From assembly GCA_027084065.1 (NCBI GenBank), contig JALWLR010000269.1, positions 1 through 35,597 of the forward strand: a DNA stretch of 35,597 nt. The letters run 5' to 3'. The translations under genes and the position numbers were made by a program. The stretch is from Helicobacteraceae bacterium. Its GTDB lineage: Bacteria; Campylobacterota; Campylobacteria; Campylobacterales; Sulfurimonadaceae. Under the pieces are notes generated by a model. That model was given only the letters and a program-made list of their open reading frames with translations. It ran no database searches and was not told the DNA's origin. Positions 1-35,597 of this stretch are shown here, in pieces (positions within the stretch are counted from its first letter, which is position 1; each line of letters begins with the position of its first letter).

Positions 1-351
<351 letters not shown>

Positions 352-601
352 TGTTAAGTTTAATCTTACTCAAGAATTTACTCTTGGCTTTTTTTGAAAT
401 AATCACTCAATCGCTTAAGTGTTATCTCGGAATCCTTCTAAACTCTATCTATATAATAGAAAGAGAATAGACGGTTTTTTTCGTCTTCTTTATTAAAAGA
501 AAAAGTGTGACTTCCGTCACCCCTCTCCTCTTGCTTAGTTGTCAATGATCTCAAACTTCTCTCAACCTCTTTCTAAAGGTCGTCTCCGTTTGTGGATGGG
601 A

Positions 602-607
602 ATTATA
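602..607 (-). promoter_or_regulatory. Candidate -10 hexamer (TATAAT on minus strand) for the rRNA operon; 352-600 would be the 16S leader
   Basis: Plus-strand attata at 602-607 reads TATAAT on the minus strand, ~250 nt upstream of the mature 16S 5' end. No clear -35. The leader contains short stems (506-519 GTGAC-N4-GTCAC; 471-486). Confidence 0.3.
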
Positions 608-682
608 GGAAAAGAATGCTTAAGGGGAGCTTAAATAAAGCAATGATCTGATAAAAAATTTCTATTTACCCATTTTTTCTTT

Positions 683-703
683 AAATGATACCGGTTATCA
701 TTT
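683..703. promoter_or_regulatory. Inverted repeat AAATGATA-CCGGT-TATCATTT upstream of the porin/FMN_bind operon; candidate operator (Fur-box-like half sites)
   Basis: Perfect 8-bp arms (683-690 and 696-703) with a 5-nt spacer. The right arm contains the -10-like hexamer TATCAT (696-701). The repeat lies 70-90 nt upstream of the ATG at 773. The repeat is certain; its function is inferred. Confidence 0.35.
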
Positions 704-772
704 TTATTTTCTTTTAAGACTGTTCTCGGTAGCATTACGATGTTGATAACTAATTTCAAAAAGGACAAACAG

Positions 773-2044
773 ATGAAAAACACTTCTTTAAAAGTTGCTG
801 CTTTTGCAGCGGCTCTTCTAATGGAAGGAAACACACTCGGCGCTGCTACACTCGAAGAGCGCCTTGCTACTATGGAGCAGGAGCTTGCCACACTCAAAGA
901 GCATAATGAAGTACTTACCGAGGAGTTGACCTCCATGGAGAACGAAAAGTGGTACGCAAGTATAGATGTAACGAAATCACAAAGTGGTATGGGAGCTGCA
1001 GCATCAAAGGTTTACTACTCTGAAAACCCACTTTCTATAGGTGGATACGGCGAGTTTTACTACTCTGACAAAAATGATGTAAAGAATGCACGAAATGGAG
1101 AAAATTCTGCCATTACCGATACCTATCGTTTCGTACCATACATCGGATACAAATTTAGTGATAACATTATCCTCAACTCCGAAATAGAGTTCGAACATGG
1201 AGGGGAGGAAGTTGCAGTCGAGTTTCTCTATCTCGATTTTCTCATCAACAGATATGCCAATGTGCGTATAGGTCAGCAGCTAGTACCTATGGGTTTGATA
1301 AACCTGCGACATGAACCGACCCTCTTTCCTACCGTTTTGCGTCCGGATGTGGAAACCTATATCATACCATCTACATGGAACGAGATGGGAGCGAGTCTGT
1401 ATGGTTCAAACGACTCGTTCGAGTATCAAGTGGGAGTTATCAATGCTCTCAATGCGAACAACCAGGATACACGAAGTAATGGAAACAAGTGGCTGCGAAA
1501 TGCCAGAAACGGCTCTGCAGAAAAAACGGCAATGAATAAAGTGGGTATGGTTGCAAGAGCAGACTATACAGGAATCAACGGAGCGAAAATAGGCGGGAGT
1601 ATCTACTACGGAAATGCGTCTAATGTAAAGACCGGTCACGTTTCCGGAACCTCACTGCTTATTTATGAAGTGCACGGATCGTACAAGAAAAATGCTCTCT
1701 TTCTCAATGCTCTCTACAGCAGTGCTGCTCTTAGCGAAGCTGAGAAAATTGCACCAAACGCCACCAAGGCATCCGATGGTTTTTATGCCAATGCGGGGTA
1801 TAATTTCTTCAAGCCTCTTCATATAGAAATGCCTTTTTTTGTACAATACGAACAGTACAATCTCGCAAAAAAGACGGCCAACGGGACTGGAGAGAAAAAA
1901 GATGTCAAAAATACGACTGTCGGTTTGAACTACTTTCCACATGAACAGGTTGTCTTGAAGATGGAGTACAAGATCATAGACGACAAGAACATTCAAGATG
2001 AAAAAATGAGTGCTGTATCTTTTGGAGCGGGATTTATATTTTAA
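773..2044 (+). CDS. Outer-membrane beta-barrel (porin-like) protein with N-terminal signal peptide and periplasmic coiled-coil segment
   Basis: Start moved to the internal ATG at 773 (MKNTSLKVAAFAAALL... is a signal peptide; AAGGA lies upstream). Heptad-like ATLEERLATMEQELATLKEHNEVLTEELTSME follows. The rest alternates hydrophobic and polar residues and is rich in aromatics and Gly. The C-terminus ...SFGAGFIF ends in Phe, the classic OMP signature. Family not assigned (possibly OprO/P-like). Confidence 0.7.
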   Translation: MKNTSLKVAAFAAALLMEGNTLGAATLEERLATMEQELATLKEHNEVLTEELTSMENEKWYASIDVTKSQSGMGAAASKVYYSENPLSIGGYGEFYYSDKNDVKNARNGENSAITDTYRFVPYIGYKFSDNIILNSEIEFEHGGEEVAVEFLYLDFLINRYANVRIGQQLVPMGLINLRHEPTLFPTVLRPDVETYIIPSTWNEMGASLYGSNDSFEYQVGVINALNANNQDTRSNGNKWLRNARNGSAEKTAMNKVGMVARADYTGINGAKIGGSIYYGNASNVKTGHVSGTSLLIYEVHGSYKKNALFLNALYSSAALSEAEKIAPNATKASDGFYANAGYNFFKPLHIEMPFFVQYEQYNLAKKTANGTGEKKDVKNTTVGLNYFPHEQVVLKMEYKIIDDKNIQDEKMSAVSFGAGFIF

Positions 2045-2053
2045 AGGAGTATC

Positions 2054-2563
2054 ATGAAACTACTGCTTGCTGCACTTGTATCGACACTGCTGTTTGCTAA
2101 AGGGATCGATGTGGAGAGTCTCATAAAGGGGCTCTACCCGCATGCCAGAAGCGTAGAGAAGAAAAGTGCGATTCTGACACCCTCCCAAAGTCGGGTAATA
2201 GAAAAAAAAGCAGGAGCGAAACTGCCTTCACATCTTGTCCGGTACTATCGCATCGATAAAGGTAAAAAAGAGGTTTTCGCCATTGTCATCGTTCAAAAGG
2301 TCCGGACAAAAAAAGCGGCTGTTATGTACTTTATAGCTAATGGCGCTATAGAACATATCGAAATACTCGCATTTGGCGAGCCGCCGGAGTTCAAACCGAA
2401 AAATAACTGGCTTGAGCAGTTTTCAGGCAAAACAGACAAAGCTGGACTTAAAGTGGGTGAAGATATAGCGGCAAGCAGTGGTGCGACTCTGTCGGCAAAA
2501 AATGTCACAAAAGGTGCAAGGCTCGCTTTGACCATTTATGAAATAGTGAGGAGGAAGCAGTGA
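2054..2563 (+). CDS. Secreted FMN-binding (FMN_bind, NqrC/RnfG-like) domain protein carrying an ApbE flavinylation motif
   Basis: AAGGAG SD precedes the start; signal peptide MKLLLAALVSTLLFAKG. The C-terminal DIAASSGATLSAKNVTKGARLAL matches the [S/T]GA[T/S]-L-[S/T] flavinylation site of NqrC/RnfG. The predicted FMN-Thr is T145 (nt 2486-2488). Confidence 0.85.
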   Translation: MKLLLAALVSTLLFAKGIDVESLIKGLYPHARSVEKKSAILTPSQSRVIEKKAGAKLPSHLVRYYRIDKGKKEVFAIVIVQKVRTKKAAVMYFIANGAIEHIEILAFGEPPEFKPKNNWLEQFSGKTDKAGLKVGEDIAASSGATLSAKNVTKGARLALTIYEIVRRKQ

Positions 2564-3030
2564 AGTTCGTCGTATCGAAAAAACTCAACCGCACATCCCC
2601 ACTGTTTCCTGCTATAACGGCGATGCTGCTTTTTTTCATAGCTTCTCTCGGATTCAATGCCCTGTTTGTTCACACGAAAATATCGCTTGTTCCATCACAG
2701 GCTCTTGAGACGATATTTGGCAATGAAGAGGCGTTTGTCGAGCCGATCCTTTTTGAGGAGCTTGCCTTTATAGTCCATATGGAGTTCTTTTTCTTTATGC
2801 TTGTAACCCTTTTAAGCTTTTTTGTCCATTACAGACTTTTTGACAAGAAAAAAAGTACTACAAAACTGTTTCTTACTACTTTTTTTATACAAATCGCGCT
2901 GCTCTCGCTCCTCCTCTCCCCTTTTGGGGATAGTCTATTTGTCACTCTGTTTTTGCTTGGCTTTTACCTTACCAACTGCATACTTGTATATGTAATTGTG
3001 CACAATCTCGTAAGGATCTATTATGGATAA
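2560..3030 (+). CDS. Small integral membrane protein, ~4 TM helices, function unknown
   Basis: GTG start overlaps the upstream stop (GTGA) and is preceded by GAGGAGG. Four hydrophobic segments. His at 38, 73, 90 and 148, with an HM...VTL...H pattern in TM2. Confidence 0.6.
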   Translation: MKFVVSKKLNRTSPLFPAITAMLLFFIASLGFNALFVHTKISLVPSQALETIFGNEEAFVEPILFEELAFIVHMEFFFFMLVTLLSFFVHYRLFDKKKSTTKLFLTTFFIQIALLSLLLSPFGDSLFVTLFLLGFYLTNCILVYVIVHNLVRIYYG

Positions 3031-3430
3031 ACACTCTATAAATGTTTTGACAGGCATATCGGTACTTTTTACACTGGAGATATTTGCAACTGGGTATTTG
3101 AGTGTTTTGTGGGATGTGGGAAGCATAAAGGAGCTTTTGCACCACTTCGCATACAGTCTGGAGCGCTACATTGAAGTTGCCTTTTTTCATATGATGCCTA
3201 TGGGTGTCACTCTTTTTATCTATCTGCATCTGCTGCCGATTTTACAAATCAAGCGAAACATCAGTGTCGATGTCTTGATACTTTTTACTCTCCTGTTTCT
3301 CTCGCAAATTGGATGGTTCGTTCTGCATGCTCCGGTTTTGAAAATCCTCTCCTCTTTCGCTCTTTTTGGTGTCACTGTATATGAAATGGGTCTGCTGATA
3401 AAGCGACTCTATACTCTCCGCGTTCGATGA
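3023..3430 (+). CDS. Small integral membrane protein, ~4 TM helices, apparent paralogue of the preceding ORF
   Basis: The ATG overlaps the upstream stop (ATGGATAA). Four hydrophobic segments. TM2 carries H56-M...VTL...H69, echoing the previous ORF. The 3' end overlaps convergent apbE by 59 nt, so the true C-terminus is uncertain. Confidence 0.55.
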   Translation: MDKHSINVLTGISVLFTLEIFATGYLSVLWDVGSIKELLHHFAYSLERYIEVAFFHMMPMGVTLFIYLHLLPILQIKRNISVDVLILFTLLFLSQIGWFVLHAPVLKILSSFALFGVTVYEMGLLIKRLYTLRVR

Positions 3431-4292
3431 AGATTCTCCCGTTGGAAGTTATCATGATATAGCGCAAGCCGCTTTTTTTCAAAAAACCTCTTGCCTCTTT
3501 AAAGCCCATCGCAACTATCGCCGTCGCCATCGCATCGTAGAAGTAGTTGGGACGTTTGCCAAAAAGGGTCAATGAAACGATCTTGGTCTGCGCTTTTTTT
3601 GTATAGGGATTGATAATGTGGTTGTACTTTTGCTCTTTGACATACCTGCGGTAGATACCGCTTGTTGAGACAGTCAGCTCTTTGTCTGTGTCGTTGTAGA
3701 TTGTGGCAATGGAGCCATCACCAAAAGGGGAGTCCACAGACACTTGACAACGACCGAAACAGCGTATGTCACCACTGAGTGCGATGAGTGCATGCTCTAT
3801 ATGGCGCTTGCGAAAATATGCAGCCACCTCATCTACGGCATACCCTTTGGCGATACCGCCAAAATCAAGCTTTATATTTTCAGGTATGCACACCTTCTCG
3901 TTTGCAAGTGAGATGCGTAGATCCACACTTACATTTTTTAAAGGTTTTTTTGGTACTCTCTCCTTTTGACCAAAACGATATATATCTTTGGTTATGCGCC
4001 CTACTGCCACATTGAAATACCCTTCGGTGTTCTCGTTCATAAACAGAGACTTTTTGATAATGTCATAGAGGTACCGATCCGGTTTGACACACTTTTGTTC
4101 GTTGAGTTTATATACAAGTGAATCTTTTTTGAATGTCGATAGAGAACTTTCGATATCTCTAATAATCGCAAACGCCTTTTGTGTCTGCTGAAATGTAGGA
4201 GCTTCGATTGTGACATATGTCCCCATCAACATCGTCATGCGTTCGATGGCAAAGAGAGATAGACCAAACAGAAGAATCAAAAATTTTTTCAT
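3372..4292 (-). CDS. apbE: FAD:protein FMN transferase (ApbE family), periplasmic
   Basis: Signal peptide, then LMGTYVTIEA (the N-terminal MGT hallmark). Also GGIAKGYAVDEV, STSGIYRRY and HIINPYT motifs typical of ApbE. Confidence 0.9.
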   Translation of the reverse strand: MKKFLILLFGLSLFAIERMTMLMGTYVTIEAPTFQQTQKAFAIIRDIESSLSTFKKDSLVYKLNEQKCVKPDRYLYDIIKKSLFMNENTEGYFNVAVGRITKDIYRFGQKERVPKKPLKNVSVDLRISLANEKVCIPENIKLDFGGIAKGYAVDEVAAYFRKRHIEHALIALSGDIRCFGRCQVSVDSPFGDGSIATIYNDTDKELTVSTSGIYRRYVKEQKYNHIINPYTKKAQTKIVSLTLFGKRPNYFYDAMATAIVAMGFKEARGFLKKSGLRYIMITSNGRIFIERGEYRVALSADPFHIQ

Positions 4293-4305
4293 AAGAATTT
4301 CCTAT

Positions 4306-4319
4306 GTAACAGAAGTTAC
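4306..4319. promoter_or_regulatory. Dyad GTAAC-AGAA-GTTAC in the apbE/DUF2892 divergent intergenic region; candidate Crp/Fnr-family binding site
   Basis: Perfect 5-4-5 inverted repeat, the geometry of FNR/NssR-type sites (TTGAT-N4-ATCAA; TTAAC-N4-GTTAA). A -10-like TATTAT (4337-4342) follows after 17 nt. A Crp/Fnr gene lies ~300 nt downstream. Confidence 0.35.
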
Positions 4320-4378
4320 TGACAATATTTTCGCAGTATTATACACTGTCACTACAAAATCAAAAAAAGGAGTTCCAA

Positions 4379-4573
4379 ATGTGTATCAATGTTGGAATGA
4401 CAGACAGAATCATCAGAGCAGTAGCAGGGGTAGGACTGATAGCTTACGGACTTGTTGTAAACAACTACATTGTAGCAGGCATCGGTGCTATTCCACTTCT
4501 GACTGCAATTATCGGCTTTTGCCCGTTTTATCCGCTCTTCAAGCTCAACACCGGCTGTCATAAAGAGTCGTAA
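4379..4573 (+). CDS. DUF2892 (YgaP-like transmembrane domain) family small membrane protein
   Basis: AAGGAG SD precedes the start. The N-terminal NVG..DRIIR motif, two hydrophobic helices and C-terminal GFCPFYPLF are the DUF2892 signature as I recall it. Confidence 0.75.
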   Translation: MCINVGMTDRIIRAVAGVGLIAYGLVVNNYIVAGIGAIPLLTAIIGFCPFYPLFKLNTGCHKES

Positions 4574-4582
4574 ACAAAAATG

Positions 4583-4608
4583 TGCTATACTCTCCCAAAA
4601 AGGGAGAG
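4583..4608 (+). promoter_or_regulatory. Extended -10 promoter (TGCTATACT, 4583-4591) overlapping the 5' arm of a hairpin (CTCTCCC-AAAAA-GGGAGAG, 4590-4608) that pairs the SD of the Crp/Fnr gene
   Basis: Perfect 7-bp GC-rich stem. The 3' arm GGGAGAG is the only SD-like element and lies 2 nt before the ATG at 4611. The predicted TSS (~4598) falls in the loop. Confidence 0.4.
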
Positions 4609-4610
4609 CT

Positions 4611-5228
4611 ATGGTACATTCCATCGAAGCGTTCGATTTTCTCGGCGATCTGAATGAAGAAGAAAAGAACTATCTCCAAAAACATCTCAAACCAGTTTCC
4701 ATTCCCAAAAACACCATACTCTTCTACCAAGGTGATACTACAAAAGAGATCCTACTTCTGACAAAAGGATCCATTCGACTCTATATCCAGGGTGAAGGCA
4801 TAAACGAAATAGAGCTCTATGTTCTCAACCCGATGGAGCAATGTATCGTCAATACAACTTCGGCTATCAATCTCACACCGGCTATCGGTTCTGCTCTCAC
4901 CCTCACCGATATCGAAGGGTACATGCTCGATAGAGAAATCGTACTAGAATTGATGAAAACGAATGAAAAGTATCAATCCTACATCTTTTCTCTCTTTACC
5001 GTTCGTCTCGATACGTTGGCGAAACTGCTTGAGAGTGTCAAATTCAAGCAGATGGACGAGCGGGTATTCGAGTACCTTCAAAACCAACAGAAAAACCCGT
5101 TCCATATAACACATGAGGAGATAGCTCAAGCACTCGGCTCGAATCGTGTCGTTATCTCCCGAGCACTCAAAAAGCTCGAAAGAGAAGGAATCCTCAAACT
5201 TTCGCGAGGAAGTATCACGATCTTATAA
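4611..5228 (+). CDS. Crp/Fnr family transcriptional regulator
   Basis: N-terminal cNMP-binding-like beta-roll (ILFYQGD..., GSIRLY). C-terminal HTH: THEEIAQALGSNRVVISRALKKLEREGILK. No N-terminal Cys cluster, so it is not a classical [4Fe-4S] FNR. Confidence 0.85.
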   Translation: MVHSIEAFDFLGDLNEEEKNYLQKHLKPVSIPKNTILFYQGDTTKEILLLTKGSIRLYIQGEGINEIELYVLNPMEQCIVNTTSAINLTPAIGSALTLTDIEGYMLDREIVLELMKTNEKYQSYIFSLFTVRLDTLAKLLESVKFKQMDERVFEYLQNQQKNPFHITHEEIAQALGSNRVVISRALKKLEREGILKLSRGSITIL

Positions 5229-5248
5229 AACTTTTAGACAAATCCCCA

Positions 5249-5254
5249 TATAAT
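5249..5254 (+). promoter_or_regulatory. Candidate -10 hexamer TATAAT for the HIT-mltC-like pair
   Basis: TATAAT lies 33 nt upstream of the ATG at 5287; no clear -35. Confidence 0.3.
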
Positions 5255-5286
5255 AAGCACAAGAATTACCACAAAAAGGATCAAAA

Positions 5287-5643
5287 ATGTGTCTGTTTTG
5301 TAAAATAGTCGAAAAAGAGATACCGGCAAACATCGAACTTGAAAACGAGGATTGCCTGGCATTTCACGATATAAATCCAAAAGCTCCTATACATATACTC
5401 GTAATTCCAAAAAAACATATAGATAGTTTTAACGATATAGACCCAGAAACTATGGCAAAACTCACACCATTCATGCAAGATGTCGCTAAACAATTAGGAA
5501 TAGATCAAACCGGCTACAGAGTTATAACAAATGTCGGTAGTGACGGTGGGCAAGAGGTTAAACATCTTCACTTCCATATTTTAGGTGGAGCAAAATTACA
5601 ATGGGGACACTTTACCGATGCAGACCCTAGAGAGTACCTCTAA
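5287..5643 (+). CDS. HIT family (histidine triad nucleotide-binding, Hint-like) protein
   Basis: CLFCKIV N-terminus and HLHFHILGG histidine-triad motif. Confidence 0.9.
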   Translation: MCLFCKIVEKEIPANIELENEDCLAFHDINPKAPIHILVIPKKHIDSFNDIDPETMAKLTPFMQDVAKQLGIDQTGYRVITNVGSDGGQEVKHLHFHILGGAKLQWGHFTDADPREYL

Positions 5644-6839
5644 TGAATAAATTCATACTCTTGTTAATCGGGGGAGCCTCTTTTCTTTTTGCATCGCAAT
5701 CCTCAGAGATGCAAAAGTACATGCAACAGCAAATGCAAGGATTTAAAAAACAAAAAGAGGATTTTGCCGATTATAAAAAAAAGGAACTAGAAGCTTTCAA
5801 TGCTTATAAGGAAGCACAAATGAAAGCATATGAAGAGTATAAAAAAGAGCTAGAAGCTTATTGGAAAAATCCAAAGCTCTCTACAAAAAAAGAGTGGGTG
5901 GAGTACTCAAAAGACAAAAAAACTCGTAGTGATGTTGATTTTGCAAATAACAAAATCACAGTTGAAACTGTTGCGAAATCAAAAAAAGAAGCTTTAAAAA
6001 AACTTCGACATACCTTAGCAAAAGTTACAACAATAGACACAAAACATGCTATAGAAAACGATCCGCTGGAACAGCGACTGGCAAAAATAAAAAAACCACC
6101 TAGTGTCGTAGATGCTCCAATAGACCCAAAGCCTATTCTAGCGCCGGTTATCTTTAAAAAACCGCCTTCAAAGAAAAAACTCAAAAAATTTGTAGTTTCA
6201 CATGTAAACACAAAAACAATACAGGCAAAACCATCACCAAAAGTCAAAGGTGCATTTGTCTATAAAGTAGTTGTAAATCTACCAAAAAATGCAACATATA
6301 AACGCTCAAAACTCTATTTAAATGAAGCAAAAGAAAATGCTGCAAGGCAAAAACTACCACTCTCACTCGTTTTTGCCATTATGCATACGGAAAGCTCATT
6401 CAATCCCAAAGCGACAAGTCATATTCCTGCATACGGACTGATGCAAATAGTCCCTCATACGGCTGGTGTAGATAGCTACAAGTATCTCTACCGAGTTAAA
6501 AAAATTCCTTCAAGCAGATACCTTTATAATTCGAAAAACAATATTAAACTCGGAAGCGCTTATTTGCATATACTTTACTATAGTTATCTTCGCCATATAA
6601 AAAATCCACAAAGTAGACTCTACTGCGCAATAGCCGCTTATAATACCGGTGCCGGAAATGTTGCATGGGCATTTACTCATACTTACAATCCAAAAAAAGC
6701 GGCTAAAATCATCAATAACCTAACGCCACAACAGGTATATGACCGCCTGCTAAAAGATCTAAAATATGATGAACCTAAACACTATCTCAAACGTGTTACA
6801 AAACGTATGCAGATATATCACAAAATTTATGAGGGGTAA
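5643..6839 (+). CDS. Lytic murein transglycosylase, MltC-like (SLT domain) with Lys-rich N-terminal region
   Basis: TAATG overlap with the HIT gene; signal peptide. Catalytic region AIMHTESSFNPKATSHIPAYGLMQIV and AAYNTGAGNV. Confidence 0.85.
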   Translation: MNKFILLLIGGASFLFASQSSEMQKYMQQQMQGFKKQKEDFADYKKKELEAFNAYKEAQMKAYEEYKKELEAYWKNPKLSTKKEWVEYSKDKKTRSDVDFANNKITVETVAKSKKEALKKLRHTLAKVTTIDTKHAIENDPLEQRLAKIKKPPSVVDAPIDPKPILAPVIFKKPPSKKKLKKFVVSHVNTKTIQAKPSPKVKGAFVYKVVVNLPKNATYKRSKLYLNEAKENAARQKLPLSLVFAIMHTESSFNPKATSHIPAYGLMQIVPHTAGVDSYKYLYRVKKIPSSRYLYNSKNNIKLGSAYLHILYYSYLRHIKNPQSRLYCAIAAYNTGAGNVAWAFTHTYNPKKAAKIINNLTPQQVYDRLLKDLKYDEPKHYLKRVTKRMQIYHKIYEG

Positions 6840-6858
6840 AATAGTACTTTTCCCCCTC

Positions 6859-7323
6859 TTAAGAAGGGCAACTCTCTATTTGGCCAAGGTCATAACTACC
6901 GCCACCGCCTGAAATAACTGTTTCATCTTCTTTTATAACTTTACCGTTATGAATGATTGTATAGCTGATCTTAACAGAGTCTCGAATAGTATTAATCGTC
7001 GAGCAGTATGTTTCAATAGAAGCCATTACCCAGCGTGCTGCCAAGATATCGTCAGCATCACTTTTAAAATCATATGTCAGATGAAGCTTATTAAATTTTT
7101 TTGGATTCTCTTCATTGCGAACGGCATCACCAGTTACACTTAGATCACTTACTGTTTTGCCTTGATTTTTCGGCAGTAGTTGCACATCGGTTGTCGAACA
7201 AGCTACAAGCCCCGCTAAAAAATATTCGATTGGAGAAATGACGGGACAATCTATAATAAAACTTGATTTTTCCGTCTTTGCTTCGAACTTCATCTCTTCA
7301 AGATGCGATACGGTTACTTTCAT
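6859..7323 (-). CDS. OsmC/Ohr family protein
   Basis: OsmC-like length and paired Cys contexts (LVACSTTDV and [10 protein letters not shown]). 4-nt overlap with the argH stop. Confidence 0.75.
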
Positions 7324-8705
7324 TTTGTCTCCTTCAAAAAGTTTTCAAAATATTCCAGCTGTTCTTTGGTTGTTTTTATAGATGTTCCACCTTCACTGCA
7401 ACGTGCATTCATAGAGTTTTCAATCGAGAGATACGGCATAACATCTTCCTCTATTCGAGGATCTATCTCTTTGAGGTATTTGAACTCTATATCACTCAGA
7501 TCTATCCCCAATTCTTCTGCTTTTGCAACAGCTTCTCCTGTAATGAAGTGCGCTTCGCGAAACGGTATATTACACTTCTCAACCAAATAATCAGCCAGAT
7601 CAGTCGCGCTTAAATGTCCTTTTTTACAGGCTTTTAGCATATTTTCTTTATTGATTTTCATAGTCGCTATTGTCTCTTTAAGAATCTCTAGCGAAATATA
7701 CGCTGTTTCAACAGCATCGAATACACCTTCTTTATCTTCTTGGGTATCTTTGTTATATGCAAGAGGGAGTCCTTTCATAACGGTAAAGAGCCCCACAAGT
7801 GCGCCAAAGACTCGTCCGGTTTTTCCGCGAAGCAGTTCCGGTACGTCAGGATTTTTCTTTTGAGGCATAATAGAACTTCCCGTACTGTATTCATCGCTTA
7901 GTTCTATAAACTTAAACTCATAACTCGACCACAATATAAGCTCTTCAGAAAGGCGTGAAATATGCATCATCAATGTTGAAATGTTAAAAAGGATCTCTAA
8001 CGCGAAATCTCTATCACTTACCGTATCGAGACAATTGACACTTACACCCTCAAATCCAAGCAGTTTTGCAGAATAAGCTCTATCTATGTTGTGTGGTGTT
8101 CCGGCAAGTGCAGCACACCCAAGTGGAGAGATATTATTTCGTTTATATGAGCTCTCAAAACGATCTATATCGCGCTTGAACATTGCCAAGTATGCTCCAA
8201 GATGATATGCGAAGTTAATAGGTTGTGCATGCTGTAAGTGAGTCATACCGGGAAGTAAAGTATCGGTATGCTCCTTTGCTACATGCAAAATAGATTCCAT
8301 CAGCGCTTTGATACTATCAATGATGTTTTTATTTGCTTTGAGGACATAGCGTCTAAAATCGGTAGCAACCTGATCATTTCTGCTTCTTGCCGTATGGAGT
8401 TTTTTTCCGGCAGCACCAATAAGCTGTGTGAGACGCTTTTCAATAGCCATATGAAGATCTTCATCACTTATTTTCCACTCAAAAGTTCCCTCTTCTATCT
8501 CTTTTTCAACCTCTGCAAGCCCTTTTTTAATAGAATCGAGTTCCTCTTGTGACAATATTCCCTGCTTTGCAAGCATTGTTGCATGTGCGATAGAGCCTTC
8601 AATATCTTCTTTGTAAAGTTTTCTGTCAAACATTATGGATGCATTAAATTCATCAAGTAATTTAGCTGCACCTTTTTGAAATCTTCCTGACCACATTTTT
8701 TCCAT
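7320..8705 (-). CDS. argH: Argininosuccinate lyase
   Basis: MWSGRF N-terminus and the fumarate-lyase signature [16 protein letters not shown]. Start set to the ATG at 8705 (MEKMWSGRF), preceded by GGAGA, rather than the GTG at 8717. Confidence 0.96.
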
Positions 8706-8721
8706 ACTTGTCTCCACAATC

Positions 8722-8747
8722 TTTTAGCGAAATTTTAGCGAAATTTT
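8722..8747. repeat. Tandem direct repeat (TTTTAGCGAAA x2 plus partial TTTT) between the MORN-protein stop and the argH start
   Basis: Units at 8722-8732 and 8733-8743 are identical. The 11-bp period is about one helical turn. Confidence 0.9.
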
Positions 8748-9422
8748 CTAATGCTGCGGTCTGTTTGGCGAAAAATTGACCTCTTTAAAGGCATCTATCG
8801 TTTCATGCGATCTTTTTTGGCGTAATTTTTTCATTACATTTACAGGAATATCGTGAACAAATTTCTCTTCTTTGATAATTTTTCCTTTTTTATCATACCA
8901 CCGCTGTTTTCCTTCTTTATAGTTATTCTGATAAAGCACATCACTATAGAGGTGGCCTTCGTATGTATACTCTTTTTGTACTCCCTCTTTTTTTCCTTTT
9001 TTATACGGTACGCTCAAAGCCAATTTTCCATTATCGTAAAATTCTTTGTAAATTCCCTCTCGTTTATCATTTTTATAAAACTGTTTTGCTTTTACTTTTC
9101 CGTTTGGAAAAAATGTTATCTCCCATCCTTCCAGCTCTCCATTCTTATAGTGAAGAACCTTGAGCTTGTTCCCCTCTTTATCCCACCATCTCATTTCGCC
9201 GTCACGCTTATTATTGACATAATTTACTCTATAAGCAACACTTCCTTCCATATAATAAACCTTTTGCTCTCCATGCCTGATGCCTTTGCTCGTTTTTGTT
9301 CTTGTTCCATCTATATAATGTGTCTCCGATTTTAAAGCGCCGTTGGAAAAATACTCTTTGACAAGCTCTCCAAACAACGATGAAGATGTAAAAAGCAAAA
9401 TTAAAAGAAGTGTTTGTCTCAT
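8748..9422 (-). CDS. Secreted MORN-repeat-variant (YwqK-like) protein
   Basis: Repeated G..K.E..Y.NGK / Y..G...G motifs. Start moved to M22 (MRQTLLLILLFTSSSLFG is a signal peptide). The longer ORF would run through the upstream terminator hairpin. Confidence 0.7.
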   Translation of the reverse strand: MRQTLLLILLFTSSSLFGELVKEYFSNGALKSETHYIDGTRTKTSKGIRHGEQKVYYMEGSVAYRVNYVNNKRDGEMRWWDKEGNKLKVLHYKNGELEGWEITFFPNGKVKAKQFYKNDKREGIYKEFYDNGKLALSVPYKKGKKEGVQKEYTYEGHLYSDVLYQNNYKEGKQRWYDKKGKIIKEEKFVHDIPVNVMKKLRQKRSHETIDAFKEVNFSPNRPQH

Positions 9423-9458
9423 TGTGTACAACCTTTGTTTTTTTCTTTTAGCAATCTT

Positions 9459-9504
9459 TAAAAAAAACTCCGAAAAGAAAAACACACTCCTGCATGCAGG
9501 AGTG
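9459..9504 (-). terminator. Rho-independent terminator downstream of the cytochrome gene
   Basis: 20-nt perfect palindrome CACTCCTGCATGCAGGAGTG (9485-9504), giving an 8-bp stem and CATG loop. On the minus strand it is followed by TGTTTTTCTTTTCGGAGTTTTTTTT. It starts 8 nt after the stop at 9512. Confidence 0.75.
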
Positions 9505-9511
9505 ATTTATG

Positions 9512-11893
9512 TTACTTCCAGCCTTTTTTTACAACTGTAGAAGCTTTTTTGTATGGGAACTTTTCTACAAGCTCTTTGACACTGAGTTTTTGATCACCCT
9601 CTCTCATGAAGTGTGCAAGCGTAACCGCTGCCCAGTAGTCATTTGCATATTTTGTTCCATTTAATTGAATAGGAACACCGTTTTTGTTTACTGTATGACA
9701 TGCCGCACAGGTTACAGGACCACTATATTTTCCATCTGGTGAATACTGCAATGCTTGTTCATGTGTCGTTACATCAACACTTCTCTCTTTTCCATCATAA
9801 CGTGTAGAGTACAAACCATGTGTCGATTCATGACAAGACTGACATGCAATATTGCCATGAGCTTTTGAATATCTATAAAGTGAATATTTATTCGGCAAAT
9901 CGATAGGGAAATACTTTCCACCGGTTTCTTGTTCTACAAACGGTGCTATATGACAATCGGCACAATGAGGTTCACTTGCCGAAAGCCACCAGTCATTACC
10001 GCCAGAAGCTGCTGAATACGGAACTTTTCCACCTTTTGGATGATTCCAAGGTTTCAAATCTAACTTTCCGTCTTTACCGACATTTTTCACAAGAGTGGCA
10101 GAAGTATGCTCACTATAATATTTTAACACTTCATTATCACCTGTTACTTTTGGATCTGCCAAAGAAGCAAATTTCTTTTCATCTCCACCTGCAACAGCTT
10201 GAATAATCTCTTTAATAGATTTATTTCTCAGTGTTCTACCCTCTTGTGTACTATCATGCTTTATATCATCATAATTCTGGAATGCCTGAGCGACTTTTGT
10301 ATGACAGTTTGTACAATAAAGACCTCGAAGCTTTTTGACTGTTTTTCCATGTTCATCTTTCATAGAGACATTTTTAAGCTGCCATTTTCCATACTCGTTA
10401 AGGAAGAAAGGCGGTTTTGCATCCGGGTTGGAGTGGGCATCACGTCTTACATAACAACCTCCTCCGGATTTTCTTATATCTCCCGTTGAAAATCTTCCTT
10501 CTCCATAGCGTGTTGTAACTCTGTATGGATTGGAGTCATCGTTCATATTAGGATTTTGGAAGTGTGTCGGGTGACATGACTGACACGCTTGACTTCTACC
10601 CGCGCCGTCAGGCATAGGAACAATTCCAAGGTGAAAAGAGTGGATAGCTTCTGAAAGAGGCTGTGCTTTTACCGTTTTATAACCAGTAGCTGTTGGACGT
10701 GGCTCCTGAAGGTTTCCGCTGACATTGTCTCCATGGCAATCAGCACAGTTGACCATCCCCACTTTTCCTAAACGGTTCCCTGAAGCTTTAGGATTGTAAT
10801 CGCTTAAAAACGTTGTTCCGTGATGTGAATCATGTAAAGAGAGAATATTGATACTTGCTTCTGCAAGTCTTGCCATATATTCACTCTCATCCGGATAACT
10901 TTTCCAGTAGTTGTATTCCTGATCACTAAATTTCAACCCCTCATCACGTGCCATTTGTGCAGCTTTTCCGTTTCTTGAGTGGCATGCGTAACAGTTTGGA
11001 ATATCGACCGGGTTTGTTCCAAAGTAGGAAAATGCATGTCCATCCTTAGCACGCAGCGCTTTTCCAGTTCTGTCATGAATCTCTACAGTCGAGTACTGAA
11101 ACGGCTGAAAATCTTTTTGCGTAACACTTCGAATAGTTCCCCTTCTCGTACTATCGTTAAATGCCGTTAGCGGTAATCCAAGAGCATCCCACACGTGAGA
11201 AGCCGTCAGTTTCAGCTTGACGTTTTTAACGGCAGGAACGAGTGTATCGGTCATTACGATATTACCGCCCTCTTTTCCAGCATACTCCAAATAACCACCC
11301 GAAAGTGGCTTCCCACTTGGACCTGCATCAATATTTACCGGGACTTGTAATCCTATGCGGAGTCTGTCTTTGTCTGTTGCACCAGAAGGAATTGTTCCTT
11401 CGAGATCTTTATATATAAAAAGGTGTGTCCAAACGTAGTTAGCGACATTGTCTCCAGCAGAGTCTAGGTGCCCGTCCATGTCAGCATCTTTACGTACCGA
11501 CCAGTATTTCATTTTGTTTCCTTCACTGTATGTATTGTCTTTAACATAGTAGTAAAGTTTTACATCATCATCAGGAGAGAGCAGTTTTGGTAGCTTGCCA
11601 TCTCCACCAGAACGTATAGCCTGTGCCTGAATGGAGTTGTAAGGAGGAATCACACAACAATAGTCCATAGAGAACCCGACACAGTGCATGCCAAGTTCAT
11701 AGTTAACAAATACATTGTACTTGTTTACAGGCTCATATCCTGTAACCTTGTTTCCGTTTTCATCTTCTCCGATAAACTTTTTGAGTTTATCTAAACCAAA
11801 CGGAGGATGCGTGTCATACGCTGAAGCAGAAGAAACGCTCAAAGAGAGCATCGCAATAGCTGCAGCCGTTGAAGCGATTATTTTTCGTTTCAT
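9512..11893 (-). CDS. Secreted multiheme c-type cytochrome: seven CXXCH motifs and a ~275-aa heme-free N-terminal domain
   Basis: AAGGAA SD precedes the start; signal peptide ends ...SASA/YD. CXXCH motifs begin at residues 301 (CYACH), 383 (CADCH), 437 (CQSCH), 527 (CTNCH), 644 (CADCH), 684 (CQSCH) and 729 (CAACH). Extra Cys at 71, 79, 80 and 480. Subfamily not recognised. Confidence 0.9.
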   Translation of the reverse strand: MKRKIIASTAAAIAMLSLSVSSASAYDTHPPFGLDKLKKFIGEDENGNKVTGYEPVNKYNVFVNYELGMHCVGFSMDYCCVIPPYNSIQAQAIRSGGDGKLPKLLSPDDDVKLYYYVKDNTYSEGNKMKYWSVRKDADMDGHLDSAGDNVANYVWTHLFIYKDLEGTIPSGATDKDRLRIGLQVPVNIDAGPSGKPLSGGYLEYAGKEGGNIVMTDTLVPAVKNVKLKLTASHVWDALGLPLTAFNDSTRRGTIRSVTQKDFQPFQYSTVEIHDRTGKALRAKDGHAFSYFGTNPVDIPNCYACHSRNGKAAQMARDEGLKFSDQEYNYWKSYPDESEYMARLAEASINILSLHDSHHGTTFLSDYNPKASGNRLGKVGMVNCADCHGDNVSGNLQEPRPTATGYKTVKAQPLSEAIHSFHLGIVPMPDGAGRSQACQSCHPTHFQNPNMNDDSNPYRVTTRYGEGRFSTGDIRKSGGGCYVRRDAHSNPDAKPPFFLNEYGKWQLKNVSMKDEHGKTVKKLRGLYCTNCHTKVAQAFQNYDDIKHDSTQEGRTLRNKSIKEIIQAVAGGDEKKFASLADPKVTGDNEVLKYYSEHTSATLVKNVGKDGKLDLKPWNHPKGGKVPYSAASGGNDWWLSASEPHCADCHIAPFVEQETGGKYFPIDLPNKYSLYRYSKAHGNIACQSCHESTHGLYSTRYDGKERSVDVTTHEQALQYSPDGKYSGPVTCAACHTVNKNGVPIQLNGTKYANDYWAAVTLAHFMREGDQKLSVKELVEKFPYKKASTVVKKGWK

Positions 11894-12191
11894 TTCGTTT
11901 CCTTTTTTAGTTTTTCACTCTTAGTATTACATTTTCTAATTTAAACGAAATTGAAAAAGTATAAAAAAGATTTATTTTCTGTAAACTATTGTTACATTTA
12001 TTTGTTTTGTGATGTTTTTGTTATTTGCACCTAATTTCTTTACTATTATGGAGTTTATACATTAAAAATAGTAATATCATACAAGATAATATAAAGTATA
12101 AAAATGATTGATTTATCTTTGTTTTTTTATAATCTCAAATAAAAAGAACAGCACATGCAAAAACGTTTACAACTAGATTATGGAAAAAGTG

Positions 12192-12197
12192 TATAAT
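12192..12197 (+). promoter_or_regulatory. -10 hexamer TATAAT only 7 nt upstream of the acpS ATG (possible leaderless transcript)
   Basis: GTGTATAATTTCTTTCATG: TATAAT at 12192-12197, ATG at 12205, and no SD in between. Confidence 0.3.
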
Positions 12198-12204
12198 TTC
12201 TTTC

Positions 12205-12582
12205 ATGATAGGAATAGATATAGTAGCAATAGATCGCATCCAGGCAATGATGAGTCGTTTTGGGGACAAAGCTTTAAAACGATTTTTAACACAAGAAGAG
12301 ATAACTTTAGTAAAAAAGGTTGAAACCGCTGCAGGTTTTTGGGCTATAAAAGAGGCTGCCTCCAAAGCGCTTGGATGTGGCATTGGAAAGGAACTCTCTT
12401 TTTTAGATATGCAAATAGAAAAAAATGAGAGAAACGCTCCATCACTTCGATTGAAAAAATCGATTATAGAAAAATTTAACATCCGCAGTGTCGAACTATC
12501 AGTGACTCATGACAGTAACTTTGCCGTTGCCGTTGTTCGATTTGAAAGCAATCGATCCGCAGATATGATTAAGGAGTTTTAA
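12205..12582 (+). CDS. acpS: Holo-[acyl-carrier-protein] synthase
   Basis: MIGIDIVAIDRI N-terminus, WAIKEAASKALG, and SVTHDSNFAVAVV. Confidence 0.9.
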   Translation: MIGIDIVAIDRIQAMMSRFGDKALKRFLTQEEITLVKKVETAAGFWAIKEAASKALGCGIGKELSFLDMQIEKNERNAPSLRLKKSIIEKFNIRSVELSVTHDSNFAVAVVRFESNRSADMIKEF

Positions 12583-13838
12583 TGCAGCCAGTCTCGGTTT
12601 CTACTTTAACAAATCAAATCAAATCCCTTCTAGAAACAAGTTTCAATCGTATTGTGGTAGAAGGAGAGCTCTCACGAATTACCTACCATAACTCCGGACA
12701 CATATATTTTACACTCAAAGATGAAAATGCGACAATCCGTGCCGTAATGTTTAGAGGCAACGCTGCAAAACTTCGCTTTCGACTAGAAGAAGGGCTAAAA
12801 GTGATTATCGATGCGGCAATAACCCTTTATACACCCCGAGGAGAGTATCAGCTCAACTGTTTTAGCATCGAGCCCTCAGGTCAAGGCGCCCTTGCTTACG
12901 CATTTGAGCAGCTTAAAAACAAACTGTTGCAAAAAGGCTACTTCGAGCAGTCACGAAAAAAACCGCTACCCAAGTTTCCAAAAAAAATCGCTCTTATCAC
13001 GTCAGCCACCGGTGCCGCACTGCAAGATATGCTTCGCATTGCAAACAGCCGGTATCCTTTATGTGAAATAGATATCTACGATGTTCTCGTACAAGGTGAA
13101 AATGCGGCAAACTCCATAGCTTCAGCACTCACATATGCCGACTCACTACAGATTTACGATGCAATCGTCATAGGACGCGGAGGCGGCAGTATAGAAGATT
13201 TGTGGGCATTTAACGAAGAGGTTCTCGCAGATGCCATTTATAAAGCAAAAACACCCGTTGTTTCTGCAGTCGGGCATGAAATAGATACTGTTATCAGCGA
13301 CTTTGTAGCAGATGTACGCGCCGCTACTCCAAGTAATGCAATAGAGCTACTTTTACCGGATAAAACGGAGTTAATGCTTTATTTGGACTCATTAATGGAA
13401 CAGCTCCAAAGACGAACCATGCACATAGTAACACTCAAGCAGCAAGAACTTCAACACATGCAAGAGGCATTTAAACAGCACTCATTTGAAAAGAAAATAG
13501 CGCAGCAAGAGGAAGGTATCATACAACTACGCCAGCGGTTCGAACAATCCGTTGCATTTGTATTTTCTCGTTTTACAGAATCTTTACACTACATGCAAAA
13601 AGAGCTGCCGCGAAACATTCATAATGTTTTAGAGCGAAAAAATGCTCAACTCTCCTCACTCAATGAAGCATTTAGTGCCTCCAATCCAAAACTCAAATCC
13701 AAAAAAGGCTTTGCACAAATTGTTCGAGATGGAAAAATTATCGATTTGGCATCTCTTGAACCAAATCAAGAGTTTGAAGCACAAACTTCCGATATAATAG
13801 TCACTGCAAAAGTTTTAGATAAAAGGAATATTTTATGA
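12582..13838 (+). CDS. xseA: Exodeoxyribonuclease VII large subunit
   Basis: VEGELSRITYHNSGHIYFTLKDENATIRAVMF (OB fold) and ITSATGAALQDMLRI. TAATG overlap with acpS. Confidence 0.95.
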   Translation: MQPVSVSTLTNQIKSLLETSFNRIVVEGELSRITYHNSGHIYFTLKDENATIRAVMFRGNAAKLRFRLEEGLKVIIDAAITLYTPRGEYQLNCFSIEPSGQGALAYAFEQLKNKLLQKGYFEQSRKKPLPKFPKKIALITSATGAALQDMLRIANSRYPLCEIDIYDVLVQGENAANSIASALTYADSLQIYDAIVIGRGGGSIEDLWAFNEEVLADAIYKAKTPVVSAVGHEIDTVISDFVADVRAATPSNAIELLLPDKTELMLYLDSLMEQLQRRTMHIVTLKQQELQHMQEAFKQHSFEKKIAQQEEGIIQLRQRFEQSVAFVFSRFTESLHYMQKELPRNIHNVLERKNAQLSSLNEAFSASNPKLKSKKGFAQIVRDGKIIDLASLEPNQEFEAQTSDIIVTAKVLDKRNIL

Positions 13839-14443
13839 ACTATCCATCGTTTTTCAACAGTATTGAACCCATCTCTTTAGAAGATCCGCTTGCCGATATA
13901 CTCGGTGCCTTTGAAGAGGGACGTTATAGCATAAGCTATGTGGAAGTGGTTAAAGGTGCGGGGCACAGCTGTCCTACAGTTGCCGGTGCTTATTTGATGA
14001 CTCAATATGCACTTAAAGCTCTCTACCCCAATGAACCGGCTATTCGTGGAGATATTGAAGTCTTTTTCAAAGAGCAGCTGCAAGAGGGAGTAGCAGGAGT
14101 TATTGGCAATGTCGTCTCCTACATTACCGGTGCAACGGATCAAAGTGGTTTTAAAGGTCTTGGAGGCAAATTCGCACGCCACTCTTTAATGCACTTCGAA
14201 AGTGAGATCGGCTCTGCTAGTGCACGTTTTAGCTCTTGCTCAAATAACAAAAGCGTAGATGTTTTTTACGATCCATCATCTATCAAACCTCATCCCGACA
14301 TGCAGCCTTTAATGCAGCTTATTATGCAAAATAAAGCTACTCCGGAACAAAAACGACAATTTGGCCTACTTTGGCAGGAGCGTGTTAAGAACATCTTCGC
14401 CCATGCCGATGAAGTCATTCGTCTTCAGCCGGTAAACAGCTAA
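13835..14443 (+). CDS. Conserved hypothetical protein, possibly FmdE-like fold
   Basis: ATGA overlap with xseA. GAGHSCPTVAGAYLM resembles the FmdE-family H-x-C-P-G motif. No other recognisable motifs. Confidence 0.5.
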   Translation: MNYPSFFNSIEPISLEDPLADILGAFEEGRYSISYVEVVKGAGHSCPTVAGAYLMTQYALKALYPNEPAIRGDIEVFFKEQLQEGVAGVIGNVVSYITGATDQSGFKGLGGKFARHSLMHFESEIGSASARFSSCSNNKSVDVFYDPSSIKPHPDMQPLMQLIMQNKATPEQKRQFGLLWQERVKNIFAHADEVIRLQPVNS

Positions 14444-15333
14444 CGCAGCGAAAATGTCGGAAAATATGTATAGAGTTGCACGGCGGCGGTAGCGGAAATT
14501 TTCTTGAAAAATTTCTCAAGAGGCTCTTCTTGACTCCATACTGGATTTGTAACGCCGCTTAACTGCTCTAGCCGCTTTTTCGCATCAAAAAGGACGCCTA
14601 CTCTGTCGATAAGTCCGACACGTTTTGCCTGACGAGCGGTAAAGATGTGGGCATCCGCCCATTTGGACTTCTCTTTTAATGAGAGTTTTCTAGCGGCAGC
14701 AACATCGGCGGTAAACATATCGTACGTATCGTATATAACCTTTTTTAGTTCCGCTTTTTCATAAGGTTTCCACGCTCTATCGGGAGTCCCTACTTTTTTA
14801 TACTTTCCAGCTTGTATAGTTTGTGTTTTCACCCCTATTTTATGCATCAAACCGCTTATATCCGCTCCTTCTATAATCACACCAATACTTCCAACAAGAC
14901 TTCCCGGATTGGCAATGATCTCATCTGCCCAAATGGAGGCATAGTAACTCCCACTTGCCAAAATACCGCCGGCATAAACAACTACAGGTTTTTGTTTTTG
15001 CAACTCTTTAATCGCATAAGCGATCTCTATAGAAGGAGCGACCGCACCACCGGGAGAGTTTACCTCCAACAGCACCCCTTTTACTTTGGAGTTCTCTTTA
15101 GCTTTTTGAATCTTTTCCAAAACATCACTCACATCCAAAATAGGTCCGCTTAGTTTGATCTTTTCCAAATTGTATGGACGTGCAACCTCTTTGGATGCTG
15201 GAGCAAACACCAAAAAAAGGATCAGCAAAAAAAGTAGCCCTTTAAAATGGTCACTGATGTAGCGAAGTATTTTCGATATGACAACAAATACTCTTTTAAA
15301 AAAATTCTCTTTTTTTACCTCTTCGTAATTCAT
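14440..15333 (-). CDS. sppA: Signal peptide peptidase SppA (36K type, peptidase S49)
   Basis: N-terminal TM helix, then VNSPGGAVAPS and ILASGSYYAS, typical of S49. Confidence 0.9.
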   Translation of the reverse strand: MNYEEVKKENFFKRVFVVISKILRYISDHFKGLLFLLILFLVFAPASKEVARPYNLEKIKLSGPILDVSDVLEKIQKAKENSKVKGVLLEVNSPGGAVAPSIEIAYAIKELQKQKPVVVYAGGILASGSYYASIWADEIIANPGSLVGSIGVIIEGADISGLMHKIGVKTQTIQAGKYKKVGTPDRAWKPYEKAELKKVIYDTYDMFTADVAAARKLSLKEKSKWADAHIFTARQAKRVGLIDRVGVLFDAKKRLEQLSGVTNPVWSQEEPLEKFFKKISATAAVQLYTYFPTFSLR

Positions 15334-16547
15334 ACGCGTTCTCCTAAAATATAACGTTCTACAATATCGTAACGATGTAAAATAAGATGAAGAGGAAGCT
15401 CCTCTGTAGGAGAGTTCTCAAGCTGAATGACAAGCATGTCCGCATCATATCCCTCTTGCAGTACACCCTTTTTCAAACCAAGTGCTTTTGCAGCGTTTAT
15501 CGTCACGCTATCAAGCAACTTTTTAGCCAAATCATGCAACGGCATCTCACTGTGCATAAAGAGTGCCACTTTCATCTCCTCCCACAAATCCAAGCCGTAA
15601 TTCGAACTCAATCCATCCGTTGCAAGCAGCCACTCCATATCCATTCCATCCACTTTTGCCAAATCGAGTTTGCCGTTTCCAAGCAACCTGTTCGATATAG
15701 GACAATGCGCTATTGCATGTCCGTTTTCTTTTAAAAAAGCATACTCTTCATCACTTGCTTTAACAACATGGGCAAACAGCGTTTTCACACCCCTAAACTT
15801 ATGTAAAAACTCCATCGAAGAGCTAACGGGGCTTTCTTGCTTGAGCAACTCGGCAAAGAAACGTGCGAAATCCCCTTTTGCATGGTCAAGCCATTCCCGT
15901 TCAGCCACACTTTCCATAAAATGCGCCGTTACACACAGTCCCTCTTTTTTCGCCACATCCAACGCTTTTTCTATTAAAATCGGATGAACCGAATAGGGAG
16001 AGTGGATAGCCACAGCTGGATAAAACCCTCTTCTTTGTCGCCTTTTACTCTCTTTGAGACGCTGCATAAAATCTTGAAAAAGCACATCTGCCATGCCAGC
16101 CTGAGAACCTATAAGCTCATTGAAAAATACGACATTTTGTTTTGAAAGCAAGCATGCATCCAGATCCATTCCATGCGAACTGATCGCTCCAAATGTCGTT
16201 ATACCGCTTTTGAGCATCCCGTCTATGGCACGTGTCATACAGGAGAGGTCACACTCAGCTATCAGATCTTCACGGTTTTCTATAACACTGTAAAGCCAGC
16301 TTATAAAGTCTCCATAACTCAGTTGTGTTTTATTTGCACTGAATTCTATGTGTACATGAGCGTTTATCAAACCAGGAAAAAGAAGAGAATTTTTCGGATA
16401 AAAAAGCACTTCGGCATCTTTATTCTCTTTTAAGACCCTGCTTTTAAGCGCTATTTGTTCTATGATACCGTCATGAATAAGTACGGCATGATTTTTCAAA
16501 ACACCCGAAGGCGTATAGATATAATCGGGTATGACTACCTTTTTCAT
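15330..16547 (-). CDS. Amidohydrolase-family metal-dependent deaminase/chlorohydrolase (possibly aminofutalosine deaminase of the futalosine menaquinone route)
   Basis: PGLINAHVHIEFS (HxH metal site) and downstream His/Asp motifs. The position next to aroQ matches Campylobacter synteny as recalled. The specific substrate is inferred only. Confidence 0.8.
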   Translation of the reverse strand: MKKVVIPDYIYTPSGVLKNHAVLIHDGIIEQIALKSRVLKENKDAEVLFYPKNSLLFPGLINAHVHIEFSANKTQLSYGDFISWLYSVIENREDLIAECDLSCMTRAIDGMLKSGITTFGAISSHGMDLDACLLSKQNVVFFNELIGSQAGMADVLFQDFMQRLKESKRRQRRGFYPAVAIHSPYSVHPILIEKALDVAKKEGLCVTAHFMESVAEREWLDHAKGDFARFFAELLKQESPVSSSMEFLHKFRGVKTLFAHVVKASDEEYAFLKENGHAIAHCPISNRLLGNGKLDLAKVDGMDMEWLLATDGLSSNYGLDLWEEMKVALFMHSEMPLHDLAKKLLDSVTINAAKALGLKKGVLQEGYDADMLVIQLENSPTEELPLHLILHRYDIVERYILGERV

Positions 16548-16618
16548 TCTGCTTTAATCCTAAATTATAGATAGATTTGTTAAAATAATATCCTAATATC
16601 AGAAATAGAAGGTAGAAC

Positions 16619-17098
16619 ATGAAAATAGTCGTTATTCAAGGTCCAAATCTCAATATGCTCGGTATTCGTGAACAAAATATTTACGGTCCAATGAAATTAG
16701 AGCAAATCCATGCACAGATGAAAGATTTCGCATCGAAAAACGGAGTGGAAATAGAATTTTTCCAAAGCAATCTTGAAGGAGAACTTGTCGATAGAATTCA
16801 GGAGTGTTACGGCGATGCGGACGGCATCATCATAAACCCTGCCGCTTACAGTCATACATCTATCGCCATTCGTGATGCGCTTGCTGCTGTCAATCTTCCG
16901 GCAATCGAAGTGCACATATCTAATGTCTACAAGCGCGAAGAGTTCCGCCAAAAAGATGTAGTCGCTCCTGCTTGTGCCTCTACGATAGTCGGTTTCGGTC
17001 CATTTGGATATCACCTCGCAATGATTGGTATGCTTCAGATTCTCAATGAAATTCAAGCGATGAAAGAAGCGCAAAAACAACAAACACAACAAGCATAA
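16619..17098 (+). CDS. aroQ: Type II 3-dehydroquinate dehydratase
   Basis: [23 protein letters not shown] and [16 protein letters not shown]. Confidence 0.95.
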
Positions 17099-17109
17099 AC
17101 AGGTTTTGT

Positions 17110-17598
17110 ATGTATCTTAAAAAAAAAGTTGCAGATGATTTGATCAAATTTCGTTCACCACATTTTCCCTACCGTAAAAAAGTATGCAAATCGTTTCGCT
17201 ACGGTGCGCTTATAGGTATAGGCGGCAATATGGGTGATACACTGCGACTTTTTGAAAGAGTTTTTTTTCATCTCAAGCGCTCACCGCTGCTTGAGGTTTG
17301 CCAAACCTCTTCAATTTTAAAAAATCCTCCTTTTGGGTATCTTGATCAGCCGTTTTTTTACAATGCCGTTATTGTGCTTAAGAGTGATATGCAGCCACGC
17401 CGACTACTTCGCTATTTGCAACATGTAGAAAAACGCTTTGGAAGAAAACGCTCTTTCAAGGATGCTCCAAGAACGCTTGATCTAGATATACTTTTTTATG
17501 AAAATAAAAAAATCGAAACACCTGAACTGACCATTCCTCACAAAGAGTGGTATAAACGTGACAGCGTCACTATTCCCCTTATGGAAGTAGCCTTATGA
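17110..17598 (+). CDS. folK: 2-amino-4-hydroxy-6-hydroxymethyldihydropteridine diphosphokinase
   Basis: IGIGGNMGD, RFGRKR and PRTLDLDILFY motifs. The N-terminal ~30 aa extension makes the exact start uncertain. Confidence 0.88.
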   Translation: MYLKKKVADDLIKFRSPHFPYRKKVCKSFRYGALIGIGGNMGDTLRLFERVFFHLKRSPLLEVCQTSSILKNPPFGYLDQPFFYNAVIVLKSDMQPRRLLRYLQHVEKRFGRKRSFKDAPRTLDLDILFYENKKIETPELTIPHKEWYKRDSVTIPLMEVAL

Positions 17599-18902
17599 AA
17601 ATAGTCACATTCAGCGGTGCAACTCCATCAGAAGCTTTACGCAAAGCAAAAATGGAGTATGGGGACGAGGCAATGATCATCGAGACAAAAGAGATTCGCA
17701 AGAAAAACCTCACACAAGAGGGACTTTATGAAATTATTGTCGGAATCGATGAAGAGATGGAGCGAAAAAGTAGACAGACTGCACATATGCAGACAAAACA
17801 AGAGCCTGCCTATGACACCCAAAAACTCAAAAAAGAGAGTGAAGAGATTCTTTTTGACATCTCCAATGCAGCAAAACAGATCTCTAAAATTTCCAAAGTT
17901 ACCAAAGACCCTCTTGCAGACATCTATGAAAAAAGTGCGGCTTCACTGCAAAAAAATGCCGCCGCGTCCATCGAACCAAAAGAGCTCAAAGAGATAAAAA
18001 ACGAAATCGGCAAACTCGCCGACAAAGTAAAACTCATTCAAAACATGTTCTGGAATGAAAAATCTCCTGATCTTACACAGCCTATTCCTCCGGAATTTGC
18101 TGAAATTTACCGTTTGGCGGCGCGCAGCGGAATGAGTAAAGAGCATTTAGATTCCATTATGCGCCTCACACTCGAACACATGCCCACCCGTCTACGAGAG
18201 AACTCACAAACCGTAAAGCGCTATTTTCAGACACTCCTTCGTAAAATGATCCCTATACGCCTGGAAACTCTGCCTGCACCAGGTGCAACAAAAGTCATGA
18301 TGCTTGTTGGCCCTACAGGTGTCGGAAAGACAACCTCCATAGCCAAACTAGCAGCTCGCTACTCCTTTTTGATGCAAAAGAAGTACAAAGTAGGCCTCAT
18401 TGTTTTGGATACCTACCGAATCGGAGCAGTCGAACAACTCATGCAGTATGCAAGGATGATGAAGCTTGGAATTGAAACCGTTGTCGATCCTCCGGAGTTT
18501 ACAACCGCTTTGAACTCTCTTAGCTACTGTGACTTCATTCTTATCGATACAATGGGATCAAGCCCATACGATAAAAACAAAATCGAAAAAATCTACGAGT
18601 GTCTCAGCTCTAACGAAAGTCAGTTGCACATAGATGTTTCGTTGGTATTACCAAGTTCTATCAAGTATGAAGATCTTCTTGTAGCGTATGAAAATTTTTC
18701 AACACTCAACGTCGATACGGTTATCTTTACAAAACTCGATGAAACCCGAGGTTTTGGTAATCTTTTCTCTTTCGCGCTGGAGACGAAAAAGCCTATAAGC
18801 TACTTCTCCGTCGGACAAGAAGTTCCCGAAGACCTTGTCGTCGCTAGCAGCGATTTTTTAGTCGAATGTCTTCTAAACGGTTTTGATCGGAGTAAAATAT
18901 AA
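17595..18902 (+). CDS. flhF: Flagellar biosynthesis GTPase FlhF
   Basis: SRP-type NG domain: LVGPTGVGKTTSIAKLA, DTMG, TKLDET. Acidic/basic N-terminal B domain. Confidence 0.93.
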   Translation: MKIVTFSGATPSEALRKAKMEYGDEAMIIETKEIRKKNLTQEGLYEIIVGIDEEMERKSRQTAHMQTKQEPAYDTQKLKKESEEILFDISNAAKQISKISKVTKDPLADIYEKSAASLQKNAAASIEPKELKEIKNEIGKLADKVKLIQNMFWNEKSPDLTQPIPPEFAEIYRLAARSGMSKEHLDSIMRLTLEHMPTRLRENSQTVKRYFQTLLRKMIPIRLETLPAPGATKVMMLVGPTGVGKTTSIAKLAARYSFLMQKKYKVGLIVLDTYRIGAVEQLMQYARMMKLGIETVVDPPEFTTALNSLSYCDFILIDTMGSSPYDKNKIEKIYECLSSNESQLHIDVSLVLPSSIKYEDLLVAYENFSTLNVDTVIFTKLDETRGFGNLFSFALETKKPISYFSVGQEVPEDLVVASSDFLVECLLNGFDRSKI

Positions 18903-19774
18903 TGGATCATCAGGCAAAAAAACTCGAAGAGCTTGTTGAAAAAAACAGTCGGAAAAAATCGAAAAAAACCCGTTTTGTGGCCATAACAAGTGGAAAAGGG
19001 GGAGTCGGTAAGAGTACTATAAGCTCCAACCTTGCCTACTACCTCTCCCAAAATGGCTTGAATGTAGGTATTTTTGATGCAGACATCGGTCTTGCCAACC
19101 TTGATGTTATGTTCAATGTCAAAATCAAAAAAAACATTCTGCATGTACTCAAGGGCGAAGCAAGCGTTACTGATATTCTTGTTCCCATAACCCGTAATCT
19201 CATATTGATTCCCGGAGAGAGTGGAGATGAAATTCTCAAATACTCCAATCAGACACTATTTGAACGATTTATGCAAGAGGCGCAAATACTTGATAAACTC
19301 GATCTTATGATTATCGATACGGGCGCGGGAATTGGAGAACATATTCAGATGTTTTTAGAAGCAGCTGATGATATAGTCGTCGTAACCGTTCCCGACCCGG
19401 CTGCCATAACCGACGCCTATGCTACTATTAAAAGCATTGCGACATACAGAGACGACATCGGTATGATTCTCAATATGGTCAAAAGTGAAAAAGAGGCTCA
19501 AAACATCTTCAACAAAATAAAAAAAGTCGCCCAGGCAAACATTGGCACACAACTCAACTTGGAACTTATAGGAAAAATCGAAAACGACACAAAAGTCTCC
19601 TCCAGTATCAAGCAAAGAGAACTCTTTACAAAAAACTACCCAAATGCCGCATGTACGAAAGATATTGCGAAAATTGCACAGAAAATTGCCGGAAAACTGG
19701 AACGAAATGTGCTCGTTGAATCGGATGAAAGCGGCTTAAGCGGACTATTTAAACGCTTGATGAGTCATTTCTAA
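18902..19774 (+). CDS. flhG: MinD/ParA-type ATPase FlhG (FleN/YlxH), flagellar number regulator
   Basis: Deviant Walker A SGKGGVGKST and IIDTGAG. C-terminal amphipathic LSGLFKRLMSHF, a membrane-targeting helix. Confidence 0.9.
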   Translation: MDHQAKKLEELVEKNSRKKSKKTRFVAITSGKGGVGKSTISSNLAYYLSQNGLNVGIFDADIGLANLDVMFNVKIKKNILHVLKGEASVTDILVPITRNLILIPGESGDEILKYSNQTLFERFMQEAQILDKLDLMIIDTGAGIGEHIQMFLEAADDIVVVTVPDPAAITDAYATIKSIATYRDDIGMILNMVKSEKEAQNIFNKIKKVAQANIGTQLNLELIGKIENDTKVSSSIKQRELFTKNYPNAACTKDIAKIAQKIAGKLERNVLVESDESGLSGLFKRLMSHF

Positions 19775-19793
19775 AACGAGGGGTAGCCAAACG

Positions 19794-20129
19794 ATGCTGA
19801 GTGAAAATTTTATCTATTTCTTTACCGTACAGGGCTTTTTTATCGGTATTATTTTCGGTCTATTGAAATCGTTCGATGCATTCGGTCTTTTGAGCTACAC
19901 ACTTGTCATAACTGCATTTTTTTATCTTTTTGGACATATTGTCATTGGGTTTTATTATAGAACTATGAATGTAAAAACCTACTACTTTCCAAAAGAGCTC
20001 CATGAAAAAGAGCTCGATATGTTCGTTCACGAAATCAAAAAACGAGAACAGCTTATCGACCGTGCCGTCTCTATGCGAGACTCATTAAGTGAACTTAACC
20101 TCAACGATAAAACAGAGGATTCGAAGTAA
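19794..20129 (+). CDS. Small membrane protein (2 TM plus charged C-terminal tail) between flhG and fliA, function unknown
   Basis: GAGGGG SD precedes the start. Two hydrophobic helices, then KELHEKELDMFVHEIKKREQLIDR. The stop overlaps the fliA ATG (TAATG). Confidence 0.6.
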   Translation: MLSENFIYFFTVQGFFIGIIFGLLKSFDAFGLLSYTLVITAFFYLFGHIVIGFYYRTMNVKTYYFPKELHEKELDMFVHEIKKREQLIDRAVSMRDSLSELNLNDKTEDSK

Positions 20130-20815
20130 TGAGTACCGAAGCGTATAAACAAGAGCTTCGTCATTCTCAAGATGAACTCGCCTTACGTTACCTGCCTGCT
20201 GTGAAAGCTATGGCTTTTCGCCTCAAAGAGCGACTACCAAGTTCCGTAGACTATCTCGACCTCTCAGCTATAGGAACAGAAGAACTTATAAAGCTTGCAA
20301 GACGCTACGACGAAGGGTTAAACGACTCCTTTTGGGGATATGCGAAAAAAAGGGTTTACGGAGCGATGCTTGACTACTTACGCAGTTTAGATGTGCTTAG
20401 TCGTGCAAGCAGACGCCTCATCAAACAAATAGATAAAGCCATAGACGAGTATATGGCTGAGCATGATGAAGAGCCGACAGATGAGGAACTGGCAAAAATT
20501 CTTAGTGAGGATATTGAAAAGATTCATGATGCTCGCCTTGCATCCTCCATCTATACCGTCATGCCCATCGACGATCATCTACAAATGGGCGATGAGGGTG
20601 CCACACTTAAACGTATAGAGCAAGAAGAACTTGTAGAAATCATAAAAAAGGTTCTCTCAACACTCAAAGAGCGAGAACAGCTCATCATTCAACTCTACTA
20701 TTTTGAAGAATTGACACTCAAAGAGATCAGTGAAATTCTTGGAATTACCGAGTCGCGAATTTCGCAAATACACAAATCTGTCTTGAAAAAAATTAGAGAA
20801 AGTATAGGAGAGTAA
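20129..20815 (+). CDS. fliA: RNA polymerase sigma-28 factor FliA
   Basis: Sigma-70 family regions 2-4. Region 4.2 HTH: LTLKEISEILGITESRISQIHKSVLKKIR. Flagellar gene context. Confidence 0.93.
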   Translation: MSTEAYKQELRHSQDELALRYLPAVKAMAFRLKERLPSSVDYLDLSAIGTEELIKLARRYDEGLNDSFWGYAKKRVYGAMLDYLRSLDVLSRASRRLIKQIDKAIDEYMAEHDEEPTDEELAKILSEDIEKIHDARLASSIYTVMPIDDHLQMGDEGATLKRIEQEELVEIIKKVLSTLKEREQLIIQLYYFEELTLKEISEILGITESRISQIHKSVLKKIRESIGE

Positions 20816-20817
20816 CA

Positions 20818-21900
20818 ATGGCAGATATACTTTCACAAGAGGAGATAGACGCGCTGCTCGATGTCGTCGAGGATGAGGGAGAAGATGTCCTAGAAGCCGC
20901 CGACGAGAACATTCTCCCGCAACGTCAAGTTACACTCTACGACTTTAAACGTCCAAACCGTGTCTCCAAAGAGCAACTGCGTGCCTTTAGAGGCGTACAT
21001 GACAAAATGGCACGAAGTCTAGCAAGTCAAATCTCTTCCATTATGCGAAGTATTGTCGAAATTCAACTCCACTCTGTAGACCAAATGACATACGGCGAAT
21101 TTTTGATGAGTTTGCCAAATCCGACAAGCTTCAACGTCTTTTCGATGAAGCCTCTTGAGGGAAGCGGCGTACTGGAGATAAACCCCTCCATTGCCTTTCC
21201 AATGCTTGATAGACTCCTAGGAGGCAAGGGAGAGCCTTTTGATGCCAGTCGGGAGTTCTCCGATATAGAGCTAAGCCTGTTTGAAACTATTTTACGCGTC
21301 ATGATGAGCACACTCAAAGAGGCATGGGCACCGGTTATGGAGATATACCCCGCTATCGAATCCAAAGAGTCCAGTCCCAATGTCGTCCAAATCGTTGCAC
21401 AAAACGAAATTGTCGTAATGGTTGTTATGGAGATAATTATCGGTCACAGTTCCGGAATGATGAACATCTGTTATCCGGTCATCTCACTTGAACCTATTTT
21501 ACCTAAACTTGCCAGCAGAGACTTGATGCTCAATGAAACGAACTCCAAAAAAAGTCGTAACAAAGAGCTGCAAGTTCTCTTAGGAGGAGCGAAGGTAAAC
21601 GTCGAAGCAAATCTTGGAGAGTCCGAACTGACACTAAAAGATGTTCTTGATCTTGAAAAAGGGGACATCATTCGCCTTAACACACCTGCGGATGACACGG
21701 TCTTTGTCAGTGTTGATGGAAAAACACGCTTTAAAGGCGAAGTTGGTTTAAGGCGCTTTAGAAAGAGCGTACAAATTACTGAAATTGTAGAAACCGAAAA
21801 AGATCAAGTCAAACGTATTCTTGAAAAACTTGAGAAAAAGAGACGTGAAAAAATTTCCGGAGTCAAAGAACTGATGGAGGAAGAAGAAAGTGAGGAGTAG
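20818..21900 (+). CDS. fliM: Flagellar motor switch protein FliM
   Basis: N-terminal LSQEEIDALL (CheY-P binding motif), the FliM middle domain, and a C-terminal SpoA-like domain. Confidence 0.95.
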   Translation: MADILSQEEIDALLDVVEDEGEDVLEAADENILPQRQVTLYDFKRPNRVSKEQLRAFRGVHDKMARSLASQISSIMRSIVEIQLHSVDQMTYGEFLMSLPNPTSFNVFSMKPLEGSGVLEINPSIAFPMLDRLLGGKGEPFDASREFSDIELSLFETILRVMMSTLKEAWAPVMEIYPAIESKESSPNVVQIVAQNEIVVMVVMEIIIGHSSGMMNICYPVISLEPILPKLASRDLMLNETNSKKSRNKELQVLLGGAKVNVEANLGESELTLKDVLDLEKGDIIRLNTPADDTVFVSVDGKTRFKGEVGLRRFRKSVQITEIVETEKDQVKRILEKLEKKRREKISGVKELMEEEESEE

Positions 21901-21903
21901 AAG

Positions 21904-22776
21904 ATGAGTGACTTTATGAAACTGTTAGAGAGTGAAACCGTAGCGACAATAGAGGCGCTCATAGGTACTGCACCTACACTTGAGCTTAAAGAGGAGCAGG
22001 ACCTCAGCATTATCTCTAACATCATTCCACCCATTGTTCTTGCGCATATAAGCGTAAGCGGCGATATAAATGCAAAAATGATGATAGCCGTCCCTGCCAA
22101 TCTTGCAACGGCACTTTCTGACATGATGCTAGGAGAAGAGCCTAGCGGTAGAGAGGATGTCAATGAAGATGACCTCGATGCAACGAAAGAGACACTCTCA
22201 AACATTCTAGGAGCAGTATCAAACACACTCTCCGCCCAAAAAGAGATGCCCATACTCTCTTTTAAAATAGATGATATTCACTTTATAGAAGAGGGCAATG
22301 ACATCAGCCTTGAAGAGTATGCCAAGATGTTCATCTACAAGGTAGAACTTGCAGATACAAAGTCACAAATCATGTTTATATTTGACGAAACAATGGCAAA
22401 TGCCCTTTTCAATCCTAATGGAAATTCTCTTAACGATGAGCCATCTGCTTCTTCTACAACTGCTTCAACAGAGTCTGGATGTGGAGATGAACTCAAACTC
22501 AGCGAAGAGGAGTTGAAAAACATCTCTTTGATTCTTGATGTAAAACTCCCGGTGCGTGTACGAATCGGAAAGAAAAAAATGCTGCTTAAAGATGTACTCA
22601 ATATGGACATAGGCTCGGTTGTCGAACTCAATCAGCTTGCCAACGACCCACTAGACATTCTTGTAGACAACAAAGTTATAGCTCAAGGCGAAGTAGTCAT
22701 AGTCGATGGGAACTTCGGTGTGCAAATTACGACAATCGGAACAAAAAAAGATCGTCTCAAACAACTCAAAGGCTAA
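21904..22776 (+). CDS. fliY: Flagellar motor switch protein FliY (CheC-like N-domain plus FliN-like C-domain)
   Basis: C-terminal SpoA/FliN signature: VELNQLANDPLDILVDNKVIAQGEVVIVDGNFGVQI. Confidence 0.9.
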   Translation: MSDFMKLLESETVATIEALIGTAPTLELKEEQDLSIISNIIPPIVLAHISVSGDINAKMMIAVPANLATALSDMMLGEEPSGREDVNEDDLDATKETLSNILGAVSNTLSAQKEMPILSFKIDDIHFIEEGNDISLEEYAKMFIYKVELADTKSQIMFIFDETMANALFNPNGNSLNDEPSASSTTASTESGCGDELKLSEEELKNISLILDVKLPVRVRIGKKKMLLKDVLNMDIGSVVELNQLANDPLDILVDNKVIAQGEVVIVDGNFGVQITTIGTKKDRLKQLKG

Positions 22777-22779
22777 CAA

Positions 22780-23553
22780 ATGAGAAAAAAACCCTTGATA
22801 GAACATAACGACACTCTAGCAAAAAAGTACCTCAAAGAGATAAAATCAGCCGACACATGGAGTGTTTTTAAAATCATTTCCGATTTTGTAAAAGGTTTCG
22901 ATGAGCTCAGTGACGTAGGACCGAGTGTTACCATTTTTGGAAGTGCCCGCTTCGATGAAAACAACCCCTACTATAAAAAGGCCTATACCCTCTCTCATCT
23001 GCTTGCGAAAAAGGGGTTCAACATTATAAGCGGTGGTGGCCCAGGCATAATGGAAGCTGCCAACAAAGGAGCTTTTGAAGTAGGAAAAGTGGAGTCGATA
23101 GGCTTGAACATCGACCTGCCGCATGAGCAAAACAGCAACCCCTACACTACGAAAAATCTTCAGTTTGACTACTTTTTCTCACGCAAAGTTATGCTTGTAA
23201 AATACTCCCTTGCCTATGTCATCTTTCCAGGAGGCTACGGAACACTCGATGAACTCTTCGAAGCACTTACACTCGTACAAACTCGAAAAGTGACAGGTGT
23301 CAAAATCTTTCTTGTAGGGTATGACTATTATGCTCCGTTACTACATTTTTTAGAAAAGAGTCTGCTTGCCACAGGAGCAATAGATGAGGATGATCTGCAT
23401 ATTTTTGAAGTAAACGATGATCTAGAAATCATTGCAGACAAAATCCATGACTCCCTGCTGGAACAGTTAAAAGTCATCAAAGCACTTGGACTGGAGGACA
23501 CCTCCTACTATAAATCGTTGAAAAAGCTGAAAAAGAGAGTCGATCATGAGTAA
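22780..23553 (+). CDS. LOG family (TIGR00730) nucleotide phosphoribohydrolase-like protein
   Basis: [14 protein letters not shown] and [12 protein letters not shown] motifs. Confidence 0.88.
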
Positions 23554-24577
23554 AAAAATTCTTGTAGGTATGAGCGGTGGAGTCGATTCGACCGTTACGG
23601 CACTTATGCTAAAAAATGCAGGGTATGAAGTGGAGGGGCTGTATATGAAGCTTCATTCCAAACCCGGATACCACGAAATACACCTCGCACGGGCACAAAA
23701 AGCTGCAGATTTTGTCGGCGTCAAACTGCATGTGCTTGATCTTCAAGAGCGTTTTTTACAAAAGGTTGTCGAACCTTTCATAGAGACCTACAAAGAGGGC
23801 AAAACACCAAACCCCTGTGCCCTTTGTAACAGAAACCTGAAGTTTGGCGAGATGATTCGCTATGCTGACAAAATAGGCGCCGATTTTCTAGCTACAGGGC
23901 ATTATGTCAAATGTGACGGAGAGTTTTTGTATCAGGCAGAAGATGATACGAAAGATCAAAGCTACTTTCTCTTTTATATTGAAAGATCCATTCTTCCACG
24001 TCTCTTATTTCCCCTTGGCGAAAAGAAGAAAAAGGACATAAAAGCTTATGCAGCGTCCATAAAAGGACTCGAATCCTTCGCCTCACAGAGCGAATCGAGT
24101 GAAATATGTTTTGTTGAAAACAGTTATACCGATGTCCTTAAAGAGAATCTTGTCAATGTGGATAATGAAGGAGAAGTTCTCGATACATCCGGGAACGTTG
24201 TAGGTAAACATAAAGGTTACATGCACTATACAATAGGAAAACGACGCGGATTTAGCGTACACGGTGCACATGAGCCTCACTACGTCGTCGACATCATTCC
24301 CCAAAAGAACCAAATCGTTGTGGGAACCAAAGATCAGCTCGAATGTAAGCGCGTCGTTTTAAATAACATAAATATGTTCATAGACGACACCGAGTTCGAT
24401 GCAACGGTCAAACTTCGCTATAGAACAAAAGCGGTCCCTTGCCATGTAACCATCAAAGACAAAGAAGCAACAGTAGAACTACAAGAGGGAGTTTTTGGAG
24501 TTGCAACCGGTCAAGCAGCCGTTTTTTACGATAAAGAAAAACTCTTAGGCGGAGGCTGGATAACACAAAACAGGTAG
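23546..24577 (+). CDS. mnmA: tRNA-specific 2-thiouridylase
   Basis: PP-loop [17 protein letters not shown] and DQSYFL motifs. Confidence 0.95.
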
Positions 24578-24622
24578 CTATGAAGTTGTGTCTACGGCGT
24601 TATTCTCTCCAATAAATTCTCC

Positions 24623-24646
24623 GAGATGCAAATACACGCGCATCTC
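24623..24646. terminator. Hairpin GAGATGC-N10-GCATCTC between convergent mnmA and the sulfatase-family gene; possible shared terminator
   Basis: Perfect 7-bp stem. No clean U-tract on either strand, only TTTATT on the minus side. Confidence 0.25.
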
Positions 24647-24665
24647 CTGTAAAACTCCTCTTCAA

Positions 24666-26585
24666 TCAAGGTTTTTTGGGATGCCACCGCTCCCAACGGT
24701 TTATACCGTGGTCGTAGAAGTAACTCGCACTTTGATAGTAGGTAATTGTGTCCGTTTCATCTGTTGGAATAGGCGAAATCTCTTCATACTCGACACTTCT
24801 AAGTGTTTGCTTTTTGATTTTGAACTCTTTGGAGGTTTTGTTTGGTAGCAGTACCGTCAAGTGATTGTCTCTAAAAAGTCCCAGTTTTTGGTAGTTCCCT
24901 ACAAAAGCTCTCTCTTTAAAAGAGTCATCGAGTATATCGTTACCGTAAAAAAGACTTTCGTAGCTAAAATTCAACAAAGACATCACTGTCGGCATGACAT
25001 CGACTTGAGAAGAAAGTTTGTGCACGACTGTCGGTTTTATTAACTTCGGTGCATATATAAATAGAGGAATTTTGTAACGCCATGTAGGCAATGTATTTTT
25101 CCCTGCACTTCCTCCATTGTGATCGGCTAAAATGACAAAAATCGTATTGGTAAACCACGGTTTTTTCTTCGCTGATTCTATGAATTCTTTGATAGCGTAG
25201 TCGGTATACTTCACGCCACCGGCTCTACCCGTATGGGAAGGAATGTCGATTTTCCCATCTGGATAGGTGTAGGGTCTATGATTGGAAGTAGTCATGATAA
25301 AGTGAAAAAACAGTTTTTTCTTTGCGTAGCTTTCATCACTCTTTTGGAGTGCTTTGCGAAAAAGATCCTCATCGCACAATCCCCAAACATTCCCGAAAGT
25401 CTCCTCCCCTTTGGTAAAATCGGAACGATCGACAATTGAGAAACCGTTGTGTGAGAAAAAGTCGTTCATATTGTCAAAATAGCCGTATCCACCGTAGATA
25501 AAGCGGTTCTCATACCCTTTTGTGCGGAAAATAAATCCGGCACTGTACATTCCGTGACAATCAGGGCGCTTGACGATACTTCGCCCCGGTGTCGGCGGCA
25601 AAGAGAGCGTTACGGCTTCCATGCCTCGTACCGTTCGTGTACCTGTTGCATAGAAGTTATCGAAAAAGAGTGATTTTTCAGCAAGGGAGTCCAAATATGG
25701 CGTCAATCCCCGCTTGTCCCCGAAAATACCCATATACTCCGCGCTCATACTCTCTATCATTATGAGCATGACGTTGTAATGCTTCTCTTCTCCCTCTTTT
25801 TGAACGACTTTTAGATGTCTGTCATCCATTTTTTCAAGTTCGTACAGGCGTTTCATAACCTCTTTTACAGGTTTGGTTTTATAGTAGAGGTCATACTCCA
25901 AAACATTGTGTCTAAAGGCAGAAAAAAGAGAGTACAAACCATTTTTCGCAAGCTCATTGTTATAGATATTATTGGAAATTTTTGCAAGAGGCTGCTTGTC
26001 AAGAGTGTTGAAAAAAAGCAAAGGAAGTGCTAGCAATGTAGTACCAACAGCCAAGTTTCGCTTCCACGTAGCATTGTCTTGCTCGAATGCACGCTTCAAA
26101 ACATTCGTTTTTTTATACAAAAACAGCCAAAGCAGTGTATCTATAAGAAAAATAGCACTTAGTAACAGTGGAATAGGATAAGACTCCAAAATATTATGGA
26201 TGACTTCATGTGTGTAGACCAGGTAGTCAACTGCTATAAAGTTAAAACGCTTCCCAAACTCCTCCCAAAAAAACCACTCGCTTACGCCGTTAAAAAGTAT
26301 AAAAAAAGTCGTAACGAACAAAAGAGCAAGGACAAAATAGCGATGCCATTTTGCATAGTATATCTTTGCAGGCACAGCGCTGAGATAAACAATTAGTGGA
26401 ATAAAATAGTAACTTGCAGCTACAAAATCATACAGCAATCCGACACCGAAAATCTTAACAAGCTGCACTATGGACATATCCACTTCAGAGGCACTATACC
26501 CCATCAGCACAATACGCGTTACAAAACTCACTCCAATGAATATAGCAAACATCAAAGCGATCAATACAAAACGGCCTTTTAGCAT
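24666..26585 (-). CDS. LtaS/OpgB-like sulfatase-family phosphoglycerol (or phosphoethanolamine) transferase, membrane-anchored
   Basis: ~5 N-terminal TM helices followed by an alkaline-phosphatase/sulfatase-type domain (MIESMSAEY, GTRTVRGMEA, ILADHNG). Confidence 0.8.
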   Translation of the reverse strand: MLKGRFVLIALMFAIFIGVSFVTRIVLMGYSASEVDMSIVQLVKIFGVGLLYDFVAASYYFIPLIVYLSAVPAKIYYAKWHRYFVLALLFVTTFFILFNGVSEWFFWEEFGKRFNFIAVDYLVYTHEVIHNILESYPIPLLLSAIFLIDTLLWLFLYKKTNVLKRAFEQDNATWKRNLAVGTTLLALPLLFFNTLDKQPLAKISNNIYNNELAKNGLYSLFSAFRHNVLEYDLYYKTKPVKEVMKRLYELEKMDDRHLKVVQKEGEEKHYNVMLIMIESMSAEYMGIFGDKRGLTPYLDSLAEKSLFFDNFYATGTRTVRGMEAVTLSLPPTPGRSIVKRPDCHGMYSAGFIFRTKGYENRFIYGGYGYFDNMNDFFSHNGFSIVDRSDFTKGEETFGNVWGLCDEDLFRKALQKSDESYAKKKLFFHFIMTTSNHRPYTYPDGKIDIPSHTGRAGGVKYTDYAIKEFIESAKKKPWFTNTIFVILADHNGGSAGKNTLPTWRYKIPLFIYAPKLIKPTVVHKLSSQVDVMPTVMSLLNFSYESLFYGNDILDDSFKERAFVGNYQKLGLFRDNHLTVLLPNKTSKEFKIKKQTLRSVEYEEISPIPTDETDTITYYQSASYFYDHGINRWERWHPKKP

Positions 26586-26613
26586 ATTTTATCCTTTACA
26601 TGCAAAACGAAAA

Positions 26614-28086
26614 CTAAATGAACTTTAAAATTTCCTCTTCAATCTCCTCTTTTTCTATGACCGTATTTTGTACTATAGGCTTTGTAAAGAGTGCTTCTAT
26701 CATCGGTGGTATTGGCAAGCCTGCAACTTTGGAAATAGAACGCAACGCATCGATGTCTCTAGTGTCTACTTCTCCAGTAAGTGCATTGGCAATGACAGGA
26801 GAAAATTTCGTCCACTCCGCCGTAGAGTAGACAATGGACTTTATCCCCTCTTTCGTGCATGTTTCGTAAGACTTGAAGCATGTTGCCGTATGCGGATCCA
26901 TCAGGTATTTCTCTTTTTCGAACGTCTCTTTGATGTAACGTTTTCCTTCCTCATCGTCACACCAGTCTGCATTGAAACACTCTTGAAGTTTCGCAAGTTC
27001 ATCACTAGTAAGTTCATAAAAATGCTCTTTTTCTAAAGACTCCATCAGCTCTTTTGTACGCTTAGCACCAAAAAGATCAAACAAAACACGCTCGACATTC
27101 GAAGATTTCAAAATATCCATAGCAGGTGACGTTGTCGGGATGACACGGTTGTTTCTAAGATCGTAACGCCCCTCTTTGATAAGCTGAGTCAAGATATTGT
27201 TCTTGTTTGAAGAGATGATGATCTTCTCAACCGGAAGCCCCATTTTCCATGCGTAGTAACCACCAAGAGCGTTACCGAAATTTCCGCTTGGAACGTTGAG
27301 ATAGACCTTCTCACCCATTGCAACAGCACCTTTACGGACAAGTTCAAGGTAACTGTGAATATGGTAGATAATTTGAAAAATAATCCGTCCGAAATTGACC
27401 GAGTTCGCAGCTGAAAGCTTTGTCTCTTTTTCTTTGAGTGCCTCTTTGAAACGATTCGAAGCAAGAAGACGCTTCAGTGCCGTTTGTGCATCGTCAAACA
27501 CCCCTTTAATGCCTATGACTTTCAGGTTTTTCCCATCTTCCGTGACCATTTGCAAGCGCTGTACGTCACTTGTACCACCCTCAGGGTACATACATGCAAC
27601 TTTTACATTCGCTCTGTCTTTAAATGTCTCAAGAGCTGCTGGACCTGTATCTCCACTTGTTGCTGCCAAAATAAGGTAATTTTCTCCCCTTTTTTGTGCA
27701 ATATCTGAAAGAATCGCCCCAAAAGGCTGTAGCGCCATATCTTTAAAAGCTCTTGTTGGACCGTGGTAGAGCTCACTTACATAGAGATCCTCTTTGACTT
27801 TGACAACCGGAACAGGATTGTTTGGGTCGTCAAAACGATCATACAAATCGATAGCCTCACGAAGAACCTCTTTGTCTATATCTATCTCGAAACGATCCAG
27901 CATATCCAAAGCCATTGTTTTATAATCGCTTTTGAGATGTTTTTCCAAAAAATCTCTGCCGAGTGTAGGAAAAGTTTCTGGAACGTACAAACCGCCATAA
28001 GAGGCTATAGGATCCAAAATAGCCTCAGAAAAGCTTACTTTCTCTTTTTTGTTCGCATCTTCGCCACGTGTCTGAATAAACTGCAT
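26614..28086 (-). CDS. thrC: Threonine synthase (long form)
   Basis: PLP-lysine motif HGPTRAFKDMALQ and ATSGDTGPAA. Confidence 0.95.
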   Translation of the reverse strand: MQFIQTRGEDANKKEKVSFSEAILDPIASYGGLYVPETFPTLGRDFLEKHLKSDYKTMALDMLDRFEIDIDKEVLREAIDLYDRFDDPNNPVPVVKVKEDLYVSELYHGPTRAFKDMALQPFGAILSDIAQKRGENYLILAATSGDTGPAALETFKDRANVKVACMYPEGGTSDVQRLQMVTEDGKNLKVIGIKGVFDDAQTALKRLLASNRFKEALKEKETKLSAANSVNFGRIIFQIIYHIHSYLELVRKGAVAMGEKVYLNVPSGNFGNALGGYYAWKMGLPVEKIIISSNKNNILTQLIKEGRYDLRNNRVIPTTSPAMDILKSSNVERVLFDLFGAKRTKELMESLEKEHFYELTSDELAKLQECFNADWCDDEEGKRYIKETFEKEKYLMDPHTATCFKSYETCTKEGIKSIVYSTAEWTKFSPVIANALTGEVDTRDIDALRSISKVAGLPIPPMIEALFTKPIVQNTVIEKEEIEEEILKFI

Positions 28087-28120
28087 GTAGTATCCTAATT
28101 CATTATATTTTCGAAGCGAA

Positions 28121-28126
28121 ATTATA
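28121..28126 (-). promoter_or_regulatory. Candidate -10 hexamer (TATAAT on minus strand) for thrC
   Basis: Plus-strand attata at 28121-28126, ~35 nt upstream of the thrC ATG at 28086. Confidence 0.3.
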
Positions 28127-28167
28127 GCTGATTTTTGTCAATACGGGGTGCTTGGGCGAAGAAGCCC

Positions 28168-30168
28168 TTAGCGAGTTTTGAAAGTGTTGAGCTGAGTTTG
28201 CAGCTGGCGTGCCTTTTGATTGAGCTCCATCGCTGAAGTGACGATATACTCTACATGACGAGTGTTTTCCGCTGAAAGGTCATTGATGTTTCGTATTTGC
28301 GAGACAATGGCATCGACATTCTCTCCCGTTTGCTCAAAACTTTGGATCGTCTTTTCATTTATGCCTACAGCTACATTGACAATCTGCACACTCTCTTTTA
28401 TTTTCTTCTCGACATTTACTGAAAGTTCAGAGAGCTGTTGGATTTCACTTGAGTTTTGACTCATTGTACCCGATGCATCTACAATGGACTGCACAATGAC
28501 ATTGATGGTGGAGTTGATTTCAACAAGGGACTTTTGCGTTCTCTCTGCAAGCTTTCGAACCTCATCAGCGACAACGGCAAAACCTCTACCGTGCTCGCCT
28601 GCACGGGCGGCTTCGATTGCGGCGTTCAAAGCAAGAAGGTTTGTCTGATCGGCAATGTCGGCAATGACATTGAGCACCTCTTTAACCTGTGTCGCTTCGC
28701 TTGAGAGTGTTTGCATCTTTTGTGAAAGTTCCGCTTCAAGTTCGGCACTGTGCTGTACCTCTTGCGCTAGCTTAATAACATCACCGCTTGCTTCATCGAG
28801 TATCTCTTTTGCTTTGAGTACATCCTCTTTCGATGTCGTCGCTTCTGCAACAGAAGCATCAATGTTGAGTTTGATCTCGTTTGCCTGCTTGACGGCATCG
28901 TTAATAATCTCTGTTGAGTGTTCGACACTTTTACCTACATCTTCTGCAGCATCGGCAAGATTGTCGGCGATTTGAAGATTCTCTTGTGAGGAGCTTTTTG
29001 CTTCTCGAACAAGCAGCTCGAAATTGTCTATGAGTTCGTTGAGATTACGAACAATCTCTCCTAGTTCATCTTTTGTCTCGACATCACTTCTAAGCGTCAA
29101 ATCATTTGTAGAAGAGAGCTTTTTCATAAATCTACTCAACGCTTCTACAACCTCAGAAACACTCTTTTGTACAAAATAGCCTATGATGATGACAAAAATT
29201 ATAATGATGATATTAATAGCAAGCAATTTTACAAGTGAGTTGTTTGACTCTTCAATAGAAGCCTCAATCATTTCATTCAAATTTTGCGTTATTTGATTTT
29301 CGATCTCTTTTAAACCGTTGATATATTCTGTTGCCACATCGAAGAAACTATTTGCTTCATAAACAAAATCTTCACTTTGTTTCGCTTTGAGTATAGATGC
29401 AAGCATTGTCTCGAGTTTATGTGTGGATTCCCTATTTTGTAGCGCTGCAAACGCTTTTAAAACGCTTGAATCGGCAAATGTTTTGAAATCTTTAAAGTAA
29501 GCTTTTTGCTGTGCGACCAATGAAGCGAGTTTGACCTTCTCTGCATCATTTATAGCTTTACATGCACAAGCACCGCTTCCACCTGCACGAATCAAGCCCG
29601 CTTTCTCTTTTGCTCGTAAAAAGGAGACAAATGCCCCACTCTCTCTGACCAAATCGTCATCTTGCAATACACGAACAATCTCCCCAATATCATCGATAAG
29701 GCTTGTATTGATTTTCGTATAGAACATAACTGCCGTTTTTTTATCTACTGCTAATTTCTCTATACGTTCACGCATTCCCTCCAAAGAAGAAAGGATTTGC
29801 ATGTCCTTTTTTATCTCTTCTAAGAAAGTAAGTGTATCATCCTCTGAAAACTCTACATTTTGCAAATAGGTTTGCAGCTTTTTCAAAGCTTCATTTGAGC
29901 TTCTTTTTTGCATTGCTAGTCTATTTTTGAACTTTTGCCCCATAGAGCTAAGATACCCGGCACTCATACCTCGCTCTTTTTGCAGCTCATGCACTAAAGC
30001 GGATACTCGAACAGCCACACCTATATATGTACGCTCTTTTTTAGCTTGCTTGAGTTCTGTGTACTCTTTGTAACTGTCCATCCCTACCTGATAGGAAAGT
30101 GCCAATGTCGCAATGATGACAAGAAGACTCAGCTTCAGTTTTATGCTCATGTCGGAAAGAAATTTCAC
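28168..30168 (-). CDS. Methyl-accepting chemotaxis protein with periplasmic NIT (nitrate/nitrite-sensing) domain, HAMP and MA domains
   Basis: The region between TM1 and TM2 contains [19 protein letters not shown] (NIT hallmark). HAMP follows TM2. The signalling hairpin reads [43 protein letters not shown] start with AAAGGG SD; the alternative ATG is at 30150. Confidence 0.92.
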
Positions 30169-30201
30169 GGTAACCCTTTTCTCTGATGATTTAAAGAGAA
30201 A

Positions 30202-30210
30202 ATTATAGCA
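30202..30210 (-). promoter_or_regulatory. Extended -10 promoter element (TGCTATAAT on minus strand) for the NIT-MCP gene
   Basis: Plus-strand attatagca at 30202-30210 reads TGCTATAAT on the minus strand, ~34 nt upstream of the GTG start. Confidence 0.4.
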
Positions 30211-30240
30211 AAAATCATTGTTGTTTTATATTGAAACAAT

Positions 30241-30270
30241 AATAATATTTTTCTTAAGAAAAATATTATT
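30241..30270. repeat. 30-nt perfect AT-rich palindrome AATAATATTTTTCTTAAGAAAAATATTATT overlapping the envC-like stop codon; a second hairpin lies at 30221-30239
   Basis: Exact self-complementarity was checked base by base. The adjacent TTGTTT-TATATTG-AAACAA stem-loop sits immediately beside it. Position fits an operon-end terminator or insulator upstream of the MCP promoter. Confidence 0.85.
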
Positions 30271-31501
30271 GATTTTTAAAGAGCTCAACAGGATTTAAAT
30301 GATAGCTTTTTTGTGTCGCTTCAAATACGAGCTCTTTATCGACGCGACCTATCGTATAGCCTTTTTTAATGCGCTTGCCTTTTTTAATCGTCGGCGCGAT
30401 TTTTGAGAGGTTTGCATATATCGTATGGATGCCGTTTTTATGCTCGACAATAACGACATTGTCAAGCATTGCCGTTTTGTCTGCATAAATGACTTTACCG
30501 TTTAATATATTTCTAACAATTGCATTGCGGCGTTTTGGTTTCATCGAAATGGACTCATTGAAGACTTTTATACCGTAAATAGGGTCTTTGTAAGTGCCAT
30601 AACGTTTGGTTATGGTATATGCTTTAAGTGGTGCGATCGTTTTACGCCCTCTGTAGCGTTTTGTTTTTATACTTTGGTAACTCTGACCGTACTGTTTGAC
30701 TTTAGGAAGATTCTTCGACGAGATGCTTGCAGTTGCATTGAAGGCCTTTTGGCGTGCTTGCTGTTCCTTTTTTCTTCGCGCTTCATCGATTTTTATAATA
30801 TTGAGTTTCGAAAGCACTCGTTTAAGTTCGTCTTGTTTTTTCAAAAGACGCTTAAGAGCCTTTTTGTAAGAGGCTTTAGCTACTTTGAGCCTTTTTAGAT
30901 CCTCTTTATTCTTTTTTTGCACGGTAAGCAGCCTCTTGCGCTTGGCATCTATGGAGCGGATCGATGCCTGCAAACGGCGTGACTGTGAAGAAAGCTCTGC
31001 AATCTCCTCTTTAGTGCGCAAAAACTTTTTGTTAAGTTCTTTGATACGCTCTTTATAGTTTTTGAGCTTGGCTTTTAAAATCTCCAGCTCTATGACCGAA
31101 TCAGGTGTTTTGGCATAGGCATCGTCAAGTAAAATAGATAGTGAAACACTTTTTGCGATGGAAAACGCTAACTTTTGCTCAAGTTCATCCGATTGTTTAC
31201 GAAGCTGATTCTCTTTTTCAAGCAGTTGACTCAACTGCTTTTTACCGACATCATAACTTTTAGATTTCTCCGCAAGCTCCTTTTCAAGCTGCTCTATGAG
31301 CTTTTGCTGCTTTTTGATCTCTCTTTTTTGTCGGATAATCTCTTCGGCGGTTTGTGCCATTTTTTTATTGAGACGTTTGTAGTTTTTTGAAAAAGTATGC
31401 AGTGTCTGAGAGGTCTTTTTTATTTTTCTCTCTACACTGCTGGCAGCATGAAGAGAAACAGTAAGCACAACTACAAAAAAGAGTGAAAAAAATCGCATCA
31501 C
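30266..31501 (-). CDS. EnvC-like murein hydrolase activator: signal peptide, long coiled coil, degenerate LytM (M23) domain
   Basis: ~250 aa of Lys/Glu/Gln heptad-rich sequence. The C-terminal M23-like fold reads VVIVEHKNGIHTIYANL. By-eye alignment puts FNESISM where HxxxD is expected and ELVFE where HLHFE is expected. Confidence 0.8.
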   Translation of the reverse strand: MMRFFSLFFVVVLTVSLHAASSVERKIKKTSQTLHTFSKNYKRLNKKMAQTAEEIIRQKREIKKQQKLIEQLEKELAEKSKSYDVGKKQLSQLLEKENQLRKQSDELEQKLAFSIAKSVSLSILLDDAYAKTPDSVIELEILKAKLKNYKERIKELNKKFLRTKEEIAELSSQSRRLQASIRSIDAKRKRLLTVQKKNKEDLKRLKVAKASYKKALKRLLKKQDELKRVLSKLNIIKIDEARRKKEQQARQKAFNATASISSKNLPKVKQYGQSYQSIKTKRYRGRKTIAPLKAYTITKRYGTYKDPIYGIKVFNESISMKPKRRNAIVRNILNGKVIYADKTAMLDNVVIVEHKNGIHTIYANLSKIAPTIKKGKRIKKGYTIGRVDKELVFEATQKSYHLNPVELFKNQ

Positions 31502-32310
31502 ACCTCTTCTTTATGGGTAAAAACTATCGTACTTGCAAGTATAAGCGACAAAAAGAGTGCCGCAAAGAAAAGCAGCGGAAAATCTTTGAAAACATCGAAA
31601 ATAACAATCTTTATACCGATGGCATCCAGTTTTGAAAGCAGCCACCTGCTATTTGCAATGAAACCAAAAAGAATCATGACCAATATCGAAGAGATAACGG
31701 CATCGACGATGGCAAGTCGAAAAAGTACGGCAGAACTTAACCACTTCGGAGCACCGAAGAGTCCCATAATGTTCATTCGCTCTTTATGCTTGTATTGCCA
31801 GATACGTAGCTCTTTGCTTATAAGCAGGAGTGTAATGACAAAAACCACCAAGCTAAAGACAGTTACGACACTCTTAAACAGAAGTAGCAGTTTGTAGGTA
31901 AGATCATGGCTCTCTTTGAAATCCTCCACACTCTTTATCCCCTCTATTGCATGGAGACTCTTTTTAAGTTTTGTTATCTCCTTTGAAGTCGGATACTTTT
32001 TGAGTGTGATTTTATAAAAATGAGGCAGAGTCGTTAGCAGCAGACGCATATTTTTTTCACTGATATTTTTGTCTATTTTTCTAACGGCGCTCTCAAGCGC
32101 AATCTCCGTAATATTTTCTACATAAGGAAGCCGTTTTTTCAAAGCTGCCAAATCAAGCTTTTTATCGCTCACAACTACGAGCGAATAGTGGCTTTTAAGA
32201 GTCTCCTCATATGCCGCAAGCGCTCTGTCGGTTATGAAAAAAGTCTGAATGGCAAAAAGAATACTTACAAGTGCTACAATAAGGGAGAGATGGTTTTTAA
32301 TTGACTTCAT
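31498..32310 (-). CDS. ftsX: FtsX-like cell-division ABC permease
   Basis: TM1, periplasmic loop and 3 TM topology, ~270 aa. The gene overlaps ftsE (14 nt) and envC-like (4 nt). Confidence 0.8.
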   Translation of the reverse strand: MKSIKNHLSLIVALVSILFAIQTFFITDRALAAYEETLKSHYSLVVVSDKKLDLAALKKRLPYVENITEIALESAVRKIDKNISEKNMRLLLTTLPHFYKITLKKYPTSKEITKLKKSLHAIEGIKSVEDFKESHDLTYKLLLLFKSVVTVFSLVVFVITLLLISKELRIWQYKHKERMNIMGLFGAPKWLSSAVLFRLAIVDAVISSILVMILFGFIANSRWLLSKLDAIGIKIVIFDVFKDFPLLFFAALFLSLILASTIVFTHKEEV

Positions 32311-32968
32311 GCAAATTTCCGTACTCTATATGATAATGCTTATAATCCACATTCAGTGTCTGCGGTATACGGTGTGTAACGACGACAACCGTCGTTTTAA
32401 GCTGCTCATTCGCACCTGCAAGCAAATTCCAAATAAGCTGTGCCGAGTAGTCATCTAGGTTCCCTGTTGGTTCATCCGCCAAAATCATGATGGGATTGTG
32501 TGCCAAAGCCCGTGCCATCGCCACACGCTGCTGCTCTCCACCACTTAACTCCAGCGGATATTTCCCCGATTGATGTTTCAGGCGGACATGCTTCAAAAGC
32601 GTCTCTACCTGTGTCTCCGTTACGCTTTTTTCGTATCCGTTGATTATAAGCGGCAAAGAGATATTTTTATCTATAGTCCATTCATTGATGAGTTTGTAGT
32701 CTTGAAAGACGATGCCTAAGTGCCTGCGAAGCAGATTGAGCTTACTTCTACTCACACCGTTTAGCTCAACCCCTCCTACAATCAAACTCCCCTCAACCGG
32801 CGAAAGCGCTCCAAAAAGTGACTTCAAGAGTGTAGATTTACCGCTACCGCTTGCTCCGGTTATAAAAACGAAACTCCCGCTCTCTATAGAAAAGGAGGCA
32901 CGCTTGATGATCATTTCATCTTTTTCATATGCCAAAGAGAGGTCACTTGCAACAATGACTTTATCCAT
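32297..32968 (-). CDS. ftsE: FtsE-like cell-division ABC ATPase
   Basis: Walker [10 protein letters not shown], signature LSGGEQQRV and Walker [12 protein letters not shown]. Start set at ATG 32968 (MDKVIV...), which overlaps the trmB stop as ATGGATAA. Confidence 0.9.
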
Positions 32969-34142
32969 TGAGAACCTCTTTGATTTTTGCATGTGCAGCA
33001 AGATTGGCTTTTGATTTCAAAGGCTGTCTTGGAAAGTAGGAGGCTTTAGCGCCATTTGGCAACAAAAGATAAAGATGCTCAGGACGATCGAAACTACCAA
33101 AAGAGAGCTTCAGTAAAAACTCATCTTCTGAAATTTTGTATACCCGCTCGAAATGAACGAAAAAATCCTCTTCTATAAACTTTTTTTTGTGAAGCTGCTT
33201 TACAAACGCTTCATCCACCTCAAACACTTCAAAATCGAAACTACCCTCTATGCTAAGAGGTGGGCTGAGAGTATCGTTGATCATCGTCACATCATAAATA
33301 TTTTTCTGCATGCGCTTCCAACGATCTTCATACTTACTACTGATTGCTATCTCTTTATTTTTTTTGATCTCAAGATCGATTTTTGGAAAACTCATAAAAG
33401 TTTCATACGAGTAGGCATAATAGTTTTCACTGTCTGTTCTAAGCTCCAGTCTGCCCCCTTTTTTCAAAACACGCATTGACTCTTCGACAAACGTTTTGGA
33501 TATAACGCGCCTGTGTGGCTTCTTATCCCAGGGAACTGGAAAATGGACATAGATTTTTCCTACGATGTTGGAGGGAACCTGCTCCAAAAACAGACGCGCA
33601 TCATAGTCAATAACAAAGATGTTTTTCAAACCCTTGATATTGATCTGCTTGAGTACCTGCTCGATGGAAGGGCGGTGTATCTCCAAGCCTATAAATAAAA
33701 TGTCAGGGTTGTGTTCCGCCTGATAAAGCAGATGCCGCCCTGAACCAAAGCCCACCTCTATGTGTACCTCTTTATCCATTGGGAAAGAGGAGGCAAAAAA
33801 CTCTATCTCTTTGAGTGCCGGCGTCTTTTTAAGATGCGGATTATTCTTTTGTTCAGGAACATTGGAGTGTAGCACTTTCAAATTTGCCACTTTTGCATAG
33901 GCAGATAGCGCCCTGTGCAGTAAAAAAATGGATGCTGGACGTGTTGTTTTGTCACTTTTTAAGAGAACTTTGCCATGATCTTGCTTGAGAACCAAGAAAA
34001 ATTCATGCCCCTCCTCATCTTTTACCGCTATTAACTTTTCTCCCTCTACATGCAGGTTTGATGCCAAAAAACGAAACTGCAATCCCTCACTCTCTCTTGG
34101 GAGTGCTATCTCTTTGAATTTTTCTATAACTAAATGAGGCAT
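32961..34142 (-). CDS. trmB: tRNA (guanine46-N7)-methyltransferase with N- and C-terminal extensions (long epsilonproteobacterial form)
   Basis: Core motifs HIEVGFGSGRHLL, VHFPVPWDKKPHRRV, LRTDSENYY and SKYEDRWKRM span about residues 120-290 of 393. Confidence 0.88.
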   Translation of the reverse strand: MPHLVIEKFKEIALPRESEGLQFRFLASNLHVEGEKLIAVKDEEGHEFFLVLKQDHGKVLLKSDKTTRPASIFLLHRALSAYAKVANLKVLHSNVPEQKNNPHLKKTPALKEIEFFASSFPMDKEVHIEVGFGSGRHLLYQAEHNPDILFIGLEIHRPSIEQVLKQINIKGLKNIFVIDYDARLFLEQVPSNIVGKIYVHFPVPWDKKPHRRVISKTFVEESMRVLKKGGRLELRTDSENYYAYSYETFMSFPKIDLEIKKNKEIAISSKYEDRWKRMQKNIYDVTMINDTLSPPLSIEGSFDFEVFEVDEAFVKQLHKKKFIEEDFFVHFERVYKISEDEFLLKLSFGSFDRPEHLYLLLPNGAKASYFPRQPLKSKANLAAHAKIKEVLNG

Positions 34143-35515
34143 TATTCACTTTCCACGTTTAAATCATCCACCGGTGCTACCTCGGTTTTGGGTGTTTGAA
34201 GCGACTTTTTTGTCGTTTTTATCTCTTTAGCAGCGCTGTTGGTTTTTGGAAGCGCCATTCCACGTAACTCTTTGACTTCGATACTCACTTCCTTGGATGG
34301 CTCGGAGATTATACCGAATTTGTCCACTGCATAAACACGGTAACTATAGCGGGTGTTTGGAGTTATATTTGTGTCGGTAAACTCTCTTTTTTTTGTAGTG
34401 AACCTCTCTTTTTTTACATCGAACCACCCTGTTTTCGCATGACGTTCCACAATGTAACTGACACTTCTTGGATCTACTTTGAACCACTGTAAATGAATCG
34501 CTCTGCCGTCGAATTTTGTTTCAGAGAGTGTCGGTGCATCAGGCTTTGGCAGCGTCATGCCCATGGCAACATAACGATCCTTTTTCGACTCCAAACCATC
34601 TATGTCTTTTTGTGAAACTTTGTAGAAGTAGGTTGCTCCATCTTTCCCTATATTGTCAGTAAAACGGTTGTTGTATAACTTGGCGATAAGCTCATAATCT
34701 CCCTCTTTGCGTTTGGAGCGGTAAAGATAGTAACGCTCGAAATCTTTGTAGTTACTTTTATTCCATGTGATATAGATCTTTTTAGGAAGATTCGTCGTGG
34801 CATGCAGCCCCGTAATCTCCGGAGGAAGCGGCTTTGTCACGACGGTAACGATTTCACTTGGCGTAGAGAGTATTCCTTCAAATGTCTTAACGCGCACACG
34901 ATATTTATAAGTGTGCTTGTCTTTGAGTCCTTCATCGATATACTCCGCCTGCAGGCGTCCTCGTCGTTTGCCTATCTCTTGCCACTCTTTCTCTTCTATA
35001 CTTTTTCGCTCTATGATGTAGGATTTGACACTCTTATCACTATGTGGTCTCCACAAAAGTTTCGCCATACGTGGCAATCCGTTTCGTGCATATATCCATG
35101 AAACAGAAGGTAACGGTGGCTTGGAGTAAACGACAATCTTTTTACTTTTTGCCGAAACGACATCGTCGCGGTAGGTACGCAAAACATAAGTATACTTCGT
35201 GTCCGGCTGCACATCAAGGTCTACAAAATGTGTCGCGTATCTGTTTGAGAGGGTTGCAATGAGATAGGTCGCATTCGAATCTCCCTTGCTACGGTAGATT
35301 TTAATCCCCTCGACATTCAAGTCCGTTATAGGCTTCCACTCAAACGCTATTTCGGTCATATCGACAATTATACCGTTTTTCGTAAGTACAACAACCGGCA
35401 GCTTTTCATCTACCTTGTAATTTTGCCCTACCGGTGTGGGAATAGAGCCATTACAGCCGCTAAAGCTCAGCAGTATCGAACTTATGAGCAATATGCTCAG
35501 GTAAAATCGTTTCAT
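34142..35515 (-). CDS. Fibronectin type III repeat lipoprotein (FlpA-like)
   Basis: Lipobox LSFSGC. Four Fn3-like units, each with a W...Y.Y.V tyrosine-corner pattern (YTYVLRTY, YKYRVRVKT, YFYKVSQKD, YSYRVYAVD). The position upstream of trmB-ftsEX matches C. jejuni flpA as recalled. Confidence 0.8.
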   Translation of the reverse strand: MKRFYLSILLISSILLSFSGCNGSIPTPVGQNYKVDEKLPVVVLTKNGIIVDMTEIAFEWKPITDLNVEGIKIYRSKGDSNATYLIATLSNRYATHFVDLDVQPDTKYTYVLRTYRDDVVSAKSKKIVVYSKPPLPSVSWIYARNGLPRMAKLLWRPHSDKSVKSYIIERKSIEEKEWQEIGKRRGRLQAEYIDEGLKDKHTYKYRVRVKTFEGILSTPSEIVTVVTKPLPPEITGLHATTNLPKKIYITWNKSNYKDFERYYLYRSKRKEGDYELIAKLYNNRFTDNIGKDGATYFYKVSQKDIDGLESKKDRYVAMGMTLPKPDAPTLSETKFDGRAIHLQWFKVDPRSVSYIVERHAKTGWFDVKKERFTTKKREFTDTNITPNTRYSYRVYAVDKFGIISEPSKEVSIEVKELRGMALPKTNSAAKEIKTTKKSLQTPKTEVAPVDDLNVESE

Positions 35516-35597
35516 TTACTCTCTCCATATCGAATTTCTTTTCCAGATAATTTTTAAACACGTCGTCATATTTTGCACTAAACTGCATGGCTTGACC

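Follow-up and report, generated by a model that had tools for sequence, protein, structure and literature searches.

An ApbE-linked porin, flavoprotein and membrane protein module of Campylobacterota with Fur-type operator sites: a candidate system for periplasmic ferric iron reduction

The 35,597-nt stretch of DNA analysed here, which we call the window, carries genes for an outer-membrane porin, an FMN_bind protein, two small membrane proteins (TM1 and TM2) and an ApbE flavin transferase (Table 1). This locus raises the question of what process such a set of proteins might serve in the cell envelope. The initial annotation had considered either a porin-flavoprotein conduit across the outer membrane or a periplasmic reductase, for instance for ferric iron. 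The sequence features described below lead us to lean, by a modest measure, towards a periplasmic ferric-reductase and iron-acquisition system controlled by a Fur-family regulator.

The five open reading frames and their couplings are as initially annotated. The porin stop codon is separated from the ATG of the FMN_bind gene by 9 nt ('aggagtatc'). The FMN_bind and TM1 genes overlap by GTGA (2560-2563), the TM1 and TM2 genes by ATGGATAA (3023-3030), and the 3' ends of the convergent TM2 and apbE genes by 59 bp (3372-3430). An ATG at position 740 is an unlikely start for the porin gene, since this codon falls within the second operator-like site, and the ribosome-binding site, AAAGGA, is found ahead of position 773 instead.

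Table 1. Features of the module and of its upstream region, with positions in the window
Feature	Position	Strand	Basis
Distal Fur-box-like 7-1-7 inverted repeat, TGATACCGGTTATCA	686-700		3 mismatches to TGATAATnATTATCA
Proximal Fur-box-like 7-1-7 site, TGATAACTAATTTCA	744-758		3 mismatches to TGATAATnATTATCA
Outer-membrane porin, 423 aa	773-2044	+	ORF list; signal peptide, coiled-coil segment, divergent Porin_O_P-type beta-barrel
FMN_bind protein, 169 aa, secreted, predicted ApbE substrate	2054-2563	+	ORF list; Pfam PF04205
TM1, 156 aa, four-TM inner-membrane protein	2560-3030	+	ORF list (GTG start); AlphaFold2 model, conservation
TM2, 135 aa, four-TM paralogue of TM1	3023-3430	+	ORF list; hydropathy, homology via single-gene form
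ApbE flavin transferase, 306 aa, secreted	3372-4292	-	ORF list; Pfam PF02424, E=1.5e-53

The same order of genes, including the convergent apbE, is found in ~40 genomes of Sulfurovum, Hydrogenimonas and other Campylobacterota. As the arrangement recurs in dozens of genomes and in differing contexts (near relatives, Sulfurovum, Hydrogenimonas AP019005.1 and metagenomic contigs), it is not due to chance, and the five genes also co-occur as a unit across phyla. The locus is thus a genuine conserved, ApbE-linked extracytosolic flavoprotein module. That the barrel belongs to it was established by a porin-first search of metagenomic loci that was blind to FMN_bind: the FMN_bind gene adjoins the porin gene in 67 of the 69 loci with room for it, and a membrane partner comes next in 45 of 47. 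ApbE is present in the module at essentially all complete loci.

The families initially assigned to the flavoprotein and its transferase were both recovered in Pfam, the FMN_bind protein with E=7e-6 and 27 bits (cutoff 22). Nucleotides 2477-2497 encode SGATLSA, in which Thr145 (codon 2486-2488) had been proposed to sit in an ApbE target context; this is borne out by the invariance of S142, G143, A144 and T145 across 14 FMN_bind homologues. The signal peptide, as read from the sequence, has no lipobox Cys, and a basic patch, QKVRTKK, is invariant. The nearest solved relative is RnfG (9eri_G, E=8e-5). RnfG and NqrC share the SGAT threonine with the module protein; however, they belong to a pump and are held in it by an N-terminal TM helix, whereas the module protein is secreted and soluble, and the module has no RnfD, NqrB or other Rnf/Nqr subunits.

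Twelve of the 16 members of the porin family match Porin_O_P (PF07396) in Pfam. The porin of the window itself falls below detection, and a profile search of PDB sequences gave no match; by its kinship with these proteins it is a divergent Porin_O_P member. The coiled coil reported earlier corresponds to an N-terminal periplasmic heptad-rich segment of ~35 aa (about residues 24-58); the segment is kept in all orthologues, but its matches to coiled-coil families are only weak. The OprP/OprO phosphate- and pyrophosphate-selective porins are of similar size, and Porin_O_P is common to them and most of the family. In contrast with them, the module porin has this coiled coil and numerous invariant Glu and His residues (Arg and Trp are also invariant at many positions in the family alignment), and its linkage to a flavoprotein gene and to Fur sites is obligate. 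Porin_O_P porins are classically anion (phosphate) channels, which counts against the iron reading, as does one Sulfurovum species (L032) that has lost the porin and retained the remainder of the module. DUF3570 proteins, ApbE substrates of roughly 420 aa, are likewise encoded in apbE clusters (PMC8238504). Unlike them, the module porin contains no [S/T]GA[S/T] motif and has no DUF3570 match in Pfam; judged by its sequence, it is not itself a flavinylation substrate.

These features bear on the conduit initially proposed, in which barrel and flavoprotein would carry electrons out of the cell in the manner of MtrAB-type porin-cytochrome complexes. The tight linkage of the two genes would fit it, the periplasmic coiled coil could tether partners, and a seven-haem cytochrome gene lies ~5 kb from the module in the window. 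Nevertheless, we regard it as the least probable of the explanations weighed here. Going by known porin sizes, a ~420-aa Porin_O_P-type barrel, which is not a large sheath barrel, is too small for a folded 15-kDa FMN_bind domain, and nothing points to such a protein sitting inside it. No redox partner exposed at the cell surface is encoded in the cluster, the porin has neither the flavinylation motif nor DUF3570 identity, and one species dispenses with it; moreover, Fur control and feoB suit assimilation rather than respiration.

The two small membrane proteins have four predicted TM segments each, as first described; that they are related to each other had been overlooked. The product of a single gene found in other phyla is homologous to both (98.5% probability to TM2 and 98.8% to TM1), and on this basis TM1 and TM2 are diverged paralogues of one four-TM gene. 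The AlphaFold2 model of TM1 (pLDDT 87) consists of four TM helices and has no fold match in the PDB. TM1 orthologues carry the precomputed family PF27139 ('Aq_1264_TM'), and just 42 representative clusters of the TM1 family were found among 1.84 billion proteins. In Pfam and PDB searches neither protein matched a Pfam-A family or a PDB relative. As far as these searches tell, they form a new inner-membrane protein family.

TM1 has a periplasmic loop with the motif GNEExFxEP and the family-invariant residues G54, H73 and R92. In TM2, conservation of E51, H56 and H69 is complete or almost complete; the two His residues form an H-x12-H pair on one helix. The pair of proteins keeps one copy of each conserved His, with three family-conserved His in total, and the second His of the single-gene form is an Asp or Glu in TM1. 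This residue pattern would suit a metal site no less well than a bis-His haem. TM1/TM2 might then be a permease for Fe(II) or another metal rather than an electron conduit, with the iron-acquisition purpose unchanged: the flavoprotein would reduce Fe(III) with electrons from an unlinked donor, with a metal entry site made up of His and carboxylates towards the periplasmic end of the TM-b helices. Hydropathy and positive-inside reasoning place H73 and E/D75 of TM1 and E51 and H56 of TM2 near that end, in a conserved cluster that includes the acidic loop, with H69 deeper. Replacement of the second His of an ancestral H-x-H by a conserved carboxylate would keep metal ligation and not haem ligation. 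Asymmetric heterodimers of four-TM paralogues are also typical of small transporters, which have no detected homology to TM1/TM2.

We nevertheless consider the permease unlikely. The module would then contain nothing to feed electrons to the flavoprotein, in contrast to all the classes of PMC8238504, and the presence of feoB beside the module in four loci suggests a separate Fe(II) importer. No known metal permease family resembles TM1/TM2 in Pfam or in the PDB fold search. Furthermore, the TM1/TM2 position at Gemmatimonadota-type loci is taken by an unrelated protein, also with four TM segments, whose His pairs (H-x17-H and H-x13-H) follow the pattern of di-haem b cytochromes. This replacement suggests an electron-transfer role for the membrane partner. 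TM1/TM2 probably supply electrons, although no electron donor or quinone site could be identified in the module.

Strong new support for a ferric reductase comes from the regulatory sequences and the genes adjacent to the module in relatives. Scanning with the consensus TGATAATnATTATCA (up to 2 mismatches) revealed Fur-type sites in front of the porin gene at 26 of the 30 genome loci. The 4.8 kb of porin-upstream DNA contain 41 sites, compared with 11 in the remaining 361 kb of the loci (280-fold enrichment), and an independent metagenome set, which includes several perfect matches, yielded 61 sites in 13 kb compared with 9 in 355 kb (185-fold); if only other intergenic DNA is taken for comparison, the enrichment falls to 18-fold. 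In relatives a second site follows at a constant spacing of ~57 bp and overlaps the likely -10 element GATAAT. The two sites of the window are 58 bp apart, the distal one at the position of the relatives' sites with <=2 mismatches and the proximal one just upstream of the ribosome-binding site. They are degenerate, such sites numbering 4 in the whole window against 3.4 expected, with no excess over chance, and the window contains no fur or feoB gene; both facts count against the iron reading.

In other genomes, feoB adjoins the module at four loci (L012, L062, L066 and L103); it is preceded by paired Fur-type sites in L012 and is divergent in L066, with an operator region common to both. At L103, L111, L112, L117, L121, L123 and L127 an immediate neighbour of the module is a gene of the Fur family; counting feoB and fur-family genes together, 11 loci have such a neighbour. 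Fur-type sites and iron-gene neighbours in relatives thus argue for iron reduction for uptake.

A different use of the same regulation would be oxidative-stress defence or redox repair in the periplasm under a PerR-like member of the Fur family, with the module delivering electrons to repair or peroxide-detoxifying enzymes, or taking the place of cytochromes as a flavin system that spares iron. Boxes for Fur, PerR and Zur look alike. Sulfurovum loci are flanked by genes for a DUF255 thioredoxin-like protein, DsbD, MsrAB, a di-haem cytochrome c peroxidase and a multihaem cytochrome, and in L070 the same box precedes a cytochrome c peroxidase gene; these observations count against the iron reading. 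OsmC is encoded near the module in the window's clade, as is PMSR in close relatives. In addition, an earlier survey (PMC8238504) documents that flavinylated proteins and cytochromes can replace one another. We find this explanation quite unlikely, since the Sulfurovum neighbours are specific to that genus and absent in other module-bearing lineages. The right half-sites, in genome and metagenome loci, read ATTATCA and not ATTATAA; going by the Fur, PerR and Zur boxes of Bacillus subtilis, the former is of Fur type and the latter of PerR type. The box also precedes feoB, the adjacent regulators score best with the Fur model rather than PerR or Zur, and a dedicated porin would be hard to account for.

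Under the iron reading, iron limitation would lift Fur repression of the operon, and a small Fe(III) species, possibly an anionic one, would enter the periplasm through the trimeric porin. The periplasmic FMN_bind protein would receive FMN from ApbE on Thr145, and electrons from a TM1/TM2 heterodimer or, in other phyla, from a homodimer of the one-gene form. These electrons would be drawn from the membrane quinol pool and travel by way of a cofactor with His ligands toward both membrane faces. The acidic loop of TM1 and the basic patch of the flavoprotein are candidate docking surfaces. The flavoprotein would then reduce Fe(III) to Fe(II), to be taken up probably via FeoB encoded elsewhere.

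TM1 and TM2 had also been likened to EetA and EetB of the Listeria flavin-based EET locus (FmnB, PplA, Ndh2, EetA/EetB, DmkA/B). That locus has an ApbE-type transferase with an extracytosolic FMN_bind substrate and two small membrane-protein genes, as here. However, the parallel fails for the membrane proteins: EetB is an ECF-S-like FAD-export subunit (PF07456) and deletion of eetA causes no EET phenotype (PMC9973259), whereas TM1 and TM2 do not match PF07456 and are unrelated to EetB. The module also differs by its lipobox-free flavoprotein, by the absence of Ndh2 and demethylmenaquinone genes and by its Gram-negative envelope with a porin. A functional analogy with EetB/FmnA might still be envisaged if the Porin_O_P-type anion channel passed FMN or FAD, which are anions with a phosphate or pyrophosphate group, and TM1/TM2 exported FAD for ApbE, or flavins for Fe(III) reduction outside the cell. 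The porin family is akin to phosphate- and pyrophosphate-selective porins, and iron-regulated flavin release occurs in some bacteria. ApbE needs periplasmic FAD, for which the Listeria locus encodes a dedicated exporter (PMC9973259). Such flavin traffic appears highly improbable to us, as TM1/TM2 show no similarity to EetB, ECF, MATE or other transporter families, and their conserved intramembrane His and di-haem-like replacement point to redox chemistry rather than transport. To our knowledge, moreover, most ApbE systems of Gram-negative bacteria have no dedicated exporter gene.

A ferric-reductase module would be of the same kind as known flavinylated iron-reductase systems, differing in its porin partner and in the TM1/TM2 family. 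Iron reduction and Fur repression have been linked to ApbE-flavinylated PepSY-like, MsrQ-like and P19 clusters (PMC8238504), a precedent that supports the iron reading. The PepSY-like/DUF2271/ApbE clusters (FoxB-type haem b reductases), Fur-repressed in Shewanella and Caulobacter and sometimes joined by an outer-membrane transporter (Meheust et al. 2021, PMC8238504), resemble the module in having an ApbE-flavinylated secreted protein, a small His-bearing inner-membrane partner and a link to iron reduction. In the module, however, the flavinylated domain is FMN_bind and not DUF2271, TM1/TM2 match neither the PepSY families PF03929 and PF16357 nor other Pfam-A families, and the outer-membrane partner is a diffusion porin rather than a TonB-dependent receptor. 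The clusters of MsrQ-like proteins with FMN_bind and ApbE, some with VIT1, and the DUF4405/FezC cytochromes (PMC8238504; PMC11334425) combine an FMN_bind flavoprotein with a His-ligated transmembrane carrier, as proposed here; they too are proposed assimilatory iron reductases, and His pairs ~13 residues apart on a TM helix are common to both. In contrast with these systems, TM1/TM2 have no PF01794 or DUF4405 match and no NAD-binding domain accompanies them; their heterodimer, with only three family-conserved His, draws four TM segments from each of two paralogous subunits instead of forming one six-TM protein, and the module has its own dedicated porin.

The five genes of the module were recovered as ORFs at the positions proposed in the initial annotation, and the tight couplings it described are present: a 9-nt gap with an AGGAG ribosome-binding site, a GTGA overlap and a ATGGATAA overlap. 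The 3' ends of the TM2 and ApbE genes overlap convergently, which leaves no space for a terminator between them and makes transcriptional interference or antisense effects possible; such a convergent overlap was also found in many relatives. At its edge the window cuts through a minus-strand 16S rRNA gene, retaining its 5' part, so that the porin operon is divergent from the rrn promoter region, with ~420 bp between them. Pfam searches supported the assignments of the FMN_bind protein (27 bits for a cut-off of 22) and of ApbE (E=1.5e-53), and the porin, TM1 and TM2 of the window gave no match in Pfam-A or NCBIfam.

Positions of the features discussed, in the window and in related loci (L numbers) from other genomes or metagenomes
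Locus	Positions	Strand	Feature	Remarks
Window	1-351	-	Bacterial 16S rRNA gene, 5' end	Rfam RF00177, 307 bits
Window	686-700		Fur-like box	3 mismatches
Window	744-758		Fur-like box	3 mismatches; 58 bp from the other box
Window	773-2044	+	Porin	ORF
Window	2054-2563	+	FMN_bind protein	ORF; Pfam PF04205
Window	2477-2497	+	SGATLSA of the FMN_bind protein
Window	2486-2488	+	Thr145 codon
Window	2560-3030	+	TM1	ORF
Window	3023-3430	+	TM2	ORF
Window	3372-3430	+/-	Overlap of TM2 (+) and ApbE (-)	59 bp
Window	3372-4292	-	ApbE	Convergent; Pfam PF02424
Window	4379-5228	+	YgaP-like TM protein and Crp/Fnr-family regulator genes	Between ApbE and HIT genes
Window	8748-9485	-	MORN-repeat protein gene
Window	9512-11893	-	Secreted multihaem cytochrome c	793 aa; seven CxxCH motifs
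Window	13835-14443	+	FmdE-domain protein	202 aa; PF02663
Window	31498-32310	-	ORF
Window	32297-33001	-	ORF
Window	32331-32345		Fur-box-like match, TGATAATGCTTATAA	2 mismatches
L022	9.3-14.2 kb		DUF255/Thioredox_DsbH gene, then DsbD	Sulfurovum
L032	5541-6913		Region of the porin deletion, with a multihaem cytochrome gene	Cytochrome of 376 aa; gene on the opposite strand
L032	6779-6913		Porin C-terminal remnant	44 codons
L048	2277-2798		Third-variant four-TM protein	Downstream of FMN_bind
L050	7453-7962		Third-variant four-TM protein	Downstream of FMN_bind
L103	6853-9251		Module, fur-family gene, feoB	In this order

The FMN_bind protein is a predicted secreted substrate of ApbE flavinylation. 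Thr145 lies, as had been noted, in an ApbE target context, and the SGAT sequence, which fits the [S/T]GA[S/T] target motif of ApbE (PMC8238504), is invariant in the first 14 homologues collected and is kept in distant homologues too. The signal peptide of the protein looks cleavable and has no lipobox Cys, and the basic patch QKVRTKK is invariant. Among solved structures, the nearest relatives are RnfG subunits (E=8e-5). ApbE itself starts with a signal-peptide-like segment, MKKFLILLFGLSLFA. The initial annotation had pointed out that the cluster holds no NADH dehydrogenase or quinone-biosynthesis gene. This is true of every locus examined: genes for NAD-binding proteins, Ndh2 or quinone biosynthesis are missing from the module throughout.

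The gene order porin, FMN_bind, TM1, TM2 and convergent ApbE is kept where the flanking genes differ, and the contigs that share it encode FMN_bind homologues of 52-96% identity. For instance, the module adjoins rpsL, rpsG and fusA in locus L003, where the porin gene is split by a frameshift. An HMM scan of 40 loci, with one genome per species, found the complete module wherever the contig permitted; nearly all these loci belong to Sulfurovum or other Campylobacterota, the exceptions being one from Acidobacteriota and one from Gemmatimonadales. Distant TM1 homologues are found in the same module, and one of them comes from the complete Hydrogenimonas sp. genome AP019005.1.

We also searched metagenomes with the porin alignment, which yielded at least 477 relatives, of which 80 loci were retrieved. 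FMN_bind is adjacent in 67 of the 69 porin loci with room for it, and the membrane partner comes next in 45 of 47 porin-seeded metagenomic loci. The barrel is thus an integral, nearly obligate part of the module rather than a generic porin found mostly away from FMN_bind neighbours, which the initial annotation had named as a refuting outcome. Twelve of the 16 aligned family members match Porin_O_P (PF07396) with E of 0.01 or less, and in two cases the score (36.3 and 27.1 bits) is higher than the gathering score of 20.9. Porins of this type (OprP/OprO) are characterised by a trimeric 16-strand barrel whose Arg/Lys ladder confers anion selectivity. The porin of the window has no match to this model because its sequence is too divergent. 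The N-terminal heptad segment is kept in all family members, which have unusually many invariant Glu, His, Arg and Trp residues. Searches of PDB sequences with phmmer and profiles returned coiled-coil noise only and no barrel relative. DUF3570, a flavinylated family of about 420 aa, was considered for the identity of the porin and rejected, as there is neither an SGAT motif nor a Pfam match. In one Sulfurovum MAG (L032), the porin gene has been deleted except for a short remnant and replaced in position by a multihaem cytochrome gene, with the FMN_bind, TM1, TM2 and ApbE genes left intact.

The TM1 family is rare, with 42 representative clusters in 1.84 billion proteins, and precomputed annotation places TM1 orthologues in the recent family PF27139 ('Aq_1264_TM'). 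Its AlphaFold2 model is a confident four-TM bundle (pLDDT 87), with the GNEExFxEP motif predicted on a short periplasmic helix and hairpin. G54, H73 and R92 are invariant across the TM1 family and F59 and P62 nearly so; in TM2, G24, H56, H69 and K107 are invariant and E51 nearly so. The two TM2 histidines are on one helix, 13 residues apart, with H56 predicted towards its periplasmic end and H69 towards its cytoplasmic end by hydropathy and the positive-inside rule. The Foldseek comparison proposed for both membrane proteins was run on the TM1 model, which has no specific relative in the PDB and none with E below 1; the MAPEG enzymes that it retrieved are generic four-helix bundles (E >=1, TM-score about 0.45) and were set aside as non-specific. 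TM2, folded as a single sequence, gave over-long helices (pLDDT 81, pTM 0.47) and a model unfit for fold searches.

Direct comparison of TM1 with TM2 by BLASTP and hhalign detected no similarity. However, in many loci outside Campylobacterota FMN_bind is followed by one gene in this position, whose product of about 165-180 aa matches the HMMs of both. Full-length hhalign alignments relate this single-gene family to TM1 (98.8%, E=9e-17) and to TM2 (98.5%, E=2.5e-15). TM1 and TM2 are paralogues by this criterion, and their homology is visible only through the single-gene intermediate. The latter has the loop motif GSEExFxxP and an H-x-H-x12-H pattern on helix b. TM1 retains the loop motif and the first histidine (H73), the second being replaced by a conserved acidic residue (Asp or Glu), and TM2 retains the second and third histidines (H56 and H69). 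This sharing out of residues after duplication suggests that the functional unit is probably a dimer, ancestrally a homodimer and here a heterodimer. A small-multidrug-resistance-type pair was also considered for TM1/TM2 and discarded, with no PF00893 match and no TM1 Glu conserved across the family.

Loci of the Gemmatimonadales and Acidobacteriota type have a third variant. An unrelated four-TM protein (hhalign below 1%) occupies the TM1/TM2 position downstream of FMN_bind in L048, L050, L104, L123, L130 and L134. It has no Pfam match and harbours conserved 'NHPLQP', H-x17-H and H-x13-H motifs. The latter two histidine pairs are a signature of di-haem b-type cytochromes, and judging by these motifs the proteins look like an undescribed family of such cytochromes.

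When the upstream regions of the porin genes were aligned, two operator-like boxes proved to be conserved, both fitting the 7-1-7 Fur box TGATAATnATTATCA (PMC11353095). At two mismatches or fewer, there are 41 hits in 4.8 kb upstream of porin genes and 11 in the remaining 361 kb of the genome loci (280-fold), and 61 hits in 13 kb and nine in 355 kb, respectively, in independent metagenome loci (185-fold). When the comparison was restricted to low-GC loci of both sets, with a 410-bp stretch around the porin start set against other intergenic DNA alone, the enrichment was 18-fold (116 hits in 35 kb and nine in 50 kb). Among the 30 genome loci, 26 have such sites, and among the 59 metagenome loci 31 do, including nearly all the low-GC ones; several sites of the metagenome set match the consensus perfectly. 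The boxes are paired, with a spacing of about 57 bp, and the proximal one overlaps the likely -10 element. The window's own two boxes are weak alone and become convincing only by their positional homology with those of relatives. A simple sigma-70 scan upstream of the window porin detected no promoter-like site, the count of 7 for this region not exceeding that of shuffled sequence. The best Fur-box-like match of the window outside the operon is where two minus-strand ORFs meet.

Iron genes are found next to the module in several loci. The feoB gene adjoins it in L012, L062, L066 and L103; it is preceded by a pair of boxes in L012, and in L062 and L066 it is divergent from the porin gene, with three or four Fur-like boxes in the common intergenic region. 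In L103, a fur-family gene that has a Fur-like box of its own comes directly after the module, and feoB comes next. Seven loci, six of them from high-GC lineages, have a Fur-family gene immediately next to the module. The window itself contains neither a fur nor a feoB gene. The operators make the module a candidate operon of the Fur regulon, and the boxes in front of feoB and the neighbouring fur and feoB genes lend indirect support to the predicted Fur binding and repression by iron. The module-adjacent regulators score highest against Fur models and then against PerR and Zur models, below the equivalog cut-offs. Control by PerR, or a function in oxidative stress, would account for the Sulfurovum neighbourhoods, in which synteny beyond ApbE is shared across the genus: 3' of ApbE and on its strand is a gene for a 671-aa DUF255/Thioredox_DsbH protein, followed by DsbD, and the other side of the module has MsrA-MsrB fusions, a di-haem cytochrome c peroxidase, DUF1538 and a two-component system. 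A pair of Fur-like boxes also precedes the cytochrome c peroxidase gene in L070. However, these redox neighbours are limited to the genus Sulfurovum, and we regard this explanation as improbable.

Reductive iron acquisition under Fur control is the best-supported function for the module. Its parts are co-inherited, the flavoprotein has the ApbE target motif, secretion signals are present, most members of the porin family match Porin_O_P, TM1 and TM2 are paralogous, and Fur-type operators and linkage to fur and feoB are found. The porin would let in Fe(III) species, ApbE would flavinylate Thr145, electrons would be carried by a TM1/TM2 dimer from quinol to this flavoprotein, which would reduce Fe(III), and Fe(II) would be imported through FeoB. 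A role of TM1/TM2 as electron conduit is suggested by the presence, in every described flavinylated system, of a membrane protein that partners the flavoprotein in electron transfer (PMC8238504), by the di-haem-type protein at the same position in other phyla and by the separate presence of feoB in some loci. Nevertheless, the heterodimer would have only one copy of each conserved histidine, and a TM1 carboxylate replaces the second histidine, which is unlike the bis-His ligation of classical di-haem proteins. TM1/TM2 might thus form a non-haem metal site or act as a permease, an alternative to which we assign a rather low probability.

The iron-reduction reading can be extended to the whole envelope, which we put forward as a tentative and on balance doubtful proposal. 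The module would represent an unrecognised route of reductive iron uptake independent of TonB and siderophores, with a dedicated porin, a flavinylated reductase and the TM1/TM2 redox family. The coiled-coil-bearing porin would hand Fe(III) straight to the covalently flavinylated periplasmic reductase, itself supplied by TM1/TM2 as a new class of inner-membrane redox proteins, homodimeric in most phyla and heterodimeric in Campylobacterota. The H-x-H...H signature might then form a new cofactor site for haem b or non-haem iron, and the proteins might assemble into one complex, docking through the porin coiled coil, the acidic loop of TM1 and the basic patch of the flavoprotein.

The module resembles the ApbE-flavinylated extracytosolic systems of Meheust et al. 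(2021) in having an extracytosolic ApbE and a secreted [S/T]GA[S/T] substrate. In contrast with their classes (NapH-like, MsrQ-like, PepSY-like, DsbD, NQR/RNF-like and DUF4405), TM1/TM2 match none of the membrane partners and constitute a small family of their own. The PepSY-like/DUF2271 and MsrQ-like/FMN_bind clusters have been described as assimilatory iron reductases, some of them Fur-repressed and some with outer-membrane transporters or VIT1 (PMC8238504), and they follow the same logic as the module, which also resembles the DUF4405/FezC cytochromes (Huang et al.; PMC11334425). It nonetheless falls outside these three classes, since TM1/TM2 belong to none of the families of their membrane proteins, and it differs from them in its dedicated diffusion porin. 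As for Rnf and Nqr, only the FMN_bind protein is RnfG-like; RnfD/NqrB and the other pump subunits are absent in and near the module.

The initial annotation had viewed the cluster as a flavin-based electron-transfer module, either a trans-outer-membrane conduit or a periplasmic ferric reductase, with two membrane proteins reminiscent of EetA and EetB. The ferric reductase option gains from the Fur-type operators and the fur/feoB linkage; the other two ideas find no support. EetB is an ECF-S subunit for FAD export, and eetA is dispensable (PMC9973259); neither is related to TM1/TM2, which have no PF07456 match at E up to 1. The module also differs from the Listeria-type locus by the absence of Ndh2, of DMK genes and of the lipoprotein PplA. 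MtrAB-type conduits consist of a large sheath barrel around a periplasmic multihaem or redox protein, with a surface partner. In contrast, the barrel of the module has 423 aa and is probably of the Porin_O_P type, and the cluster contains neither CxxCH motifs nor a surface partner.

Our literature search retrieved no description of a porin-FMN_bind-TM1/TM2-ApbE module, and the supplementary tables of PMC8238504, in their text form, contain no Sulfurovum, Hydrogenimonas or Porin_O_P entry. The module is an apparently undescribed, well-defined iron-linked flavinylation system that is not categorically new; what is new relative to known flavinylated systems is the membrane-protein family and the obligate porin partner. 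Flavinylated reductases outside the cytosol have been recognised only recently as a branch of bacterial redox biology, most of it uncharacterised, and to this branch the module adds a membrane partner family without known relatives and, unusually, an obligately linked outer-membrane porin. The paired Fur sites provide a clear regulatory handle, and the iron hypothesis is directly testable. The module is widespread in environmental Gram-negative bacteria: its hosts include Sulfurovum and Hydrogenimonas, dominant chemolithoautotrophs of hydrothermal vents and sulfidic habitats, as well as MAGs assigned to Gemmatimonadales and Acidobacteriota. Given these hosts and the at least 477 metagenomic loci, it may be a common siderophore-free route to iron in such bacteria, and it is a concrete candidate for the enzymology of flavin-linked ferric reduction in Campylobacterota.

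Other genes of the window are worth mentioning. The genes for a 64-aa YgaP-like TM protein and a Crp/Fnr-family regulator are present also in L004 and L005 and missing in the otherwise syntenic L001 and L008; this pair is a small insertion. The secreted multihaem cytochrome c matches Cytochrome_C7 and MtrC/MtrF domains II/IV weakly; its gene, with that of the MORN-repeat protein just downstream on the same strand, is syntenic in L001. Finally, the FmdE-domain protein gene adjoins that of the exonuclease VII large subunit and is unrelated to the module.

Follow-up and report, generated by a model that had tools for sequence, protein, structure and literature searches.

A widespread, uncharacterised family of heptaheme c-type cytochromes with four additional conserved cysteines in Campylobacterota and Proteobacteria

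Results

The cytochrome gene and its flanking elements

The window, i.e., the whole stretch of 35,597 nucleotides analysed here (contig JALWLR010000269.1 of a Helicobacteraceae bacterium), carries a gene for an exported heptaheme c-type cytochrome, followed by a gene for a secreted MORN_2-repeat protein (Table 1). An initial reading of the sequence alone, without database searches (the sequence-only reading), had proposed an open reading frame of 793 aa, a Sec signal peptide, a 311-bp AT-rich upstream region and a terminator. All of these were found again. The frame is in the ORF list on the minus strand, and its stop codon occupies positions 9512–9514. The N-terminus, MKRKIIASTAAAIAMLSLSVSSASA followed by YD after the cleavage site, looks by eye like a type I signal peptide without a lipobox Cys. 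Residues 1–40 are also Cys-free in 107 of the 120 close Campylobacterota homologues, and a lipobox is present in about half of the proteobacterial ones. The upstream region is far poorer in GC than the window (40.7%) and contains a TTTACA-16-TATACT promoter-like site at 11985–11958; the divergent acpS gene begins just beyond it, at 12205. The terminator scan identified the hairpin CACUCCUGCAUGCAGGAGUG with its U-run, and the terminator region (101 nt) has an RNA folding energy of −23.8 kcal/mol (z = −2.7).

Table 1. Features of the heptaheme cytochrome locus (positions in the window; residues of the 793-aa protein).
Feature	Coordinates	Strand	Evidence or details
Heptaheme c-type cytochrome gene	9512..11893	-	ORF list, motif count, homologues, dN/dS
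Signal peptide, residues 1–25	11819..11893	-	Read from translation; predicted cleavage after ASA
Heme-free beta-rich N-terminal domain, residues 26–298	11000..11818	-	AlphaFold model of the domain alone
Signature motif YELGMHCVGFSMDYCCVIPPYNS, residues 65–87 (M69, H70, C71, C79, C80)	11633..11701	-	Alignment
Seven-heme domain, residues 299–793	9515..10999	-	CXXCH count and alignment
Invariant loop, residues 472–489	10427..10480	-	D472, R474, G479, C480, R484, D485, H487 and N489 invariant in alignment
Intrinsic terminator	9473..9504	-	8-bp GC-rich stem, 4-nt loop, U-run; 8 nt past the stop codon
Upstream region	11894..12204	-	311 bp, 20.9% GC; promoter-like site and AAGGA ribosome-binding site
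Secreted MORN_2-repeat protein, 225 aa, Cys-free	8748..9425	-	Pfam MORN_2, E = 1e-25; 86 nt downstream of the cytochrome

Domain architecture

The seven CXXCH motifs start at residues 301, 383, 437, 527, 644, 684 and 729 and span residues 301–733, just as the sequence-only reading had placed them, while the motif count over the 793-aa protein gave no CXXCK and no CX3CH, CX4CH or CX11–17CH. Every heme-binding Cys and His is conserved across the aligned family members. The alignment further indicates nine conserved His residues available as distal ligands for the seven hemes; these could render all seven hemes bis-His, and therefore an open catalytic heme is not required. The single Cys previously noticed within GGGCYVRRDAH, C480, is the sole non-heme Cys of the heme domain and belongs to the invariant loop listed in Table 1.

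The AlphaFold model of the N-terminal domain alone (pLDDT 80.9) consists mainly of strands. Its best Foldseek match in the PDB had E 0.14, with TM ≤0.24, and the Pfam and NCBIfam scans gave no match within residues 26–298. This is a new kind of beta-rich domain, for which Pfam and the PDB yielded no relative. It contains the motif YELGMHCVGFSMDYCCVIPPYNS, which had already been singled out in the heme-free part of the protein; the motif is invariant or nearly so among 106 diverse sequences and was the search pattern that retrieved at least 580 genomes. Together with C480, the three Cys residues at positions 71, 79 and 80 are the only non-heme cysteines of the window protein.

Comparison with known cytochrome families

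The protein could not previously be matched to a family by eye, and neither sequence, nor profile, nor predicted-fold comparisons placed it in a characterised cytochrome family. Scans of Pfam and NCBIfam returned generic multiheme matches only. Cytochrome_C7 (PF14522) matches residues 642–734, i.e., hemes 5–7, with 32 bits, which is above the cutoff, and the small-cytochrome models (class I cytochrome c and c7) cover residues 642–766 only. The likeness to the triheme modules of cytochromes c7 and c3 is limited to about 90 of the 793 residues and is silent on function. As a whole-protein account, class I cytochrome c or c7 carriers were rejected, as residues 26–298 match nothing. Searches of the PDB with phmmer and hmmsearch gave no characterised family, with c7 chains matched weakly in the profile search. 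For the full-length AlphaFold model (pLDDT 75.5, pTM 0.82), the best Foldseek match in the PDB had E 0.17 and TM ~0.1, and neither AlphaFold model had a match below E = 0.1.

Several families were considered and rejected individually. Membership in the MccA family is contradicted by seven hemes instead of eight, the lack of CX15CH and the lack of PDB matches by phmmer, hmmsearch and Foldseek. The protein has no CXXCK, matches no NrfA family in Pfam or NCBIfam and has no PDB match that would make it an NrfA. The octaheme HAO, OTR and ONR proteins were dismissed by the count of seven hemes and the absence of a Pfam or NCBIfam match; HAO and OTR are also absent among the Foldseek matches listed (E ≤10). 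For TsdA and SoxAX, diheme class I cytochromes with a Cys axial ligand, there was no profile or PDB match. The full MtrC/OmcA/MtrF architecture does not fit a protein with seven hemes, one beta domain, no lipobox, no MtrA/MtrB-like neighbour and TM ~0.1.

Partial similarities to two of these families can nevertheless be noted. Like MtrC, OmcA and MtrF, the protein has a beta-rich domain followed by a multiheme domain with weak profile similarity across hemes 1–3 and a short Cys-X7-Cys element in the beta domain, and some family members are lipoproteins or have surface Ig-like domains. The PF22113 model (MtrC domains II/IV) scores 27.7 bits with the window protein and 35–39 bits with the distant members P0122, P0129 and P0141 (cutoff 30), and 18 of 20 proteobacterial members match it at E below 1e-4. 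The window protein stays under this cutoff. Its seven hemes and single beta-plus-heme unit contrast with the ten hemes and two such units of MtrC, OmcA and MtrF; further differences are a Foldseek probability of ≤0.15 with TM ~0.1–0.2, the lack of an MtrAB-type porin–cytochrome partner and the soluble form in Campylobacterota. With MccA, the protein shares a large periplasmic multiheme architecture, extra conserved Cys residues that could hold a metal and occurrence in Campylobacterota, and as in the mcc cluster a peptidyl-prolyl isomerase gene adjoins the family gene in Proteobacteria. In contrast to MccA, there are no MccC/MccD-type Fe–S or membrane partners, and an oxygen reductase is linked to some members of the family.

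Distribution and conservation of the family

The search revealed 684 homologues, the top 120 of which are 75–100% identical to the window protein across most or all of their length. Clustering at 50% left 397 representatives. Full-length relatives were found in at least 580 species genomes, and the family is also represented on at least 450 metagenome stretches. The hosts identified by name include Sulfurimonas, Sulfurovum, Nitratifractor, Sulfuricurvum, Sedimenticola, Endothiovibrio, Thiodiazotropha, Gallionellaceae, Rhodocyclaceae, Methylomarinovum and Methylohalobius. Sulfur- and iron-oxidising Proteobacteria, methanotrophs (marine ones among them) and lineages of sulfur-oxidising symbionts are represented. 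Sulfurimonas and Sulfurovum are the dominant primary producers of hydrothermal vents, cold seeps and marine redoxclines, and the cytochrome is among their better-conserved large exported proteins, with 72–90% identity across the genera in the loci compared.

In these comparisons dN/dS is well below 0.1 (dN 0.12–0.22; dS ~1.8 or more, so that synonymous sites are saturated). The gene is not a chance ORF, because it is under strong purifying selection, and this selection together with hundreds of intact orthologues also rules out a degenerate or unexpressed pseudogene. No RNA-seq runs containing the window gene or its Sulfurimonas indica orthologue were found.

Across phyla, 176 positions are at least 97% invariant. 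The family signature, LGMHC[TV]GF...CCV[LI]PPYN, seven CXXCH in order and a G-G-C-x3-R-D-x-H-x-N loop, is present in 254 of the 257 aligned members, the window protein among them. Some members have additional parts: a class I cytochrome c domain is fused to the N-terminus of P0122 and to the C-terminus of P0128, and in distant members there are further heme modules as well as surface domains of the Big_9 or cadherin-like type.

Every source that names the protein calls it ‘hypothetical’. No description of the family was found in the literature on heptaheme or multiheme cytochromes of Sulfurimonas and Sulfurovum. The family is likewise not described in works on the Gallionellaceae pangenome, Tenderiales, Sideroxydans proteomes and the Sulfurovum indicum transcriptome, or in those on extracellular electron transfer in Methylobacter and on bacteria flocking around cable bacteria. 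It is a large, unnamed and uncharacterised family of heptaheme c-type cytochromes, and a profile model for it would relieve thousands of genes of ‘hypothetical’ or ‘cytochrome c3 family’ labels.

Cysteine and histidine residues outside the heme motifs

The sequence-only reading had drawn attention to four cysteines whose conservation deserved a check. C71, C79, C80 and C480 are all retained in 254 of the 257 family members. C480 alone is retained in 255 and is missing only where C71, C79, C80 and H157 are also missing. This is the case in two divergent members, P0127 and P0144 (just 38% identical to each other), which lack these five residues and the neighbouring invariant residues, despite retaining all seven CXXCH motifs. 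The joint absence, which is based on two sequences only, suggests that C71, C79, C80, H157 and C480 may constitute an extra site separable from the hemes, and makes a redox role exceeding plain heme wiring plausible. In the AlphaFold full-length model, confidence is low at residues 71–73 and 81–83, and both in this model and in that of the domain alone the Cys-bearing loops are low-confidence spots in an otherwise confident structure. In our view, this pattern is typical of a cofactor missing from the prediction, and such a cofactor may be bound here. The four extra cysteines could also form two structural disulfides.

Genomic neighbourhood in Campylobacterota

The gene had been described as an orphan without partner genes. 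This holds for the window insofar as it contains no quinol dehydrogenase, porin or heme lyase (CcsBA is absent), but not for the conserved MORN_2 neighbour and the proteobacterial operons. The MORN_2 protein of the window is 46–48% identical to the neighbours of the cytochrome in Sulfurovum mangrovi and Sulfurimonas sp. C5. In the 83 loci compared, 81 of which are from Campylobacterota, the one neighbour that is conserved is a MORN-repeat gene; it adjoins the cytochrome in 58, the window included, and all 73 copies share the cytochrome strand. It is located downstream of the cytochrome in Sulfurimonas and upstream in Sulfurovum. The terminator between the two genes argues against strict co-transcription. 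A CcsBA heme lyase gene was found near the cytochrome in 22 of the 83 loci. Genes for PPIase, thioredoxin-like protein, class I cytochrome c, NapC/NirT cytochrome and CuA oxidase are adjacent neither in the window nor in the Campylobacterota loci.

Proteobacterial operons

In Proteobacteria, the family genes are located in tight operons with genes for a SurA-like PPIase, a TlpA/ResA-like thioredoxin and a class I cytochrome c, to which either a NapC/NirT cytochrome or a CuA-type heme–copper oxygen reductase is added. These partners are known from orthologues about 43% identical to the window protein. Of the 85 proteobacterial-type loci, 41 have a gene for a mono- or diheme class I cytochrome c directly upstream, which in 39 of them shares the strand of the family gene. 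The PPIase gene is the immediate downstream neighbour in 67 loci, close to the number that leave space for it, and the TlpA/ResA-like gene is present in 42. The neighbouring diheme cytochrome was compared with the NCBIfam model ‘PdsA’ and does not belong to it (73 bits, cutoff 330).

The order COX2(CuA)–COX1–diheme c–CYT–PPIase, where CYT is the family gene, was observed in 23 loci with overlapping or 4-nt junctions. We take the oxidase to resemble the B family, judging by HPIVY and a short subunit II of ~176 aa, presumably as in Thermus ba3. The neighbouring COX1 retains HPIVY, HH and GHFH, and COX2 retains the full CuA motif. The active-site Tyr marks oxygen reductases and is absent from NO reductases derived from heme–copper oxidases (PMC11214002). 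The tyrosine of H-x3-Y is kept here, which rules out an NO reductase. In 13 loci, as well as in one Gallionellaceae MAG, a NapC/NirT tetraheme gene is located between the diheme gene and CYT. Genes related to metals occur at some loci: L161, L162 and L164 have a gene for a P1B-type ATPase (CPC motif) between the diheme gene and CYT, Czc/Cus-like RND efflux genes adjoin the operon in L152, L156, L157, L159, L168 and L169, and metal transporters of the Zip and ABC-3 types are encoded nearby in L169.

Discussion

Proposed role

We propose, with a probability of only about 0.4, that the window protein is the soluble periplasmic, substrate-facing and electron-donating end of a short respiratory branch, and that it has a non-heme Cys/His site. 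The earlier suggestion of a periplasmic or surface redox enzyme is borne out as far as export is concerned; a redox role beyond wiring is plausible, given the joint absence of the extra residues in two members with complete hemes. A reduced periplasmic substrate would give its electrons at the site made of M69/H70/C71, C79/C80, H157 and the C480 loop; this site could consist of a metal ion, e.g., Cu(I), or of reactive thiols. From there, the electrons would be conducted by the seven hemes to c-type cytochromes of class I and, in a Sulfurimonas-like host, might end at its own terminal oxidase or denitrification enzymes. Reduced sulfur compounds are the first-guess substrate because of the organisms carrying the gene. 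The class I cytochrome c neighbours and fusions probably reflect wiring to cytochrome c, and the CuA oxidase would be the electron sink. The SurA-like PPIase and the TlpA/ResA-like thiol reductase, apparently dedicated maturation proteins, would fold the cytochrome and keep its cysteines reduced; the adjacent MORN-repeat protein may be a periplasmic partner or scaffold that fills their slot in Campylobacterota.

A bolder form of this proposal is possible but doubtful: a previously unrecognised enzyme class, a heptaheme dehydrogenase whose new Cys/His active site (possibly copper or persulfide-forming) is set on a beta domain of new fold. Its substrate would be a reduced inorganic compound, with a sulfur species as the most plausible one, and it would pass the electrons via a c4-like cytochrome to the dedicated B-type oxidase, or via NapC/NirT to the quinone pool. 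If a sulfur, metal or nitrogen compound is oxidised, models of chemolithotrophic electron flow in the host groups miss an entry point, and if the dehydrogenase reading is true, this is a missing piece of energy metabolism in Sulfurimonas and Sulfurovum, sulfur-oxidising symbionts, Gallionellaceae and some methanotrophs. Even as a mere carrier, the protein would define a cytochrome family and a domain fold that are both new.

Alternative explanations

It is rather unlikely that the protein is a non-catalytic carrier or conduit, in effect half of an MtrC, with a beta domain and heme chain that shuttle or store electrons between the cytochrome c pool and donors or acceptors at the outer membrane or outside the cell. 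In that case, the extra cysteines would be engaged in disulfides with a regulatory or structural function, as with the CX8C disulfide of MtrC and OmcA, whose spacing C71-X7-C79 presumably resembles. The weak matches to MtrC/MtrF domains II/IV recur across members, OmcA and MtrC are among the insignificant top Foldseek matches, surface-type domains and further heme modules are found in distant members, roughly every second proteobacterial member is a predicted lipoprotein, and the conserved His residues suffice to bis-His ligate every heme. However, Pfam cross-matches driven by CXXCH are common between multiheme families, there is no conserved adjacent porin or MtrA/MtrB-type partner, and the Campylobacterota form is soluble, with predicted cleavage by signal peptidase I. 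The 176 near-invariant positions, including the polar R/D/H/N loop at C480, are in our judgement also more than a wire usually needs.

Electrons might instead flow in the opposite direction. A terminal reductase would take them from the quinol pool (via NapC/NirT where present) or from cytochrome c and use them at a heme/Cys site to reduce an acceptor in the periplasm (for instance, a sulfur oxyanion, polysulfide, NO, hydroxylamine or peroxide), as in NrfHA, MccA and OTR. NapC/NirT proteins usually serve periplasmic reductases as quinol dehydrogenases, and such a gene lies directly upstream in the 13 loci and in L085; this neighbour fits a quinol-fed reductase equally well as the proposed donor. 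A pocket for anions would be consistent with the invariant residues R474, R484, D485 and H487 near C480, and a PPIase gene presumably adjoins mccA in Wolinella as well. We consider this explanation unlikely, since 23 loci contain in the same tight operon a CuA-type oxygen reductase, itself an electron sink, and the protein has no CXXCK, no long CXnCH and no match to NrfA, HAO, OTR or MccA models or structures. Relatives of NapC/NirT, e.g., cM552, can also run towards quinone.

Finally, the protein could be an oxidoreductase that handles metals in the periplasm, for example, an oxidase of Cu(I) (or Fe(II)) that depends on its hemes. It would bind the metal at the Met/His/Cys site and transfer its electron to the respiratory chain, which would protect the cell or supply it with metal in habitats that are sulfidic and low in oxygen. 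Cu(I) is classically coordinated by Met, His and Cys, and the site has M69, H70, C71, C79, C80, H157 and C480. TlpA-type thioredoxins reduce the cysteines of Cu sites, which agrees with this function, as do the P1B-type ATPase, RND efflux, Zip and ABC-3 genes. Yet only a minority of loci, perhaps all of one lineage, have these metal genes, which could equally serve the CuA/CuB oxidase of the same operon, and none are near the cytochrome in Campylobacterota loci, which makes this explanation quite improbable.

Related electron-transfer modules

The proposed donor role has parallels in two known systems. The NapC/NirT-linked loci follow the same logic as the HAO–c554–cM552 module of ammonia oxidisers, in which a multiheme protein is combined with a small soluble cytochrome c and a NapC/NirT tetraheme membrane cytochrome. 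This similarity concerns the way the module would work and not its descent: the family has no HAO homology and possesses seven hemes and a separate beta domain, and most of its hosts oxidise sulfur, iron or methane instead of ammonia. The oxidase-linked loci differ from the rus operon of Acidithiobacillus (Cyc2–Cyc1–aa3 oxidase) in all of their proteins, with neither a Cyc2 porin–cytochrome nor rusticyanin; however, both combine a presumed substrate-side cytochrome with a diheme c4-like cytochrome and a dedicated CuA heme–copper oxidase.

Sequence Features and Conservation of the Heptaheme Cytochrome

The features described in the sequence-only reading were all found again, as checks of the ORF, heme motifs, extra cysteines, signal peptide, AT-rich upstream region and terminator hairpin agree. 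The seven CXXCH motifs lie at residues 301, 383, 437, 527, 644, 684 and 729, and a motif scan of the whole protein detected no CXXCK or extended CXnCH motifs. There are exactly four non-heme cysteines (71, 79, 80 and 480). The N-terminus, as read from the sequence, carries a signal-peptidase-I type signal (…SVSSASA, followed by YD) without a lipobox. The upstream region contains an AAGGA ribosome-binding site and one promoter-like site. A GC-rich hairpin with an 8-bp stem, followed by a U-run, starts 8 nt 3' of the stop codon.

A search of 5.8 billion proteins revealed 684 relatives. The best 120 show 75–100% identity along the full length or most of it, belong to Sulfurimonas, Sulfurovum and other Campylobacterales, bear only "hypothetical" or generic cytochrome names, and retain all 18 cysteines. 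Comparison with eleven orthologous loci gave dN of 0.12–0.22 versus pS of 0.69–0.83, with synonymous sites saturated. Degeneracy in relatives, which would have spoken against the sequence-only reading, was thus not seen, and this conservation indicates that the gene is functional.

HMMER, run exhaustively on 1.84 billion cluster representatives, yielded 397 relatives (69 with E ≤ 1e-30), a profile built from divergent members found 879 proteins, and a survey with one genome for each species confirmed at least 580. Named hosts of the profile-found proteins include Sedimenticola, Endothiovibrio, Thiodiazotropha, Chromatiales, Gallionellaceae and Rhodocyclaceae, a group about 43% identical to the window protein; an additional branch is found in Methylococcales, including Methylomarinovum caldicuralii and Methylohalobius. 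By these searches, the family is large and spans phyla. A lipobox occurs in roughly half of the proteobacterial members, and 107 of the 120 Campylobacterota members have no cysteine in the signal region. Fusions are seen in some distant members: P0122 and P0128 include class I cytochrome c domains, and P0141, P0143 and P0129 carry Big_9/cadherin-like surface domains together with extra heme modules.

Search for a Characterised Family

The window protein could not be assigned to a family by eye, and the database searches bear this out. Pfam gave generic multiheme matches only, with c7 and c554 on the last hemes, and nothing in NCBIfam came near any cutoff. Neither phmmer with the window protein nor a 106-sequence family profile matched any PDB chain. 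The full-length AlphaFold2 model, built on a diverse alignment (pLDDT 75.5, pTM 0.82), predicts a beta-rich domain at about residues 35–295, followed by a helix-and-loop heme domain. Foldseek against the PDB gave no match under E = 0.17 for this model and none for a model of the N-terminal domain only (pLDDT 80.9; best E 0.14, TM ≤ 0.24). The MtrC domain II/IV Pfam model scored 27.7 bits, under the cutoff of 30; a weak case can be made that part of the heme domain may be MtrC-like by ancestry. Membership in MccA, NrfA, HAO and OTR was excluded by motifs and lack of homology. The literature search revealed no paper on the family, and a search of RNA-seq runs for the window gene and its Sulfurimonas indica orthologue gave no matching run. 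The window protein genuinely belongs to a large family of uncharacterised multiheme cytochromes; it is strongly conserved, has a new N-terminal domain and merits experimental follow-up.

The Extra Cysteines

Among 257 family members spanning both regions, all four extra cysteines are present in 254, and one member has C80R. All four are missing in the remaining two, P0127 and P0144, which are just 38% identical to each other. In both, all seven CXXCH motifs are intact, as are the candidate distal histidines, but H157 and neighbouring invariant residues at 64–85 and 152–164 are gone as well. The extra cysteines thus seem to behave as one unit. Since the residues are missing jointly in these two sequences, and the low confidence of the AlphaFold models is concentrated in the cysteine-bearing loops, we infer a candidate discrete non-heme site where the two domains meet, which would be a metal centre or a set of reactive thiols. 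Possibly, the four cysteines form two structural disulfides instead.

Gene Neighbourhoods

We clustered the ORFs flanking the cytochrome gene in 83 loci, of which 81 are from Campylobacterota. The sole widely conserved neighbour is a MORN-repeat protein (58 of 83 loci), whose gene lies on the cytochrome's strand in all 73 copies, downstream in Sulfurimonas and upstream in Sulfurovum. In the window, its longest ORF (245 aa, GTG at 9485) runs over the terminator, so the ATG at 9425 is the likely start. The linkage is syntenic; the two genes need not share a transcript, because the terminator separates them. A fused CcsBA heme lyase is encoded nearby in 22 of the 83 loci and is absent from the window. 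The remaining flanks are unrelated housekeeping genes.

We also examined 85 loci of the proteobacterial type, with gene identities confirmed by Pfam and NCBIfam. The heptaheme gene is followed immediately by a SurA-N/parvulin PPIase gene in 67 of them, roughly the number of loci that extend far enough to show one. Forty-two (42) loci contain a TlpA/ResA-like thioredoxin gene, and 41 have a diheme class I cytochrome c gene directly upstream (same strand in 39). With the MORN neighbour and these tight operons, the cytochrome can no longer be called an orphan. In 13 loci and one Gallionellaceae MAG, a NapC/NirT tetraheme gene is located between the diheme and heptaheme genes. Methanotroph loci have the order monoheme cytochrome c, heptaheme, PPIase. 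A complete ccm operon in one genome (locus L087) echoes the CcsBA adjacency of Campylobacterota.

The order COX2-COX1-diheme c-heptaheme-PPIase was found in 23 loci; in locus L144 the junctions measure −4, −13 and +4 nt. In 20 of 23 copies, COX1 retains H-P-I-V-Y, HH and GHFH; COX2 retains the full CuA motif. The active-site tyrosine is kept in oxygen reductases and lacking in HCO-derived NO reductases (PMC11214002). The operon looks like a dedicated B-type oxidase module, which appears undescribed so far.

Metal-transport genes lie within or near the operon in some loci (table). Sulfur-trafficking or persulfide dioxygenase genes occur occasionally near the heptaheme gene.

Possible Function

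The most economical reading, with a probability of about 0.4, is that electrons would enter a short periplasmic chain through this protein, given the cytochrome c fusions and adjacency, the operon oxygen reductase and the NapC/NirT quinone link; this operon evidence comes from orthologues about 43% identical to the window protein. A substrate would give electrons to the Cys/His site, from which they would travel through the seven hemes to cytochrome c and on to an oxidase or quinone. The oxygen reductase would be dedicated to the chain in one operon type, and NapC/NirT would link it to quinone in another. The PPIase and thioredoxin-like protein would be maturation factors, and the MORN protein of Campylobacterota may be a partner or scaffold. 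Because the family occurs in bacteria that oxidise sulfur, iron or methane at oxic–anoxic interfaces, and given the occasional sulfur-related neighbours, a reduced sulfur compound is our first guess for the substrate. HAO–c554–cM552 and the rus operon are analogous to such a chain in logic, not in ancestry.

We consider a pure carrier rather unlikely, and a reductase seems somewhat less likely still. A metal oxidase is improbable; the Cu-ATPase and RND-efflux genes scattered among the neighbours keep it alive.

Location of the features in the window and in loci of other genomes and metagenomes
Feature	Location	Strand	Remarks
Heptaheme cytochrome gene	9512..11893	minus	ORF, 793 aa
Upstream region	311 bp, reaching divergent acpS		20.9% GC vs 40.7% in the window
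MORN_2-repeat protein gene	8748-9425	minus, same as cytochrome	86 nt downstream; secreted, 225 aa, no Cys
COX2(CuA)-COX1(HPIVY)-diheme c-heptaheme-PPIase	L144:4197-10851; L157:3989-10605; ~20 similar metagenome loci		Overlapping junctions
Complete ccmABCEFGHI operon	L087:1-6732	divergent	Adjoins heptaheme-PPIase-thioredoxin genes
P1B-type (CPC-motif) metal-transporting ATPase gene	L161:4347-6833; L162; L164		Between diheme c and heptaheme genes
Czc/Cus-like RND efflux genes (OEP, MFP, RND pump)	L157:11319-16298; L168:1-3149; L169:1580-7247		Adjoin the cytochrome operon in several Methylococcales-like loci; L169 also holds nearby Zip and ABC-3 metal transporter genes and a persulfide dioxygenase-rhodanese fusion gene
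Methyl-accepting chemotaxis protein	28168-30168	minus	NIT (nitrate/nitrite-sensing) domain
434-aa ORF	740-2044	plus	No Pfam match at E ≤ 1e-5
457-aa protein	34142-35515	minus	Weak fibronectin type III match; purple-acid-phosphatase N-terminal domain match below cutoff
FmdE-domain protein	13835-14443	plus	202 aa

Elsewhere in the window, the FmdE-domain gene shares 4 nt with the end of xseA and is an odd partner for exonuclease VII.
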